From the NCBI GenBank assembly GCA_000091205.1, contig AP006496.2: a DNA stretch of 64,000 bases, one strand, 5' to 3'. A program made the translations under genes and the position numbers. How positions within the stretch are numbered: the first letter of the stretch is position 1; each line of letters begins with the position of its first letter. The notes beneath the pieces are model-generated. The model did no database searches. It was given only the letters and a program-made list of their open reading frames with translations, and was not told where the DNA came from. Below, piece after piece: positions 1-64,000 of the stretch. Source of the DNA: Cyanidioschyzon merolae. Its lineage: Eukaryota.

Positions 1-1379
1 CCCCCCCCATTACAGCGATGATCCCAGCTCGAAAGCGTCTGTGATTTTGACGTCTTTCAATCCAGACTCGTTAGGGATTTTCCTTCGGTGGTACGGTCTG
101 AGCTCCTATGCATATGTCATTCTTTCCATCTAGCAAACTAGAGCCAATAGGGAATTATATCTGGCGCTATGATTTTTTTGGTCTTGCGGACTTGCCCACT
201 GGTAAGACCGGCGAAATTGCTGTATCGATACTGGTTTCGGGAAATCGTCCATCCCGCTGACCAGTTTCTTTCCCTTCCTCGCATTTGCTTTATCTCGGCT
301 GTGCTGATCGGTTCGGATATTGAACCCTGCGTCGCGTACCTGCCATGTGCATTCGCAGTGGCGTATCCGTCGCTGCTGCGGATGCAGTTTGGAAAGAGAG
401 CAGCGCTGGCGTACCACGGATTGCGTTGGAAATGGTGTGCTTCATGCAACATAGGTTCAAGGACGTTTATTTTCTAGGGAGCCTTCAAGTTGTTCTTGCA
501 GACCTTTTGCCTGCGGTAGCGGTAAGCGCTATACCATTTGTATACCGCAATCTAGGTGACTCTTTAGCGCAATATACCCACTCCTGGTTCAGAATCTCTA
601 CTTTTGCAGAGGAGGTGCTAAGGTGCGTCACATCACTCGCTACTGTATGGTCTCTCGGATTAGAGGTTGCGAGAGTCTCGCTGCTTGCCGACCCTCCGCC
701 AAAATTTCAGTGCTTGACCATACGCAAAGACTTCTTCCTTATACCGTCTACAGTAGGTGGCGTTAGTACTTGCTATTCCGTTCGTGTATATTATTTTTTT
801 TGTACTTTCCATATCGTGCGCCCTGCTAACGCATTGCGAACTCTGTCCGCCACTTCACTCCACGTTCCTGTTGCCGATCATGGGAAACGCGGTATTGACC
901 TGTTCTGGAGCGACTGCTCTTTCGGGGCCGCCTGCATTTGCGATCGAATTGTATCAAAGTATTGCTTTGGATTCAATGGCGTTTCTAACTTTCAGTATGT
1001 GTATTCTACTGATTTTCGCGTTCAAGGCAGAGGCGTCCGATGAGTTGTTCACTTAAAAAATGTCAGACATTTGTAATTGGAGGTAGTGGGTTTTGGGTGG
1101 CCGGTGTTGCCGGATGTCAGAAGGAAACGCGACATAGTGTCTAGCGAAGACGGTCAGGAAAGTAGAAGAAGCAACATGGTGAGGCCTTACATCGAAGGCT
1201 GCCATAGTGACGTCTGTGCGACGAGATGGTGGTGGAATCCTATATTCTTCAACATATCTATGACCCGTACGACTGATTGTTTCAAGACGCTATTAGAAAC
1301 CGCGTCGATTCGCACTCCAGGAATGCTTGTAAATCTTTTTTAGGAGGGACGCATTTGCAGATCGAGCAGCATCGCGACG

Positions 1380-3300
1380 TAACGCACATCGCAAAAGTGG
1401 TATTTCCGGAATAGTTTTTCAAAGAGAATTCTATCAACCACCTGATTTCTCCGAATAGGGAAGCATCAATGAGAAGAGAGCGGGCGGATGCCTACCTCAA
1501 AATTTACGAGAAATTCCGCGACAACGGTGCTGGACACAGGGGTGACGCAGATATTTACGAATACAGGGCAATGGGTTGCCTCACGAACGCGAGGAACCAA
1601 AAATTCTTAACCGTCATCTTTTCCATGAATGGCGCCCCCTTTGCCCTCTACGCGGGCCCGTTTCGCGAAGGGATGCGGCGAATCATCGATATTATCAGGA
1701 ACGATCGCCAGCATGAACAGGAGACCATATCCGTCGACAAGGTCATATCATGCTGGTTAACGAATGACGCTTCTCTTATCCGCGCCACTAGTTTAAAGCA
1801 TCGTCCGGTCTTGGGGCTTGTCAACCCATGAGAATTATTTTCAGATATGAGTAAAGACGAAGAGATTTGTTACACCCTCCTCATGTCCTACTCCATGCTT
1901 TTGGACCGAGAACTCGAACGCAAGGCCGAAATGGAGCTGAGTATGGATATAATGAATTGCTGGAGAAATGGCACTGAAGAGCTTCTCCTGTTGCGGTTTA
2001 TTTTTCGTCCGGTTATGCGAGTTCAAGTCACATTTTGTGAATATCGACTCTAGATTTCTTTACGCCGTCAAGAAAGAGATTTATCCAGTGCCCGATAGAA
2101 GCAACAAAGAGGTCACTGGCGAAGCCCGGGACACCTACTGGAAGAATAACTTCGATTGCAAGCGTCCGATACCGGCCAAAAGAAGGTATTCACGGGGGCC
2201 ATCGATGACGACGGGGTATACATATTGGTTCACTTTCAGCGGTTGCAGGCACTTCGTCCTATCCCGTCTCCGTTACCGCCCTTGCCAAAGCACGAAAACA
2301 AGACGAAAGGCCACCGGACGTATCGTCTACACGAGAACGACTTCGTCGTCGGCCTTTACTCCTGGAATACTGACGTGATTACCATCGCTGTACCCAAGCG
2401 TTCGGAAGATTTTACTGAATGTAGCTTACGTCAGAAAGACATGCGTCTTTTTCAGGTTCTCGAGATCGAGGTACTACCGAGAAGCGGGAATCATGAATCC
2501 GGGGAAGATAATTGAGACTTTAAATGCAGGAGTGAAAGAGTATCTGGAGGTTATGGGCGAGTTGACGAGCCGACGAGCGGACTCTCAGGCTTTTCGAGAA
2601 TTCATGGAGGTTCGTTTTGTCCACTGGGATTCGCTGTAGAAGAAGTGTAAAAGGCCCCGGTGGGCTAGTCTACCTATGAGTCCTTACTGTGGTAGGAAGC
2701 GTTCATTCGCGAACTTTTTCAATGCATTGAACGCCTCCAGGAGAATGAGAGTCAGTGGCTCATAGTAGCCTATGGGGCATGGAGCTGGGCTCCAAAAAGC
2801 GGACTACGCCAGCTTCGTCGACGAGGACATACAATGTGTGTGCACGGCGTTTTCTTACAATCCCTGTAGATGGGTTCCGAACATTGTGTACACACCATGC
2901 GCTGGGCTGTATACTTCAGAGAGTGGAGATGGAAAAGTGTCATCGCAGCCCTGGGGAATTAGCAAAGTACGGACCGCTGACGGAACTGCTAATGGAAAGA
3001 AGGGCGAAAGTTCCTGGACTACTTGCAATAGCAAGTATAACGAATGAGGGCAAGAAACGGATGGGGTTTGTAAATCGTGCCTTTGATGCCGCACTCAATT
3101 TCAGAAGAAGTGCGGTGCTGGAGAAAATACCTCCAGAGTCGACATGAGAGAACTTTGTTGGACAACCTCTCAAACTCGAACTATATGAGACAAGATTGGA
3201 AGCAGTGTAGGTGGCCGGTCCAAAAAGACGGGGGGCGTCTGCATAGCAATGGGAGACTTTATGCTAGGGCGGGCTTCTCGCCAATACTGTACACCGCTGG
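1380..3300 (+). mobile_element. Degenerate, 5'-truncated copy of the Fanzor/TnpB-like transposon (copy 0); single acidic repeat unit, RuvC-I motif decayed (GLYSWNTD)
   Basis: ORF 1469..1831 (YEYRAMGCLTNARNQ...ASLIRATSLKHRPVLGLVNP) aligns with the N-terminal protein of other copies (YKYRAMKYLTNLKNY...[20 protein letters not shown]). ORF 2156..2515 has KKVFTGAIDDDGV...LHENDFVVG...ITIAVPKR. ORF 2755..3147 has the RuvC C-terminal block (RFLTIPVDGFRT...KKRMGFVNRAFDAALNFRR). The 3' tail (gtcgacatgagagaactttgttgg...cgccaatactgtacaccgctggcg) matches the tails of other copies. Confidence 0.6.
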
Positions 3301-3830
3301 CGTCGTTCGAGTGTAAAAGGCGGTGGTGGCCTGGACGCTCGGACTCGTCGTCGGTGAGCACCAGACGTTTCCGAACAGTAGCCGAACAGTAGCCGAGCGG
3401 TTCCAAAGCACTGCACCAGTTGCCACAGGAGCGACGCCCAGGCACACGACCGGGTCTCGGGAAACGCTGCAGTTGCTGGTGTACGAGCCGGTGCGTACCC
3501 GCCGAGAACGAGCAGGTCATCTTGCGCTGTGATCCCGGCACTCGAAGTGCATTCAGGTCCAGGCAGCTATTACCTCCTGTGCCTGCACGCGCAGTATCGC
3601 CGTCGGAGCGTACGCACTGTCAAGCACGTCAAACGTTCAAAGAGCTAGCTAGTCGGCGAGTAGTTTACCTTCTTCAATCAAGCGCGGAGCAGCAGCGGCA
3701 GCGTCGAGCGCCTGCCTTTGACAGCGGCCTGTCCGCAGTCGACTGTACACGCCTAACCGCTGCCCCTGGTGACCCCCGAGGCGGGACACTTTGGTGATTC
3801 CCGGGCCGGCCGTACTCCCACGGACCTAAA

Positions 3831-5528
3831 ATGGCGCCTGCTGTCAAGCGAAGAGCCGCGGACGCCACCGCCGCTTCGCTACCCGCCTCGTCGCCGTCAG
3901 CTGAGCGTGTGCAGGCGGCAGACTTGGACGTCATGCATCAGGGCCGCACCAAAGAGGACACACCACAGCATGAGCACCCGGGCGCTGACCCGCAGAAACA
4001 ACAGGCATCACCACTCGAACGACTAGTGCTGCGCTCGACTGCGCACGTACGCGCGAACCCGGACGCCTGGCTCACGGGTGCGCTCGTGCTGCTTGGACTG
4101 TGGACGCGCCTCTACCGGATCCGCTGGCCACCCGAATGCGTCTTCGATGAGGTTCACTTTGCGTCGTTCGCACACCACTACCTCAACCGCACCTACTTCT
4201 TTGATATCCACCCGCCTCTGGCGAAGCTCACGCTGGCCGCAGTCGCGAAACTCGCTGGTGACGTCCCGAATCGCGACTGGTACGTCGACAAGGTCTACCC
4301 ACCAGACAGCCGGTACTATGCGATGCGCGCGTGCGCTGGCGTCTTCGGGGCGCTCCTGCCTCCGCTAGGCTTCCGCATCGCCCGCGGGATGGGTATGTCG
4401 CGGATCGCAGCCACTAGTGTGGGCGTGTTTCTGCTCTTCGACATGCTGAACCTGATCGAGGCGCGCCATATCCTCACGGACTCGCAGCTCATCTTCTACG
4501 CTGCGCTATGCATCGATGCGTTCGTGCGGCTGTGGCGCACGCCTCCAGCGAGCCGCGCTCGACGCTGGGCTGCTGTGCGCGCCGGCCTCGCGAGCGGTGC
4601 AGCGCTCTCAGTGAAGTGGACCACGCTCGTGGTGCCCGGCCTCTTCGGCCTCGAGTCGGTTGCCGGCGCTGCGCTCGCCGCCGAGCCGCTCGAGTGGAGC
4701 ACCTGCGCGATCGTCGCCGCAACAGCCCTGCTCTTGTACGTGGCGCTCTGGTACCCGCACTTTCGGATTCTGATCTATAATGGACCAGGCGGTGACTTTA
4801 TGAGCGCCGAGTTCCAGCGGACCCTCATTGGTCGCGACGGCTACGACCCGCAGGCCCGAAAGCCGCCTTTCCTCAAGCTCGTCTGGCAGCTCAACAAGGA
4901 GATGCTGCTGGCGAACGCGCGCATCCTCGATGAGCACCAGTGGCAAGCGCGCTGGCACACATGGCCATACGTAGGCCGTGGCCTCCTTTACTGGAATCGC
5001 TGGCAGGAGGGTACGTTGGATGCTGACGGGCGACCGCTGCGCCCGCATCACGCCATGCAGATCTATCTGATCGGGAATCCGCTGCTGTTCTGGATGTGCT
5101 TGGCAGCGGTGCTTGGTACAGTGGCGGCAATGCCGTTCTTGCTGCGCCTGATTCGCCAGCGGAAAAAGCGTGGAACGAGCACGGACGCATGGGAGCGCTA
5201 CCTGCGGCTGGCAACATTCCTTCTGCTTGGCTATGCGCTCGGCATTCTCCCGTACATGCCGATCCAGCGAAGTACGTTTATCTACCACTACCTGCCGTCG
5301 CTGTTGTTCGCGGAGCTGCTTTTTGCGCACGCGGTCCTCGATCTGCCGGCGCTACCGTCGGTGCTGCAGCTGCCGCTCGCCGGTATCGTCTGGATCGTTG
5401 TCTTCTGGTGCTTCTGGTACTTCCGCGCCTGGGTCTATGGACACATCGCGCTCACCGCCGACGACCATGAGGCCATGCGCTGGATCAAGTACACGTCCAG
5501 CGTAGGCGACAACAAGGGATGGCACTGA
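3831..5528 (+). CDS. Dolichyl-phosphate-mannose--protein O-mannosyltransferase (PMT, GT39 family), lacking the MIR loop
   Basis: 565-aa ORF with the PMT signature ECVFDEVHFASFAHHYLNRTYFFDIHPPLAKL (the DE motif of loop 1) and multiple TM segments. The loop-5-flanking motifs DFMSAEFQRTL and WHTWPYVGRGLLYW are directly adjacent with about 60 aa between them, so the roughly 190-aa MIR domain is missing. Codon usage is GC3-rich. Confidence 0.85.
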   Translation: MAPAVKRRAADATAASLPASSPSAERVQAADLDVMHQGRTKEDTPQHEHPGADPQKQQASPLERLVLRSTAHVRANPDAWLTGALVLLGLWTRLYRIRWPPECVFDEVHFASFAHHYLNRTYFFDIHPPLAKLTLAAVAKLAGDVPNRDWYVDKVYPPDSRYYAMRACAGVFGALLPPLGFRIARGMGMSRIAATSVGVFLLFDMLNLIEARHILTDSQLIFYAALCIDAFVRLWRTPPASRARRWAAVRAGLASGAALSVKWTTLVVPGLFGLESVAGAALAAEPLEWSTCAIVAATALLLYVALWYPHFRILIYNGPGGDFMSAEFQRTLIGRDGYDPQARKPPFLKLVWQLNKEMLLANARILDEHQWQARWHTWPYVGRGLLYWNRWQEGTLDADGRPLRPHHAMQIYLIGNPLLFWMCLAAVLGTVAAMPFLLRLIRQRKKRGTSTDAWERYLRLATFLLLGYALGILPYMPIQRSTFIYHYLPSLLFAELLFAHAVLDLPALPSVLQLPLAGIVWIVVFWCFWYFRAWVYGHIALTADDHEAMRWIKYTSSVGDNKGWH

Positions 5529-7556
5529 AAACGACGTTATGGGAATATGCAGGCGACACAGCTCAGCAGCGTGCCCTCGAAGGAGCGCCTCGAGTGCGCA
5601 GCGGCGTTGCCAGCGGGAAATTAACCGAGGCGCACGCATCGCGCGCGCCCATGCGTGTCACGGGCACGCACCTCGATGCGTGCATCGACACCCTTGACGC
5701 CTCCATGTGATCGAATCCGCTGGGGATGCGCATGTGTGCATGCTCCAAGTGCATTTGTGACGTGCGTGCCTCGAACGATCCTTGTTTGTGACGCCTGGTT
5801 GTGCATGTAACCGCTGGGAACGCATACGTGTTGTTCTTCCAAAGACATCCACTAGACGCAGGCCTGGAAAACGCATTTCCTAGGACTTGTAGGCAGCAAA
5901 GTGGCGTACTGTCGAGCACGTCGGCACTGGGAGCGTGCTCAGCGCACGCAATAGAGCGCACAGTCTCGACTGAGGTGAAGAGGCTTGCGTCATAGATTAG
6001 TTTGTGAACTCGAATCTCTTGGCGACTGGATGCGTGGACTTTACTGACTGGCAGCTGTCGCCCGTATGGGGGGCCACAGCGGGGTGCAAGCGTGACGCTA
6101 GAGTCGCTCGCTGAGAATGGACGCTACTGTATGCTCATCAGCAGGGCTCAGTGCGCCACGACTGGTGTGCAACGCCACCGAACGCGTTTTTCGTCATAAA
6201 GGGGCGGTGTCCGTGCATTGGTGTCTCGGATATAGCACCATCCGCAAGATGCATCGCGCGCGCTCCTCCGCATTCGGATGAGCAATCGCTTCTAGCCATG
6301 CTGTAGCAGCTGATGCGCTCGGTGAATGCACGGGAGTGCCGTCCATGCCAGCGCCATCTAGGTGTCCGCGCACGTCGGGGCCGATTCGCACTGCGATACC
6401 AGGTGGCTCCGTGGCTTCGCGTCCATCGGCCCGCCATCCAAACCACTGCACCTATAGACGACTCGGCATCGCTCCGCTTCTAGCACACCGCCACCTGCTC
6501 GTGCACCCACGTTCTTGGCTGATTCGATATGACCGCGCCACCTCCGGCTATGCTGTCCAGTACGCGCAATCTGATTCCGTTACAGCGCCGTGCGCTCAAG
6601 GGTAACGCACATAGACTCCGCCCGGACCCGGCATTGACATCGACGATGCCCTCACTCCGGAGCTGGATGGCGTCTGCGGCCAGGGCCGACACGCCATGGG
6701 TGCCGGCACCTGGAGGCGGCAGCCGTGTTCCCCGTTGAGCGTCACCTGCAATGCGTGCGGCCGTGCGGCATACGTATTCGAATGATGCAACAATCCCGCA
6801 GTCGGCAATTCCCGTCTAGTGGAAAGCATTCTAAATCCTATCAATTCCAGAGATGCGCAGGCGCCGAGTGCGCCCAGAATCCATACGCAAACGCATACAA
6901 AGCGTGATGCACGGCAATAGACGCCAAACGAATGTTCTAAGCCCTCTGCCGTTCAAACGTATGCTGCGCGGATCGCACAGACCGCAGCGGGCAGCGCCAG
7001 CAGTGCAGCCGCAGTGCAGCGACATCACTGCCGAGAGATAATGAACGCGATCAAGAGTCCTACGAGAACACCGCCAACCGTCGCTACACCCGTCAGCAAC
7101 ATAGTGACGTCAACCTGGTGCAGTGGGCCCACGTCCAGGAGGACCGGCTCACGTGCGCCTATCACGAGGAAGCCCGCTTGAGCCAAGGACATACCTGCCA
7201 GTGCGCTGCGGTCAAGCGACGCCCGCAGCTGCACAATCGCAGCCTGCGGGCGCCCAACACGGGACCCTTGCAGAGCACTCGAGCTCCGGTGTCTCTGCAG
7301 GACTTGCCCGAGCACCCACGCTCGTTTGCGATCTTGCAGGCTCGCCGGGTGCAGCGGTGTCCAGCGCCGAGGCAGCACCTGCGACAGCGGCGTTCGTTCG
7401 GCACCCGAAGCGAGCCTCTCGCCAACTACAGAGAAAGCATGCAGTTGCACAAAGGCCACGTCCACGGGCAGTACCCCGAGGCAACAGGACGCACTCGCTT
7501 CCCGACCCTTGCCGGCCGAGCAGCTCGTTGGCGCTGCCATAACAGAGGCCTCAGCA

Positions 7557-7603
7557 CGGTATCGGTATCGGCACTGGCACTGGCACCGGCACCGGCACCG
7601 CTG
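7557..7603. repeat. Compound microsatellite (CGGTAT)2(GGCACT)2(GGCACC)3
   Basis: Direct reading: cggtatcggtatcggcactggcactggcaccggcaccggcaccg. Followed at about 7690-7728 by a CATGCA-rich tract (gcatgcacgcatgcacgcacgcatgcatgcat). Confidence 0.8.
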
Positions 7604-8878
7604 CACACGCTTCACGGCAGTGTCCTATTCTGGGCCTGTTGTCGATCTGCGGGCGTAGCGCAGCACGCGTTGGCGACGCGCTGCACGGAGCGCATGCACG
7701 CATGCACGCACGCATGCATGCATACTGCGATCCATGCACTTGGGTGATGTTTCCAAGTTCAGCGCCCGTACCCGTAGTCTACGGGGTGTATCCATAGATA
7801 GATGCATGCGCAGGCATAGGCGCGTGCGTGTTCGTATGCGGATGGGCAACGGCTGTGTAAAGCACAGATCAGTGTCTAGCGCTGATTCGCATCTGTTTGC
7901 ATGTGCGGAACGCAATCGTTGGTGCCGCAGTCAACATCAACGCCGTCGCCGTGGATGCTTCGGTTACAGGTGCGTCGATCGCAGCGAGCCTTTATAAGGG
8001 CTGCCTTGCATCTCCGCGAAACGCAATTCACATGCCGCAGTAGTGTCATGGGAGCACGCATCGCGCGTGTGTGTGGATACAGTGACGTGTGGCGCTGCTA
8101 GAGGCTGCCTAGCCAACTGCCGCCAAATCCAATGGAATGCTGCATCATTGGGCAATGTCGCGTACACCATTCTGTCATTCCAGCAACAAGGTGCCTCATA
8201 GAATCTGCGGAACGTTCTGCTTCTGAATCCTGCTGCGCACACAGATGCACCGGTAGATACCCTGCACACTGCACACGCATCGTGCATGCACTTCTACCAG
8301 CGGATACGAGCAGCGTCGGCATTCACCGCCGAACCGGAGCATATTCTATGTGAATAAAGCGCCCACACCCTGATCACGAATCAGAGGCTGCAGCGCCACC
8401 CAGGTCGGCCGGGTCCAGCGTGACGCATTCGCTAGCCGATACGCGACTCGTGCTGCTCAGTTGCAGCTGCTCGTTGTGCAGCCCGCCTGCGCAAGTGCAA
8501 GTGCTGCACACTGTTGCGCTCACCGCCAGCACAGAGCGTCGCATCCGAGGGCGTCCGCGCAAGGCACACGACCCGTAGCGGCCGCCTGTCCCGACAAGGA
8601 CAGTCGCAAACCGCACGCTCGCCGATACTGATCTGTGAGCAATCACACAAGTGCAGGCTGTACAGTCTCGCAACGATCAGTCGATTGATGCGTGCCTCCA
8701 CGAGTCAGCGCAGAAGATTCTATCCACTTTCAGCAGTTTTATAGAGGATAGCACGATGCTCCAGGTGCGAGTCTATGGGATATCCGCATTATTATAGGCA
8801 ATGGCACGTATCTATACAGTTTACTCTGCATAAAACTTGAGTTTCTATTCCAGGTAACCCGAGCTCGCCCACTCGAGT

Positions 8879-9868
8879 TTATCTACCACCACCATGCCGT
8901 GATTCTGGCGCTGGGCCCTCAGAACGACTGCGCGCAGACTCCTCAGCGCGAAGGCGCAGCGCCTCTAGCAGCGCCTCCAGATCGTGCCGCCAGTCGCCCG
9001 CTGGTGGTGGCTCGATGCCAAACGCTGCGAACAGGGGACCAGCATCGCCGCGGCTGCGTCTCAGCGCAGTCGAAAGCGCCTCCAGCTGCTGCCGAAACGC
9101 GGCAGATTGCAGCACGCTCTCCAGGTCGATGCTGGATGGCAGGTACTCGCGGCACAGGGCAGCGGATGCAGGTCCGAGGCCCGGCTCGCGGAGAAGCCGC
9201 TCCAGCGCGGGGCCCCAGCGCAGAAGCGCCCCGAGGTCAGGCGTATCATCGGCGCGCGCCTGCGGCTGTCGACTTGCGTCATCCGCAGCATGCACAGCAT
9301 CGGAAGCAGCGCTGGCCCCCAGACGCTGCAGCGCGTCTACGAGCGACTGCCCAAGCGCGGCGGACGACGGACGCGTCGCGCCGTCAGGTACCTGCGAGCT
9401 GAGGCCTGGCCCAGGTCGGGACTCTGCGTCGCTGAGCCGCACCTCATCTGCGTGATCCAAGCCAGCAGGGTCGTCCAGGGGACGACACTCGAGCGCGTTG
9501 CGCAGCCGCTGTGCCAGCCGCACGTCCGCGTCGCAGCGAGGCTCTTGCAGCCAAAAGAACAGCTGTAGATCCGACGACGCAAAGCCCAAGACGAACATTC
9601 TACCAGTCCGGCAGGCGTGCACGCGCCGCCAGTTCGCGTCGCCGGGGAACACGATCAGGTCCTCCTCGATTGCACGGGTTGCGCGGTCGAGCCACTGGAA
9701 GTGCACGAGGCCGTCCGCGGCTCGCACGACACGGACGCAGCCCTTGCGGCCGTCCGAGTGCACCAAACCACTGTCCAGGTACGCGCGACCTGCGCGGAAC
9801 TCCACCAGTACCTGCTCTGGAAGTTCGTCCATCTGGCGTTCCAAGCTTGAAACACGGCCGTCCCGCAC
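8879..9868 (-). CDS. RPN13: Proteasome ubiquitin receptor Rpn13/ADRM1 (Pru domain plus C-terminal DEUBAD-like helical region)
   Basis: LVEFRAGRAYLDSG...LVHFQWLDRATRAIEEDLIVFPGDANWRRVHACRTGRMFVLGFASSDLQLFFWLQEP matches the Pru domain of ADRM1 (LVEFRAGKM...HFCWKDR...EDDLIIFPDDCEFKRV...[23 protein letters not shown]). The true start may be the Met of MDELPEQVLVEF at about 9832. Confidence 0.85.
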   Translation of the reverse strand: MRDGRVSSLERQMDELPEQVLVEFRAGRAYLDSGLVHSDGRKGCVRVVRAADGLVHFQWLDRATRAIEEDLIVFPGDANWRRVHACRTGRMFVLGFASSDLQLFFWLQEPRCDADVRLAQRLRNALECRPLDDPAGLDHADEVRLSDAESRPGPGLSSQVPDGATRPSSAALGQSLVDALQRLGASAASDAVHAADDASRQPQARADDTPDLGALLRWGPALERLLREPGLGPASAALCREYLPSSIDLESVLQSAAFRQQLEALSTALRRSRGDAGPLFAAFGIEPPPAGDWRHDLEALLEALRLRAEESARSRSEGPAPESRHGGGR

Positions 9869-10927
9869 ACCAAAGTCACACTCACTCCGAGCAGCAAGGC
9901 TCGACAGTCAGCCACGCGAAAGCCGGTGTAGCGCTCACGGCTTGTCCGGTCATGGACGCCGCACTAAAACGGCGGCAGTGGCACCAAGACCGAAACTGAT
10001 AATAAAAGCTACTCCACCGACAATGAAGTACACGCTAGACGGTGCAGCAGCTTGCACCGATACGAAACGTTCAGAAGTACTAGTAGAGGCGACACACGCC
10101 GCGCACGAACGAGGTCAGGCGCTCTGAATGCCGCTCCGGGCATCGAGCTGGGAGGCGCTGGCGCCGCCACTGGTGACTGCAACCCACGAAGGGCGCAGTT
10201 CACTCATGGGGCGCGTCTCGGGCCCCCCTGTGTGCCGTTGCACTGATGCCCGCACGTTGCAGCGCAAGACTTGGCGAAGCTGTATGACGAGCCGTGCATG
10301 ACACCTGACGGCGAGCATAGCGCAGCGGTCAAGCGGCTGCAGATTCCCGATACCAGAGCGCTCCGTCCAGGTCCCTGGTGTGTATCACAGCGACATGCTG
10401 CCCCCGAGGCTCTCGTAGACGCAGCGTGTGCGTGTCCGGTGCCTCTCGCATCCATGCGCATCACAGAGAAGCGCGAGTGATTGCCAGCGCACGCACATAG
10501 TACACGTGTCCAGTGCGTTGCTTCCGTATGCACACATCCCGAAAGCACCCCGAAAGGAAATCCAATTGTACCACGTGAACCGGTCTCGTTCACCGATACG
10601 CTCTGTTCGATACGCGAATGTATGAGCAGTACAGCGAACAACCACGAAATCAATGTGCTGTTACCAGCGATGTGGCATGAAAGCATCAGCGAGCACATTG
10701 ACCCCTGTGGAATCGCTTTGTCGGAATATTGCCCTGCACGGCTTGGCAGGATCGTCCACCACAGGAATCGCACCGTGCATGACGCTGGCGTTCCGTCGCC
10801 ATCGAACGCACCTGGTGTACTGCGAAACCACCTGCCTGGCATGTCTCTGTCGTATCAAGCAGCGCATCCATCAATGAGTGCGCAGCTATTCATCTGAAAC
10901 TCGCTGCCAGCAGGCCGGCATGCACGC

Positions 10928-11005
10928 CCCGTGCCGATCCCGTGCCGATCCCGTGCCGATCCCGTGCCGATCCCGTGCCGATCCCGTGCCAGTCCAGTGC
11001 CGATT
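10928..11005. repeat. 12-bp tandem repeat (CCCGTGCCGATC) x5 plus degenerate units, followed by an (AGC)n tract at about 11050-11090
   Basis: Direct reading: cccgtgccgatc repeated five times, then ccgtgccagtccagtgccgatt. About 250 bp upstream of the FTR1 start. Confidence 0.85.
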
Positions 11006-11260
11006 GGCGGCTGGCGTGCAGCATGCGCGTGCGCCATCAATATCGGAGGAAGCAGCACGAGCAGCAGCAGCAGTAGCGGTAGTCGTAGCGTCGTGGAACC
11101 CGCCAACTTGTTCTCCCGCTCATTCTTGCCCGTTGCAGAGGCACGTAGGCGTAGAGACTCACGTTAGGTCGTTTTCTGCAAAAGAACACACTCGGTGTTC
11201 TTAAAGTACTCTCACGGGCTTTTGCATACCATCCCCGACCGTGCTAGTCCTTGCTTTATC

Positions 11261-12841
11261 ATGGTACAGCTCTTCTCACTGGCAGGCTTTATCATTACGT
11301 TTCGCGAGATCCTCGAGGCCTGCATCGTGGTCTCGATCTGTCTGGCATAACTGCGGCGCACCAAGAATGAGCGCTACCTCAGAGACGTCTGGCTGGGCGT
11401 TGCAGCCGGCGTCGGTGTGCTCATCGTCATTGGAATCGCATTCGGCATCGTTTTCTGGACGCGCGGCCAGAAGCTGTATACGGGTCTCACTGAGCTGCTC
11501 TTCGAGGCCATTGTCCGACTGGTGGCGGTAGTGCTCATCACGTGGATGATCTTCTGGATGCTCAACACGGCCGCGCACATGCGCCGCGACCTCGAGGGCG
11601 GGATAGCGCGGGCGCTGTCGAGGCGCGGCCGATGGGGCGTTGCGCTGCTCGTCTTCACGTCCGTGCTGCGTGAGGGCGTCGAGCTCATCGTATTCCTGTT
11701 CGGAATCACGGGCGGTGTCTCGTGGAGCTCGATTCCCATCGCCGCAGCCGTCGGCGTGGCCGTTGCGCTGGTCGTCGCCTGGGCAATCTACCGCGGGGCG
11801 CTCGCCTTCGATCTGCGCCTCTTCTTCGCGCTCTCGTCGCTGCTGCTGATCGCATTCGCTGCGGGCTTCCTGTCGACGGCCTTCCTGGACCTCCAGAAAG
11901 CGAACCTGTTCGGGGCATTCACGCGCAACGGCAACGAGGACGAGTCGATTCCATCCACGCAGCGGCCGTGGTGGAATGCCGCGCTCTGGTCCACCGAGGC
12001 CTGCTGCGCGGACGACGGGAACGAGTTCTTCAACCTGCTGCACGAGCTCTTCGGATACGTGGATGCGCCGACCTTCGTCTCCACTGTCGTCTACTTCGGT
12101 TACTGGACCCTGGCTGGCGTGCTCTGGATCATCGTTGAGCGACGCACCCTGGAGCGCAAACTCTGCCAAATGCACACCGGGTACCTCGTATCGACTGCGT
12201 TCCTGGCGGTAGCTGCCGTGGTGGGGCTCGTCGTCGCCGCTCGCAGCCCGACATGGAACGGCATCCTGGTGACGTGCCTGACTCTGGTGCTGGCGATCAT
12301 CGGTGTAGGTGCCGCCAGCGCACCCCATGCAGCGCTACCGCCGCGTGCGCGTTTCGCCCTCCAGGGCTCCTGCTGGATAGGCCTCGTGCTGGTAGCGTGC
12401 CTGGCGCTGGCGCTGCAGGTTGCACAGGCGATCTGCTCGCCGCAGATTGGCGCGTCGCAGTACTGCTCTATCTCCGATTTCTACTATTGGTTCGTCATCT
12501 TCTCCCCGGACTGGATCGCAAAGACACGGGACGATAACAGCTTCCACGCGCTCGCGGTGCTTACCGTGTCGATATGCTTCACGATGCTGTTCTGCCTCGG
12601 ACAGGGCCTGGTCGGCTTCTACGAGTGGAAGCGTTCAGCGCTGGCGATGCAGCGTGCTGGACAAGCGCCAGCGGCTCTCGCCAAACAGGCGAATACATCC
12701 TCGGATCTGGAAGGCGGGAAATCCACGCCGCTCGATGACTCCTCGATCGATGAGCTTACCTGGGAAGCGCTCGATTCGACGCAGCCTCCGCAGCACGCGT
12801 CGCAGATCGAGATCTCGGCGAGACGGATGCTGGCGGATTGA
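11261..12841 (+). CDS. FTR1: FTR1-family high-affinity iron permease, interrupted by an in-frame TAA at 11348-11350 (codon 30); candidate pseudogene, readthrough or sequence error
   Basis: The ATG at 11261 gives MVQLFSLAGFIITFREILEACIVVSICLA*LRRTKNERYL... The same frame continues unbroken to 12841. It contains both FTR1 RExxE motifs (REILEAC in TM1, REGVELIVFLFGITGG in TM4) and about 7 TM segments. The TAA sits where FTR1 homologues have an aromatic or hydrophobic residue (TAT or TAC would give LAYLRRTK). The first in-frame ATG downstream is at about 11546, which would remove TM1. Confidence 0.75.
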
Positions 12842-13506
12842 ATCAGGGCGCAGCGCGGCACCAGGTCACCGCCGACGACTAGGCGGTACTCATAACAGCG
12901 AGCGCAATCCATGTGCAACGCGACGTATCGCACTTGCCGATTCAAAGAGAATGACAGCGCCTGTGGTTACCCGTCGCGGAGCCGTTCGCATGGTGATAGC
13001 GTCGGCATCACCTGACACCCACTCCGTGGCGCTATGGTGCTTTGCCAAGAACGCGCCCCTGGTTGCCACAGCGTTGCGTACCAGCGAATGGATCATGCGT
13101 CGAGCGCTGCTCTGGTGCGATCATAGACAAGTTCACGTCGAATACTTTGCGCACCGCTGTACCGCATACCGATGACTCGTCTAGCATGCACTGCTACCGT
13201 ACAGTAAAGAACGCTCGTGCAATGCGTATCCCGTTTCTCGCTATCCTGAAAGACAACGGCTCCTCGAGCACACAATATCTCAGCATGCAGGAGTCGAGAC
13301 GCTCTCATCAAGCAGCGCAGCGGCTCCAGCGCCCTGCACGATTGCCCGACGAAACGCCTGGGGCGCGCCCCGATCAAATACCCGAGACACGCCATGCGCG
13401 GGAAACCTGGGGCAGTACTGTTTCGCCTGCAAGTAGGAGGGTGCACTCAAGTGATATCCAGAACTTCCCGCAGCGTGGACACGAGTGCCAACAGGTCGCT
13501 TCAAGT

Positions 13507-14421
13507 ATGCCAGACGAGATCGCTCAAGTTCGTTTTCTGATAGTCGGACGCACCGGTTGGATCGCCAACATGGTTGCAGAGCTACTTGAGCAGCGCGGTG
13601 AGCGGTACGCGTTTGCGAGCTTCCGTCTCGAGCAGCGCGAGGCCTGTGAGCGCGAACTGGACGCGCTGCGCCCACAGCGGGTCCTGAACTGTGCTGGGGT
13701 CACTGGGCGTCCGAACGTCGACTGGTGCGAGGACCACCGGCGCGAGACCGTCCGCAGTAACGTACTGGGCGTGCTGAACCTGGCGGACTGCTGCGCGTCG
13801 CGCGGGATCCACCTCACCAACTTTGCTACCGGCTGTCTATACCACTACGACGACGGCGAGCACCGGCCGACGGCTGAGGGCGGCAGACCCTTCACGGAGG
13901 ACGATCCGCCGAACTTTTTCGGTAGCTACTACAGTCGCACCAAGGCCATGGTGGAGGAGCTGCTGCGCAGCGCTTTTGACAATGTGCTCATCCTGCGACT
14001 GCGCATGCCCGTGAGCGACGACCTGTCGCCGCGCAGCTTTGTCACGAAAATCGCACGCTACGAAAAGGTTGTGAATATCCCCAACAGCATGACGGTTTTG
14101 ACGGAGCTGCTGCTAGTGGCACTGGATATGAGCGAGCGCGGCCTTACGGGCGTGTACAACTTTACCAATCCGGGTAGCATCTCGCATAACGAGGTCCTGG
14201 AGCTTTACAGAAAATATATCGATCCAAAGTTCCAATGGAAGAACTTTACGCTCGAGGAGCAGGCAAAAATCCTCAAGGCCGGCCGCTCCAACTGCGAGCT
14301 CGACGTCCGCAAACTGCTGCGGGACAATCCCGGTGCCCAGATCCGCGAGGTCCACGCCGCCATGGAGGAGGTCTTTCGGCGCATGCAGGCGAAGGGTGTC
14401 AAGCCGCTGGCTGCGCCCTAG
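13507..14421 (+). CDS. UDP-4-keto-6-deoxy-D-glucose 3,5-epimerase/4-reductase (NRS/ER, UER1-type; second half of UDP-L-rhamnose synthesis)
   Basis: FLIVGRTGWIANMVAELL (N-terminal Rossmann GxxGxxG-like motif) and NCAGVTGRPNVDWCEDHRRETVRSNVLGVLNLADCC...YSRTKAMVEELL (the YxxxK of the SDR extended family). Overall collinear with plant NRS/ER and the RHM C-terminal domain. The longer ORF 13042..14421 has a non-homologous N-terminal extension, so the start is placed at the ATG at 13507. Confidence 0.85.
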   Translation: MPDEIAQVRFLIVGRTGWIANMVAELLEQRGERYAFASFRLEQREACERELDALRPQRVLNCAGVTGRPNVDWCEDHRRETVRSNVLGVLNLADCCASRGIHLTNFATGCLYHYDDGEHRPTAEGGRPFTEDDPPNFFGSYYSRTKAMVEELLRSAFDNVLILRLRMPVSDDLSPRSFVTKIARYEKVVNIPNSMTVLTELLLVALDMSERGLTGVYNFTNPGSISHNEVLELYRKYIDPKFQWKNFTLEEQAKILKAGRSNCELDVRKLLRDNPGAQIREVHAAMEEVFRRMQAKGVKPLAAP

Positions 14422-15631
14422 TATAGCACCGCAGGTGGCGTACTTTGCGGCAAAACGGTTACGCACCGAGTGACGGGTCGATGGCGTGCGCTCCCAGGGA
14501 CGACTCGCTTTGCGTGCAGGGAAGCGACTGCGACTGCAGGCGCGCTAGCACAATCCTGCACTGGGCGAAAGGAACGGAAGCGTCATTGGCACCAGGGCAC
14601 TTATTGCCGTGTAAGGCACCTTTCGACGCGGACCTCAAGGCTGACTGCGAGGCGTTCTGGAAAGACTTGCTCCGATAGGCTAGCTCCGCTGTGGCATCCG
14701 CTACAGGCGAAATCGGATACCGGGATGATCCAACTGCAGCGCCCTTCTAATAGTGATCCGTGTAAATGACGCAAGCTTCTGAAGAGAGTACATCAAAGTG
14801 GCGCAGGCATTTGTTCCTGGCGTTCATGTGTGCCTTCGAATGCAGCATCCAGGGGCCTGCAGGCATTGGCTGGACGACTGCCTGCTAGCAGCGGTCAGGA
14901 TTACAGGGATCCAAGGGACTCGATACGTGCATACGTGCATTACTGCATTCGTGCATGCTTCCATACGTAAAAACGTGTGAATGCTGGTGAGCACTGCGCG
15001 AATATGTGCACGCGCGCACGCTGCAGCATGGGAACACAGCGTTCTCGCCACGCTCTGGCTGGGATGTCTGAGCGATGGGAACGTGCTGTCGATGCTGCCA
15101 CATAAGCAGAGTCCGTCAAGGCCGACACGCTCGAGACAGCGCTCATGAATTGCATAGTGGAGCGGATTCACGTGCGCGAACACAGGAACGAACACACAAA
15201 CAAGTCCTAGTGGCAAGGCGAGTTTCAACAGATCCCCGAAAGCGCCCACACTCCGTACCTGCCAGCAACATCACTGTCGGTCGCTATCGCGCTGCTGCCC
15301 ACAGCGCGAATGATGCACACATATCTCCTTGGATTCATGCCGCCAGCCTCTGTGTTGATCCTTCTGCCCTACACCATGATGGAAGCGCGCGATCCACAGA
15401 GTGCGCGCGCAATCGCCGCCCGCCGCATCAGCGATGCGTGCGCGGTGGCGACGCTGCTGCCGCCATCATCGGTCGCATACCTGGGACACGTGTCTCGCTA
15501 GAGATGGATCCTGTTGAAACAGAAACGCGCGCCACGATCGTGGCGTTACCGCCTGTGCAGGCAGAGCGCGGAAGTAGCCGGTGCGTGTGGTTGTGTGTGT
15601 CCGAGTCGAAAGGCGCACGTTGGCAAAATAA

Positions 15632-16762
15632 ATGTCCTCGCAGAGCACGGCGCTTTCGAACGGTGCCAAGTCGGTAACCGGTGGACAGCCCGACGGGAAC
15701 TCGGACGCGCTGGTCGTCTACGGCGACCGTCTGCGCTTCGTGCCGCGGAATATCCTTGTGACTGGCGGTGCCGGCTTTATTGCCTCGCACGTTGTCGAAC
15801 GGCTCGTGAGTCGATATCCCCATTACCGCGTGACGGTACTGGACAAGCTCGACTACTGCTCGTCGCTGAGCAACCTCGCGCAGGTGGCAAACCGACCAAA
15901 CTTCAAGTTTATTCGCGGCGATATCCGCTCGCATGACCTGGTGCTCTACGTGCTCCAGGAGGAGTGCATCGATACAGTGCTCCACTTTGCGGCGTGCACG
16001 CACGTCGACAACTCGTTCACGTCCTCGATCCTGTTTACGGAGAACAACGTGCTGGGAACGCACGTCCTCCTGGAGTGCGCACGCCAGTACGGCAAAGTGC
16101 GGCGCTTCATTCACGTCAGCACCGATGAGGTGTACGGCGGCGAGAGCAACATGGAGACAGAGTCATCGATCCTGGCACCCACGAACCCGTACGCATGTAG
16201 CAAGGCCGCCGCCGAATTCATTTGCCGCGGCTACGTCAAGTCGTTCGGATTGCCGGTGATCATCACACGCGGCAACAACGTGTACGGGCCGCACCAGTTC
16301 CCCGACAAGCTCATTCCCAAGAGTATCTGTCTGCTGGCGCAACGCCGGCCCTGCTTTGTACACGGCTCTGGTGAGCATGCACGCAACTTTTTGTACGTCG
16401 AGGACGCGGCGAGCGCCTTTGACACCATCCTGCATTGTGGCGAGACCGATGAGGTCTACAATGTAGGCTCTGAGATCGAGAAACGCAACATTGACGTTGT
16501 GCACGACATTATCGATCTCTTCGGCCTGTCTGCCGAGGCGAACCGCCACATCGAGTTTGTCAAAGATCGCACCCTCAACGATATGCGCTACAGGATCGAC
16601 TCGTCGAAGCTGCATGCGCTTGGCTGGAGGCCGCAGGTGTCCTGGGAAGAGGGCCTGCGCCGAACCAAGACCTGGTACTGTGATCCGAATAACCTGAAGC
16701 GCTGGCCGAATTATCTCAGTGGCCTCGTACCGCATCCGAGTCTCACCGAGGAGAAGCACTAG
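15632..16762 (+). CDS. UDP-glucose 4,6-dehydratase (RHM N-terminal-domain type; first step of UDP-L-rhamnose synthesis)
   Basis: ILVTGGAGFIASHVVERL (GxxGxxG), YRVTVLDKLDYCSSLSNL, HFAACTHVDNSF, STDEVYG and YACSKAAAEFICRGY (YxxxK) are the dTDP/UDP-glucose 4,6-dehydratase hallmarks. Same strand as NRS/ER, 1.2 kb downstream. Confidence 0.9.
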   Translation: MSSQSTALSNGAKSVTGGQPDGNSDALVVYGDRLRFVPRNILVTGGAGFIASHVVERLVSRYPHYRVTVLDKLDYCSSLSNLAQVANRPNFKFIRGDIRSHDLVLYVLQEECIDTVLHFAACTHVDNSFTSSILFTENNVLGTHVLLECARQYGKVRRFIHVSTDEVYGGESNMETESSILAPTNPYACSKAAAEFICRGYVKSFGLPVIITRGNNVYGPHQFPDKLIPKSICLLAQRRPCFVHGSGEHARNFLYVEDAASAFDTILHCGETDEVYNVGSEIEKRNIDVVHDIIDLFGLSAEANRHIEFVKDRTLNDMRYRIDSSKLHALGWRPQVSWEEGLRRTKTWYCDPNNLKRWPNYLSGLVPHPSLTEEKH

Positions 16763-17259
16763 GACGGCATTCATCGCGTACGCATTGAGCATGCGGCAGG
16801 CGAGAATTCGAGCGACACTGCCGCTGGTCTGTGCATCGCAGACGGCGATCCGCAGAGCAGCGTGGCATAGGATCGCCAGCGGATGCGCCTTTTGTACATG
16901 TATGACGGTTCCAAGCGTGTCTCAGGTGCGCCTCTCTCGACAAGTCTGTAATACGAGGCGCTTTCGTGTCGCCTGCAACACAGGACGCATCTGAAGCGAT
17001 GCGCACCGACGAAAGCGCGCATACTCTATCGACCGAGGGTCGTGGGCTTGCGACCTCATGATCTTGTGCCGGTTGCAGAGCGTATGTTACAACACACGAC
17101 AGCAGCAGGGCAGTTGACGCAGCACAGGTTCGCGCGCGGCAGGTACAGCGAGCTCTGGGCGGCGTCGGTTGCACCGATACGCTCTGCGCTCGACGCGCTT
17201 CTGTTGCATAAACGTGTACTGAGGCTGTGCTCCAATAACCTGCAAGACGCCTATGTCCC

Positions 17260-17904
17260 ATGCCACGCGGTTTGCAGAGGTATGCTTTCGTCGAGTTTGC
17301 GTCTGGAAGCGCGTTGTTACGGGTGCGGCGGGTGAAGCATTCGGCGTCAAGAACTAGCCGCACACCGGCACGCTGTGCTGTGTCAGAGCCGTCGCCAGCG
17401 TCACCGTCCAGTGGCGACCAGCCGACCCAGACAGTGCGTGTACGACCTGGTGAGCGGTCGCTGCGGCTGAATGCGCTACAGCGCTGGTTGCTCGGCCGAC
17501 TGAGGCGAAGCCTCGAGCGCCTCTCCCCCGGCAACGTGCCCAACCTGCTTAGGAGCGCCGTCGCGCGGGCGCGTGGTGCCCCCGCGGACCCACCGCCCTT
17601 GGACGATGACTACCTCGACAGTGTGCTGCTCCCAGAGTCAGATGAGCGGCACTTTATATCGCCGGCACTCCGACGCGTCCTGCGCGACGCGCCTGCGCAG
17701 CCTGCCAAGGGCGTTTACACAAGCGACCCGTCGCGGACGTTCTGGGAGCAACTGATCCTCTGGGCAGGCGTGGTGCTCGTCGCTCTCGCCGTCCTGCGCG
17801 TCCTTTGGCTCTTTATCAGTGCTATCCTGGGAATTTCGCTGAGTCTCATCGTCATCGCCGTCGTCACCGTGTTCGTTTTCGTGGCGTTCACAGTACTCGG
17901 CTAG
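17260..17904 (+). CDS. Hypothetical tail-anchored/C-terminal TM protein
   Basis: 214-aa ORF ending in a strongly hydrophobic stretch (WAGVVLVALAVLRVLWLFISAILGISLSLIVIAVVTVFVFVAFTVLG). No recognisable domain. Ends 15 bp from the convergent ORF 17919..19052. Confidence 0.3.
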   Translation: MPRGLQRYAFVEFASGSALLRVRRVKHSASRTSRTPARCAVSEPSPASPSSGDQPTQTVRVRPGERSLRLNALQRWLLGRLRRSLERLSPGNVPNLLRSAVARARGAPADPPPLDDDYLDSVLLPESDERHFISPALRRVLRDAPAQPAKGVYTSDPSRTFWEQLILWAGVVLVALAVLRVLWLFISAILGISLSLIVIAVVTVFVFVAFTVLG

Positions 17905-17918
17905 AGAATTGGGAACTA

Positions 17919-19052
17919 TCAGGGAACCGTACCGCTCCCAAACACATCCACGGGCTCATCGCAGAGCTGCCGACGAAGCAGGTGCAGCTGCGTACGCAGC
18001 CGGTAACCCCGCGGCTCCGGCACCGTACGCGCAACCTGCGTCCAAGCAGCAAGCACCGTGCGAAGCTGTTGCAAGACATGCCGACGCATCGAATGTATCG
18101 CCGCGGCAATGTCGGGAACGACATTCCAATCCAGCAGGAGCAAGTGCATCGCATCCACCATCCACTCTAGATCACTCGCATCGGAAGCGCGTCCCGACGT
18201 GCGGCCGGCCTCATAGCGTGGCAGGCACAGCGCGCCAGCGACACGTGCAAGTAGCATAACCGACGCGTGCCCTGCATCCGCCTCGGACGCACCATCATCG
18301 ATGCGGGCAACTGCAGACTCCAGTGCCTCAACCTGCAATTCAGTACGACGCGATACCCAGCTCTCCAGGAGACGCGCACATAGACACTTTTGAAGCCAAC
18401 GCGAGCGCCCTCGTGGTGGAATCACCCAAATCAAGGCAACGAGCGCCGGCAGCCAGCATCGTGTCAAGTGATCGTGCCCACAGAGGCGGCAATGCGGCAC
18501 GTCGTCGCGCACGCATCGGCACCAGCACGCAATCGCCGCATCAGTGGACACGCGATCCGCTGCGATGCCGATGACCTCTGCCAGCTGCGTGCGCCAATGA
18601 CGTGCCATCGCTGCTTGGCATGTGTAGATCGCCAGCACGTCGTCGATAAACGCCAGGAGCTGCTCGTCATTCCATGCTGCGGCGCGCAGGTTGCGTTTCA
18701 GCAGGTGCCAGAACGGCTCGAGGGTGCTGCGTATCTGCGTTAGCGCAGGCTCCGCAGCCGGGTTTTGTGTCGTCACCGCGGCTGCTGCTGTCTCCAGCAG
18801 CTGGTGCACGAACGCGCCCGGAAGCGTCAGAACGCGCTTCAAGCGGTGAGCGTGGCGATAGGCTGGGCATAGGGTCGACACTCGTGAGCTCGAGGCGCGT
18901 TTCGAATGGACAGGCTCGTCCAGCGCGCACACATCGCACCAGCCCAGGAGGCCGAGAGGAGAACGCGCGAGGGCCATGCAACCCAAGCGTCGCAGCGTCA
19001 CGTGCAGAGCGCCCATGGCTAGCATGTGTTGATCCCGGGGGGTATCACACAT
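17919..19052 (-). CDS. Hypothetical protein (377 aa, predicted helical), no recognisable family
   Basis: Long ORF with GC3-rich codon usage in an otherwise ORF-poor stretch. No motif I recognise. Confidence 0.4.
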   Translation of the reverse strand: MCDTPRDQHMLAMGALHVTLRRLGCMALARSPLGLLGWCDVCALDEPVHSKRASSSRVSTLCPAYRHAHRLKRVLTLPGAFVHQLLETAAAAVTTQNPAAEPALTQIRSTLEPFWHLLKRNLRAAAWNDEQLLAFIDDVLAIYTCQAAMARHWRTQLAEVIGIAADRVSTDAAIACWCRCVRDDVPHCRLCGHDHLTRCWLPALVALIWVIPPRGRSRWLQKCLCARLLESWVSRRTELQVEALESAVARIDDGASEADAGHASVMLLARVAGALCLPRYEAGRTSGRASDASDLEWMVDAMHLLLLDWNVVPDIAAAIHSMRRHVLQQLRTVLAAWTQVARTVPEPRGYRLRTQLHLLRRQLCDEPVDVFGSGTVP

Positions 19053-20823
19053 CTGCTGAGCGGCTCACTCAAACGGACGGTGACTTGACGTCCGAATTCT
19101 AATCATTCTAGCATGGCCCCATCTATGCTAGAAAACAAGTTCATCTGGTTCTAGCGAGCATGCTAAACTTCGATGCGCTTTTCACCTCTATCAATATCAA
19201 GCTTTGAGGCTCGTTCTGCAACCGCTTCGCTTTCTTCCCCCTCATTGTCGGTTTTGAGTACGCGAGTCTTTCGATTTCCATAGGCTCCTGCATATGGAGT
19301 CGGAGCAAGTAAAATCCAGGGTACCTGTCTGTTATCTCTGTCCCAGAGTAGCGCTGAGCGCAACGTATCGCAAGCTAGGGCGCCCACCCAATGAAACTGT
19401 GCTTGAAGGCGTTCTGTCAGGGAATGGCGCCCCTTGGTGGGAGCGGAGTGCACCTTTTTCCGAGATGCTGCAGAATATCTTTGGTACTCCGACGGGATAC
19501 ATCCCAAGGCGTAGCTGGTGCACATGAGCGTGCTGTGGCTTGTTTGATGAACAAGAAGTATATATAATATTTACGATTTATGCTTCGGTCATCTTTATTC
19601 TTCACGTTTCGCCGGAACTCGGCGATCCACAAATATACGAAGCCTACGAAACGAGCACCAACCCGCACGGCAATTTCAGTGACAGCGCTATCACCATCGA
19701 GCACCAGCTCGTAACGAGGACGACTTCAGGGATAGAAACGTGCATTCACTTCCATGAATCTGTTCTTCAAGGCCCCGCATGACGTGCTCAATCGCGGTTG
19801 ACACACGAAGAAGAGCTTTGGTTATCTAGCAGGACTTTCCTCTGTTTTTTTATTTTCTTCGGATAGAAGCCTTCGATCGGGGTCTTTTCTGTGATCAAAC
19901 AAGTACCGGAAGGCAATTCAAGTTTGAGAAAATGTACAGGAATTTCAATCTGCCCATATTCCTTTCGTGCAAATCGGCAATAAACGCCCCACACGTGGCC
20001 GTCGCTGTGAGTACTCGAGTCCGATTCCAGTATTCTTCGCCGAGCTGAATGAAAAGACGAGAGCCTCTGGAAGCCAATCCCGCGAGAATAATGATGCTTC
20101 TGTGGAATGCCGTTTCGCGTGTTGCCCCTCGGCGAAAAGGTATCGTTCTTCGAACGAGATCTGTTTTGTATCATAAAAGGTTAAACAAGCTTTCGGAATG
20201 AGCTGGTGAATTTTGCGCTAATATACGACATGGAAGTCCTATTCTTTGTCAATCAAACTGCACGGATTTTTGCAATAAGGAGTTCTTTCTGCATAAAAAT
20301 CAAAAACTTGAAGAATGCGTCTGATTTGCAGACAACATCTAAGGAGACCAGAATTATGTACCCTTGTGTTGAGGAATTGGATAATTGTGAGGTTAGCTTT
20401 GTAGACCGTCGTCCGAAGATCCGCGATAATCATGATTCTGCAGATTCAACGGATTTCGGTGGGAAAGATTCGAAAGTGACGCACCAAACCGACCCCGGAG
20501 GAACCTCTTTCTACCAACGAATCTGCAATCAAATATTGTGGTGCATGCGTTGCGTAAACCGTATAGGTAGAAATTGGAAAACGGATCGAAAAGCAACAAC
20601 AGAACGAGCAATTCAAAGTCTCATTGTTGTCGGACACGGGTCAAGTACTCTGTGACCGTGGCAATCGACGTCGTCCAAACCCGCGCGCACAAAGAATCTT
20701 GGATTCTGAAGGGAATGCTCTCAACTGGAGATAATTCTTATGTTATATTGAGCTCTGGCTCGCAGGCAGAGTACGTTGAGATTACGTCAGTCAATGTACA
20801 ATTTACGAATAGGTAAATAAATA

Positions 20824-21612
20824 CTACAAACCGAAGTCATCTATTCCGGTGTCGGCCGTTTCAGCGTCTGTCTGATCCTCTTGCGCTTCGCTCTCCGCGG
20901 CATGTCGTCGTTTCCGACGACGCACCGCGAATACAAGAAGCGCACAGCAACTAGACAGTAATAGAGTTCCAAGCACCACTATGATAACGATCACCCAGAC
21001 AGGGAGCGGACTCGAGCTCGAAGTGACCAATCCGGCTATAGTTACTGTTCCATTCGGCGCTACACAGACTGGAGAGCCGTAAAACTTGGATAGTTCAGCG
21101 CTGAGTGTGCCATTTTTCAACGCTTCGCGAAGTTCCGATGCGATCTGCAAAGCCGTTGAACCATCGGCATCCCAGACGCTCGTCGTATTATAAAGTATCA
21201 GAGATTGCGCACTGCCAATGCAACTTACAAACTCGTCTGCGTCCAACCTGAAGTCCGACTCACGAATACTTGACTTAGTGATCTCACGCGTACTATTCAC
21301 AATAAAACTCAGTGGAGTAATACCGAAGAGTACCTCCATGGCATGGCGAAGCGCGTCAGCCAACGCAGACTCAGAGGCAACACCCGTGAAAAACGCCTCA
21401 TTCAGTATCAGATGTACAGGATTGCCGGTTGTAGTACTCGAAACAGACACACTAGAAGAAGCAGATGCACTCAAAGAACTGGAGAAAGAAACGGACGCGC
21501 TCACAGACGCACTTGCATATTGGCTAGATGTGACCGAGACCGACGCAGATGCTAATGCTGACGCGGAGGCAGTGATGCTGAGGCTGTGGCTGACGCTACT
21601 CTGCGATTGTTG
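20824..21612 (-). CDS. Ser-rich type-I membrane protein segment (mucin-like stalk, single TM, acidic cytoplasmic tail); open frame extends upstream to 21612 without an ATG
   Basis: SASVSVTSSQYASASVSASVSFSSSLSASASSSVSVSSTTTG ... NGT sites ... TM VWVIVIIVVLGTLLLSSCCALLVFAV followed by RRRKRRH. The ORF track starts it at a GTG. The frame stays open to 21612 and overlaps the end of the upstream ORF in another frame. Confidence 0.5.
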   Translation of the reverse strand, partial: QQSQSSVSHSLSITASASALASASVSVTSSQYASASVSASVSFSSSLSASASSSVSVSSTTTGNPVHLILNEAFFTGVASESALADALRHAMEVLFGITPLSFIVNSTREITKSSIRESDFRLDADEFVSCIGSAQSLILYNTTSVWDADGSTALQIASELREALKNGTLSAELSKFYGSPVCVAPNGTVTIAGLVTSSSSPLPVWVIVIIVVLGTLLLSSCCALLVFAVRRRKRRHAAESEAQEDQTDAETADTGIDDFGL

Positions 21613-22358
21613 CTAACAAGCCCGGCAGTTATATGTGGATCGCCTTTTTTGAGCCGTTTCAAGCCTAGAGTCTTGGTAGCTCCCGAAGCTTTCATTACCA
21701 GTCTCCCTCTTTCGGGATTGCATGGTTTCACTACCTGCCTTGCAGGCTGGCTTGAATAAGTACCTTCATGAGATCCCAGTTCGTCCGCGGCTCTTTCCGC
21801 AGGACTTTCACTCCGCTCGATTTCCGCGGCAGGCGATAACACGTTGAACCCCTGTCCATCGGGTAAAATACAATATTTCCCGTTTTCTACGTTAACGGGA
21901 ATGCTGTTGCCTTTCAGCGAACCGTGGACACAGTCCATTCTTTTCCAGTGCGTTGGAACGTTCGAGAAACGCAACACTTCCCCGTGTCCCGCTACTTTCT
22001 TCCCCGGTATTTGAGACCGTCGCTCGAGTTCGGAGGATGGGCTAACGCATACTCCTGAAATGCCGCAGCTGTCAGATTCCCCGTCGACGCTCACCAGTTC
22101 TCTGTCCGTCACACGGCAGCGAGCGCAAGTTTCCCCATGGCAAACGACACTTCGCCATCCCCGCGCCCAAGAACCCTTTATGCGTCTGAACGAAGAACAA
22201 TCATCCCATAGCTCATGGCGAGCAGTGGAACGTATTAAAGCCTCAGCTTCACCGTCCCTCACGGTTGTTGTTAAAAGCGTCTGCGAAAGTCTCGCAAGAA
22301 GGAACAGCACAAGCCCGAGAGCAAAAATATTCCATAATCGTTGCATATTCGACTGCAT
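21552..22358 (-). CDS. Hypothetical secreted/signal-anchored Cys-containing protein; possibly the N-terminal part of the same gene as 20824..21612, separated by a frameshift
   Basis: N-terminal signal/anchor MQSNMQRLWNIFALGLVLFLLARLSQT. The 3' end overlaps the open upstream frame of the Ser-rich ORF by about 60 nt in a different frame. Confidence 0.4.
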   Translation of the reverse strand: MQSNMQRLWNIFALGLVLFLLARLSQTLLTTTVRDGEAEALIRSTARHELWDDCSSFRRIKGSWARGWRSVVCHGETCARCRVTDRELVSVDGESDSCGISGVCVSPSSELERRSQIPGKKVAGHGEVLRFSNVPTHWKRMDCVHGSLKGNSIPVNVENGKYCILPDGQGFNVLSPAAEIERSESPAERAADELGSHEGTYSSQPARQVVKPCNPERGRLVMKASGATKTLGLKRLKKGDPHITAGLVSNNRRVASATASASLPPRQH

Positions 22359-24592
22359 GATTGGCCTATTAAGTGGTATATGAAATCACATAAGTGCGTT
22401 TCCTAGCTATAGAAGACAGCGAGTGACTTCTATTCTCCAGTAGCGTCCAAAGTGACGAGACAACCAAAAGCCGCTTTCGTCCACTGCACAAGCAGAAAGC
22501 GCTCCGCACTCCCAAACACAACACGCCAGGAAAACGCTGGATCTTGACCTGTCCCTCCAAAAAGAGAGCAGACTGGTCCGAATAGACGAGGTTCCCTCCG
22601 TGAAAACTCTAACGCCCTGTCTAAACTGGATTGAAGCAGGAAAACGCCAAGGTCTGGAGAAGGCGTCAGTGAATAAACCGTCGCCGTCGTAACTTGGTAT
22701 CCTTTCGATCGGTTGCATACCTGATTTACGCCACGTATTACGCATCGATGGTCGTCTGTTGATTTCGCGGGGCCGCTCGAGGGGACTGCTCGTGCGTCCC
22801 CGTTCGCGGGGTCTGGGTGCCCAGATCCCCGGGGCGGTACCCGCACCGGCGCGGGGACGCGTCCCCATCCGACGGGAACGGGCGTCGCGTATGCCCTACG
22901 TTTCGAATCGAATGGTGCAACGACGCGGAGGCGGTTCCATCCGCAGCCAATGAAACGCCGCCATGATCGCACGGCCGTGGTCTATGGAACGTTCTTCGTA
23001 ACCAAAAAAGAGAAATCGTCGTGCGGAAAAAAACAAAAAAAAAAACAACAAAACAGACTAGTCGCAAACTATTTATGAAAGAACAACTATCTTAAAGACC
23101 CACACACCACGCGCGCCCATGGGGTCTAGTTTTTCCGAAGAAGCTCTGAAAGTGGGTTAAACCGGGGTGCTTGGGCGACGACGAAGCAAGCCCACGACAC
23201 GGACCTTGACCGCAACGAACGGAGGGGCGGAGGCAGTGGCAGCAGATTATATTGACGAGAATTTTGAGTAGTTATCCGCTGCTCCCGAAACAACGCTGCA
23301 GGTTCGTGCACAAATCTTGGACCCATCCTCGAACTCGGGCTCAGGAGTACCTCCTACCATGGGTACCTGCCTAAACTTTGGAAACAGTCTCGGCGGATAC
23401 TTTGGAAGACGGCTGGCGGTATGTTCGCGGTCGAAGCTGGAGTAAGCGACTTGCCCGCCTATGTGTTTGGGCAGCGGATACGTAGCCACTGAAAGGGTGG
23501 TTTGCAGACTGTTCCCAGTGGTTGAGGGGAGGTTAAAGCGTCGGGTAATATAAGGGTCGCATTCGAATCGACCTTGACTAACGTACTTCTGATTCTACGC
23601 CAGCGCTGCGGCAAGCACTCAATGAACGACTGGAATGCGGGAGGCGCTGGTGGCATGTGCGCTCACACACCCCGTGGAGGCTGCGTCTAAATCGACGTTC
23701 CACGCGAAAGGTCCAGCGAATCGGATGCGCACACGGGCTCAGTGCGCTTTCCGCGCCTACCAACTGTTGGGTGTCAAGCACAAACCCGCATTGCCAACCG
23801 ACAACAACGCATTCCATGCATGGTCACGAAGGAGAGAGGCATCTCCTAGGATATATCCTAACAACCAAGTGTCTCCAGCGTGTCGTGCAGCGAAGGCAAG
23901 CCTCCATCCGCAGACTGTCCGAGCACAAAGAGACGACGAGACCCGATTCTACGGCGGGTGAACCACGCCTCGAGCCGACGCCCTCTGTGGTAATGCAACG
24001 CCGTTCTATCTCCGTGATGCATCTGCACCAATGGTAAGGACGCTACTGCGGACAATTAGGGCAGGCATCAGGCACAAGGTAGAACGAATGAAACGACCAG
24101 AATATACAAGAAGAGGTGCAGGCAATGTAACTTGGAAGTAGAGAGTTTCATGGATACCTCACCGCGCATTGGAAAAAACATACAAAAAAGAATGAAAAGG
24201 AAAAGCGTAAAATCGGAGAATGCTGGCACAAGTAAACGTATCGTCCATGAAAAAAAGAATCGCGCTCGGTGAGCGCTCCTCGGAGATCGGCCAGTCAACT
24301 GACAAGCTGCGCGTGGCGTTGTTGAAGGGAAACGCGATCCTGACCAGGAGCGTGCTGTTCTACCGGAAAAAAAGGTAGATTTCCGTTGATGTCATAACCA
24401 AGTACAGTTTTTCAATTCGTTTTTGTTTCAAACTTCAAACAAGTCTAGTCAAGTGTTTTTCGCAGTATATAACAGAAGGGTTCAAAGAGCGTTGTTTTTC
24501 AAAAAAAAACAAAAAAAGGAAAGCTATGAAAAAGCAAGTCCACGATCCCGGAGGCCCGGGGTCGCAGGCTGCCAGAAAAAAACAAAAAAACA

Positions 24593-25375
24593 GTGCCGAG
24601 TCCAGAAGAAAAGGAAGAGAGAAAGAAGAAGGACAGAAAGGGGGAGGTCCTACTTCGAAGGCGGCAAGAAAGACGGCTGTACGACGAGAAGGTGGTGAAA
24701 ACCTTCCTTCTTGGACATATCAAGGATTCCTACAGGGAAAAGTTGCGAGACGCTATCGAAAAACGTGTCGACTCGCACACCAAGAGTATTGTGAAGGCGT
24801 CGTCAGGACTGATGCATTTAGCGAGGGAGATGTATCGCGACGTGACGCAAATGGAAACGGTCGAGATTCCGGACGATTTTTTCGACAAGACCTTTCTTCG
24901 TCAGCTGATGCTTGGGACAGGTGAATCGCGGAGGGAAACTCAGCTAGGGCATGCCCTCCACGAAAACTTCGCGGAATTCCACTTCGAGGGTAATCGATAC
25001 AGGGGTGACTGGCGTATTTACAAATATAGGGCAATGAAGTACCTCACGAACCTGAAGAACTATTTGACAACGAACCTCGAACGTTTCGTGATACGCGCCG
25101 TGGTTGCACTCTACCCGGGCCTGTCTCGCAAAAGAATATGGGCCATCATCGATGGTATCACGAAAGATCGCAAGCATGAAGATGAGGTCGAATTTGTCGA
25201 CAAGAAGGCGTCAAAAGTGAGAACGAATGAAGCTTCTCTGATCCGTGCGGCTATTCAAGAGCACCGTGCAGTCTTAGGGCTGGTGACTCCAACAGACAAG
25301 ATATCAGAGTTGAAAAAAGATAAGGAAAGATACTATCGCCTCGTCCTGCGGTACCTCGTGTTTCTGGACCGATAG
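24593..25375 (+). pseudogene. Copy A, N-terminal segment of the Fanzor-like protein (lysine-rich NLS-like start, then a helical region); ends at a TAG where the copy at 47323..47763 has GAG
   Basis: Aligns along its length with 59161..60318(-) (the MKKQVDDPGGPGS...ERFMIRAVFALYPGLSRK region). Here LDR*LERKAEM versus [11 protein letters not shown] in copy 5. Confidence 0.65.
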
Positions 25376-26090
25376 CTCGAACGCAAGGCGGAGATGAAGC
25401 TGAGAGGCGAAAAAATGAAGAGTGGGAGAGACGGAAGGCTGTCCTAATGGGTAAGCGCTTCAACGGCGTTCCAGTGTGCAACCTCAAGTCACATTTTGTG
25501 AGTATCGACTCCAGAGTCCTTGACGCCGCATGAAAGAGATCAGTCCCGAGTTCGATGTTAGCAGGGAGGAGTTCTCCGGCGAAAACCGGGAGACCCACTG
25601 GAAGAATATCTTCGATTTCAAACGTCTGAGAGTGAGCAAGCAAACGGTATTCACTGGTTTGATCGAAACCGATGGAGTAGCCTTGTGTGTACACTATCGG
25701 CGGTTGAAGAAAGATCGGCCAGTTCCGCCCTCGGCTGCGCCCGTGACGAAGGATGGAGAAAAGGAGGAGTCGGATCCTGCGATGCAGGAGGTGGAGGATA
25801 ACGACTTTGTCGTTGACGTGGCGAAGGATGAAGATGAGAAGGAGGCGGATCCCACGACGCAGGAGGTGCAAGATAATGACCTTGTCGTCGACGCTGCGAG
25901 GCATGAAGATGAGAAGAAGGCGGATCCTGTGATGCAGGAGGTAGAGGATGACAACCTTGTCGTTGACGCGGCGGAGCATGAAGAAAACAAGAAGGCGGGT
26001 TCTGAGAAGCAGAAAGTGCAGGAAAACGACTTTGTCGTTGATGTGACGAAGCATGAAGTTGAGAAGGAGGCGGAACCTGCGACGTAGGAG

Positions 26091-26981
26091 GTGGAGGGTA
26101 ACGACTTTATCGTTGACGCGGCGAAGAATGAAGAAAAGAAGGCGGCGGGTCCTGTGACGCAGAAAGTGCATGAGAATGACTTTGTCGTTGGCGCAGACCC
26201 TGGAAACACAAATATCATAACCATCGCTGCACCGAAGCGTGCGGAACTTGGTATTGACGGCAACTTGCGTCAGAAAGACATGCGTCTTTTGGGGTTCTCG
26301 AGAGCGAGATACTATCGAGAATCGGGAATGATGAATGCGAGGAAGAAAATTGAGACTTGGAATTCAGGAATGAAGGATCACCTGGAAGCCTTGAGCGAGG
26401 TCATGAGCCGGGGAGCGGACTTTCGGGCTTTTCGGGAATTCATGGAAGTTCGTGTTACCCATTGGGATGCGCTGTGGGAGGAGTATACCAAGCTCCGGTG
26501 GGCTCGTTTGCGTAAGAATCTATACGGTGGGAAACAGCGGGCGTTTGCCAACTTTTTCAGTCAGTTGAGTGCCTTGAAGGAGGATGAGAGTCAGAGGCTG
26601 GTAGTGGCATACGGAGCAGGGCGCTGGGCGCCCAAGAAAGGCACTGCGCCAGCTCCAACGACAAGATCATACAAGGAGTGCGCATGGCGTTTCGTCACGA
26701 TACCTGTAGATGAGTTTCGAACGTCCTATACACACCATGAACTGGGGTGTACACTGCAGAGAGTGGAGATTGAAAAGTGTCAGCGGAGTCCTGAGGAAAT
26801 AGCAAAGTACGGACCGCTGACGGAAGAGCAAATGGGAAGGAAGGCGAAAGTGCGAGGGCTACATGCACTAGGGAGTACAACTCACAACGGCAAGAAACGG
26901 ATGGAATTCTTGAACCGAGACTTTAACGTCGCTATGAATATACGGAGATGTGCGGTGCTGGAGACGAGACCTCCAGCGTAG
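26091..26981 (+). pseudogene. Copy A, RuvC nuclease segment of the Fanzor/TnpB-like protein
   Basis: [15 protein letters not shown] (RuvC-I Asp), RAFANFFSQLSALKEDESQRLVVAYGAGRW (RuvC-II region), FRTSYTHHELGCTLQRVEIEKCQRS (ZnF-like), KKRMEFLNRDFNVAMNIRRC (RuvC-III, RD.N.A.NI). It is preceded by a TAG that aligns with CAG (Gln) in the repeat consensus. Confidence 0.7.
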
Positions 26982-27166
26982 ACATGAGAGAACTTTGCTG
27001 GACAGCCTCTGAAAGTTGAACTATATGAGAACAAGTTGTAAGCAGTAGTGGGTGGCCGGTCCAAAAAGTCTGGGAGGCGTCTACACGTCAGTTAAAGATT
27101 TTTTGTCGAGGGCGCGGTTGCCGCCACTACTTTTTCTGCCGACCGCAGCGCAATTAAAACTACTCT

Positions 27167-28612
27167 GTGTTTACAAAGCACCTACGATATTCAGCAGGTT
27201 TGCCCTTAAACGAAATTCATATGTGGACTGCTGCCTGGTACCGGGACTTTGGACGTCACGGTCTCCAGCGCGCAAGTCTAGCGAAGCACTTACCGTTGAG
27301 AACGCTCGTGCAGCGGTCCAGGTCACGCACGACAGGGACGCAGCGCTTGGTACGGCGCCTGTCAGATCTGCGTCTTGCTTCAGTTCCAAATCCTAGCTAC
27401 CGGCAAGCACAGTCGACCACACGTATCGAAAGATACCGCTTATCACCCCTGCAGGCGGTTCGTTGTGGGGTAAGCCTTGTGAAGTACGCAACCGGCACTG
27501 CTCTCCGTAGTGCCTTTTTCCTGCTCTTTCGGTTTGCTATGTTGCAGCTAGTTGCGTCTGGAAGCCAATGGTCCTCGAACCTAAATACGCAGCAAGTCGT
27601 TTTCTTCTCACGAGACTGGAGGGCGCAGCTGGAGTTTGTGAACTTCTTCTTCGGGGAGCTTTCTCTGCTTGCGAGCAAGGAGTGGCGTCACATCCAGGCG
27701 GGAACGTATATCATGCCAGCAGTGCCCACACGCCACTCACTGGACCTTGTGCCCAGACTGGTGGATTTCATTCAGAACCTGGGCGACTCGATGAAACTAC
27801 GAGAGGCGGGTATCGTCGACGCTGTTCCGGAGGCATTTCGTCTGAATTCCTTTTACCCTGAGTACTACAAACAAAACTTTCACTACCAAACGGACGGTTA
27901 CCTCAGCGCTGAATCAGCGGCCCGATACGATTTTCAGGTCGAGGTCCTTTTCGGAGGTCTCGCAGACATGATGCGTCGACAAGCACTGGTCCCTCTACTG
28001 GGTTTCTTGCGCGCAGAGGTCTCAAAACGTACACCGAGTAGCAACGGCCATCCGACCCTGAGCGTCTTGAATGTGCCCTGCGGCCCGGGTGGCTTTCTCC
28101 TCGACCTCATGGATAACCTTGCTGCAGATGAGCGTTTGCGCAACGTGAAGGTGACCAGCTTGGACTTGAGTCCGTTTTATCTACAAAGAGCGCAGACTCG
28201 TGTGCAGGCACTCCCAGAGAGTACCCCGCGCAGAAACGCAGCGTTTGTCCATGCTAATGCAGAATCACTGCCTTTCCCCGATGCATCCTTTGACGCGATC
28301 GTCAGCATATACCTCTTTCACGAGTTACCGATGTCGGCACGCGAGCGCGTTATCGCCGAATGGACGCGCGTTCTGCGACCCGGTGGAAGAATCGTTTTCG
28401 CGGATTCCATCCAGACCGGGGACAATCCACGGATGGAAGCCGCCATGAATCGATTTCGAGTGAACTACCATGAACCGTACTACCTAGAATACATAGAAAC
28501 CAACTTGCCCCAGCTTTTCAAGCAAGCCAGCGGCGGCCAGCTGTCCAATCGTGAGCAAGACATTTCGTTTCTTACAAAGGTTTGTGTGTTTGAAAAACAA
28601 GGTGGTATTTGA
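27167..28612 (+). CDS. Class I SAM-dependent methyltransferase (start codon uncertain)
   Basis: LNVPCGPGGFLLDLMDNL (motif I, GxGxG-like), VTSLDLSPFYLQRAQ (motif II), FDAIVSIYLFHELP and LRPGGRIVFADS (motif post-II/III). Lies immediately 3' of TE copy A. Confidence 0.7.
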   Translation: MFTKHLRYSAGLPLNEIHMWTAAWYRDFGRHGLQRASLAKHLPLRTLVQRSRSRTTGTQRLVRRLSDLRLASVPNPSYRQAQSTTRIERYRLSPLQAVRCGVSLVKYATGTALRSAFFLLFRFAMLQLVASGSQWSSNLNTQQVVFFSRDWRAQLEFVNFFFGELSLLASKEWRHIQAGTYIMPAVPTRHSLDLVPRLVDFIQNLGDSMKLREAGIVDAVPEAFRLNSFYPEYYKQNFHYQTDGYLSAESAARYDFQVEVLFGGLADMMRRQALVPLLGFLRAEVSKRTPSSNGHPTLSVLNVPCGPGGFLLDLMDNLAADERLRNVKVTSLDLSPFYLQRAQTRVQALPESTPRRNAAFVHANAESLPFPDASFDAIVSIYLFHELPMSARERVIAEWTRVLRPGGRIVFADSIQTGDNPRMEAAMNRFRVNYHEPYYLEYIETNLPQLFKQASGGQLSNREQDISFLTKVCVFEKQGGI

Positions 28613-29259
28613 TCCTCATTTCAGTGGTTTTTGTGAAGGTTTCCTGTGAAAGAATCTCAAGAATAAGTCCTTATGTCTTTCATAAAAAGAAGCAGTTGAG
28701 TGGTATTCTGCCCTACCAAATAGGCCGTCTGCATCGGTACAGCCCAGTCGCTGAACAGGCAACTGCGTCTATCCAGCAGCTACACCAGATTCGCCGGTCC
28801 ACAGACCCTAAATGAACAAAGAGACTTGCTTTTCTAAGGATCTCGTTGAGAACACTGCACCATGGGGTAAAAAATGCACCCAAACTTGTTCCACAGACCA
28901 CTTGGCGACCTCGCTGCCGCTGTCCTCAACCGAGAAGCCTCAGAACTCGCCGTGCATCCGCACCGGAAAGAAAACGCGGTCTACGTAACCGAATCCGTCG
29001 CTTTGCGCTCTTTCCAGAGAGAAGGTGCTGTCTTCCGGAGGCAGTATGACGCACAAGTCCCTCCTTCGAAACAAGGAAGCGCTTCACCGCGCCACTGTGA
29101 CTCTTACCAGGCACTCCAGCGAACCAGCGGTTGTACTGCCAAGCAAACCCCAAAGCTGAGCTCCTATATAAGCACAAGCTTTTCAGCCAAAGAGATCCAG
29201 GGTGAAGCAAGACGGGTATCCGTAAAAAGTTCATGCGTTTGACCTGGGAACACGAATAT

Positions 29260-29830
29260 TGTAACTAAAGTAGCACACGAGCGTGCGGCAGACATTTTTC
29301 GGACGACAAAACGTTTAGATTGACCATGCATCCCAGAATTCGGGACGGATAATGGCTTTCGGGAAAGCGTCCATCGTGAAGCACCTACCTTCAGGTTCCA
29401 TTACCCATACTTCCTCTCGGATATACTTGTCGTTTCGTATGTTCTATCGTGCGCCAAGTGCCTGCAGTGAGCACCCGCCATAGCGCTTATATACCGCTGA
29501 AGCAGATGCTGCACGGAGACAGAACGGCTTTGCCATACCACTGAGGGCGTCGATTCGATGCTTGGTTCATCCGACACGGGATCGGAGTACTTAATCATTA
29601 TGAAAGCCTGCGAAAGCGCGAACCGATCTACGAGGAGTTCACTGCGACCAGGGTGACGCCCAGACGCAGCATACGCGCTCCTTGTCCCAGAATGAATTGC
29701 GTTGCAGACGAGCTGCGCAGGTCTCGCCATACTACCTGCCACTGGAGAAAGCATGAAGCACTAGCCGCGCAGACTCGTCCGGCTCACTGGATCTTCCGCC
29801 TAGAAGGTAAACTTTCGAAGATACGGAAAA
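29260..29830 (-). repeat. Solo copy of the transposon 5' module (variant X'), in inverse orientation to the adjacent truncated copy 3
   Basis: The minus strand reads taccttctaggcggaagatccagtgagccgg...atcgacgccctcagtggtatggcaaagccgttctgtctccgtgcagc...gatggacgctttcccgaaagcc. This matches the 5' module of copy 6 (61135 downward) and the module at 47964-48400. Confidence 0.5.
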
Positions 29831-29984
29831 TTTTCCCCATTTCAGTGCTTACTATCAAGGTAGAAAGAAACTGTTATCGAGTTGCCTGTCAGAGGTTAGT
29901 TTCTGTTCTTTTCTCTCTGGGAGAATGCTCGCTGCTCACGGGCGGACACAATTAGAGGGCAAGCCTGTGTGAGGAAGTTGGTAA

Positions 29985-30876
29985 CGAGGGCAACTTATGT
30001 CAGAAAGACATGCGTGTTTTGAAGTTCTCGAGAGCGAGATATTACCGAGAATCGGAAATAATGAATGCGAGGAAACAAAGTGAGGTGTGCAACGCAGGAA
30101 TGAGGGAGCATCTGAAAGCGATCCACCAAGTGACAAGCCGTGGGGCGGACTTTAAAGCTTTCCGGGAGTTCATGCAAGTTCGCGTGGCTCATGACGAGAC
30201 GCTGTGAAAAGAGTATACCAAGCCCCGGTGGGCTGGTCTGCGTATGAGCTTGTATTGTGGGAAGCGGCGTGCATTCGCGAATTTTTTCAATGAGTTGAGC
30301 GCCCTAAAGGAGGATGAAAGTCAGAGGCTTGTAGTAGCGCACGGAGCAGGGCGCTGGAAGACTCAAAAAGGGACTACGCCAGCTCCAACGACACGAACGT
30401 TCAAGGAGTGCGCACGGCGTTTTGTTACGATACCGATAGATGAGTTTCGAACATCGTATACAAACCATGAACTGGGGTGCACACTTCAAAGGGTCGAGAT
30501 GGAAAAGCGTCGGAGGAGCCCTGATGATATACGAAAGTACGGAGCGCTGACGGAAGAGCAAATGGAAAGGAGAGCGAAAGTTCGAGGACTAGGTGCACTA
30601 GTAAGTACAACTACCAACGGGAAGAAACGGATGGAGTTCGTGAACCGAGATTTTGACGCAGCAATCTATATAAGGAGATATGCGGTGATGGAAAGAAGAC
30701 CTCCAGAGTTGAGAAGAGAGAACTTTGTGGGGCAACCTCTCAACGTGGAATTATATGAGAAAAAGTTGAAACCAGTAGTAGGTGGCCAGTCCAAAAAAAT
30801 GCTGGGAGACGTCTGAACGTCAGTTGGAGACTTTTTGTCTAGGGCGCGTTTGCCACTACTGGACACTGCCGGCGAC
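29985..30876 (+). mobile_element. 5'-truncated Fanzor/TnpB-like transposon fragment (copy 3): RuvC C-terminal half plus conserved 3' tail
   Basis: ORF 30010..30207 ([25 protein letters not shown]) and ORF 30244..30816 (KRRAFANFFNELSALKEDESQRLVVAHGAGRW...FRTSYTNHELGCTLQRVEMEKRRRS...KKRMEFVNRDFDAAIYIRRY). Tail ...gtctgaacgtcagttggagactttttgtctagggcgcgtttgccactactggacactgccggcg. Confidence 0.7.
30244..30816 (+). pseudogene. Copy 3, RuvC-II/ZnF/RuvC-III segment of the Fanzor/TnpB-like protein
   Basis: See copy 3. RuvC-III NRDFDAAIYIRR. Confidence 0.65.
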
Positions 30877-31243
30877 AACGTTTTTCTTTTGAAAGGCGTT
30901 TGTTGTCCCAGCCGTCGCTCCGAGTGACCTCCAGCAGCACCAGCTCGGAAACCTCGCTCTATTTTCGACGCTACTCTATCAAAATATTCTTATCACAAAA
31001 TCGATCGTCTCCGAGGAAGTTGGGAAACGCAAAACGCTTCGCTAGAGTCGGGCTATCGTGGGGCGATAGTACCAGATGCGGCTTTTCCTACTGATTCTGA
31101 ATCGGGCGCTTCAAGGTGCTTCGGCACTGCTTCCGTTGCGTCATTGGGGACACGACACCAAACGCCCGGGTCAGTTCTTGCTCTTCGCGCTTCACTCGTG
31201 CGCTGTTCAGTCCACAGATGACGCACCATCAACGACCTCTTCA

Positions 31244-33160
31244 TTACTGCTCACTTTTTACAGCACTGAGCATGCTATCCAGAACTCTGCTGATGGTGTG
31301 CCCCGACTGGACCAACTCCGAAGGCTCGTGACTGGCGCTGACATGCAGCACTAGTGCGGGTGGCAGTCTCAGGTGCTCGGTCAAGACCTGGCCGGGCACA
31401 GATGCCCAGATTCCGTGGCGGATTAAGCGCTCTCGAGCTAGTACCCAGAAGCGTTCCGTCACGAGTTCTTCGAAAGCCCCGGCCTGGTACATGCCTGGGA
31501 TGACCATCTCGTGCGCTGTGGCAGCTGCAGCCACCGCAGAGGCATGGTTGATTTGCCGAATAGCTGCATCGGTTACCATGGAGCCGAGCTCCTCCGTTGC
31601 TTCCGCGGAGATGGACGAGCCCGAATCCGATAGGCTGTCGGCGTCACCGTCCTCGTTCATCTCAGTTGAACGAAGCTGATCAGCACGATTCCGAAGTTGT
31701 TTTTCAGTTGCCTGCACCAGCTGGAGCACTCGGGCCAGAAGCGACTGCACTCCTCGGCTACTGAGCCGCAGATAGATCAGCGGCGATTCGTCAACGTTGC
31801 CTTCGACAAGCACATTCGCGGGTAGATGCTCTCGCAGTGTACGGCGCAACAAAGCGGCGTTTGAGCGCACGCGCTCAGACCGATTCGGCTCTTCGCACAA
31901 CAGCTGGATACCGACACTTACTGCCTCCGCTAGGAACGGCGGCTGAGATGCACTGAAACAATACCCCGCACTGCTCAAACGTTGATGATCTACCACAGAA
32001 AGTTCGGCTCCGACACAGAATCCACCAACAGAGGCGAGCGAAAACGCCACATCGACGACAACGATGTCGACATCACGACCGAGCTGGAGACCGAAATGTT
32101 CGCAAGCACCTCGCCCGGTTGCACCAAGAACACCCATAGAGTGGCTTTCGTCCACAAATAGACGCAAGTTGCTGTGCCGACGCCTCACCGCAGCAAACTC
32201 GTCCAATCGAGCAACCATCCCTGTATTTTGATAAATGCCTTCAACGATGATGAACTGACGATGCAGAAGATTTGATCTGCTTTTCGGCTGTGTTGACTCA
32301 ATGGCCACAATTTTGCGTTCCAGATCAGCGGGATCATTGTGGTGGAACCAAACAATCATTGCCCGGCTTAACTGCATGCCGTTCTGGAGAGCATAGTGTA
32401 AACATTCATCAGCGAAGATAATGTCGCCCTTTTTCGCAAAGGCATTAACAATACTAGTGGAGGTGGCTGACCCGAAACTGTAAAGAATGGCCTCATGTGT
32501 ACCCATGAACTTTGCAATTTCGTACTCGCAGCGTAAATGGACATCCATCGTTCCATAAAAACCGCGAGGCCCGCAAGCACCGCAGCCATACTTGAGTAGT
32601 ATGCGTCTGCATGCCTCTTCGATTCGTGGTTCCCTCTGGAAGCCCAAATAATTTGCAGACGCAAAGTTCAGACATCGTTTCAGGCCGTGGTCACCGATCT
32701 GGACGACACAGTACCCACCGGGCTCGTAGGCATGAACGGTGGGCGCCTCTAGCAGGTCAGATGTCTCGGTGTCTGCGAGTTCACCGCTGCCAAGGGCAAT
32801 GGAAACACTCGTACGAACCAGACTTAGAGTCGCTTCGGTCGACGCGCCGTTACGTGGACTCAAAATTGCGGACTCAGTACTCGGAGGAACCAGCGCCTCG
32901 GGCGTCCATTCGTCGCAGAGCGCATCGATTTCCTCTTCCGTGAGATCATCCGCGCGCGATTTCAGAGCGAACCGTGCAGCCGCGCGACTCGGCGTGCCAC
33001 GTTCGCGTCGCTGACCCGGTGCATACGCTTTTTGCAGAAAAAAATAGGCAAGAAGCAATGCAAGGCTAATTTCCAAAGCAACGTGAAAGAGAAGAAAGGA
33101 TGTAACCTTTCCCCTGAGCTCGGAGAGAACCGATGAGAGCCATGTGGGAAGCTCCATCAT
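31244..33160 (-). CDS. LCB1: Serine palmitoyltransferase subunit 1 (LCB1/SPTLC1-type alpha-oxoamine synthase lacking the PLP lysine)
   Basis: Class-II aminotransferase/AOS fold: GSATSTSIVNAFAKKGDIIFADECLHYALQNG, FIIVEGIYQNTGMVARLDEFAAVRRRHSNLRLFVDESHSMGVLGATGRGACEHFG. The PLP-binding position reads DVAFSLASVGGFCVG (no Lys), which is typical of LCB1 rather than LCB2. N-terminal TM segment. Confidence 0.85.
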   Translation of the reverse strand: MMELPTWLSSVLSELRGKVTSFLLFHVALEISLALLLAYFFLQKAYAPGQRRERGTPSRAAARFALKSRADDLTEEEIDALCDEWTPEALVPPSTESAILSPRNGASTEATLSLVRTSVSIALGSGELADTETSDLLEAPTVHAYEPGGYCVVQIGDHGLKRCLNFASANYLGFQREPRIEEACRRILLKYGCGACGPRGFYGTMDVHLRCEYEIAKFMGTHEAILYSFGSATSTSIVNAFAKKGDIIFADECLHYALQNGMQLSRAMIVWFHHNDPADLERKIVAIESTQPKSRSNLLHRQFIIVEGIYQNTGMVARLDEFAAVRRRHSNLRLFVDESHSMGVLGATGRGACEHFGLQLGRDVDIVVVDVAFSLASVGGFCVGAELSVVDHQRLSSAGYCFSASQPPFLAEAVSVGIQLLCEEPNRSERVRSNAALLRRTLREHLPANVLVEGNVDESPLIYLRLSSRGVQSLLARVLQLVQATEKQLRNRADQLRSTEMNEDGDADSLSDSGSSISAEATEELGSMVTDAAIRQINHASAVAAAATAHEMVIPGMYQAGAFEELVTERFWVLARERLIRHGIWASVPGQVLTEHLRLPPALVLHVSASHEPSELVQSGHTISRVLDSMLSAVKSEQ

Positions 33161-34642
33161 CCAAGAGAGACCGGGCTAACTGAGAGGCTGCCTGAGCCCA
33201 AAAGCCTCGTCGTCGGGGGCCCGCCTGTGCACCGTGAAAGCAGCGCAGTCGTGCCACTAGCACAACCAAAGGCCGACTCGGCAACACGCGTCACGCAAAG
33301 ACGCCACTGAAACTCTGAAGAAATGCCAATGCCTCTTCGCTATTTCTGTTTCCAGTGAAGAAACTAGAACGTTGTGTGCAACGTTGTGCCGCCACTACCA
33401 GTGAGACTCAGAGTTCCCGCCTCGCCATCCGAACCCTGAGACGCATCCAGACGTGTCAAGCCAGAAAACAGCGACGTAGTCATACTTTGTACTGAAAAGT
33501 GTCCTTTGAATCCACGCACCATCACCCGCCGCGTATCGGGTCTGAGCGCTAAAGTCTGACGGTGCTCGGCGCAACGGCAACAGATGCGTGGTCATGGCGC
33601 CGGGAGCGGCACGCCTAGTGGCGAGTCGTGCATCCGCTAATCTTGGTACCGAGCAAATGCCACTTATGAACGGGCGATCGAGTCGGTGACCACTGTAGGC
33701 CGCGCGAGCGCAGTGTTTCGGCAACAGCAGAGATAACCTCAGTTTTCAATCGGGGGATACGTGCCGGACAGGTTTGGTTGGGGTTGATTTGGGCAATTTT
33801 CGCAGAAAAGTTGGCAAGGAACACATTTCATCTGCGTGCGTTGCAGTAAACTGCAGATCGAGACAAGTCCATGCATCAGACGAGCTCTCCGGAAAGGAAA
33901 GCGATTGCAGGTAGAATCTCGTGTAGAACGATTCGCTGTGCATGCTGAGGCCGAGGACCCGCATTCGAGCCTGTGCAGGGTACGGTGCATATCGAGACGA
34001 CGATCCTGTGCGGTGTGCTCCAGGACAAGTCGGTTTCCCGTGAAGACGTACGAGCGTGATACAGTTTTACCACTCACGCACAAGATCCTATTATTGGTTA
34101 CTCCGCGAACAAATCCATACGAGACTCGGCGACCTGATCTCAGAGCCGTTTCTCATAGTGTGCAGGCAGCTAGAAATCGGCCATATATAGCGAGAGCGCA
34201 GCGAAACGGGAAATGGCCCCAGACAGGTACAATGGGTTGAGTATACGAGCTCGCTGCAGCGCAGCGTGGATCAAACGGATCTTGCGAGAAATAATATTCA
34301 TGCCACAAATCGGAAGTACAATCCGTGAATATTAATATTAGACATGGGGCATAGCATGTGCAACAGATGATGCCAAGCGCCCAGAGTTCGGAATGCGCAA
34401 GCACGGCGTTTCGCTGGGTATCCAATGCATCGAAACCTCTGGTAGGATTCGTTTACAGATCGAATTGGCGTCAGGAAGCAGAGCGCTTGCCGCCCATCAG
34501 GCCGATTTGCGAGGCGTACGACGATGGATCTGCGGGTGCTGTGCCTCTCCTGGTTCGGGGCTCCCGTTCTACTCAGAGCAGCGAATTCTGGACAAGTGTA
34601 CCATGATCCCATCTTGTTGTTGTTTGTTTTCTAGCAGGTATT

Positions 34643-37330
34643 GAACGCCGGCAGTGTAGAGGATTGGCGAGTGACCTGCCCCAGACGAAACGTCTCCAAC
34701 TGACGTGCCGACGCCTCCGCGTCGATTTGGACCGGCCACCCACTACTGCTTTCAACTTCTTCTCATATAGTTCCACTTTGAGCGGTTATCCAACAAAGCC
34801 CTCTCGTGTCAACTCCGGGCGTCTTCGTTCCACCAGCGCATATCGCCTTAGATAGATAGCGGCGTCAAAGTCTCGGTTCACGAATTCCATCCGTTTCTTG
34901 CCATTGATTGCATACGCCAGTGCAAGCAATCCACGAACTTTTGCCCTCCTTTCCATTTGCTCCTCCGTCAGCGCTCGGTACTTTTTTATATTCTCAGGGC
35001 TCCGCTGACACTTTTCCATCTCCACTCTCTGAAGTGCACACCCCGGTTCGTGGTGTGTATACATTGTTCGGAACTCGTCTACAGGCATCGTAACAATACG
35101 CCGTGCGCACTCCTTGCACGCTCTCGTTGTTGGAGCTGGCGTAGTTCCTTTTTTGGACGCCCAGCGCCCTGCCGCATACGCTCCTACGAGCCTCTGACTC
35201 GCGTCCTATTTGAGGGCGCTCAACTCATTGAAAACGTTCGCGAATGCCCGCTGCCTCCCACAGTATAGATTCATTCGCAAACAATCACACCGGGGCTTGG
35301 TATACTCCTCCCACAGCGCATCCCAATGGGCAACATGAACTTCCATGAATTTCCGAAAAGCTCGAAAGTCCGCTCCCCGGCTCATGACCTCGCTCAAGGC
35401 TTCCAGGTGATCCTTCATTCCTGAATTCCAAGTCTCGATTTTCTTCCTTTTATCATTGTACCGGATTCGCGGTAGTATCTCGCTCGCGAGAATCTCAAGA
35501 GACGCATGTCTTTCTTACGTAAGTTACCGTCAGTACCGTCTTCCGCACGTCTGGGTGCAGCAATGGTGATGATATTCGTATTGCCAGGGTCCGCGCCAAC
35601 GACAAAGTCGTTATCCTGCACTTTCTGCGTGGCAGGATCCGCCTCCTTCTTTTCTTTCTCCTTCGTCATGTCAACGACAAGGTCGTTATCCTCCACCTCC
35701 TGCGTCGCAAGACCCGCCTCCTTCTTTTCTTCATGCTTCGTCGTGCCAACGACAAGGTCGTCATCCTGCATTTTCTGTGTCAAAGGATCCGCCTCCTTCT
35801 CATCTTCATCCTTCGCCACGTCAACGACAAAGTCGTTATCCTCCACCTCCTGCATCGCAGGATCCGACTCCTCCTTTTCTCCATCCTTCGTCACGGGCGC
35901 AGCCGAGGGCGGAACTGGCCGATCTTTCTTCAACCGCCGATAGTGTACACACAAGGCTACTCCATCGGTTTCGATCAACCCAGTGAATACCGTTTGCTTG
36001 CTCACTCTCAGACGTTTGAAATCGAAGATATTCTTCCAGTGGGTCTCCCGGTTTTCGCCGGAGAACTCCTCCCTGCTAACATCGAACTCGGGACTGATCT
36101 CTTTCATGCGGCGTCAAGGACTCTGGAGTCGATACTCACAAAATGTGACTTGAGGTTGCACACTGGAACGCCGTTGAAGCGCTTCCCCATTAGGACAGCC
36201 TTCCGTCTCTCCCACTCTTCATTTTTTCGCCTCTCAGCTTCATCTCCGCCTTGCGTTCGAGTTCTAGATCCAAAAACAAGAAATAGCGCAGAATGTGGCG
36301 ATACCATCTTTCCTTATCTTTTTTCAACTCTGATATCTTTTCTATTGGGTTCGCCAACCCCAGAACCGCACGGCGCTCTTGAATAGCCGCGCGGATTATA
36401 GAATCTTCATTCGTGCTCTCTTTTGACACCTTCTTGTCAACGAATTCGACCTCATTTTCACGCTTGCAATCGTTCGTGATGCCACTGATAATCACCCATT
36501 TTCCTTTGCGAGACAGGCCCGTGTAGAGCGCAAACACGGCGCGTATCATAAAACGTTCCAGGGTCATTGTAGAATGGTTCTTCAGATTCTTGAGGTATTT
36601 CATCGCTCCGTGTGTGTAAATATCCCGGTCACCCTTGTATCGAGTACCGTTGAAGCTCTAGAAGGGGTATGTTTTTGTGGAGGGCATGCACTAGCTCATT
36701 TTCCCGCCGCGCTTCCCCTGTACAAAGCGTCAGGCGTCGAATAAAGGTCATGTGGAAAAACCAGTCCGGAACCTCGCCTATTTTGATGTCCGTAACGTCA
36801 TCGTACATCTCCCTCGCCGCATGCATCAGTTCTAAAAAAGCCTTACGAACAGTCCTGGATTACAATTCGACACTGTTTCTGATGGCCTCTTGCAACTTTT
36901 GCCTGCACGGATCCTTGATGTGGCGTAGAAAACAGGCTTTCATCATCCTCTCATCTTACTGGTGTCTCACTTCTAGCTCCTTCTCGCCATGCCATGCCGT
37001 ACTCGTGCATGGAACAAGGCCCCCAGCGATTGTAGACGCTCCGAAAGCAGCATCGCGTGTTTCTAAGCATGTCAAGTTATGGCCTGGATCGCGTTTCCCA
37101 GCAACGGCGAGATGCGCGTTTTGTCCGGTTGTTGCCAGATCTCCAGGCGCCAAGAACAAGACACTTCGACGGACAGCGCATCGCAACGACGATTCCGCGC
37201 TCGATGCATCAACGGCGACGAGAACAGCAGCTGCGGCGGCGGCGGAGGCGGCGCGACGGCGACACAGCGCGATCGGCTCAGATGGTTAATACGAGCTGCA
37301 GGATCAATTCTGACAAGTTGAAGGGAACAC
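34643..37330 (-). mobile_element. Fanzor/TnpB-like transposon copy 4 (internal deletion of the N-terminal NLS region, 1-nt frameshift; 3' half near-identical to copy 5)
   Basis: Minus-strand ORFs 36629..36826, 36190..36603 (N-terminal segment), 35415..36107 (acidic repeats plus Ruv[19 protein letters not shown]), 35206..35418, 34786..35088 (ZnF/RuvC-III: FRTMYTHHEPGCALQRVEMEKCQRS...KKRMEFVNRDFDAAIYLRRY). Tail ends at about 34643 (revcomp ...cgccaatcctctacactgccggcgttcaa). Confidence 0.7.
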
Positions 37331-37383
37331 TCTCTATCACCAATCACAGAGGCAAAACCCATAACAAGATAAAGTCTTAGTCA

Positions 37384-38304
37384 ATGCAATATATATTGAA
37401 AGCACTCCTGTGCATACTCACGGTTATTGCCGTCGTAAGCAGTTGCAGCAACGGATTTCTGATCCCTCGGGCGGCCAGAGACGCAGCGGTGCGGGAGGAC
37501 GGCGCACCACGGCAAGCTGCTTTCGCTGGATATCGCTGGCTCCCCGAAGAGGAGCACAGTCTTCAGCACCTGGTGGAACGTGGACAGGTCTATGTCACGC
37601 AGTCGAAACCCCAAGCCACAAAGACTGTCGAGCCTTTGGTAACACCGAAGGCCACCGCGCTAGCAATAGCTACAAAAAAGGCAACGAAGAAACCAGAAAA
37701 AGTGCAGAAGGTCAAGAAAACAGTCGTCGTGACAGCTCCCCCGAAAGTCATTGTCAAGCCGACCGAGGTCGTCGTGACAGTTACAGCGGTTGCTACGGTC
37801 ACGAAGACACCGACGCCGACTCCCGTGCATGTCACAGTGACGGCTCTCGCAACTGAGGCTGTTACGGTGACCGCGTCCGTAGCAGTCGCAGCAGTATCAG
37901 TGACGCAAACACCCATACCGCAAAAAGTTATCTGCCGTTTTTGGATGAAAAATTGTAATATTCAGGAAATCAATCGGCAGATATGCTTCACGGGCGAGAA
38001 CATTGACCAGTTTACGTGTGAACAGATTGGTTGCTGCTGGCAACCTATCAAGTCGCAGAAGGCGCCCACGTGCTATCGAGCGATCTGGGCTCCGGTCTGC
38101 AATCTCCAATGTAACTTTCAGGCCTATCTTACCGGCGGCCAGGGCGTCTCTGAGACGCCGCTCGTTAAAGCAACGAGCGCGAAGACGGACTCCACGAGCG
38201 ATGCGCCGTCTGGCAGCTCGAATACAACCCAGACCAGCCAGTTGAGCAGTGGGAACGTGTTTTCTGGACTGCAGAATGCACTCAGCGGTCTTCCATCGTC
38301 ATAG
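37384..38304 (+). CDS. Secreted Thr/Val-rich (mucin-like) protein with a trefoil (P-domain)-like cysteine module
   Basis: Signal peptide MQYILKALLCILTVIAVVSSCSNG. TV/TP-rich low-complexity stalk (TVTAVATVTKTPTPTPVHVTVTALATEAVTVTASVA). Then CNIQEINRQICFTGENIDQFTCEQIGCCWQPIKSQKAPTCYR, which matches the trefoil spacing C-x(9-10)-C-G/F-x(8-9)-C-x4-CC-[FW]-x(8-9)-[W/T]C[FY]. Confidence 0.55.
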   Translation: MQYILKALLCILTVIAVVSSCSNGFLIPRAARDAAVREDGAPRQAAFAGYRWLPEEEHSLQHLVERGQVYVTQSKPQATKTVEPLVTPKATALAIATKKATKKPEKVQKVKKTVVVTAPPKVIVKPTEVVVTVTAVATVTKTPTPTPVHVTVTALATEAVTVTASVAVAAVSVTQTPIPQKVICRFWMKNCNIQEINRQICFTGENIDQFTCEQIGCCWQPIKSQKAPTCYRAIWAPVCNLQCNFQAYLTGGQGVSETPLVKATSAKTDSTSDAPSGSSNTTQTSQLSSGNVFSGLQNALSGLPSS

Positions 38305-38921
38305 AGCATGTGAGGTGGAGCGCCGCCTGCTCGATGGATAGATCAGTGCACACAAGGCAATAGCGGGTAGGGATCCACAGGAGGCGACGGCTGGGCGCCA
38401 CTTGCGGTGTGTTACCCCGGGCACCAGCAGATTGGGTAGTGACCTTTCCGTAAAACCAGCGTTTCGGAACAATCCAACCGACGCATTGGCATAATCTTTG
38501 GCTTTAGGACGTCTCGAATGAGGTTTAAATTTGTGTTTAGCAGTACCTTGGTACGAAATAAGCATGCATCCTCCGCGGACGAGTGCTCTCGTTCACGACT
38601 AGCTTGTTCGTTGAGTGGTATGGACGCATTTTTCGTCCAACTTTATAACTTTGCCTGCATTGCTCTTGAACCTGTCCTGCCTATTGAACTTCATGAAAGC
38701 AAGTTGCGTTACGAGCACAGCAACGCGGCGCTCGCACTGGCCCCGGTTCAGCGTTGCCGCTGGCAATAGAGCCGCACCATTGCGGGCAGGGTACGCGGCG
38801 CTGCGGCCCGCGTCACGATACCCACCGTTCTCCTCCGAAACGAAACACCGTCCAGGGACAGTACACGACGCTTCACGAACGTCTCCGCGAAAAGCGTCCC
38901 TGTGTGTGCAATCTTTCGACG

Positions 38922-40382
38922 ATGAGTGCTCAGATCCTTGCCCGAGTTGCTCGATCGGTGCATGTGCTATCGAAATCAGGTCAATGGTGGTACCTCGAAG
39001 CCCTCGTACCGCAGCGTCACTTTCGGAGGTGCTTTGCTGCAGCGAGCGCAGAGCTTCCGCCTCACATCAAGCTCCGTATGCCGGCTCTATCACCGACGAT
39101 GAAAGAGGGAAACCTGGTAAACTGGGTGAAAAAGGAGGGCGAACAGGTCTCGGCGGGCGACGTTCTTGCCGAAATTGAAACGGACAAGGCTACAGTGGAG
39201 TTTGAGTCTCAGGACGAAGGCATTCTGGCCAAGATTTTGGTGCCTGCTGGAACACAGAACGTTCCAGTGGGAACTCTTATTGCACTGCTGGCGGAAGAAG
39301 AAGCCGACGTTGCAAAACTTAGGGAAGCGCCTATTGAACCTGGAGAGAGCGAAGCGGCTTCTGTGAAGAAGCTGGAAACGCCGGCGCCGGAACAGCAGCC
39401 GGCTGAGGAAACCCCCCGAGCACCCGCAGAGGCGCGTACGGTTACCGCTCACGGGGGTGGCCCAGCTAAGCCTCGCACTGAGGCATCCAGAAACGAGACA
39501 TCGAGTGCTCCCAGTCGAGCCACGCCTGAGCCAGACTCGCGTCGTGCGCAGGTAGACGCGAGTCGGCATGCCGCGGATTCGACGGCGGCTCAGCGGCTCA
39601 AGGCTTCACCGTATGCACGGAAGCTTGCAGAGGAAAGCGGTGTTGATCTGTCCAGGGTGCAGGGATCGGGGCCCGACGGCCGCATTGTGGCTGCTGACCT
39701 CGAAGCCGCGCTCCGAACAGCAACACGACAAACCGTGCAGCAGCTACCCCTGGATCTGTTCGTTGAATCGAAGCGTACGATTCCGCACTACCAACTCGTG
39801 TCTGAAGTTCGACTGGACAGCGCGCAAGCTTGGCTGACTGCGCTCCAGAAGAAGCAAGAGCGTTCCACGGACGATGCTCTCGAACTGGAGGATTTCCTTG
39901 TCAAAGCACTGGCGACGGCTGCGCAACGTGTACCGTCGGTGAATGCGTCCTTTATGGGATCGAGCATCCGCGAGTATGCAAATGTCAATGTGCTGGTGCT
40001 CCCGAGCGACCCGAATTCGATGTACCGCGTGATACCAAATGCGCAAGCGATCGGTCTACGGGAAATTCACCGCATACGAACTGGTGGAGGTTCGGAACAA
40101 ACCCGCGAGAATGATGCCACCGATCTGGGCACCATCGGGTTTTCGCTGAATACCCACGTCTTACAAGAGATGGCAATCATTATCCCCCCGCATGCTGCGA
40201 TAGTGGTCTTCGGGAAACCAGATCAACGTGTGATCGCCGGCTCAAATGGAACGTTCGAAATCGGGACCTTCGCCCTGGTGACGGCTTCTTTTGATCACCG
40301 CGTTGTCGATGGTGCTGTTGGCGCTCAGTTCATGGCGCATCTCGCGGAGTATACGCGAGATCCCCTGTCGATGCTCGAGTAG
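38922..40382 (+). CDS. Dihydrolipoamide acyltransferase (E2) of a 2-oxoacid (pyruvate-type) dehydrogenase complex, mitochondrial
   Basis: Lipoyl domain LSPTMKEGNLVNWVKKEGEQVSAGDVLAEIETDKATVEFES (lipoyl-Lys in ETDKA). E3-binding domain ASPYARKLAEESGVDLSRVQGSGPDGRIVAADLE. Catalytic domain with SFDHRVVDGAVGAQF (DHRxxDG active site). The ORF is open from 38754; the start is placed at the Met of MSAQILARV (38922), preceding a presequence-like region. Confidence 0.85.
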   Translation: MSAQILARVARSVHVLSKSGQWWYLEALVPQRHFRRCFAAASAELPPHIKLRMPALSPTMKEGNLVNWVKKEGEQVSAGDVLAEIETDKATVEFESQDEGILAKILVPAGTQNVPVGTLIALLAEEEADVAKLREAPIEPGESEAASVKKLETPAPEQQPAEETPRAPAEARTVTAHGGGPAKPRTEASRNETSSAPSRATPEPDSRRAQVDASRHAADSTAAQRLKASPYARKLAEESGVDLSRVQGSGPDGRIVAADLEAALRTATRQTVQQLPLDLFVESKRTIPHYQLVSEVRLDSAQAWLTALQKKQERSTDDALELEDFLVKALATAAQRVPSVNASFMGSSIREYANVNVLVLPSDPNSMYRVIPNAQAIGLREIHRIRTGGGSEQTRENDATDLGTIGFSLNTHVLQEMAIIIPPHAAIVVFGKPDQRVIAGSNGTFEIGTFALVTASFDHRVVDGAVGAQFMAHLAEYTRDPLSMLE

Positions 40383-41333
40383 ATCGTGCGGGGACTCGCA
40401 CACGAGGACTACCACCCTCTCCACGGCATTCACAGCGGCGTATTCGCGCCTTGCATGGGTTCAGAGTGCCAGCTGCCGGGGCCGGTGTACATGATCCGAT
40501 CCTAGGCGAAGTACTCGGCCATCGGTACATCACGATGAACCGGTCGAGTGCGAGCTGCGCGGCTATGTCCATCGAAGGCACGGTGGCAAGCAGGTGTTCT
40601 CACGGTGTCGATTCGAGGCGTCAAAAGAGCTGCGCTCGGGTGTGCGAGTGCTGCCTTTACTCACGGAAGGGATGAACGCTATCTCCAATTGTGGCCACGT
40701 TCAAGAAAAAAACTCCACGGCAGTGTTCACGTCATGACTGCAAAAAAGATCGATTCAGCGGGTTTGGGGGTGCTGGTCACGAAGGATCGGCGCTGGGTAC
40801 AGTACGCGCGGGGCATATTGCTGGAGATCTGCTCAAAGGCCGATTGGTATCCAGCCCCAAGAAGATGGTGCATGTGTGCGCATAGCGCGTCCGCTGCGTG
40901 TCGCTACGCGGATTCACGACGGATAGCTGAACAAGCCCAGTGCTACTCTTATATTAGATCTCTATCTCTGGTGGTGTTGGAAGTGTGCATTGAAAGTTCG
41001 ACCCGTCGCCACGCTGATCGATATACCGAGTCTGTAGCTAGAGCTCGCATGCCGAAGGGTCGCCAGATCCCGGAAAATGCCCCGGAAACCGCGGAATCAA
41101 TACAGAATGAGGTAGGCGACCATCAGGCACTGCTGCTTTATCCTGCCGAACACGGACGATGTTCGCGCGAGACGGCATGCTGCAACAAGTAATCTGGTAT
41201 GGTTCGCAGCGTACCGGATTGGATTCTGGATTCATAGCATGAGCGACGCCGGCTGCCGCGGTACTCGGGGGAACAACGCGTACCACGCGGTGCCACAGGT
41301 TCCCAAAGCGCTCATTCATCCGCGAGCATTGAT

Positions 41334-42626
41334 TTACAGTGTGGTATCGAATGCGTGAACGCGGAGGTCTTTTCGACGATCGCGCTGCGCAGCCGCTTCG
41401 ATAAAGGACGCCCAGGTGTCCACCATTCGTAAAGCGTCCTGCAGAACGACGCCCAAAGAATCGGGCGGAAGCACTTTGTCTCCGTGCCCGATAAAACCGG
41501 TAATACAAAGCGCTGTGTCCATGCCCGCTGCTCGCAATTTGGCGTACAAAAGCTCGGCTTCCGATACCGGGACGACTTCGTCAAATTTTCCGTGCACGAG
41601 AACAACTCGACTACAACGCAAATCGTGGACATACTCGACTGGACTCAGGATGCGCATCAGATGCGCGGTCTCCGCCATGACGCGCTCGGCGATGTGCATC
41701 CGGTACGGGACGTCATTCTGGAGGCGCCAGTACGTGGACGCCACCTCTGCATCGACCTGTGCGAGGTATCCGGGGAGCGCCTCGGCAGCAGTGCCCCTTC
41801 GCAAAAAGTGATTGTCATGAATAGCTAAATAGAAAGCATGTTTCAGGGCATCGTTCGGACCCAGAGCGTATTCCACAAAGTTATAGAACATGACGTTGCG
41901 CCCGTAATCGTCCGCATCGGGCGGAAGCTTGAGGATTTCCTCGCTCACCGTGGCGGTGCTCGCGAAACCGCCCACAATGCAGATAGCTTTAATCCTGTCT
42001 CGGATGCTCGGACGCGTCGCAGCAATCAAGGACATGGCACCGCTTATGGACGCGCCAAAGAGACTCAGTCGACCATCGGGGCAGAGTTCACGCTGCCGTG
42101 TCAGGTTCAGAACGAGCTGCTCGATCTGGTCGACTCCCGATGGCTGTACGAGCAGCTGTTCCAATGCCGGAACGTTCGGCATAAACACATCGAAGCCAAT
42201 AGCCGCGAACGCCTTGGCGACGTGTTCCAGACGAGGGTCGAATGCGCCTCGCGGATTAATGCCGTGGACGACAACCAGCGTACCACGCGTGCTTTTCAAG
42301 CGCCGGAACCGTCGGACGAGGCTATTCAGCTGGAGCTTCGTCTCCACGACCTGAGGAAAGCGCTCGAGCGCGAGGCGTGCAAACAGTTCTGCGGATAACA
42401 GACGCGCAGACCAGTCCTGCCAGAGGCGCCTCGTAGCTTGTGGCAACGGCACCAGGCGCGTGCTTGCAGACCTCAGTGATAGTGCGCGAAGACGCGGCGC
42501 TTGTACTGGAGGTCTTTGTGGTTTGCCCGCACACCAAGCGCTCCGGCGCTTTCGGCGTAAATTTGGCACCGCTGGTACAAACATGAAGCTTTTCCCTGCA
42601 GACCAATACCGACAATACCGTCTCAA
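41334..42626 (-). CDS. Alpha/beta-hydrolase fold protein (serine hydrolase; GxSxG = GASISG)
   Basis: VVVHGINPRGAF (oxyanion region), LSLFGASISGAMSLIAA (nucleophile elbow), VVLVHGKFDEVVP (acid), ITGFIGHGDKV (His). No finer family call is possible from sequence alone. Confidence 0.65.
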   Translation of the reverse strand: MRRYCRYWSAGKSFMFVPAVPNLRRKRRSAWCAGKPQRPPVQAPRLRALSLRSASTRLVPLPQATRRLWQDWSARLLSAELFARLALERFPQVVETKLQLNSLVRRFRRLKSTRGTLVVVHGINPRGAFDPRLEHVAKAFAAIGFDVFMPNVPALEQLLVQPSGVDQIEQLVLNLTRQRELCPDGRLSLFGASISGAMSLIAATRPSIRDRIKAICIVGGFASTATVSEEILKLPPDADDYGRNVMFYNFVEYALGPNDALKHAFYLAIHDNHFLRRGTAAEALPGYLAQVDAEVASTYWRLQNDVPYRMHIAERVMAETAHLMRILSPVEYVHDLRCSRVVLVHGKFDEVVPVSEAELLYAKLRAAGMDTALCITGFIGHGDKVLPPDSLGVVLQDALRMVDTWASFIEAAAQRDRRKDLRVHAFDTTL

Positions 42627-43751
42627 ACAACGAAATTAACGTCCAGGGGCATTTGTATACTATAGAGCGTGAATGCCCTATGTGCTGATTGCGCGATCGA
42701 GGGCGCGCGCACGATACGAACGGATTCGGGAGCGCGCCGCATCCGGGCTCGTCCAGTCAGGGATATTCTGTGGCGCAGCGCGTGGGTATATTTTATACAT
42801 ATATGTTCTAATAGGATCATAGAGGCCTACTTGGCGAACTTGGGTGTCCACGCTCAGAACTTGGTCTCTTCGGAATCGTATGCAGTCCAGCTTTTGCAAA
42901 TGCTTCGGCTTCCCCGTGCTCAAAATTCGTTTTTTAAATACGCTGAGCTATTGGTCTAGACCAGTTGTCAATTGTCGAAGGAGGCTACTGGTAACGCTAG
43001 CATCCAGAGTTCGGAACTATCGGCCGCTCGTGAAATACGTGACCAACAACAGCGGGAAGCATCTGAGCCCGGACTTTAGCCCAGCCAACAACATCCTTCG
43101 CCCATTGACAATGAAGGTCGAGAGCAGGCGAAGAATGGCGTGTTCAAAGCCGAGGATAATTGAGAGGGTATGGAAGCAGTCGCAGAAAATGCCCGCAAAG
43201 GCTGGTGTTGATGTATTCTGGGAGCGAGCCAGGCTGCAGGCTTCTCACTCGAGTTACCCATGCATACTCCTTGGATTATAGCCTATCATGGGTGTAACCT
43301 TGCGCACCCGTGCGGCATATCGCGCGTTCCGCCTCGAGCGCAACATTCTATAGAGAAGCACGTCAGCACATGCGCCATGGATGCCAGGTCGCGCAGTGGG
43401 GCGTGCGCGCCCGCCCCTGTGTCGCTCTTGCCGGCCAGCAGCATGTCCCAGGGTGACGCGCTCAGGCAAGCGGGCATCCCTGGAAAGCGACTAGGCACGG
43501 TTATCGCCGAGACATGCAGCTCACACCTCGAGCAGGCAGCACATAGACTAGATTCAGGACTAACCTTTAAAAAATAGTCGTTCCTTCAATATCCTCGCTG
43601 GCAACGAATCTCGAGCTGCAAATCTCCGCCAATAGCCCGATTCTTCTCATCCAATGGTCAAAAGATCCGCCGAGACACAAACCTGGTACTGCTGTGACGA
43701 AGTAAGACATGATCAACATGGAAACTGCCTGGCTGCCGCCAGGCAGCCATC

Positions 43752-45668
43752 TTAGACACTCTTTCCACCCCGCTGGAGCTCCTCGTTGCGGAAACGTACC
43801 AACCAGCCCGGCTGATAATTCTTACCGCGGCCAGTCCAACGCTCGAACCGCGAGAGATGCTTCGGATTGATGCCCTCGCCGCCATACTCATTCAGCCGAC
43901 CACTAATGAGAAGCTCCCACTGTAAATCATACTCGTACAGCGAAAGGTTCGTCGTGTCCGGCAGAAAGACCCAGGTGAACACGGCGCCAAAAACACAGAG
44001 TGCGGCATTCACCCAGAACACTGTCCTGATATCGTTCGTGGTCTTTGTTTTGAACGCTGCAGTCGAGATGAGGGCACCGGCCTTACCGCTGAATGACGAC
44101 ATGCCGTGACACGTGCTGCGAATAACAGTCGGATACAGCTCTGCCGACACAATATAGGTCGTCACGTTTGGGCCCATCTGCGTGAAGAGGCTCGTCATGA
44201 TGTAGCAGAAGAGCAGCGCGCGCGGAGAGTGCTCTTGCATTTGGACGTAGGCACCGGCCGTGATGAAGAAGAACACCGCCTCCCAGAAGAATCCAAAGAT
44301 CTGAAGGCGAACGCGGCCGCACCACTTGCGATCGATGATGAAAGCAGAAATGAAGTATCCAATGAGCGCAACCGTATTCTTCAGCAGGATATAGCCGTTG
44401 ATGACGATGAGATTCTTGTCGGGAACTAACGCGGTGAAAATGGGTCCCGAGTAGAGTCCGTTTCCATAGAAGGAAATATCATTGATGAACCATCCCAAGC
44501 ATGTCGCCAGTAAACGAGACCAATAGAACCTAAAGATGTAGCCGAAATGACGTCTCATGCGTCCAGTTACGGAAAGGCCCTCTGCGCTCTCGTTCGTGTC
44601 ACGCCGCCGCTTGGCACTCAAATAGATCTCGTTTTCACGAAGGATCAGGAAACGATATAGGAGTATGAGCAGAATCAGAAATGCTCCAATCCCGTAGTAT
44701 GATCGCCAAACGTAGCCCAGTGCCTGGGTGGAATACCCCGCGCAGTTGTTCACATTGGTCGCAATCAAGGCCGTATCCGTGTTTGGCGAGGTCTGCTTCG
44801 AGATCGCAAACTCGATCAAAAGGAGCACGCTGCCAAACACGATACCCACGCCCTGCATGGCGAACGCCAGCGCTATCGTTTCTCCGCGACGCGCGGTGCG
44901 GGCTCGCTCGTCAGCACGTGCACGCTGGCGTGCAAGCGCGTCTGTGAAGTAGATCGTTGACTCGCCCTCGCCACCCGTCTCCTGCATGATGCGTGTCGCG
45001 CGCTTCTCCGATGCAACTGACGCGGTCAACGGGTACTCGCCGCCGATGCCGAAGCCAGTAAGCGCGTAGAAAATTGCAAATAGAACGAATATCGTATCCG
45101 CACTCTCCGAAATTGAGAAAGTAATGATGATCGCGCTGATAAAATACGTCGAAACCGTGAACAGCATCGAAAAGCGACGACCGATTCGATCGCCTAGCAG
45201 GCCAAAGAACAGCATACCGACAATTAACCCGGCGAATATTGAATACGTATTTGCCTTTTGGGTTCCTTTCGTGCAGCTAGACGCTGCAAGTCCTTGGCAG
45301 GTCGTCCCTGATATGGGTTTTGTGCCAAAACAGGTCGGATACGCATTCGTCCAGGCTGTCTTCACCTGGCCCGTGTTGACTGTAAAGTATCCCTCGATAA
45401 AGATACCAATGCCTGTGAACAAAGAAGCAGCCAAGTACTGGATAAAACCGGAAATACCGTTCTCCGACCGTGGTGGAATATCTTTCGGGGTCGAGGCGAT
45501 GGGTTTTCCGGTGTCGTCTGTTTCCATGTCAGTGTCGTACGCCAAGATCACGCCGGATCCGAACATGATTGGTGCGTACGCTGCAGACTCGCGGAAACTG
45601 GTACGCACAGCCGTAGCGTACTGCTGCCGCTCCTCCTCAGCCACGCCGTATTCTTCAGCATCAGCCAT
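43752..45668 (-). CDS. PHO84: Major-facilitator phosphate:H+ symporter, PHO84-like
   Basis: 12-TM MFS. The signature GLLGDRIGRRFSMLFTVSTYFISAIII matches the PHO84/PiPT motif G(x)3GDRxGRK. Second half: WFINDISFYGNGLYSGPIF and FVPETKG-like C-terminus (VFLPDTTNLSLYEYD). Start placed at MADAEEYG. Confidence 0.85.
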   Translation of the reverse strand: MADAEEYGVAEEERQQYATAVRTSFRESAAYAPIMFGSGVILAYDTDMETDDTGKPIASTPKDIPPRSENGISGFIQYLAASLFTGIGIFIEGYFTVNTGQVKTAWTNAYPTCFGTKPISGTTCQGLAASSCTKGTQKANTYSIFAGLIVGMLFFGLLGDRIGRRFSMLFTVSTYFISAIIITFSISESADTIFVLFAIFYALTGFGIGGEYPLTASVASEKRATRIMQETGGEGESTIYFTDALARQRARADERARTARRGETIALAFAMQGVGIVFGSVLLLIEFAISKQTSPNTDTALIATNVNNCAGYSTQALGYVWRSYYGIGAFLILLILLYRFLILRENEIYLSAKRRRDTNESAEGLSVTGRMRRHFGYIFRFYWSRLLATCLGWFINDISFYGNGLYSGPIFTALVPDKNLIVINGYILLKNTVALIGYFISAFIIDRKWCGRVRLQIFGFFWEAVFFFITAGAYVQMQEHSPRALLFCYIMTSLFTQMGPNVTTYIVSAELYPTVIRSTCHGMSSFSGKAGALISTAAFKTKTTNDIRTVFWVNAALCVFGAVFTWVFLPDTTNLSLYEYDLQWELLISGRLNEYGGEGINPKHLSRFERWTGRGKNYQPGWLVRFRNEELQRGGKSV

Positions 45669-45932
45669 TTTATCCGCGGTGCACTGCGTTCGGAACACAC
45701 ACGAGCTAGAGAAACGTGATCCGCCAAGCGTGCAAAGTTAATCGACGCCACGAGCCTGCGCAGCGACGTTGCAAATAAGGCTTTTCGACTAAAAACAAAA
45801 ACAGGAAACGTATTATACAAGATATAGAAAAACAGAAGCCGACGGAGGGTGCACCGTCGACGTACCGAGCTCAAGATTCCAGCGCACGATCGCATCTCGC
45901 GAATCTTGTCACCACCGCCTATCTAAAGACGC

Positions 45933-47830
45933 GTCGCCGGCGGTGCGCAGTACTGGTGGCGAACGCGCCTTAGACAAATCGTCTCCAACTGACGTGCCGA
46001 CGCCTCCGCGTCTATTTGGACCGGCCACCCACTACTGCTTTCAACTTCTTCTCATATAGTTCCACTTTGAGCGGTTATCCAACAAAGCCCTCTCGTGTCA
46101 ACTCCGGGCGTCTTCGTTCCACCAGCGCATATCGCCTTAGATAGATAGCGGCGTCAAAGTCTCGGTTCACGAATTCCATCCGTCTCTTGCCATTGATTGT
46201 ATACGCCAGTGCAAGCAATCCACGAACTTTTGCCCTCCTTTCCATTTGCTCCTCCGTCAGCGCTCGGTACTTTTTTATATTCTCAGGGCTCCGCTGACAC
46301 TTTTCCATCTCCACTCTCTGAAGTGCACACCCCGGTTCGTGGTGTGTATACATTGTTCGGAACTCGTCTACAGGCATCGTAACAATACGCCGTGCGCACT
46401 CCTTGCACGCTCTCTTTGTTGGAGATGGCGTCATTCCTTTTTTGGACGCCAAGCGCCCTGCCGCATACGCTCCTACGAGCCTCTGACTCGCGTCCTATTT
46501 GAGGGCGCTCAACTCATTGAAAACGTTCGCGAATGCCCGCTGCCTCCCACAGTATAGATTCATTCGCAAACAATCACACCGGGGCTTGGTATACTCCTCC
46601 CACAGCGCATCCCAATGGGCAACATGAACTTCCATGAATTTCCGAAAAGCTCGAAAGTCCGCTCCCCGGCTCATGACCTCGCTCAAGGCTTCCAGGTGAT
46701 CTTTCATTCCTGAATTCCAAGTCTCGATTTTCTTCCTTTTATCATTATACCGGATTCGCGGTAGTATCTCGCTCTCGAGAATCTCAAGAGACGCATGTCT
46801 TTCTTACGTAAGTTACCGTCAGTACCGTCTTCCGCACGTCTGGGTGCAGCAATGGTGATGATCTTCGTATTGCCAGGGTCCGCGCCAACGACAAAGTCGT
46901 TATCCTGCACTTTCTGCGTGGCAGGATCCGCCTCCTTCTTTTCTTCCTCCTTCGTCATGTCAACGACAAGGTCGTTATCCTCCACCTCCTGCGTCGCAAG
47001 ACCCGCCTCCTTCTCATCTTCCTGCTTCGACGCGCCATCGACAAGGTCGTTATGCTGCACTTTCTGTTCTGTGTGGCAGGATCCTCCTCAATGTTTTCTT
47101 CATCCTTCGTCACGGACGCAGCCGAGGGATGGACTGGCCGATCTTTCTTCAACCGCCGATAGTGTATACACAAGGCTACTCCATCGGTTTCGATCAACCC
47201 AGTGAATACCGTTTGCTTGCTCACTCTCAGACGTTTGGAATCGAAGATATTCTTCCAGTGGGTCTCCAGGTTTTCGCCGGTGAAGTCCTCCCTGCTAACA
47301 TCGAACTCGGGACTGATCTCTTTCATGCGGCGTCAAGGACTCTGGAGTCGATACTCACAAAATGTGACTTGAGGTTGCACATTGGAACGCCGTTGAAGCG
47401 CTTCCCCATTAGGAAATCCTTCCGTCTCTCCCACTCTTCATTTGCCTCTTCACTCAGCTTCATTTCTGCCTTGCGTTCGAGCTCTCGGTCCAGAAACGCG
47501 AGGTACCGCAGGACGAGGCGATAGTATCTTTCCTTATCTTCTTTCAACTCTGATATCTTGTCTGTCGAATCCGCCAACCCCAGAACCGCAGGGCGCTCTT
47601 GAATAGCCGCGCGGATTACAGAATCTTCATTCGTGCTCTCGTTTGACGACCTCTTGTCAAAGAATTCAATCTTATCTTCATGCTTACGATGGTTCGTGAT
47701 GCCGTTGATAATCGCCCATAGCCACTTGCAAGAGATACCCTGGGTACAGTGCAAACACGGCACGTATCATAAAACGCTCCAGGTTCACGATCATATGATT
47801 CTTCAGATTCGTGATGTGCGTACTCGGCCT
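45933..47830 (-). mobile_element. Fanzor/TnpB-like transposon copy 5 (5'-truncated within the N-terminal protein; multiple frameshifts; 3' half about 98-99% identical to copy 4)
   Basis: Minus-strand ORFs 47323..47763, 46955..47326, 46704..47060 ([17 protein letters not shown]), 46495..46707, 46075..46452 (FRTMYTHHEPGCALQRVEMEKCQRS...NRDFDAAIYLRRY). Tail ends at about 45933 (revcomp ...ccaccagtactgcgcaccgccggcgac). Confidence 0.7.
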
Positions 47831-47963
47831 GTCACAATTTACTCTGGCATTAAGAGCGGGCGGCCTGCGTCATGGCGTCGCCCTGGTCCTAACAGACTCC
47901 TAGCACGTCGCTTCACGCTGTTGCAGGCAGCAGATCTGGCTGCCCAGTTGTCAGGCTCCCAGA

Positions 47964-48400
47964 ATGATTACGTATTCCGACTCCGTATCAGGTGAAACCT
48001 TCCTCGATACGACGCCCTCAGTGGTATCGCAAAGCCGTTCTGTGTCCGTTCAGCATTGGCATCAGCGCTACAGGCGCTTTCGCTGGAGCTCAAATCAGAC
48101 ACTCGGGGCACAACAGGACGTACAAAACTACCGGTGTATCCAAAATGATGCATTAGTAATGGGCTTTGATGGTAGATGCGTCATGATGGACGCTTTTTCG
48201 ACTACCAATATCCATCTCGCCGGCTGAGATCCCCGGTCAATGTAAACGAATTTCGCCATCGAAAGAGAATCGATCGCAGCGCCCTGCGGATGCCGCCCCC
48301 CTCCCCTGCGAAATAACATCCAGACAAACATTACGTCTTTTCCCTTCAAAGGGAACACTGGTCCAAGATGCCGACCCTATGCTGATCGCAGAGCAAGCGT
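47964..48400 (+). repeat. Transposon 5' module (variant X') adjacent to copy 5 but in the opposite orientation; terminal palindrome ttcccttcaaagggaa
   Basis: The plus strand reads cgatacgacgccctcagtggtatcgcaaagccgttctgtgtccgttcagc...gatggacgctttttcgactacc...cttttcccttcaaagggaacactgg. It is homologous to 29260-29830(-) and to the 5' modules of copies A and 6. It abuts the start of the nucleotide-sugar transporter gene. Confidence 0.5.
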
Positions 48401-48415
48401 CGAAGGTCTTTGCAT

Positions 48416-49351
48416 ATGACACTCGCGCCGTGGGCTAGTGCGGCGCTTTATACGCTCACTTCTCTGCTAGGAGTGATTGTTAACAAGGCAGTTTTCTCGT
48501 CTTTTGACTTCGCGTACCCACTGGTAATCCTGCTGGCCCAGCTCGTTGTCACGAGCACAGCGTTACTACTCGTGTGGCGCAGATTTCCACCACTACCCGC
48601 AAACTGGGTCCCGTTGCTTCTCGTGGCAGCAACTTTCGTTCTGAACGTCTTCACCGGCCTCGTGGCGCTCGAGACTGCGAACCTGCCCATGTTCAGCGCG
48701 TTCCGTCGCCTCTCCGCTGTGGCAGTCATGATATTCGAGGCCATCTTCTTGGGCCGGCGAGAGACGGCTGCGGTAGAAAAGGCAGTCGCTGTGATGACGG
48801 TTGGGTCGGTGCTGGCGGCGATCGGAGAGATCAACGCCGACTGGCTAGGTTACAGCTACGTGATACTCAACAACTGCGCCACGGCCCTGTACCTGGTGGC
48901 GCTGAAACGTGCAACCCCGCGGCTGGGGCGTCGGCAACTGGACAGTCTGGTGATCACCTTCTACACCAACCTGTTCGCGATTCCAATGGCGCTGGTCGCT
49001 GCCTGGTTTCTGGAGATGCGGCGCACTGCCGATGCACCCAGTGCCCTGGACGCCCTGGCAACACAGCTGGAACGACGCGGTTTGGCGTTCGCCGCTGCAC
49101 TGCTCTTGTCCTCGGCGTCGGCGCTGGCGGTGAACGTTACGACACTCTGGTGCACCGCAACGAATACGCCACTGGTGACAGCGATCGCCGGTCAGACCAA
49201 GAACCTTCTCCAAACCGCATTAGGTTTTATCCTGTGGGAATATCACTTTACGGCTTTGAACGCTTTCGGATTAGCGCTCGCCGCTATCGGTTCCACGATG
49301 TTCGTCCATGCCAAGTTCATGAAAACACCGAAACCTTTCCAGAATACGTAA
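48416..49351 (+). CDS. Nucleotide-sugar transporter (TPT/NST family of the DMT superfamily)
   Basis: About 10 TM segments. GVIVNKAVFSSFDFAYPLVILLAQLVVTS and LAVNVTTLWCTATNTPLVTAIAGQTKNLLQTALGFILW resemble GDP-sugar/UDP-sugar transporters of the TPT clan. Substrate cannot be inferred. Confidence 0.7.
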   Translation: MTLAPWASAALYTLTSLLGVIVNKAVFSSFDFAYPLVILLAQLVVTSTALLLVWRRFPPLPANWVPLLLVAATFVLNVFTGLVALETANLPMFSAFRRLSAVAVMIFEAIFLGRRETAAVEKAVAVMTVGSVLAAIGEINADWLGYSYVILNNCATALYLVALKRATPRLGRRQLDSLVITFYTNLFAIPMALVAAWFLEMRRTADAPSALDALATQLERRGLAFAAALLLSSASALAVNVTTLWCTATNTPLVTAIAGQTKNLLQTALGFILWEYHFTALNAFGLALAAIGSTMFVHAKFMKTPKPFQNT

Positions 49352-50630
49352 CGCCGGCCCCACCGAACGCCTTCAAGTGCATATGATACGCCCAATAGCT
49401 GCGCCACATCATTTCAGAGAACGTGTAGCCCTCGTAGGAGCCCTGGTAGACCTCGGCGATACGCTTCAGAACTTGCCTCACTGAGATGCAACCGAGATCA
49501 AGTGCCGATTTCAGGACGAGGCTCAGCTCGGCATGATCCGAGCGCGCTAGACGCTCAGTGACCGATTCGTTGCGCTGTCGCACGATAGCCTGCAGTGTGC
49601 GCGTCGCCTCGGCCTCGCTGGGGCATCGGTGTGTCCCGTGCTCCATACCTGTTCCGATTTGTCGCCAGCTGTCAGCCGCCAGCGCGCAGAGTGCCTCGGG
49701 GCAACTAAGGCGCTCGGGAGCAGGCTCCAGCTTAATGGAGACTTCTTTCCCTGTGCGTCTCTGACGGATGGTGCCCGCTACCGCTAGGAAGGACACGTTG
49801 CGCTTGCCGGCCTGGGCGGAAAGCTCCTGCACCATACCTTCGTCGAGGAGCGTGTTGCCTGCCCAGTAACCCTGGAGAGTCAACGCTAGCTCGTTTGCCT
49901 GTTCGACTGCTTCAACCATCGCTCGCTCGGCAAGGGCCCCGTCCCAGTTGACTGCGTGATTGAAAACGATGCGATCAATCTGGATCTGGAACTCGTTCCG
50001 CAGACGGGAAAGTAACGCCACCAGAGCGGCTCCACCGCCTTCGGGAATGACCAACAATTCGCTGCCTAATGCAACAAGTCTTTCGCGAAGGTCACGCAGC
50101 GCACAACGCGTCTCGCACGAGCGCACACTGCCGGTGTACACCGCAAGCAGCAAACCGCCACGTGCACGGTCCCGAGTCGCTCGCGCGGCTTCCGCTAAAG
50201 CAACGTTATCCGTAACGCGCTGGTCCTGATTCACCCACCAGATAACGCGAGCGTTGCCGGCACCACTGCCGACTTGGGGAAGAGGTGCGAAACTCGGTGG
50301 TGCAACCTGTAGCCAGTCCCGCAGCCGCAGCGCCGGGTCGCCGCCCGTGCGAACACCACTCGTTGTCGCCGTGCAGCCGCTCGACGCTACCAGCTGAAAC
50401 CAGTCTAGCGGCAAACGGCGGCTTACGGCAACGTCCGCACGCCTGCGACCGCCACGAGCCTTGTGCGGCCTGAAGCGAGTGCGTGTCGGGGTGTCGTTCC
50501 CGTGCGCTCCCAAGCAGGGCGTCGTCAGACGCGCCCCAGTGCTTGCACCCACAAAAGTCAGTTGTAGTTTGCTGATTGAGCAAGTAAGAAACATCCTATC
50601 GTGTGTGAAGCCGCCTTGAATTCGTAACAC
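49317..50630 (-). CDS. Photolyase/cryptochrome-like protein (N-terminal alpha/beta domain and start of helical domain only; C-terminal FAD-binding half absent)
   Basis: VIWWVNQDQRVTDNVALAEAAR matches the photolyase N-terminal motif (hhWFRrDLRl.DN.AL.aA). EAEATRTLQAIV...SDHAELSLVLKSALDLGCISVRQVLKRI...YTFSEMMWRSYWAY is collinear with E. coli Phr E(KAAIAQLRQF)...SRLS.L.GGLSPRQ...ELIWREFY. The ORF stops about 20 aa after the WR.Y block, and its 3' end overlaps the convergent transporter gene. An Arg-rich 130-aa N-terminal extension precedes the domain. Confidence 0.55.
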   Translation of the reverse strand: MLRIQGGFTHDRMFLTCSISKLQLTFVGASTGARLTTPCLGAHGNDTPTRTRFRPHKARGGRRRADVAVSRRLPLDWFQLVASSGCTATTSGVRTGGDPALRLRDWLQVAPPSFAPLPQVGSGAGNARVIWWVNQDQRVTDNVALAEAARATRDRARGGLLLAVYTGSVRSCETRCALRDLRERLVALGSELLVIPEGGGAALVALLSRLRNEFQIQIDRIVFNHAVNWDGALAERAMVEAVEQANELALTLQGYWAGNTLLDEGMVQELSAQAGKRNVSFLAVAGTIRQRRTGKEVSIKLEPAPERLSCPEALCALAADSWRQIGTGMEHGTHRCPSEAEATRTLQAIVRQRNESVTERLARSDHAELSLVLKSALDLGCISVRQVLKRIAEVYQGSYEGYTFSEMMWRSYWAYHMHLKAFGGAGVTYSGKVSVFS

Positions 50631-51144
50631 CTGTAGACGTCAACACTGAGCACTGCACCGTACTGCACTGCACCGCACCGCACCGGCACAAACGTGTTGC
50701 GAGCGCTGGTCCACGAGAAGCCCAGAGAATGCGAGTCGCCACCACGAGCTCTCCGCCGATGCTGCCCACTGGCGCATGCAGATCAACTGGATCGATCGCC
50801 AAGTGGCGGTGCCTCCAGCAGTGCGGCATGGCTGCGGCGCGATGCGCGCATCGATGCTCCTCAGCGGCGCGCGCACGTACATGTGCGCACCGCAAGCGCT
50901 GGTATCTGGCGCTGGGTGCCTCGCATATACCCCGGGTACGGGGCCGGCGCCGCTGCACAGCACAGTAGCGAGCTGCGGCGGCTGCGGCGGCTGCGGCGGC
51001 TGCCATCGCCGGCGAGCGCTTGCCCCGCCTCCCGCAGTCGGAGCGTGCGCCTCGCGATCCGCCGTAGCGGTAGCGATCGGACTCGTGAGGCACGTTGTTG
51101 TTGTGCAGCTCGTCCAGTGTCTGCAGTGCAGTTGTGCAAGTATC

Positions 51145-51819
51145 ATGTCGTTCGCGCTACCCAGTCTGCTTTATGACTATGCGGCCTTGGAGCCACATAT
51201 TGATGCGTTGACGATGCAGATTCACCACACGAAGCATCATGGCACGTACATCAACAACTTGAACGGAGCTATCCAGGGTGAGCACGGCGGCTCGCTGAAA
51301 GGTCTCTCCCTGGAGGCCATCTGCCGGAACGTGAATTCGGCTCCAGAGGCAGTCCGGACTACGGTCCGTAACAACAGTGGCGGGCACTGGAACCACACCT
51401 TCTTCTGGACTATTATGGCACCAAGCGGCACAGCGGCGTCGGCGCCCAGCGGGGCACTCAAGAACGCCATCGAGTCGCAGTTTGGGAGCGTGGATTCATT
51501 CAAGGATCAGTTCAACAAGGCGGCTGCAGGACGTTTTGGATCCGGATGGGCCTGGCTCTGCATGAACCAGAATAAGCAGTTGTTCATCACGAGCACCCCG
51601 AACCAGGACAACCCGCTCATGAGCGGTATTGCGGAGAAACCCGGCTTGCCTATCCTGGGTCTCGATGTCTGGGAACACGCCTATTACCTCAAGTACCAGA
51701 ACCGTCGACCGGAATACATCGCTGCTTGGTGGAACGTTGTGAACTGGGACACTGTAGCCAAGTACTATGACGAAGCGTCTTCCGGGAAAGCGCCGGTACT
51801 CGATGTGCCTCTGCAGTGA
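51145..51819 (+). CDS. SOD: Iron/manganese superoxide dismutase
   Basis: [40 protein letters not shown] (metal ligands His in HHTKHH), [10 protein letters not shown], and GSGWAWL...[19 protein letters not shown] (D-x-W-E-H-A-Y-Y metal-binding motif). The start is placed at the ATG at 51145, in frame within the longer ORF 50776..51819. Confidence 0.9.
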
Positions 51820-52017
51820 CTAGACAGCGTCACATCTTACCCTATGGCGTTCCGTGGGCGTCTTTAGGTCTGATAAGGAATGTCTTAAAAGGAATGCGTA
51901 TTGGTCGTTTGGTCCATGCGTCTCCAGAAGCAGGTTATTCGCCCGAAGTACCAGCAGCGCTTCGTTTTCAGCGCAGCAGCAGCAGCAGAAGCAGAAGCAG
52001 AAGCAGAAGCACTGCAG

Positions 52018-52245
52018 TGCTGCACATTTGCGCGGCGCCGAAGGATCACCTGCAAACACGCTCGTTTCGTCAAGGCGTTCAGCATCTAGGTACTGCCGCA
52101 GCGACAACGTCATACGAACAGGTGTTTGGTGTGCTGCACATTTGCGCGGCGCCGAAGGATCACCTGCAAACACGCTCGTTTCGTCAAGGCGTTCAGCATC
52201 TAGGTACTGCCGCAGCGACAACGTCATACGAACAGGTGTTTGGTA
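52018..52245. repeat. Perfect tandem duplication, 2 x 114 bp, preceded by an (AAGCAG)n/(CAG)n tract at 51962-52014
   Basis: Unit gtgctgcacatttgcgcggcgccgaaggatcacctgcaaacacgctcgtttcgtcaaggcgttcagcatctaggtactgccgcagcgacaacgtcatacgaacaggtgtttggt occurs at 52018-52131 and again at 52132-52245 with no mismatch. It lies in the convergent intergenic space between SOD and the helicase gene. Confidence 0.9.
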
Positions 52246-52557
52246 TGGTGTCGAGCGCTCGTTGCTCCGAACAGCGCGCGCATCCCGATAGCAGCCACTG
52301 CACGCGCACAACGAGGAAACTGTTGTCTAGGCGCTTCGGATACGCCGCTTACTAGCCGCACTGATACCTCTGCAGTGTCTGACTGAATAGCCGAACCATC
52401 ACCGATACGGATTCGGTGTCTACTGTGCGACGTATGCCAAACAGGCCGTCGCTCATCGGCCCTGAAAAAAAGACGACACAAATCTTTTGCCGAATACTCT
52501 GGGCGGGGAGCAAACACAAGTCCCGCTGCTCGCACTCGGAGACACTACCAGGCCTTC

Positions 52558-55500
52558 TTACAGCCGCGACGGGCCATGTGTCGACGACGCGCTACTGAAC
52601 TGCACATCGGCAACGTCCTCCTCCAGCATCCATGGCTCCGCCTCGGCACGCAAACGCAGGAAAAGGTTCATCGCCTTCATTGCCTGTACATCGTCAACCG
52701 TTCCGAGTCCCAGATGACGCTCACCAACGACAACTGCCAGACACTGCGCCCGAGAGAGCGCCACATTCAAGCGTCGGGCGTCCAGGATGAAGGCAATACC
52801 CTCGTGGCTCGCGCGTGTGCGCATCTCAGCGTCGCCTCCAGATGCCGCGGTGCGATCCTGCTCGGGTGCGCAGAGACTCATTATGACAATGGGACGCTCT
52901 TGGCCCTGAAACTTATCGACGGTACCGATACGCGGTATATTGCTCGAAGCTGCATCTGCGCCCGTCTGTGGAGTGCGCGATGCAGCCCAGAGCGTAAAGG
53001 CAGTTTTCAGGGCATTCACCTGTTCGTTGTAGGGTGCCACAATCAGAATGTCGTCCACGGATACATGGCGCGGTGCCGCTGACTGCTCCGTTGCCGCCTG
53101 CGGACCGAGACGCAGTTCGAAGCGCGTCCCTTGCACCAGCATCGCAACCAGTCGCAGGACTGTAGCGACTTCCCGCTTCCAGCGCGAGCGCACGGTAGCA
53201 CTACCAGGGAACGTCGCTGTCGACGACGACGACGACGACGACACATCTACTGCGAGGAAGCCAAGCCCAGAGCGCGCTCGCCCCAGATGGTGATCCCAGA
53301 CCTGATGCTGCTCGGTACGGGCATGCCAGCGCAGCCGCCCCTGGTAAAAGGTCGTACCGATGAAGCGGCAGAGCTCAGGACAGAGGCGGTGCGTCGTCGG
53401 CAAGAACCAGCCCCAGGCGGGCCCAGCGACCGACGTGTCAGCTCCGAGCAGGTACGTCAGCGAAGACTCGCCACCGACGAGGGGTCGCCCGCTCGGCAGC
53501 AGCGAGTTATTCGCCGATACCGCCGCCAACTGCATCTGATCACCAACCAGCACCGCAGCACGCCGAACGTTCGGCAGCATGGCAACGAAATACGCTCGTG
53601 CCATCTGACCAGCTTCGTCTACGAAGAGGTAGTCGAGCCGCTCCCGCAGGTGCTCGTGTGAGAGCGCGAATGCCGTACCCGCGAGCACACTGAACGGGGG
53701 ATCCGCTTCCGACGACGTCGGCGCCATTCTCGGAACCCGAGTGGTTACGTGAACGGCGCCCGTCGGTAAACTGCACTGCTTGTGCTGGCCAATACGCCAA
53801 ATCAGCGCTGCGGTATGCGTACATCCGCGAATTCGAAGACGTTGCACCAGGGCGCCCAGTGCCTGGTCGATGGCCGCGTGGCTACTCGCACATACGCCAA
53901 TACAAAAGCGATGGCGACCAGTCGGCTGTGGCCCCAGCACCAGTTCCGCGATACACTCGGCGATGGTATGCGTTTTGCCGCAACCAGGCGGTCCCTGTAT
54001 CACCAGAACGCGCCCATCCGTGATCTGACGAAGCGATTCGACAACCTGTGGTACCTGCTCGGCAGTTCGAAAAGGTTCGTCAGACGCCACCAGAGAAGGA
54101 AATGGGCACTCGCGTCGCAAGTAGCGCGCAACCAGCGGTGTCTGTCGCGAGTGCATCGCTGCTGCACAGAGACCCAGAATGGACGACAGACGACGAAAGA
54201 AGGGCGGTCGTCGAACGATGCGCGGCAGACGCGTGCCCGCAGGGAGAAAGCGCTCGGCTGTCGCCCGGTCCACTTGAATGGATGCCGAATCGGGACCTGT
54301 GAACCGCAGACGCGCCAGCGGTACCATGAGGTAGCGCTCACCGATGAGCAAACAAGCCTGCCATTCGCCGGAATCCGAGTAGATTCGCTGCTCAGCGGGG
54401 AAGCATACGCGCAAGTTGACACGATCCGGTCGTGCGGGAGTCTCAGCGGGCGGACCGTTCATCGAAGATGCCTGCAGTTTTTTGCGCTGTGGGCGCGTCG
54501 CTTTCGATGCACTGGAATGCGTCGGCAGATCGGGCCCCTGATCCGCATACTGGACTCGAGGAGCGGCTCCTGGCGACCCAGACAGGTCACTGGATGCCTG
54601 CATCGTCGATATGGAACTGCCTTGGACATGCACGCCGCTCCCAGCCGACCCGTTGTCGTCGTGGTGCATACCCGCGATGCTGTCGACCGAGTCGCCACCC
54701 GCAACCCCCATCGGTTGTTCCAGTCGTGCTGGTGGTGTCAGCGCAGCGGATGGCGCTGTTTGGGATCGGGTTGTACTCGCCAGGCGCTCTGCAGCATCAA
54801 CGTCTCGTCCAGAGACGATAGATGTCTTTTGGGAGCTGGTACGTCGCCGCCGATCGCCAGCAGAGGCGTCGCTCGCGGACAAGGACGTTTCCGGGGACGC
54901 TGCATCCCAGTCAACTACGATCGCGTCCACAATCACATCAGGATGATCGTAGAGGTCGCGATCCAGCGCTACCTGCGGCCGCTGGCGCCATGCCAAATGC
55001 TGCAACTCTATTTTGGACTCTCGAAGGATGTAATCGACCAGATCCCGCATGGGATCATCGACCGGCAGCCGTTGCCGCACGTGCAGGGACAGCAGCATCG
55101 CGTCCCGCTCCGGTATCCCTGCAGCTCGTTCCGTGCGTAGCATCTCTATCATGGTAGCGTACGGTGTACTCGGCGCCACAGCGTGCCGAAATCGCGCAGA
55201 TCCCGAGGCATCCTCGTCGTTGTCCTCGTCGTCAGCATCACTATCACCACCATTACCACCAGCAGTAGCAGCAGCAGCAGCAGCACCAGCACCAGCATCG
55301 CTGCTGTTGACGTTCACGCAACGCCGCGCACCCGATTCCGATGATCCCGCAGCAGCACGCCACTCGCGGTGATCAGCGAGCTCCACATCTGAACCTGTTT
55401 GAACAGATTCGTTCGATAAGGTATCATTCGAATCCTGCGACGCTGCTGCTGCTGCTGATGCTGATGCTGATGCTGCCGATGATGATAAAAGCACTGGTGC

Positions 55501-57873
55501 ACGCATCCCAGCGCACGCAGCGCTGTAGACGTGGTCGTGCGTGCGCAGCCAGCCGGCGAGTGCGTGCAACGATCTGCAGATCGAGCCGCTCAGCGCCAGC
55601 AGGCGATTGCGCACGATACGCGCACGCTCAGCGTTGTTGTATCGACTGGCGATTCGATAGCGCTCATAGAGTTCTGTTGCTTCTGCTTGGGGCGCCATAA
55701 CTATAGTGCTGCAGGCGATAGCGCTACCACGAATGAGACTGTTCAGTGATCGCAAGTTGTACGGGTCGTGGTCACCGATGAGGAAGCTGGCCCGTACAAC
55801 CTGCCGCAAGTCGACTAGCGGTAACTGATCCACGGTTGCCTGCACGCCGGCATCGTGCGTCGCGAGCGCTACCTCCATCAGGGCGTGCCGATCCAGTTCG
55901 CCAAAGTGGTAGACGTGCAGCTGGGGATCCTCAAATAGCGCCGCGCGAACGTGGACCAGGAAACGCCGGAGGATGGATGTGGCTTCTTCTGGTGTGTATG
56001 CCCAGAAGGAGGTCGGCCGCGCGTACTGCCCCGGGCACCATATTCCGAGCAGAAAATACGAACCATCGTATGAAGTCATGTAGGCGATGTACATATCGTA
56101 AGGCGAAGCTGGTGGCAACAGTCGAGCAGGCTCGGCGTTCGCATGCGGCCGTGGCTCATAGGGCAGTCGGCTCGCATCGCCATGGCGATAACGCTGCAGT
56201 AAAAGGCGCGCTTGCAGCATGTACTCCGAAAGTCGCCATGGGGGAATGTCGGCAAGCTGGAGCTGCTCTGCGGCAGGCAGGCTCGCCAGCTGCTCGAGGT
56301 TGCGGAACCCTCTTTCCCATAACTGGCGCATGTCATGCAGGCGCATCTCGGTAACGAGCAACGGGCTCTGATGATAGCGCTCCAGGGCGCATGCTGCGTA
56401 GGCGTTCTGTGTGAGTCGGCGGCGGCACTCACGCATGGCAATGAGCATGTCCAAGCTGGAAGCGCTTTCCGCAATGCGCAGCGAAAGCTCCGCGAGGTTG
56501 GTCTTCAGTAGACGTGCGCCCTCACGACGAACCACGGACAGTAACTCCTCCAGTTTCGCTTCAAAGTAAAACGAGCAATCCGCTGTACGCCAACACTGAA
56601 CCTGCGCAACAACCGCATCCGATTCGCTGTCCAGACACAGATAGAAACGAGGCCAGTAGCCAAGGGTCTGCTCCTGACGTCGCTCCAAAGCCCGAACGAT
56701 CCACAGATACGCCATCGCCTGCATTGTAAACTGCGGCTGTGCTTTGCGAGCTAGTTTGCATTCAGCGACAGTGTAGCGGTACAGACGATATCGATCCCAC
56801 TGCGCCGCAGGTACGGAGGCAATCCAGCGCGCTTCAGGTGGTAGTGCAGTTGAGGGCAAACTGGCTTCTTCCCACGGATTCCACGGCGAGTCCGCAGGAC
56901 AGATTCCGCGCTGGTCGCCGAGCTGGACCCATTCTCGAACCAGCAAGTCACTGCGACCATGCAAGGTTCCGTGTTCAAGGGGCGCTTGCGCGATGATCGC
57001 AACCCCAGCTTCCATTGCTCGCAGCGTTTCCGCCACCGAGTGACAGCAGACAACCTCATGACCATGTTGTCGCAGCGCCTCAAGGAGCGTTTGCTCAAAC
57101 TCACGCCCACCCGCAATAAGGCCTTTCAAAATGGGCGCTCGGGGGCGTAAGCTCGACAAGCACGGCACCGACGCCTGCTGCGTCGAGTCCGACGGCGTGC
57201 CCCGCTGGAGGCGGCTTTGCAGGTACGCAGAGAGGCGAATCGCTCGATCCCAAGCGATGTCGCTGGGGTGCGCATTCGGCTCTTGCAAGACGAGACGTCT
57301 TGCATGGCGACGCTTGTATCCAAAACGAAAATTCATTACTCGATCTACGAGCATCATATGGAACTCGAAAGACGATTCGGTGAATCTGGCAAGCATCGTT
57401 GGTGGTAATGGCAGCAGCTGCTGCCACACGTCCGTGGACTCATCTCGCTGAATAGCTGGCGCGCCTGGCACGTCCGGAGGTGCTTCCGCTGCTGGAAGCG
57501 GCTCCTCTGGCGCCGACGCTTCCAGGCTAGCCACCAGTCGTATGCAGGACCCAGTAGCAGCACCTTTCCTACGTACAGATCGCACGAGCGATAAACTGGA
57601 CTTCTCAGGCGCCCTGTCCAGGCACTGCCTCCAAAGAAGCAGAACCGAATCGTTCCTACGGCGACGACACAGAGTGGCGTGACACCTGCCGCTGCTGTCG
57701 GAGGTGCCAAGTGTGCAGAAGATGAAGCCGCTCTGGCGGCTTGCAGACGAACTGCGGGGCGGAGCTCCGCTTCCGCGCACAGGCGCGACTGCTAGCAGCG
57801 GGATCCATCCGTCGTCTTTGCCTCCGAAAGACTCGATTAGAGACGAGTGAAGGGAGGAGGTCGCCATGGTCAA
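52558..57873 (-). CDS. Large SF1 (Upf1/Dna2-like, AAA_11/AAA_12) helicase with N-terminal PD-(D/E)xK-like nuclease motif and long Ala/Ser-rich low-complexity inserts
   Basis: 1771-aa uninterrupted ORF. Walker A LVIQGPPGCGKTHTIAECIA; motif II-like LFVDEAGQMARAYFVA; VGDQMQLAAV; C-terminal GTVDKFQGQERPIVIMSL (motif V/VI region). N-terminal third: GRSDLLVREW ... YRYTVAECKLARKAQPQFTMQAMAYLW resembles RecB/Cas4 nuclease motifs (hDhh ... E.K ... Q..Y). A second conserved-looking block is HVYHFGELDRHALMEVA...GDHDPYNLRSL. Contains (GAC)n-encoded poly-Asp and Ala/Ser runs. Confidence 0.75.
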   Translation of the reverse strand: MTMATSSLHSSLIESFGGKDDGWIPLLAVAPVRGSGAPPRSSSASRQSGFIFCTLGTSDSSGRCHATLCRRRRNDSVLLLWRQCLDRAPEKSSLSLVRSVRRKGAATGSCIRLVASLEASAPEEPLPAAEAPPDVPGAPAIQRDESTDVWQQLLPLPPTMLARFTESSFEFHMMLVDRVMNFRFGYKRRHARRLVLQEPNAHPSDIAWDRAIRLSAYLQSRLQRGTPSDSTQQASVPCLSSLRPRAPILKGLIAGGREFEQTLLEALRQHGHEVVCCHSVAETLRAMEAGVAIIAQAPLEHGTLHGRSDLLVREWVQLGDQRGICPADSPWNPWEEASLPSTALPPEARWIASVPAAQWDRYRLYRYTVAECKLARKAQPQFTMQAMAYLWIVRALERRQEQTLGYWPRFYLCLDSESDAVVAQVQCWRTADCSFYFEAKLEELLSVVRREGARLLKTNLAELSLRIAESASSLDMLIAMRECRRRLTQNAYAACALERYHQSPLLVTEMRLHDMRQLWERGFRNLEQLASLPAAEQLQLADIPPWRLSEYMLQARLLLQRYRHGDASRLPYEPRPHANAEPARLLPPASPYDMYIAYMTSYDGSYFLLGIWCPGQYARPTSFWAYTPEEATSILRRFLVHVRAALFEDPQLHVYHFGELDRHALMEVALATHDAGVQATVDQLPLVDLRQVVRASFLIGDHDPYNLRSLNSLIRGSAIACSTIVMAPQAEATELYERYRIASRYNNAERARIVRNRLLALSGSICRSLHALAGWLRTHDHVYSAACAGMRAPVLLSSSAASASASAAAAASQDSNDTLSNESVQTGSDVELADHREWRAAAGSSESGARRCVNVNSSDAGAGAAAAAATAGGNGGDSDADDEDNDEDASGSARFRHAVAPSTPYATMIEMLRTERAAGIPERDAMLLSLHVRQRLPVDDPMRDLVDYILRESKIELQHLAWRQRPQVALDRDLYDHPDVIVDAIVVDWDAASPETSLSASDASAGDRRRRTSSQKTSIVSGRDVDAAERLASTTRSQTAPSAALTPPARLEQPMGVAGGDSVDSIAGMHHDDNGSAGSGVHVQGSSISTMQASSDLSGSPGAAPRVQYADQGPDLPTHSSASKATRPQRKKLQASSMNGPPAETPARPDRVNLRVCFPAEQRIYSDSGEWQACLLIGERYLMVPLARLRFTGPDSASIQVDRATAERFLPAGTRLPRIVRRPPFFRRLSSILGLCAAAMHSRQTPLVARYLRRECPFPSLVASDEPFRTAEQVPQVVESLRQITDGRVLVIQGPPGCGKTHTIAECIAELVLGPQPTGRHRFCIGVCASSHAAIDQALGALVQRLRIRGCTHTAALIWRIGQHKQCSLPTGAVHVTTRVPRMAPTSSEADPPFSVLAGTAFALSHEHLRERLDYLFVDEAGQMARAYFVAMLPNVRRAAVLVGDQMQLAAVSANNSLLPSGRPLVGGESSLTYLLGADTSVAGPAWGWFLPTTHRLCPELCRFIGTTFYQGRLRWHARTEQHQVWDHHLGRARSGLGFLAVDVSSSSSSSTATFPGSATVRSRWKREVATVLRLVAMLVQGTRFELRLGPQAATEQSAAPRHVSVDDILIVAPYNEQVNALKTAFTLWAASRTPQTGADAASSNIPRIGTVDKFQGQERPIVIMSLCAPEQDRTAASGGDAEMRTRASHEGIAFILDARRLNVALSRAQCLAVVVGERHLGLGTVDDVQAMKAMNLFLRLRAEAEPWMLEEDVADVQFSSASSTHGPSRL

Positions 57874-57963
57874 ACGCGTGCCCGCTTGAGACGACCCGCA
57901 CCATCAACGCCGCTCGAAAGTCGAACGGCGCCAACGGTGTACAGTAGTGGCGGCAACCGCGCC

Positions 57964-58908
57964 CTAGACGAGACGTCTCCAACGGGCGTGCAGACGCCTC
58001 CCAGTTTGTTTGAACCGGAAACCCACTACTGCTTCCAACTTCTTCTCATATTGTCCCACTTTAAGAGGTTGTCCAAGAAAATTCTCTCGTGTCCACTCTG
58101 GAGGTCTTTTCTCCAGGACCGCACATTTCCTTGTATTGATGGCGGCATTCAAATCTCGGTTCACAAACTCCATCCGTTTCTTCCCATTGGTAGTTGTACT
58201 TCCTAGTGCACCTAGTCCTCGCACTTTCACTCTCCTTTCCATTTGCTCTTCCGTCAGCGGTCCGTACTTTTTCATATCCTCAGGGCTCCGTTGGCACGTT
58301 TCCATCTCGACCCTCTGAAGTATACACCCCAGTTCATGGTATGTATAGGACGTTCGGAACTCACCTACAGGTAGTGTAACAAACCGGTGTGCGCACTCCT
58401 TGTACGTTCTTGTCGTTGGAGCTGGTGTACACAATTTTTGGGTCTTCCATCGCCCCGCCCCATACGCTGCTACGAGCCTCTGACTTTCATCCTCCTTCAG
58501 GGCGCTCAACTGATTGAAAAAGTTGGCAAACGCCCGCTGCTTCCCACAATACAAATTCATTCGGAAACGAGCCCACCGGGGCTTGGTATACTCCTCCCAC
58601 GGCGCATCCCAATGGGCAACATGAACTTTCATGAATTTCCGAAAAGCTTCAAAGTCCGCTCCTCGGCTCGCCACCTCGCTCAAAGCTTCTAGGTCATCCT
58701 TCATTCCTGAATTCCGGCTCTCGATTTTCTCCCTCGCATTCATTATACCCGATTCTCGATTGTATCTCGCTATCGAGAACCTCAATAGACGCATGTCTTT
58801 CCGACGTAAACTACCGTCAGTACCATCTTCCGCACACTTCGGTGCTGCGATGGTGATGATATTTGTGTTTCCGGGGTCCGCGCCAACGACAAAGTCGTTA
58901 TCGTGCAC
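57964..58908 (-). pseudogene. Copy 6, RuvC-I/II/ZnF/RuvC-III segment of the Fanzor/TnpB-like nuclease
   Basis: [21 protein letters not shown]; KQRAFANFFNQLSALKEDESQRLVAAYGAGRW; FRTSYTYHELGCILQRVEMETCQRS; KKRMEFVNRDLNAAINTRKCAVLEKRP. Confidence 0.7.
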
Positions 58909-59160
58909 TTTCTACGTCACAGGGCCCGCCTCCTTCTTTTCTTCATGCATCACCGCGTCAACGACAAGCACGTTATCCTCCACCTCCTGCGTCTCAGGAC
59001 CCGCCTGCTTCTTTTCTTCATGCATCGCCGCGTTAACGACAAGGTCGTTATGTTGCACTTTCTGTGTGGCAGGATCCGCCTCCTCCTTTTCTTTATCCAT
59101 TGTCACGGGCACACCCGAGGGCGGGACTAAACGATCTGCCTTCAAACGCCGATTGTGTAC

Positions 59161-60318
59161 TCACGTGGCTACTCCATCAGTTTCGATCAACCCAGTAAAT
59201 ACCGTTTGCTTGCTCACTCTCAGACGTTTGAAATCGAAGATATTCTTCCAGTACGTCTCCCGGTTTTCGCCGGAGAGTTCCTCACTGTTGAAATTAAACT
59301 CGGGACTGATCTCCTTCATGATGCCGTAAAGGACGCCTGAATCGATACTCACCAAATGTGACTTGAGGTTGCACATTGGAACACCGTTGAAGCGCTTCCC
59401 CATTAGGAAAGCCTTCCGTCTCCCCCACTCTTCAGTGTTTTCCTCACTCAGCTTTATCTCCGCCTTGCGTCCAAGTTCTAGATCCAGAAACAAGAAATAG
59501 CGAAGAATGAGGCGATAGTGTCTTTCCTTATCTTTTTTCAACTCTGATATCTTTTCTGCTGGACTCGGCAGCCCCAGTACCCCACGGCGCTCTTGAATAG
59601 CCGCACGGATGACAGAAGTTTTACACCTTCTCCTGCGTGACGCCTTCTCTCCGACGAATTCGATCTCATCTTCATGCTTGTGATCGTTCGTGATGCCATT
59701 GATAATCGACCATACTCCTTTGCGAGACAGGCCCGGGTACAGCGCAAACACGGCGCGTATCATGAAACGTTCGAGGTTCATCGTCAAATGGTTCCTCAGG
59801 TTCGTGAGGTAATTCATTGCCCCGTGTTCGTAAATATCCCGGTTACCAATGTATCGAGTGCCCTCGAAGCGGAATTCCGCGAAGTTTTCGTGGAGGGCGT
59901 GTACCCGCTCATTTTCCCTCCGCGTTTCCCTTGCGCCGAGCATCAAGTGACGAACAAAGATATTGTCGAAAAACTCGTCTGGAATCTCGACTGTTTCCAT
60001 GTGCGTCACATCGCGATACATCTCCCTCGCCATACGCATCAGTCCTGAAGACGCCCTGACAATACTCTTGGAGTACGAATCGAGACGTTTTTTGATAGCG
60101 TCTCGCAACTTTTCCCTGTACGGATCCTTGATATGTTCAAGAAGACCGGCTTTCACCACCATATCGTCGTACAGTTGTCTTTCTTTCCGCCTTCGACGTA
60201 GGGCCTCTCCCCTTTGCTTCTTCTTCTCTTCCTTTTCTACTCGACTCGGCACTGTTTTTTGTTTTTTTCTAGCAGCCGGCGACCCTGGGCCTCCAGGATC
60301 GTCGACTTGCTTTTTCAT
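59161..60318 (-). pseudogene. Copy 6, N-terminal segment of the Fanzor-like protein (NLS-rich; putative REC/WED-equivalent region)
   Basis: 385 aa. KK/RR-rich first 50 aa. Conserved with copy A ORF 24593..25375 plus 25530.. (MKEISPEF...[22 protein letters not shown]). Confidence 0.65.
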
Positions 60319-62386
60319 AGGTTTCCTTTTTTTTTAGTTTTTTGAAAAAGAACGCTCTTTGAACCCTTATGTAATATACTGCGAACAAACACTTGACTAG
60401 ACTTATTTGAGGGTGAAACACAAATGAACTCAAAAACTGTACTTTGCTACGACTTTAACGCAAATAAAACTTGTACAGTAGAGCAGTGCGCTCCTGATCA
60501 GGATCGCGTTTCCCTTCAATGGCGACATGCGCGTCGTGTCAGGTGACTGCCTGATCTCCCGGGTGCGCTCACCGAGCGCGATTTTTAGAATGGACAAAAC
60601 GTTTCCTTGTGCCAGCGTTCTCCGATTGTGCGCATTTTTCTTTTCTTTCTCTCTTTTTGTGTTTTTTTCAGTGCGCGGTGAGGTATCCATCAACCCCCTA
60701 CCTCCATGTTACATTACCGATACTTCATCGCGGATATTCTGGTCGTTTCATACGTCCTATGATGTGTGCCTAGTACCTGCCGTGCCGTACCCGCCTTTGG
60801 ACCTTAACAGCTGGGGCAGATAGTTCATAGAGACAGAACGGCTTTTCCATACCACAGAGGGCGCCGGCTCGAGGCGTGGTTTACCCGACGTAGAATTGGG
60901 TGTCGCCGTCAGTTTGTGCTCAGACAGTCTGCGGATGCAGGTTTGTCTTCGCTGCACGAAACGCTGGAGACACTTGGCTGTTAGGATATATCGTGGGAGC
61001 CGCCTCTCTCTTTCGTGATCATGCATGGAATGCGTTGTTGTCGGTTGGCAATGTGGCTTCGTGCTTGACACCCACCCACCACTGTGGGTAGGCGCAGAAA
61101 GCACTGGGCCCGTGTGCGCATCCGATTCGCTAGACCTTCCGCCTAGAAGGTAGCATGTGAGTTTCTTCGCCACTAATGAGCGCTGAGGCTCGGTTAGCGG
61201 ACCATAAGTTGCCAGTGCTACACTCAGAGTGAGTGTCCGGTCTTCGACTATCACGATGATGCCCAGCTGCTGGTGTCCTCCAAGGAGCTCGCTGCGCTCC
61301 TGCTTCCAGCGCGGGCACTGTAAGCCTAAATATGTCAGCGTCTCGGGGATCTCGTCTCGACAGCAGGGACAGTGTGATTCCCAGTGCGATTCCAGTGTTC
61401 CTATACGGCTTAGAGACGGTGCTGGTAGCCAGAAGCCACCAACGCGGATTTTGGCGAGCCACTGGGTACCTCGAGCAAGTCCCGGGAATTCCAGCGCCTC
61501 CTACCAGTGCCTGCATGTGTATGCTAGGTTGTAGTTCCGGTATAGAGTCAAGCCGGCGTTAAGGGCGCGACTGGTACCGTGTCTACGTTCCCATATTGTT
61601 GTTTGGACCGTTCGCTTCAGGCGGTGGGAGCCTTCTACATTTCTGGGGAACGATTCGAGCGCATTTTCGCCTAAGAGGCGCTTCAACCAAATATGCGTCC
61701 ATTTCATCCTTCTTGCGACGCACCTACCGGTACCGAGTACGTCTCGAGCCTCGTACGCGCTACCGCGGCATATGCCGACCTGCCTCTCTCTCTTCAGTGC
61801 AGAGCGGAGGACTCGACGCTGGACCTCTTAACGACACCGAAAGGCGCTGCTGTTGCTTCTGGGGAAGCACCCGCGACTATCCGTCCAACGGTCCGTACCA
61901 GAGACGTTTGGCACTAGCCCCTAGCGCACTGACAGCTTCGTGCTGCTTGCCGGGTTCGTTATTCGGGCTGCCGAGCGTTTCGGGACGGTAGTCACAGCGA
62001 GCGCCTCCGCTGAGGCAGTTTCACGCTCTTGGGGAAGGGGCGCGCACTTTGCAGGTCGCCAACGTGTCCAGCGTCAAGCCCAACGACTGAACTGCCGTCG
62101 ACTGAGTCGCACACGTACACATGCTCACTGGGACATCAGCGCCTTTCGCCGCTTTGGACTGAGGCTTTGGCGGCGTTTACTACCCGAGTCGGAGAAAAGT
62201 GCGGCGGGTCCGTGAATACTGGGCGGTTTATTGCAGCACTTGACCAGGGAGAAGGGTTGCAGTGAACAGCAGCACGCTACGACTACTGCGCAAAGCTGTT
62301 CGCGCGCGTCTGGTAGCGCTTCCAAGTTGTGTCGAGCGCAGCATAGGCACGAAGCAACGACCCCAAAACGGACGCCCTGAACCTGC

Positions 62387-62701
62387 ATGGAGTCTGAAGA
62401 CGAGCTTCTGCCGAGCGTCCCCGCGGTACTGGTGGACGAGTCGAGCCCCGGCGCGTTCGCGGAACTGGCGAACGAGAAGGCGCGCCTCGAGTCTCGGAGA
62501 GCGCTGCTTCAGCGAGAACTGGAACGACTACAGGCGCCTGTCCTTCAACAAAGCCCCTACTACAGAGAACGTAGAGCTTGTTGCTTGAGAATGCTGGAGA
62601 TCATTGACGTGAGCATCGCACAACTGGATTCTGGGATGCACGCGCCAGCAGCGTTGAATGCTGAACTGGAGACCCTGTTTCAGAGCTTGCATATCGACTG
62701 A
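62387..62701 (+). CDS. Hypothetical small coiled-coil protein
   Basis: 104-aa ORF, MESEDELLPSV...LANEKARLESRRALLQRELERLQAPVLQ. Heptad-like. No homology I recognise. Confidence 0.25.
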   Translation: MESEDELLPSVPAVLVDESSPGAFAELANEKARLESRRALLQRELERLQAPVLQQSPYYRERRACCLRMLEIIDVSIAQLDSGMHAPAALNAELETLFQSLHID

Positions 62702-64000
62702 GCGTTGCGGGCTCGTGCCAGCACACGCCACCTACTCGATAGCGCAGTGAGATGCGCACTTTATCCGGGGTCGCAGTCCTGGAGGCGTCATGCGCGCACA
62801 CACACAACCACACAACACCGGGATACTGTGTGTAGCAGCTACAACCCGTGATCAAAGTCTAGAATACCTGGCATACGGTCATGCCAGAGTATCCATGCGC
62901 TCCAAGTCGGGTTCGTATGGAGCCAGACGCGGCGTCGCTCGCCCTGCAGACAGTGAACGACCAGTATACTGGCTGGAAACGCTGCAAGTCCACGTCGACG
63001 CCGCCGGTGTTCGCCGCACTCGGCACATCGCTGCAGCACCAGAAGGGATTCGCTTTGGTGCGTCCGACGGGGATAGCGCACACGGCGCTCTGGTCTCGAT
63101 CCTGTATCCCTTGGATCAAGGGCAAAAAACGCGGTATGACGTTATCGAGCAGCGCTAGGAGAGCAGCCATGGCGAGTGCGAGCCCCCAGCCGCCCGCAGC
63201 CCGTGAACCTGCCCTGTTGGATCGGGTACGCAAGCACCGCGAGGAGACGGCTTGCCGAGAGCCCCCGCTGCAACATGCTCGATGATCGCGCTACAGAGAG
63301 TGAGCACACACACCTCGTCGATGTGGATGTGCATCGAGCGACGCTCGTACTGTCGTCCGCGCTTCCACGTACATGCGGCTGCCTCGTATCCGGACGATGA
63401 ACGGCGAGCGGTAGGCTTCCCGATCCCCTATCAACCTAAACTGCATCGCTTGGCATTTGTTCTAGGGCGAGTCGCGCACACTCTGGTCGACAGTGCGTGG
63501 TTACAAACTTGACGGTATCGATAGATGATCCGCAGTGCTGGTGCAGGCTTCGGAACGCCAAGCGCAGGGGATGCGTAACCTCCGGACACGGATCCAGAGG
63601 CGGAATCTGGGCACAGCGCAGCTCGGCGTGCTCAACGGAGTAATCAAGGATGAACTGTTCCTCGACATCTGCTGCGTCGTCTGGGTGAAGATTGCGCTCT
63701 GCGTGACGCGCCTGCACCCGGCTATTCGGCGGCGCTGATGCCGGTCCAAGTTGCGCCTCCACGACGAGGCAGCAGGCCAGGATGGTGTCCAGTAACTTGA
63801 CCCAAAGCGCAGGGCGAGCGTCCGCCGTCATAATCATCGCGCAGCATATTGTCTTCCCCATGAGCGGATCACAGAGCACTGGGCTCCGCTCTGGGGCGGC
63901 GAGTTCCGGAACCCAGACCTGCTCGAGGAAATGTTCAAGCAGCGCTGGCTGCAGGGCATCTGCGGCGCGTAAAATCTTCGCAGCACCAAGCCGGACGATA

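Follow-up and report, generated by a model that had tools for sequence, protein, structure and literature searches.

[quoted passage not shown]

Background

In the Fanzor1 systems that have been characterized, the omegaRNA is encoded between the 3′ end of the ORF and the right end of the transposon (PMC10432273, PMC11423790). [quoted passage not shown] The omegaRNAs of SpuFz1 and PpFz1 (the latter 75 nt) consist of stem-loop 1 (SL1) and one further stem-loop (SL2) before the guide, 75–90 nt in total, and that of GtFz1 reaches 150 nt (PMC11423790). The omegaRNA can also overlap the end of the ORF, by 17 aa in GtFz1 and by more in ISDra2 TnpB (PMC10432273). Some Fanzor1 genes are carried by nonautonomous elements of the Helitron2 type (CRe-1, CRe-2, and CRe-3), which have hairpins at both ends, T-rich targets, Fanzor1 as their only cargo, and the fRNA in the 3′ UTR.

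The element that concerns us here is CMe-1A, which was described in the C. merolae genome by Bao and Jurka 2013 (PMC3627910). It is present in about 150 genomic copies, each ~80% identical to a 3169-bp consensus, and some of these copies are intact according to the same authors (PMC3627910). CMe-1A encodes a single 734-aa Fanzor1 protein, CMe-1, whose published sequence ends ...RPPELTRENFVGQPLKVELYEKKLEAVVGGRSKKTGRRLHVSWRRFV, and the published consensus DNA ends ...CACCGCTGGCGGCAGCGTTTTTCTTTTGAAAGGCG (PMC3627910). The 5′ 635 bp correspond to another element, TE-N2_CMe. CMe-1A was published as lacking terminal inverted repeats, and its class and target-site duplications were left undetermined (PMC3627910).

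The stretch of DNA analyzed here (the window) comprises 64,000 nt of C. merolae contig AP006496.2. A sequence-only reading of it had proposed that, in all six copies of a repeat, the nuclease stop codon is followed by a conserved noncoding tail (positions 26982–27140 in the copy that we call A), and that this tail is the scaffold of a guide RNA (omegaRNA or fRNA). A literature search found no description of an omegaRNA for the CMe-1A family, and no Rfam family was matched by the whole window (at the gathering threshold) or by the tail of copy B (at E up to 1). Our best overall explanation, which we consider probable on balance, is that these positions belong to the 3′ end of a dead CMe-1A copy, most of it formerly coding, and that it finishes in a terminus of ~72 nt that would be the ancestral omegaRNA scaffold.

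Six copies of CMe-1A in the window

Two host ORFs of the window are 100% identical to proteins of C. merolae 10D (BAM81156.1 and BAM80644.1). Using BLAST, we found five further copies (B–F) of the 3′ region of copy A in the window (Table 1). They are 77%–83% identical to A, which is far beyond chance and is the same level of identity as for the rest of the element. All six tails also match the published 3169-bp consensus, with 84%–90% identity. The six-copy repeat noticed in the sequence-only reading is thus confirmed, and the interval in question is the 3′ end of a pseudogenized copy of CMe-1A, a nonautonomous Fanzor1 element of ~3 kb. Because the ORFs of all six copies are disrupted, none of those in the window is likely to be active now, and no intact ORF occurs among the insertions examined (the longest has 490 aa). 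Copy A is a fossil and, judged by the ORFs, so are the other five.

Table 1. Features of the six CMe-1A copies (coordinates are positions in the window)
Copy	Feature	Position	Strand	Remarks
A	Inverted TE-N2_CMe module	23695–~24226		Inverted relative to the Fanzor ORF
A	Remains of frameshifted Fanzor1 ORF	24593–26981	+	RuvC motifs GADPG, DEFRTS, NRDFN(V/A)A
A	75-nt acidic tandem repeats	25742–26194	+	Inside the Fanzor1 ORF
A	Nonsense mutation TAG, not the ancestral stop	26979–26981	+	Sense codon in the other five copies
A	Former codons 2–43 of the C-terminal extension (consensus ELTRENFVGQPLKVELYEKKLEAVVGGRSKKTGRRLHVSWRRLV)	26982–27107	+	Three further in-frame stops
A	Mutated stop (GAG, 27108–27110) and SL1	27108–27131	+	GGCG...CGCC core closed by TAG/CTA
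A	Linker, then terminal hairpin (half of 5′ arm)	27132–27151	+	Loop and 3′ arm missing; fold z +0.63
A	3′ end of copy	~27151	+	Sequence unrelated to other copies from 27152
B	Inverted TE-N2_CMe module	60697–61151		Inverted relative to the Fanzor ORF
B	BLAST match of 3′ region	58386–57943	−	3′ end ~57899
B	Intact 43-codon C-terminal extension	57967–58095	−	
B	Best-preserved terminus	57899–57966	−	Stop TAG 57966–57964; SL1 57966–57945; 19-bp terminal hairpin 57939–57899, ending at the right end
C	BLAST match of 3′ region	35106–34678	−	3′ end ~34646
C	SL1 and part of the 5′ arm only	34646–34685	−	Stop lost (TGG); truncated like copy A
D	Left end	~48262–48285		
D	Direct TE-N2_CMe module	48261–47835		
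D	BLAST match of 3′ region	46395–45949	−	3′ end ~45906
D	Decayed terminus	45906–45972	−	Stop is TAA; fold z +0.15
E	Left end	~29285–29310		
E	Direct TE-N2_CMe module	29302–29905		
E	BLAST match of 3′ region	30412–30860	+	3′ end ~30911
E	Stop, SL1, and terminal hairpin	30840–30911	+	Hairpin of subfamily-2 type (CGTTTTTC...GAAAGGCG)
F	BLAST match of 3′ region	2842–3288	+	3′ end ~3333
F	Decayed terminus	3265–3333	+	Fold z +0.5

Over 1.1 kb (34683–35820 vs. 45972–47114), copies C and D share 96.6% identity, compared with ~80% for all other pairs. Despite this likeness, the 3′ ends and flanks of C and D differ, which suggests that a recent duplication or gene conversion has involved two old insertions. 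The acidic tandem repeats of copy A, which B, C, and D have as well, lie just upstream of the RuvC-I motif. The prefix of this motif, NDFVV(D/G), recurs in every 75-nt (25-aa) unit, and the number of units differs among copies and among database homologs. As for the surroundings, the window contains genes for a protein mannosyltransferase and a dTDP-glucose 4,6-dehydratase (3831–5528 and 15632–16762) that have several identical or near-identical paralogs on other C. merolae chromosomes. Together with the six CMe-1A copies in 64 kb and the alternation of GC content between elements (~50%) and genes (~60%), this suggests that the region is duplicated, repeat-rich, and possibly subtelomeric.

Assignment of the CMe-1 protein to Fanzor1

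Searches of Pfam and the PDB with the single protein of copy B, or with a shallow profile, gave no match, and a deeper profile was needed. The family profile used comprises 30 sequences drawn from an exhaustive HMMER search (1441 representative clusters), and it matches the solved Fanzor1 proteins of Parasitella (9cf0, E 3.9e-18), Spizellomyces (SpuFz1, 8gkh, E 5e-13), and Guillardia (GtFz1, 9cer, E 2.4e-4). The D...E...D motifs of RuvC (xDPG, DEF/YxTS, and RDxNAA) are present in the CMe-1 consensus, including NRDFNAAINI, and align to the motifs of the solved Fz1 proteins. This homology identifies CMe-1 as a Fanzor1, a predicted TnpB-like RuvC nuclease. For the zinc ribbon (TNB, Pfam PF07282) there are sub-threshold matches in four of 10 distant relatives (E 0.001–0.09) and none in CMe-1, and only two Cys are visible in the CMe-1 consensus between RuvC-II and RuvC-III. 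An AlphaFold2 model of the protein, based on a 20-sequence alignment, had a pLDDT of 34.5.

One full-length relative with 43% identity (P0123, 699 aa, encoded at 1607–3706 of L081, a brine metagenome contig) is located 160 nt downstream from a Tc1/mariner-type DDE_3 transposase (541–1449) on the same strand. This arrangement indicates that relatives of the CMe-1 Fanzor1 clade probably travel in mariner-like elements.

The ancestral reading frame continues past the stop codon of copy A

Copy A reads ...RPPA followed by TAG, and the sequence-only reading had taken the equivalent of this codon as the nuclease stop in every copy. In a six-way alignment, TAG is found at that site in copy A only. 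Copy B has TGG at the corresponding codon, copy F has TCG, and the remaining three (C, D, and E) have TTG. The frame extends 43 codons further, up to a shared ancestral stop (TAG or TAA), which has become GAG in copy A. In copy B the extension is unbroken up to its stop (...RPPEWTRENFLGQPLKVGQYEKKLEAVVGFRFKQTGRRLHARWRRLV), and the other copies contain the same peptide with scattered stops or frameshifts. All 15 database homologs that fully cover the query read through and end at the same stop, and the published 734-aa CMe-1 protein likewise reads through the extension. The C terminus given by a 40-insertion consensus is the published one (...GGRSKKTGRRLHVSWRRFV) except for the penultimate residue, which is L here and F in PMC3627910.

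The insertions used for this consensus derive from 79 related loci of Yellowstone hot-spring metagenomes (Ga0078972 is a Yellowstone metagenome; PMC8986864), which were placed into 42 groups by flanking sequence and, once two near-duplicates had been dropped, gave 40 independent insertions. Of these, 36 read past the position of the copy A stop. TAG occurs there in four of the 40, which are of different subfamilies, as expected if G-to-A mutations have struck TGG repeatedly. Eighteen insertions retain the shared stop together with the whole set of 43 codons. The second base of the codon that opens the extension is hypervariable (TGG, TTG, TCG, TAG), with an identity of 0.40 among the 40 insertions, and this codon sits exactly at the end point of the solved Fanzor1 proteins.

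Given that the ancestral ORF runs 43 codons past the TAG of copy A, these alignments show 26982–27107 to be former coding sequence, by all appearances conserved only by descent. The ancestral ORF accounts, with its last 42 codons, for about 127 of the 159 nt (about 80%) of the interval highlighted by the sequence-only reading. The noncoding part, which had been put at roughly 200 nt, is a terminus of only ~72 nt.

Both of the solved Fanzor1 proteins that align well end a few residues past an RPxxFSR motif, to which RPPELTRE of CMe-1 aligns, and the profile matches of distant relatives end at about position 415 of 454. On both counts the 43-aa extension is lineage-specific. Its start, E(N/T)F(V/I)GQPL, is common with the 43%-identical relative P0123 (ETFIGQPL shared).

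Constraint on the former coding stretch

Substitutions shared by at least three independent insertions were taken to represent evolution of the active lineage, and singletons to represent decay after insertion. As the control for codon statistics we used 23 in-frame codons of the ORF (VNRDFNAAINIRRCAVLEKRPPE). There, the ratio of synonymous to nonsynonymous changes was 21:16 for shared vs. 8:36 for singleton substitutions (Fisher p = 0.0004), and identity at codon positions 1, 2, and 3 was 0.90, 0.92, and 0.83. The first 21 codons of the extension gave 19:20 vs. 10:26 (Fisher p = 0.10; identity 0.88, 0.91, and 0.86) and the last 22 codons gave 12:28 vs. 17:45 (Fisher p = 0.82; identity 0.87, 0.87, and 0.84). 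Thus, the last 22 codons of the extension evolve about like third codon positions. Identity of the tail to the consensus (0.85–0.89) is equal to that of the ORF (0.83–0.92), so the tail described as well conserved is no more conserved than the ORF, and its conservation holds nothing beyond identity by descent.

Folding gave a similar picture. RNAalifold applied to the stretch in 33 insertions returned −2.7 kcal/mol, with a covariation term near 0, and comparison of the fold with shuffles across the 40 insertions gave a mean z of −0.32. In copy A, z was +0.21 for 26982–27107 and −0.92 for 26982–27131. The internal complementarities quoted in support of a guide RNA lack compensatory change, and the interval folds no better than shuffles. 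One candidate stem from the sequence-only reading, GGCGTCT/AGAC(G/T)TC, is not supported, as its 5′ arm is almost invariant and its 3′ arm varies freely. A long-range helix of CAGTAGT(...)GGC with GCCACTACTG, which would enclose SL1, was rejected: It shows 0 compensatory changes and pairs no better than shuffles, and variants simply break pairs. Overall, no covariation-supported structure was found for 26982–27140 as originally delimited, and the similarity of the copies there is explained by descent.

The ~72-nt terminus

Alignment of 33–40 independent insertions gives a noncoding terminus of ~72 nt from the shared stop to the right end. It sits between the 3′ end of the ORF and the right end, which it abuts. 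Its consensus reads TAG GGCG(GG) TTT (CT)CGCC A CTA - CTGTA - CACCGCTGGCG(AC)AACGTTTTTC TTTT GAAAGGCGTTTGTTGTC...GGTG. By per-copy folding, SL1 includes the stop codon (TAG-GGCGgg-loop-ctCGCC-a-CTA) and is separated by a conserved ACTGTA linker from a terminal hairpin. This hairpin is imperfect, with 16–25 bp, and its 3′ arm ends where homology between insertions ends. The motif ccggcg(a/t)c, which had been considered the shared terminus, turns out to be the middle of the 5′ arm of the hairpin, and copies B, D, E, and F, as well as most of 33 other insertions, are alignable for ~35–40 nt more. Copies A and C are truncated in the region of this motif, where they diverge from the others. In copy A, homology with the other copies ends after ...CGCAGCG, and the match to the terminus profile stops at model position 46 of 76. 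The same truncated allele occurs in Yellowstone relatives. A search of the window for ORF-less “ghost” copies of the terminal module gave only the six known tails.

The terminus of copy B folds with −40.7 kcal/mol (z −4.74; 0 of 200 shuffles as good) and that of copy E with −26.6 kcal/mol (z −2.63; 2 of 200 shuffles as good). The terminal hairpin is destroyed in A, C, D, and F. Across the 40 insertions, the mean fold z is −1.6 for the terminus, −0.3 for the region favored by the sequence-only reading, and 0.06 for the flank. Identity to the consensus in SL1 is 0.91 at stem positions and 0.61 in the loop, and, taken together, the SL1 stem and the linker surpass third codon positions only marginally in conservation (0.90 vs. 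0.84, p = 0.087). In the covariation analysis, SL1 was no different from shuffles; its GGCG/CGCC core is invariant and therefore carries no covariation information.

Two subfamilies of the terminal hairpin can be distinguished, CGTTCGA-loop-TCGAACG and CGTTTTTC-TTTT-GAAAGGCG, each of which pairs at 77%–83% in its own register and at 56%–58% in that of the other. The outer stem of subfamily 1 contains 11 cells in which both sides are changed, compared with 4.6 expected (1 of 1000 shuffles). For the hairpin of subfamily 2, no covariation was detected (83.3% paired vs. 84.1% in shuffles). RNAalifold, run on the sequence alignment from −140 to +88, did not recover the terminal hairpin, as indels separate the two subfamilies and each has its own pairing register; the results given here come from per-copy folding, palindrome alignment, and register-specific pair counts. 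In an unbiased palindrome alignment (both transition mismatches scored equally), there were 433 Watson–Crick, 102 G·T, and 17 A·C pairs, counts that come from copies sharing ancestry and are not independent events. Singleton transitions in the neighboring ORF are strand-symmetric (31 vs. 30). With a symmetric mutation spectrum, the excess of G·T over A·C (102:17) shows that the hairpin was shaped for the sense strand as a single strand, whether RNA or top-strand DNA.

The terminus has the same position, size, and two-stem layout as the omegaRNAs of SpuFz1 and PpFz1, and for this reason we rate it the most likely scaffold. By this analogy, it is a plausible but unproven omegaRNA scaffold, and we lean, if only slightly, toward the view that this candidate was the omegaRNA of active ancestors, with SL1 and SL2 (the terminal hairpin) as the scaffold and a guide from the flank. 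In those ancestors, the ~72-nt module would have been transcribed as the 3′ end of the Fanzor mRNA, the transcript would have continued for ~15–20 nt into the flanking DNA, from which the guide would come, and the Fanzor1 RuvC nuclease would have taken up the SL1 + SL2 scaffold, as SpuFz1 and PpFz1 do theirs. Copy A itself presumably could not make a working guide, because its terminus starts at 27108 and is truncated after 27151, and lacks the loop and 3′ arm. What stands of the original guide-RNA proposal is the Fanzor1 protein and the 3′-end principle, which is sound. The placement does not stand, because 26982–27107 is former ORF with no RNA-structure signal, and only 27108–27140 of the proposed interval falls within the terminus.

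The left end and the TE-N2_CMe module

Left ends were located in copies E and D and at loci L030, L071, L051, L016, L042, L056, and others. A T-rich sequence, GATTTTGTTTT, is found directly upstream of the published consensus start CGATGAC in 11 of 13 independent left flanks. In the T-rich 5′ flank, TTTTC is a candidate TAM. At the left end, TTTTGT and ACAAAA could pair as a 5′ hairpin. In addition, the left end (GATGACAAAACG) is similar to both arms at the right end, in direct orientation to the 5′ arm (GGCGACAACG) and in inverted orientation to the 3′ arm (CGTTTGTTGTC).

The 5′ module that corresponds to TE-N2_CMe (~600 nt) is direct in E, D, and other insertions, and is inverted with respect to the Fanzor ORF in A, B, and one metagenomic insertion (L032/L080). 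Because it is found in both orientations, it seems to behave as a separate unit that adjoins the Fanzor part either way around. Positions 23695 (A) and 61151 (B) were considered as the left boundary of the element and rejected, as they correspond to the inner end of the inverted module.

Alternative explanations

Two alternatives concern where a scaffold would begin. If the whole ~160–200 nt after the TAG of copy A were a noncoding omegaRNA or fRNA scaffold in all copies, it would lie between the canonical Fanzor1 C terminus (RPxxFSR, RPPELTRE in CMe-1) and the right end, its length would have a parallel in known Fz1 omegaRNAs (up to 150 nt in GtFz1), and the last 22 codons, in which no amino-acid-level selection is seen (12:28 vs. 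17:45), would be accounted for. However, the frame is open in five of the six window copies, the 43 codons with their stop survive in 18 of 40 insertions, and read-through is the rule in 15 of 15 full-coverage homologs and in the published protein. Structure also speaks against it (RNAalifold −2.7 kcal/mol with covariation near 0, fold z of −0.3 to +0.2, and 0 compensatory changes in the long-range helix), as does a level of conservation that is the ORF's own. We judge this explanation highly improbable and, for 26982–27140, largely refuted. A milder version, in which the omegaRNA scaffold starts inside the 43-codon extension so that the 3′ part of the interval is both ORF and scaffold, has precedent in GtFz1 and ISDra2 TnpB. 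The last 22 codons are in frame yet lack a coding signature, and the extension is absent or different in distant relatives, which fits an ORF that came to read through into a formerly noncoding region. Against this overlap stand the failure to find any stable or covarying structure in −129 to −1 and a nucleotide identity there (0.84–0.87) that approximates third codon positions and is compatible with near-neutral drift; we regard it as unlikely.

Other explanations deal with what the hairpins are for. They could be DNA transposition signals with no guide-RNA role, either single-strand hairpins of the HUH type (as in Helitron2) or inverted sites for a transposase acting in trans. A strand-specific hairpin at a transposon end is how a single-strand DNA transposition signal is expected to look, and the G·T bias would suit either single-strand DNA or RNA. 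A hairpin is possible at the left end too (TTTTGT...ACAAAA), this end is similar to the arms of the right end, the flanks on the left are T-rich, Helitron2 carriers of Fanzor1 with hairpins at both ends and T-rich targets have been described, and the 43%-identical relative adjoins a Tc1/mariner DDE_3 transposase. On the other hand, RepHel aside, no partner transposase was found for CMe-1A, and the left-end-like sequence, being inside the hairpin, is positioned differently from the 3′ asymmetric repeat of Helitron2. Moreover, such signals are compatible with an omegaRNA role, given that the scaffold overlaps the right-end repeat in TnpB and Fanzor. A role in DNA alone strikes us as the less probable case, although one to be taken seriously. 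It might also be argued that nothing is functional here and that the six tails, as parts of a dead repeat family, are alike solely through descent: The ORFs are broken in all six window copies and in all 40 sampled insertions, the divergence of the tail is that of the ORF, and the terminal hairpin is destroyed in A, C, D, and F. Although this is true of present copies, it leaves unexplained an ancestral hairpin kept in two registers, the 102:17 ratio of G·T to A·C under a symmetric mutation spectrum, and the conserved-stem, variable-loop pattern of SL1, and we consider it very unlikely as a full account. Finally, and speculatively, the right end may be dual-purpose, serving an unclassified, hairpin-ended element both as a strand-specific transposition-signal hairpin and as SL2 of a compact omegaRNA whose SL1 would sequester the stop codon, the ORF of this lineage having read through ~130 nt of formerly noncoding sequence next to the scaffold to create a basic 43-aa tail. 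This combination seems improbable to us as a whole; if true, no Fanzor guide RNA would have been defined in a red alga before it, and it would exemplify shifting ORF/omegaRNA boundaries.

Significance

The gain is incremental because the location of Fanzor omegaRNAs at the 3′ end is already established in general. Both that principle and the CMe-1A element are known; what is added, modestly, is a specific candidate for the scaffold and a refinement of the right end. The refined right end bounds the search for an RNA, as the consensus goes past the published one and the hairpin ends at the terminus. The ~72-nt two-stem candidate scaffold is a concrete RNA to seek in RNA-seq and to pair with a reconstructed CMe-1 protein, and C. 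merolae is a genetically tractable red alga with a minimal genome and about 150 copies of one Fanzor1 family. There is also a lesson for annotation: The boundary between coding and noncoding sequence of a repeat family must not be drawn from the stop codon of a single decayed copy.

Comparison with known systems

The published CMe-1A consensus stops at ...TTTTGAAAGGCG, which is within the 3′ arm of the terminal hairpin, and the alignable sequence found here goes ~10–20 nt further. Whereas CMe-1A was published without terminal inverted repeats, we find a hairpin at the right end, a potential one at the left end, and a left end that resembles the right-end arms. In these hairpins, a T-rich 5′ context, and Fanzor1 as the only cargo, CMe-1A resembles the Helitron2 carriers CRe-1, CRe-2, and CRe-3, but the likeness goes no further than resemblance. 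The asymmetric inverted repeat at the 3′ end of Helitron2 is upstream of the hairpin, whereas in CMe-1A the left-end-like sequence is inside it.

Among known omegaRNAs, GtFz1 and ISDra2 TnpB demonstrate that a scaffold can overlap C-terminal codons, and this is the only way in which part of 26982–27107 could be scaffold. Unlike those overlaps, the extension codons of CMe-1A gave no structure or covariation signal. The CMe-1A ORF has a 43-aa extension, whereas the solved SpuFz1 and PpFz1 proteins have none. In CMe-1A, the stop codon forms part of SL1, whose length is not a constant 7 bp, and SL2, at 16–25 bp, is very long, unlike that of SpuFz1 and PpFz1. The omegaRNAs of these two closest solved homologs, to which no sequence similarity is expected, are nevertheless like the CMe-1A terminus in size, in position, and in the arrangement of SL1 followed by a single SL2.

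What the first reader, a model, noticed from the sequence alone, without database searches (positions are those of the whole stretch)
47964..48400. Transposon 5' module occurs in both orientations relative to the element body, and once as a solo copy
A conserved 5' module starts taccttctaggcggaag and contains the block gacgccctc(t/a)gtggta(t/a)(g/c)gcaa(a/c)gccgttct(g/a)t(c/g)tcc. In copies A (23690-24520, +) and 6 (60320-61135, -) it lies 5' of the N-terminal ORF in the same orientation as the ORFs. At 47964-48400 it is on the + strand although the adjacent copy 5 is on the - strand. At 29260-29830 it is on the - strand although the adjacent truncated copy 3 is on the + strand. These two inverted copies share a variant downstream sequence (gatggacgcttt(c/t)(c/t)cga...gtcaat(c/g)taaacg...) and a palindromic end ttccctt(c)aaagggaa. 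The module also contains a small conserved ORF-like stretch (...CQPTTTHSMH.HE.ER...RRLSEHK....P.ST.G.PRLEP.PSVV) that may be coding or structural RNA. Several explanations are possible. The 5' region could be invertible or recombinogenic. It could be a separate non-autonomous element that the Fanzor element targets. It could simply reflect head-to-head nested insertions.
Basis: seen in the sequence. Interest (0 to 1): 0.5.

Follow-up and report, generated by a model that had tools for sequence, protein, structure and literature searches.

The report
LINE tail beside Fanzor gene copies

Summary
The 37-nt core occurs four times at the stated places and strands; a fifth, diverged copy (216-644) was missed. 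The window is C. merolae 10D. The element is the published Fanzor1 family CMe-1, and the module is the published 635-bp repeat TE-N2_CMe. The published CMe-1A consensus already carries it inverted (Bao & Jurka 2013, class "unknown").

New here:
- In copies A and c6 the module is not a transposon 5' end. It is the ORF2 C-terminal tail plus 3'UTR of a non-LTR retrotransposon, with reverse transcriptase about 2.9 kb upstream in related loci.
- m3 (29295-29962, -) and m5 (~47810-48270, +) are TE-N2-type copies with the family's fixed A-rich 3' end and their own 5' truncation points. Solo copies elsewhere have 9-13 bp target-site duplications.
- Fanzor bodies are likewise anchored at the 3' end and truncated at the 5' end.
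- Head-to-head joins recur at five or more independent sites with different breakpoints. This fits twin or dual priming during target-primed reverse transcription (inferred, not shown).

No inverted-repeat boundaries or orientation polymorphism support an invertible switch. A retrotransposon-borne, endonuclease-deleted LINE carrying Fanzor appears unreported.

The parts
216..860 (-). Strongly diverged TE-N2-type module, inverted relative to Fanzor body c0. Together with c0 it forms a CMe-1A-type composite. The right-hand limit is approximate.
   Evidence: Window 216-3302 aligns as one BLAST segment to CMe-1A consensus 37-3145 at 71.7%. On its own, 216-644 matches CMe-1A 37-467 at 66%, E=2e-19, and the m consensus in minus orientation, E=3e-12.
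860..3329 (+). Fanzor1 (CMe-1) body c0, degenerate. Its 3' end is ...AAAAGGCGGTGGTGG.
   Evidence: tblastn with the CMe-1 protein gives 43-72% identity.
23040..23697 (+). 5' end of the full-length LINE (5'UTR and start; begins ACAACAAAA). In copy A an internal deletion joins it directly to the module.
   Evidence: 86% identical to L061 1460-2117. L061 and the window share the same start but have different upstream flanks.
23695..24257 (+). Module in copy A, same orientation as the Fanzor ORF (c-type). It comprises the ORF2 tail and 3'UTR, with the core block at 23977-24013.
24258..27131 (+). Fanzor1 body of copy A (ATG at 24526), degenerate, with 75-bp tandem repeats inside the ORF. The 3' terminus is aberrant.
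29295..29962 (-). m3, a TE-N2_CMe-type LINE-tail copy. Its family-typical A-rich 3' end is at 29295 and the core is at 29515-29551. The usual family 5' start is at 29912. A further 50 bp (to ~29962) is homologous to the ORF2 zinc-knuckle region and is shared with locus L022.
   Evidence: 88% identical to the m consensus q9-653 and 80% to CMe-1A 2-636. The 5' extension is shown.
29967..30906 (+). c3, a Fanzor1 body 5'-truncated at c6 position q2334 (CMe-1A 2239). Its 3' end is intact (...GAAAGGCGTTTGTTGT). It abuts m3 head-to-head.
34646..37141 (-). c4, a Fanzor1 body reaching CMe-1A position ~671 with internal deletions. It lacks the terminal hairpin, and no module is detectable next to it.
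45909..47817 (-). c5, a Fanzor1 body 5'-truncated at c6 position q1361 (CMe-1A 1414), with an intact 3' end and tail (...GATAGGCGGTGGTGA).
47810..48270 (+). m5 (the finding), a TE-N2_CMe-type LINE-tail copy. It is 5'-truncated at m consensus position ~194-221. The core is at 48011-48047 and the family-typical 3' end ...CGCCATCGAAAGAGAAT ends at 48270. It abuts c5 head-to-head with no spacer. The host triose-phosphate-transporter-family gene starts at 48417.
   Evidence: The flank 48272-48420 is unique. Pfam TPT hit.
57899..60581 (-). Fanzor1 body of copy c6 (ATG at 60318; 73% identical to the CMe-1 protein over residues 1-734; in-frame stop). The 3' hairpin-like end and GT-rich tail end at 57899.
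60582..61245 (-). Module in copy c6, same orientation as the Fanzor ORF. The core is at 60829-60865. An internal copy of the LINE 3'-end motif TTTTGTCCATTCTAAAAA lies at 60599-60582.
61246..61717 (-). LINE ORF2 C-terminal coding region of c6 (CPCC..HL..QCPRW zinc-knuckle motif). c6 is 5'-truncated at 61717.
   Evidence: Nine loci share homology up to 61709-61717, and others continue further upstream.

Best explanation
**Identity (shown).** The window is Cyanidioschyzon merolae 10D. The 'transposon' is the Fanzor1 family CMe-1. The 'module' is the repeat published as TE-N2_CMe.

**What the module is (shown).** It is the 3' part of a non-LTR (LINE-type) retrotransposon: the last part of ORF2 after its zinc knuckle, plus the 3'UTR, ending in ...AAACGTTTTGTCATC(T)GAAAA with a short A-rich tail.

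**Two forms in the genome (shown).**
1. TE-N2-type copies carry the tail only. They have a fixed 3' end and a series of 5' truncation points. The better-preserved solo copies have 9-13 bp target-site duplications.
2. A LINE lineage has a Fanzor1 gene and a second LINE-like 3' end lying downstream of the module. In copies A and c6 the module therefore sits 'upstream' of the Fanzor ORF in the same orientation. These Fanzor-containing units also keep their 3' end and are cut off at variable 5' positions.

**What m3 and m5 are (shown).** They are TE-N2-type copies, each with its own 3' end and its own 5' breakpoint. Each is joined directly, 5' end to 5' end, to a separately 5'-truncated Fanzor body.

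**How the pairs arose (inferred).** Both units were probably reverse-transcribed from their 3' ends at the two staggered nicks of one target site. This could be twin priming on one LINE-Fanzor RNA or dual priming on two RNAs. The two cDNAs were then joined in the middle. One such product, a full TE-N2 plus a Fanzor body starting just after the module, later amplified as a unit. That product is the published CMe-1A consensus, and c0 in this window is a copy of it.

The module is not an invertible DNA switch.
For: **Organism and family**
- The window's E2 protein is 100% identical over 486 aa to C. merolae 10D XP_005537198.1.
- The CMe-1 protein matches c6 at 73% over residues 1-734 and the other copies at 72-88%.
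- The published CMe-1A consensus begins CGATGACAAAACGTTTACATTGACC, which is the reverse complement of the module's 3' end. m3 matches CMe-1A 2-636 at 80% and m5 matches 1-423 at 77%.

**The module is a separate unit**
- 61 metagenome loci (about 19 sites) carry the core. About 13 of these sites lack an adjacent same-orientation Fanzor body.
- The 3' end is fixed at m consensus q652-661. The 5' ends fall at q3-9, 83, 151, 221, 339 and 389.
- Target-site duplications: ATCACGAGCTGCG (13/13), TCGACATA[T/C]GCTG (12/13) and TACATGGCG (9/9). Respectively 0, 0 and 4 of 300 shuffles reach these scores. A fourth, ATCGATACGTGTA, was read from the alignment.

**LINE context**
- c6-type copies continue upstream through about 3.4 kb.
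- Three consecutive ORF fragments hit RVT_1, covering profile positions 6-194. One search adds a further hit.
- The nearest relatives are ORF2 proteins with Exo_endo_phos and RVT_1, and homology runs up to their C-terminal region.
- At least 6 distinct copies have ORF2, module and Fanzor contiguous.
- Two independent copies share the 5' start ACAACAAAA but have different flanks.

**3' anchoring of the Fanzor units**
- 5' ends fall at c6 positions -546, -497, 298/299, 847, 901, 1037, 1361, 2334 and 3031. All have the same 3' end and variable GT-rich tails.

**Head-to-head joins**
- Four junctions with 0 bp spacer or a 6-9 bp apparent overlap.
- A fifth junction in L014, between an inverted Fanzor body and a near-full-length LINE.
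- In the CMe-1A type, the inverted segment ends at about c6 q590 and the direct segment starts at q573-581. These are adjacent positions of one RNA, as twin priming predicts.
- Two CMe-1A-type copies with different flanks share the same junction.
- Twin and dual priming are defined in PMC2837659.

**Orientation is stable.** The same orientation is seen in all orthologous contigs.
Against: - No target-site duplication could be found around Fanzor-containing copies. Around the composites, c5-m5 shares an 8-mer, CGATCGCA, but it lies 14 nt from the tail and 9 of 300 shuffles match it. The other three composites are at chance. The single-event origin is therefore unproven. All these copies are old, about 72-88% identical to the consensus.
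- For c5-m5, c3-m3 and L003, 0.4-1.7 kb of RNA between the two segments is missing. This is more than is usual for classical twin priming (my knowledge), so dual priming or a later deletion has to be invoked.
- The apparent junction microhomologies rest on diverged sequence and are soft.
- Every RT copy seen is degenerate. The window itself holds only the two ends of the LINE part (23040-23697 and 61246-61717). The RT evidence comes from related metagenome contigs.
- How the CMe-1A composite is transcribed and copied as a unit is not explained.
- The TnpB/Fanzor nature of the ORF rests on the published classification and on motifs. Pfam, NCBIfam and PDB sequence searches were negative, and the structure model failed.
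Confidence: 0.7

Rival explanations
1. The pairs arose from two unrelated, sequential insertions, possibly with an associated deletion. One element landed next to or inside the other, and the head-to-head arrangement reflects repeat clustering, a target preference or chance.
For: The window's repeats are clustered in lower-GC stretches. No duplication brackets the composites. The partners differ in divergence from their consensus sequences: m5 is about 76% and c5 about 85%.
Against: Five independent pairs are all 5'-to-5' with no spacer, and none is 3'-to-3' or abutting in tandem at a new junction. The far sides carry host genes (an MFS transporter gene and a TPT-family gene), not the missing halves of a split element. 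Simple nesting is therefore excluded, and each pair would need an extra deletion ending exactly at the junction.
Confidence: 0.15
2. c5-m5 (and L003) are not independent events. They are internal-deletion derivatives of the amplified CMe-1A-type composite (full inverted TE-N2 plus full Fanzor body), having lost sequence on both sides of the original junction.
For: CMe-1A-type composites exist and have amplified: c0, L025/L051 and L065 share the same junction with different flanks. In c5-m5 and L003 both partners are shorter than in CMe-1A, as a deletion spanning the junction would produce. Internal deletions do occur in the family, as in copy A and L046.
Against: This cannot explain c3-m3, where the module extends 50 bp beyond the CMe-1A junction into ORF2 sequence that CMe-1A lacks. 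It also cannot explain the L014 pair. m5 is no closer to the CMe-1A module (77%) than to the general m consensus (76%).
Confidence: 0.2
3. The module is an invertible or recombinogenic segment of the Fanzor element, flipped by site-specific or homologous recombination.
For: Both orientations exist relative to the Fanzor ORF. In the CMe-1A type the inverted segment corresponds almost exactly to the module of the same-orientation type.
Against: No inverted repeats bound the module. No recombinase was seen in the elements. No orientation polymorphism appears among 5-6 contigs per locus. The breakpoints differ at every locus. The inverted modules belong to a different sequence subfamily and carry the retroposon 3' end with A-rich tails.
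Confidence: 0.02
4. CMe-1A and TE-N2_CMe are DNA transposons (IS200/IS605-, Helitron- or Replitron-like). They share one terminal region, and TE-N2 is the non-autonomous partner mobilised through that shared end.
For: Fanzor/TnpB genes are otherwise known from DNA transposons (PMC3627910, PMC13565253). The Fanzor units show no detectable duplications.
Against: TE-N2 copies have 9-13 bp duplications of variable sequence and length, A-rich tails, a one-sided truncation series and no terminal inverted repeats. The module is collinear with, and in the sense orientation of, an RT ORF2. TE-N2 shares nothing with the other end of CMe-1A except a short 3'-end-like motif.
Confidence: 0.05

Closest known systems
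CMe-1A and TE-N2_CMe of Cyanidioschyzon merolae (Bao & Jurka 2013, Mob DNA 4:12, PMC3627910)
   Same: Same genome, same Fanzor1 protein family and same 635-bp repeat. The published 3169-bp consensus already has TE-N2 inverted at its 5' end. Copy c0 and loci L025/L051 and L065 have that exact junction.
   Different: The paper reports no terminal inverted repeats, undetermined target-site duplications and 'TE classification unknown', and does not discuss orientation. Here TE-N2 is identified as a LINE 3' tail with duplications. Copies A and c6 show the opposite (collinear) arrangement inside an RT-bearing element. m3/c3 and m5/c5 have junctions different from the consensus.
Twin priming and dual priming of LINE-1 (Ostertag & Kazazian 2001, from my knowledge; Meyer et al. 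2010, PMC2837659)
   Same: Two fragments, each 3'-anchored and 5'-truncated, joined 5'-to-5' in inverted orientation, and recurring at many sites with different breakpoints. In the CMe-1A type the two segments are adjacent and overlapping in the source RNA.
   Different: Bracketing duplications were not demonstrable. In three pairs 0.4-1.7 kb is missing between the segments. The inverted partner always ends at a genuine element 3' end rather than at an arbitrary internal site. One product then became a proliferating family.
LINE/SINE partnerships that share a 3' tail, and LINE 3' transduction or chimeric retrocopies made by template switching (my knowledge; U6/L1 chimeras in PMC6789731)
   Same: A short non-autonomous unit (TE-N2) consists of the partner LINE's 3' end. 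A foreign gene (Fanzor) is carried downstream of the LINE body, followed by a second copy of the 3'-end motif.
   Different: TE-N2 has no tRNA, 5S or 7SL head. The cargo is a TnpB-family nuclease gene, and it is retained in a multi-copy lineage.
Fanzor/TnpB OMEGA elements in DNA transposons (Saito et al. 2023, PMC10432273; review PMC13565253)
   Same: A single large ORF of the Fanzor1 family, with a conserved non-coding 3' region running to the element end.
   Different: Known hosts are DNA transposons with inverted repeats or IS607-like elements. [quoted passage not shown] Here the gene is collinear with an RT ORF and shows retroposon-type copy anatomy.

Membership tests
CMe-1A / TE-N2_CMe (Bao & Jurka 2013) | Host genome is Cyanidioschyzon merolae | tested here: met
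   The E2 protein is 100% identical (486/486) to strain 10D XP_005537198.1, which sits on an 852,727-bp contig, the length of chromosome 14.
CMe-1A / TE-N2_CMe (Bao & Jurka 2013) | Encodes the CMe-1 Fanzor1 protein (734 aa) | tested here: met
   tblastn gives 73% for c6 over residues 1-734 and 72-88% for A, c3, c4 and c5 over the parts present. All copies are degenerate.
CMe-1A / TE-N2_CMe (Bao & Jurka 2013) | The module equals the TE-N2_CMe sequence (first 635 bp of the consensus) | tested here: met
   m3 matches CMe-1A 2-636 at 80%. m5 matches 1-423 at 77%. The c0 module matches 37-467 at 66%.
CMe-1A / TE-N2_CMe (Bao & Jurka 2013) | The consensus junction: full inverted TE-N2 joined to the Fanzor 5'UTR at consensus position ~640 | tested here: not met
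   For the two copies in the finding the junctions differ: c3-m3 is at CMe-1A 2239 and c5-m5 at 1414. The consensus junction is met only by c0 in the window and by L025/L051 and L065.
Non-LTR (LINE-type) retrotransposon and its 5'-truncated copies | A reverse transcriptase ORF collinear with the repeat | tested here: met
   RVT_1 hits lie on fragments upstream of the module in L014, L061, L065 and L066. Homology to ORF2 proteins runs from the post-endonuclease linker to the C-terminal zinc-knuckle region. The window holds only the flanking parts of this region.
Non-LTR (LINE-type) retrotransposon and its 5'-truncated copies | Fixed 3' end with variable 5' truncation | tested here: met
   TE-N2 type. 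Fanzor-containing units.
Non-LTR (LINE-type) retrotransposon and its 5'-truncated copies | Target-site duplications of variable length and sequence | tested here: inconclusive
   Met for four solo TE-N2-type copies, at 9-13 bp. Not detectable for Fanzor-containing copies or composites.
Non-LTR (LINE-type) retrotransposon and its 5'-truncated copies | A-rich or simple-repeat 3' tail | tested here: met
   TE-N2 tails are A-rich and of variable length. Fanzor-unit tails are variable (TTG/GTG)-like runs after ...GGCG.
Non-LTR (LINE-type) retrotransposon and its 5'-truncated copies | An endonuclease domain (APE type) in ORF2 | tested here: not met
   Three independent copies have no Exo_endo_phos hit. 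Only about 35 N-terminal residues of the domain remain. The nearest relatives do have the domain. The lineage looks endonuclease-deleted, and an autonomous partner was not searched for.
Twin / dual priming product | Two inverted, 3'-anchored, 5'-truncated segments joined directly | tested here: met
Twin / dual priming product | One pair of target-site duplications bracketing the whole composite | tested here: inconclusive
   c5-m5 shares an 8-mer that is offset by 14 nt, with 9 of 300 shuffles matching it. The other composites are at chance.
Twin / dual priming product | The segments derive from adjacent positions of one RNA (classical twin priming) | tested here: inconclusive
   Met for the CMe-1A-type junction (q573-581 against ~q590). 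Not met for c3-m3, c5-m5 and L003, where the gaps are 0.4-1.7 kb.
Site-specific invertible DNA segment | Inverted-repeat boundaries and both orientations present at one locus | tested here: not met
   No bounding inverted repeats. A single orientation in all orthologous contigs.
Fanzor/TnpB OMEGA system | RuvC-type nuclease fold and a 3' guide RNA reaching past the element end | not testable with these tools
   Sequence searches against Pfam, NCBIfam and PDB were negative. The AlphaFold model was unusable, with pLDDT 32. The classification rests on PMC3627910 and on the motifs GADPGN, DEFRTS and NRDFNAAINI read in the translations. No RNA data are available.

The most novel reading that the evidence does not exclude
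The Fanzor1 family CMe-1 is not a passenger of a DNA transposon. It is part of a LINE lineage that has lost its own APE endonuclease domain. The RNA-guided Fanzor nuclease would then supply, in cis or in trans, the target-site break for reverse transcription, or would drive homing of the retroelement. That would amount to RNA-guided retrotransposition. The evidence does not exclude this: RT, module and Fanzor are collinear in six or more copies, the endonuclease domain is reduced to about 35 residues in all three copies that cover it, and Bao & Jurka report that Fanzor ORFs stay intact in some old copies.
Probability: 0.08. Interest if true: 0.95.

Novelty: new variant of a known kind. Interest (0 to 1): 0.55.

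Why it matters
- **It settles the finding.** The two-orientation pattern is ordinary retrotransposon anatomy, not a regulatory switch.
- **It classifies two repeats.** CMe-1A and TE-N2_CMe together make up roughly 5% of the C. merolae genome, and their published class has been 'unknown' since 2013.
- **It explains the published consensus.** That consensus begins with an inverted repeat because it is an inversion chimera that later amplified.
- **It touches an open question about Fanzor.** Current thinking ties Fanzor/TnpB to transposons that excise ('restorative homing'). [quoted passage not shown] A Fanzor1 gene spread by target-primed reverse transcription, inside a LINE that lacks its own endonuclease, is a counter-example that can be tested directly. 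C. merolae is genetically tractable and has a complete genome.

Tried and rejected
- **Known RNAs.** The tRNA scan and the Rfam scan of the whole window found nothing, so the core is not a known RNA or a tRNA-derived SINE head.
- **RNA structure.** RNAalifold on 20 diverse module copies gave -7.5 kcal/mol with a covariation term of -0.75. On 13 Fanzor-unit 3' ends it gave -0.6 kcal/mol. There is no support for a conserved structure. The terminal hairpins I drew by eye are in different registers in the two variants, so I make no claim from them.
- **Coding test of the 'small ORF'.** It is the continuation of the LINE ORF2 frame and stays open in most c-type copies. After position 61151 third codon positions are not more variable than the others, and the frame is broken in TE-N2-type copies. 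It is probably the ORF2 tail followed by 3'UTR, not a separate gene.
- **Protein identification by sequence and structure.** Pfam, NCBIfam, PDB phmmer and a PDB profile search were all negative. The AlphaFold2 model on 25 close homologues had pLDDT 32 and was unusable, so no fold search was run.
- **Target-site duplications.** None was found around Fanzor-containing copies. Around the composites none is convincing.
- **12-nt perfect inverted repeat (47586-47597 / 48278-48289).** It is a chance-level match with no extended homology.
- **Does m5 continue into Fanzor 5'UTR sequence (the 'palindrome' region)?** No significant similarity.
- **Fetching the strain 10D chromosomal retroelement.** The look-up through protein P0296 returned only short contigs.
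- **Host versus repeat divergence.** An apparent low identity of the host protein to its next-best hits briefly suggested horizontal transfer. It was resolved when the 10D protein turned out to be in the same 90% cluster and 100% identical.
Full report
**1. Checking the observation**

None was expected by chance.
- A self-comparison of the window shows six copies of one element:
  - c0: first seen as 1156-3328, +
  - A: 23695-27131, +
  - c3: 29967-30876, +
  - c4: 34645-36967, -
  - c5: 45910-47817, -
  - c6: 57902-61152, -
- The blocks at 29515 and 48011 lie on the strand opposite to the neighbouring c3 and c5. They resemble each other (29610-29297 against 47952-48264) more than they resemble the blocks in A and c6.
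- Three details fail:
  - The motif TACCTTCTAGGCGGAAG is in only two of the four copies and is not a boundary.
  - The 'palindromic end' occurs once only, at 48340-48355. It lies in unique flank about 70 bp past the end of the repeat.
  - No copy in the window is solo.

**2. Organism and published identity**

- The window's pyruvate dehydrogenase E2 is 100% identical to the C. merolae 10D protein, which sits on a contig the length of chromosome 14.
- Bao & Jurka (2013, PMC3627910) described the Fanzor1 family CMe-1A in this genome. It has a 3169-bp consensus and about 150 copies that are about 80% identical to the consensus. They found no terminal inverted repeats, could not determine duplications, and gave the class as unknown. 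They noted that its first 635 bp are 95% identical to another repeat, TE-N2_CMe, with about 70 copies.
The inverted arrangement is therefore already in the published consensus, although orientation is not discussed there.
- The 734-aa CMe-1 protein matches c6 at 73% over its full length and the other copies at 72-88%.
- The full consensus aligns to window 216-3302 as one segment. Copy c0 is thus a diverged CMe-1A-type composite. Its inverted module at 216-644 is significant on its own, at E=2e-19. This is a fifth module copy.

**3. The module is a unit of its own with retroposon anatomy**

- A scan of the metagenome collection for the core gave 61 loci, falling into about 19 distinct sites. 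Most carry the module without a same-orientation Fanzor body.
- Alignment of these copies and a 663-bp consensus show a fixed 3' end...TCTAAACGTTTTGTCATC(T)GAAAA, followed by a short variable A-rich tail.
- The 5' ends form a series at consensus positions 3-9 (seven or more sites), 83, 151, 221 (m5), 339 and 389.
- The better-preserved solo copies are flanked by direct repeats. ATCACGAGCTGCG (13/13), TCGACATA[T/C]GCTG (12/13) and TACATGGCG (9/9) were each tested against shuffles. ATCGATACGTGTA was read from the alignment.
- m3 has the usual start at 29912 plus 50 bp more. That extra stretch is shared with locus L022 and is homologous to the zinc-knuckle region of ORF2.

**4. In copies A and c6 the module is internal to a LINE**

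- Homology of c6 to other copies runs to 61717. Other copies continue upstream for about 2.9 kb (L061 1460-4367).
- This stretch encodes degenerate reverse transcriptase. RVT_1 hits fall on three consecutive fragments, with further hits.
- The closest full-length relatives in a 1.84-billion-protein library are ordinary ORF2 proteins with an APE endonuclease domain and an RT domain. They align from their post-endonuclease linker to their C-terminal zinc-knuckle region.
- The ORF2 frame, with the motif ...CPCC..ET..HL.LQCPRW..., runs into the module.
- The sequence just upstream of copy A (23040-23697) is the 5' end of the full-length LINE. It has the same start, ACAACAAAA, as in L061 but a different flank. 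Copy A is therefore an internally deleted full-length copy.
- At least six distinct copies have ORF2, module and Fanzor contiguous. Others end at the module with no Fanzor (L021/L030/L016, and the first copy in L065). In L046 the module is followed directly by only the last 235 bp of the Fanzor unit.

**5. Fanzor-containing units are also 3'-anchored**

- Their 5' ends fall at many positions (c6 numbering -546, -497, 298/299, 847, 901, 1037, 1361, 2334, 3031). All share one 3' end...ACACCGCYGGC, then about 25 nt resembling the TE-N2 end (AACGTTTTTCTTTTGAAAGGCG against AACGTTTTGTCATCTGAAAAG), then a variable GT-rich tail.
- No target-site duplications were detectable for these old copies.

**6. 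The head-to-head pairs**

- With local alignment to both references, the Fanzor body and the module meet with no spacer:
  - c5-m5: F q1361 / m q194-221
  - L003: F q1022-1037 / m q141-151
  - CMe-1A type: F q573-581 / m q3
  - c3-m3: F q2334, then the 50-bp extension of m3
- A fifth pair joins an inverted Fanzor body to a near-full-length LINE copy in L014.
- Two CMe-1A-type copies with different flanks share one junction and are 76% identical across it. With c0 that makes three, so this product amplified as a unit.
- In each pair both partners keep their 3' ends and lose their 5' parts. The far sides carry host genes, not the missing halves.
- This is the architecture expected from twin priming (one RNA) or dual priming (two RNAs on the two nicks), as defined for L1 (PMC2837659).
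- For the CMe-1A type the inverted and direct segments are adjacent and overlapping in a LINE-Fanzor RNA, the classical prediction. For the other three pairs 0.4-1.7 kb is missing, which fits dual priming or later deletion better.
- Duplications bracketing the composites could not be shown, so this step is inference.

**7. The invertible-switch idea fails**

- No inverted repeats bound either module.
- Every orthologous contig, 5-6 per locus from several metagenomes, has the same orientation and spacing.
- The breakpoints differ at each locus.
- The inverted modules belong to the TE-N2 subfamily rather than to the subfamily seen in A and c6.

**8. The 'small ORF' and the core block**

- The ORF is the tail of the ORF2 frame. 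It shows no codon-position signal after 61151 and is interrupted in TE-N2-type copies.
- There is no covariation support for a conserved RNA structure.
- The core block sits exactly at the 5' end of at least five independent copies (consensus position 389 or c6 q298). This points to an internal transcription start or a reverse-transcription stop. It remains unexplained.

**9. Novelty**

- The relation between CMe-1A and TE-N2_CMe is published. Their nature as LINE derivatives, the collinear RT-module-Fanzor lineage, and the reading of the consensus as an inversion chimera are not in the literature I could search.
- The three copies that cover the region upstream of RT have lost the APE endonuclease domain except for about 35 residues. 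Whether this only marks a non-autonomous lineage or hints at a role for the Fanzor nuclease is open.

Noticed in passing
L061 1460-3400; L014 187-1600; L066 1-1200 (related loci); window 23040-23697 is the start of the same region: The Fanzor-carrying LINE lineage lacks the APE endonuclease domain. Only about 35 N-terminal residues remain (GFASWNICGIASKLDDE...ELIQVEDC), followed by a Lys-rich stretch, in three independent copies. The nearest RT relatives have a complete Exo_endo_phos domain.
   Followed up: partly
window 216-860: A fifth, strongly diverged, inverted TE-N2-type module lies next to copy c0. This makes c0 a full CMe-1A-type composite.
   Followed up: yes
window 25742-26194, 35591-35895, 46880-47114, 58878-59107: There are 75-bp tandem repeats (25-aa units such as DNDFVVDAAKHEEEKKADPxxQEV) inside the Fanzor ORF, just before the GADPGN motif. 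Copy number differs between element copies, and the published consensus has a single unit.
   Followed up: no
L002/L043/L047/L048, L011/L060, L034/L045/L053/L059, L040, L054 (5' ends); core at window 48011 and elsewhere: At least five independent copies start exactly at CTCGAGCCGACGCCCTC, so the conserved core block is a hot spot for element 5' ends. The youngest-looking set (92% to the consensus) has a 9-bp target-site duplication. This could reflect an internal transcription start or a reverse-transcription stop.
   Followed up: partly
L046 2120-2934: A LINE copy in which the module end (q591) is followed directly by only the last 235 bp of the Fanzor unit (q3031-3265). It is either an internal deletion or a severely 5'-truncated Fanzor unit joined in tandem to the LINE tail.
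   Followed up: no
L014 3990-4290: A hybrid module. Its 5' part is of the type seen in A and c6, and its 3' part is TE-N2-like (it lacks the A-rich insertion). It continues into the Fanzor 5'UTR, showing that LINE-Fanzor copies with a TE-N2-type module end exist.
   Followed up: no
window 52017-52250: A 120-bp segment is tandemly duplicated at 98% identity inside the 1771-aa ORF (52558-57873, -), which has low-complexity runs and a helicase-like C-terminal part.
   Followed up: no
window 48270-48417: The 3' end of m5 lies 147 bp upstream of, and in the same orientation as, the start codon of a triose-phosphate-transporter-family gene. The retroposon tail may contribute to that gene's promoter or 5'UTR.
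   Followed up: no
proteins P0012, P0015 and others; L065 6936-7391: Some CMe-1-type proteins carry a precomputed weak hit to PF26935 (DUF8286). The local Pfam copy did not reproduce it at E<=0.1.
   Followed up: partly
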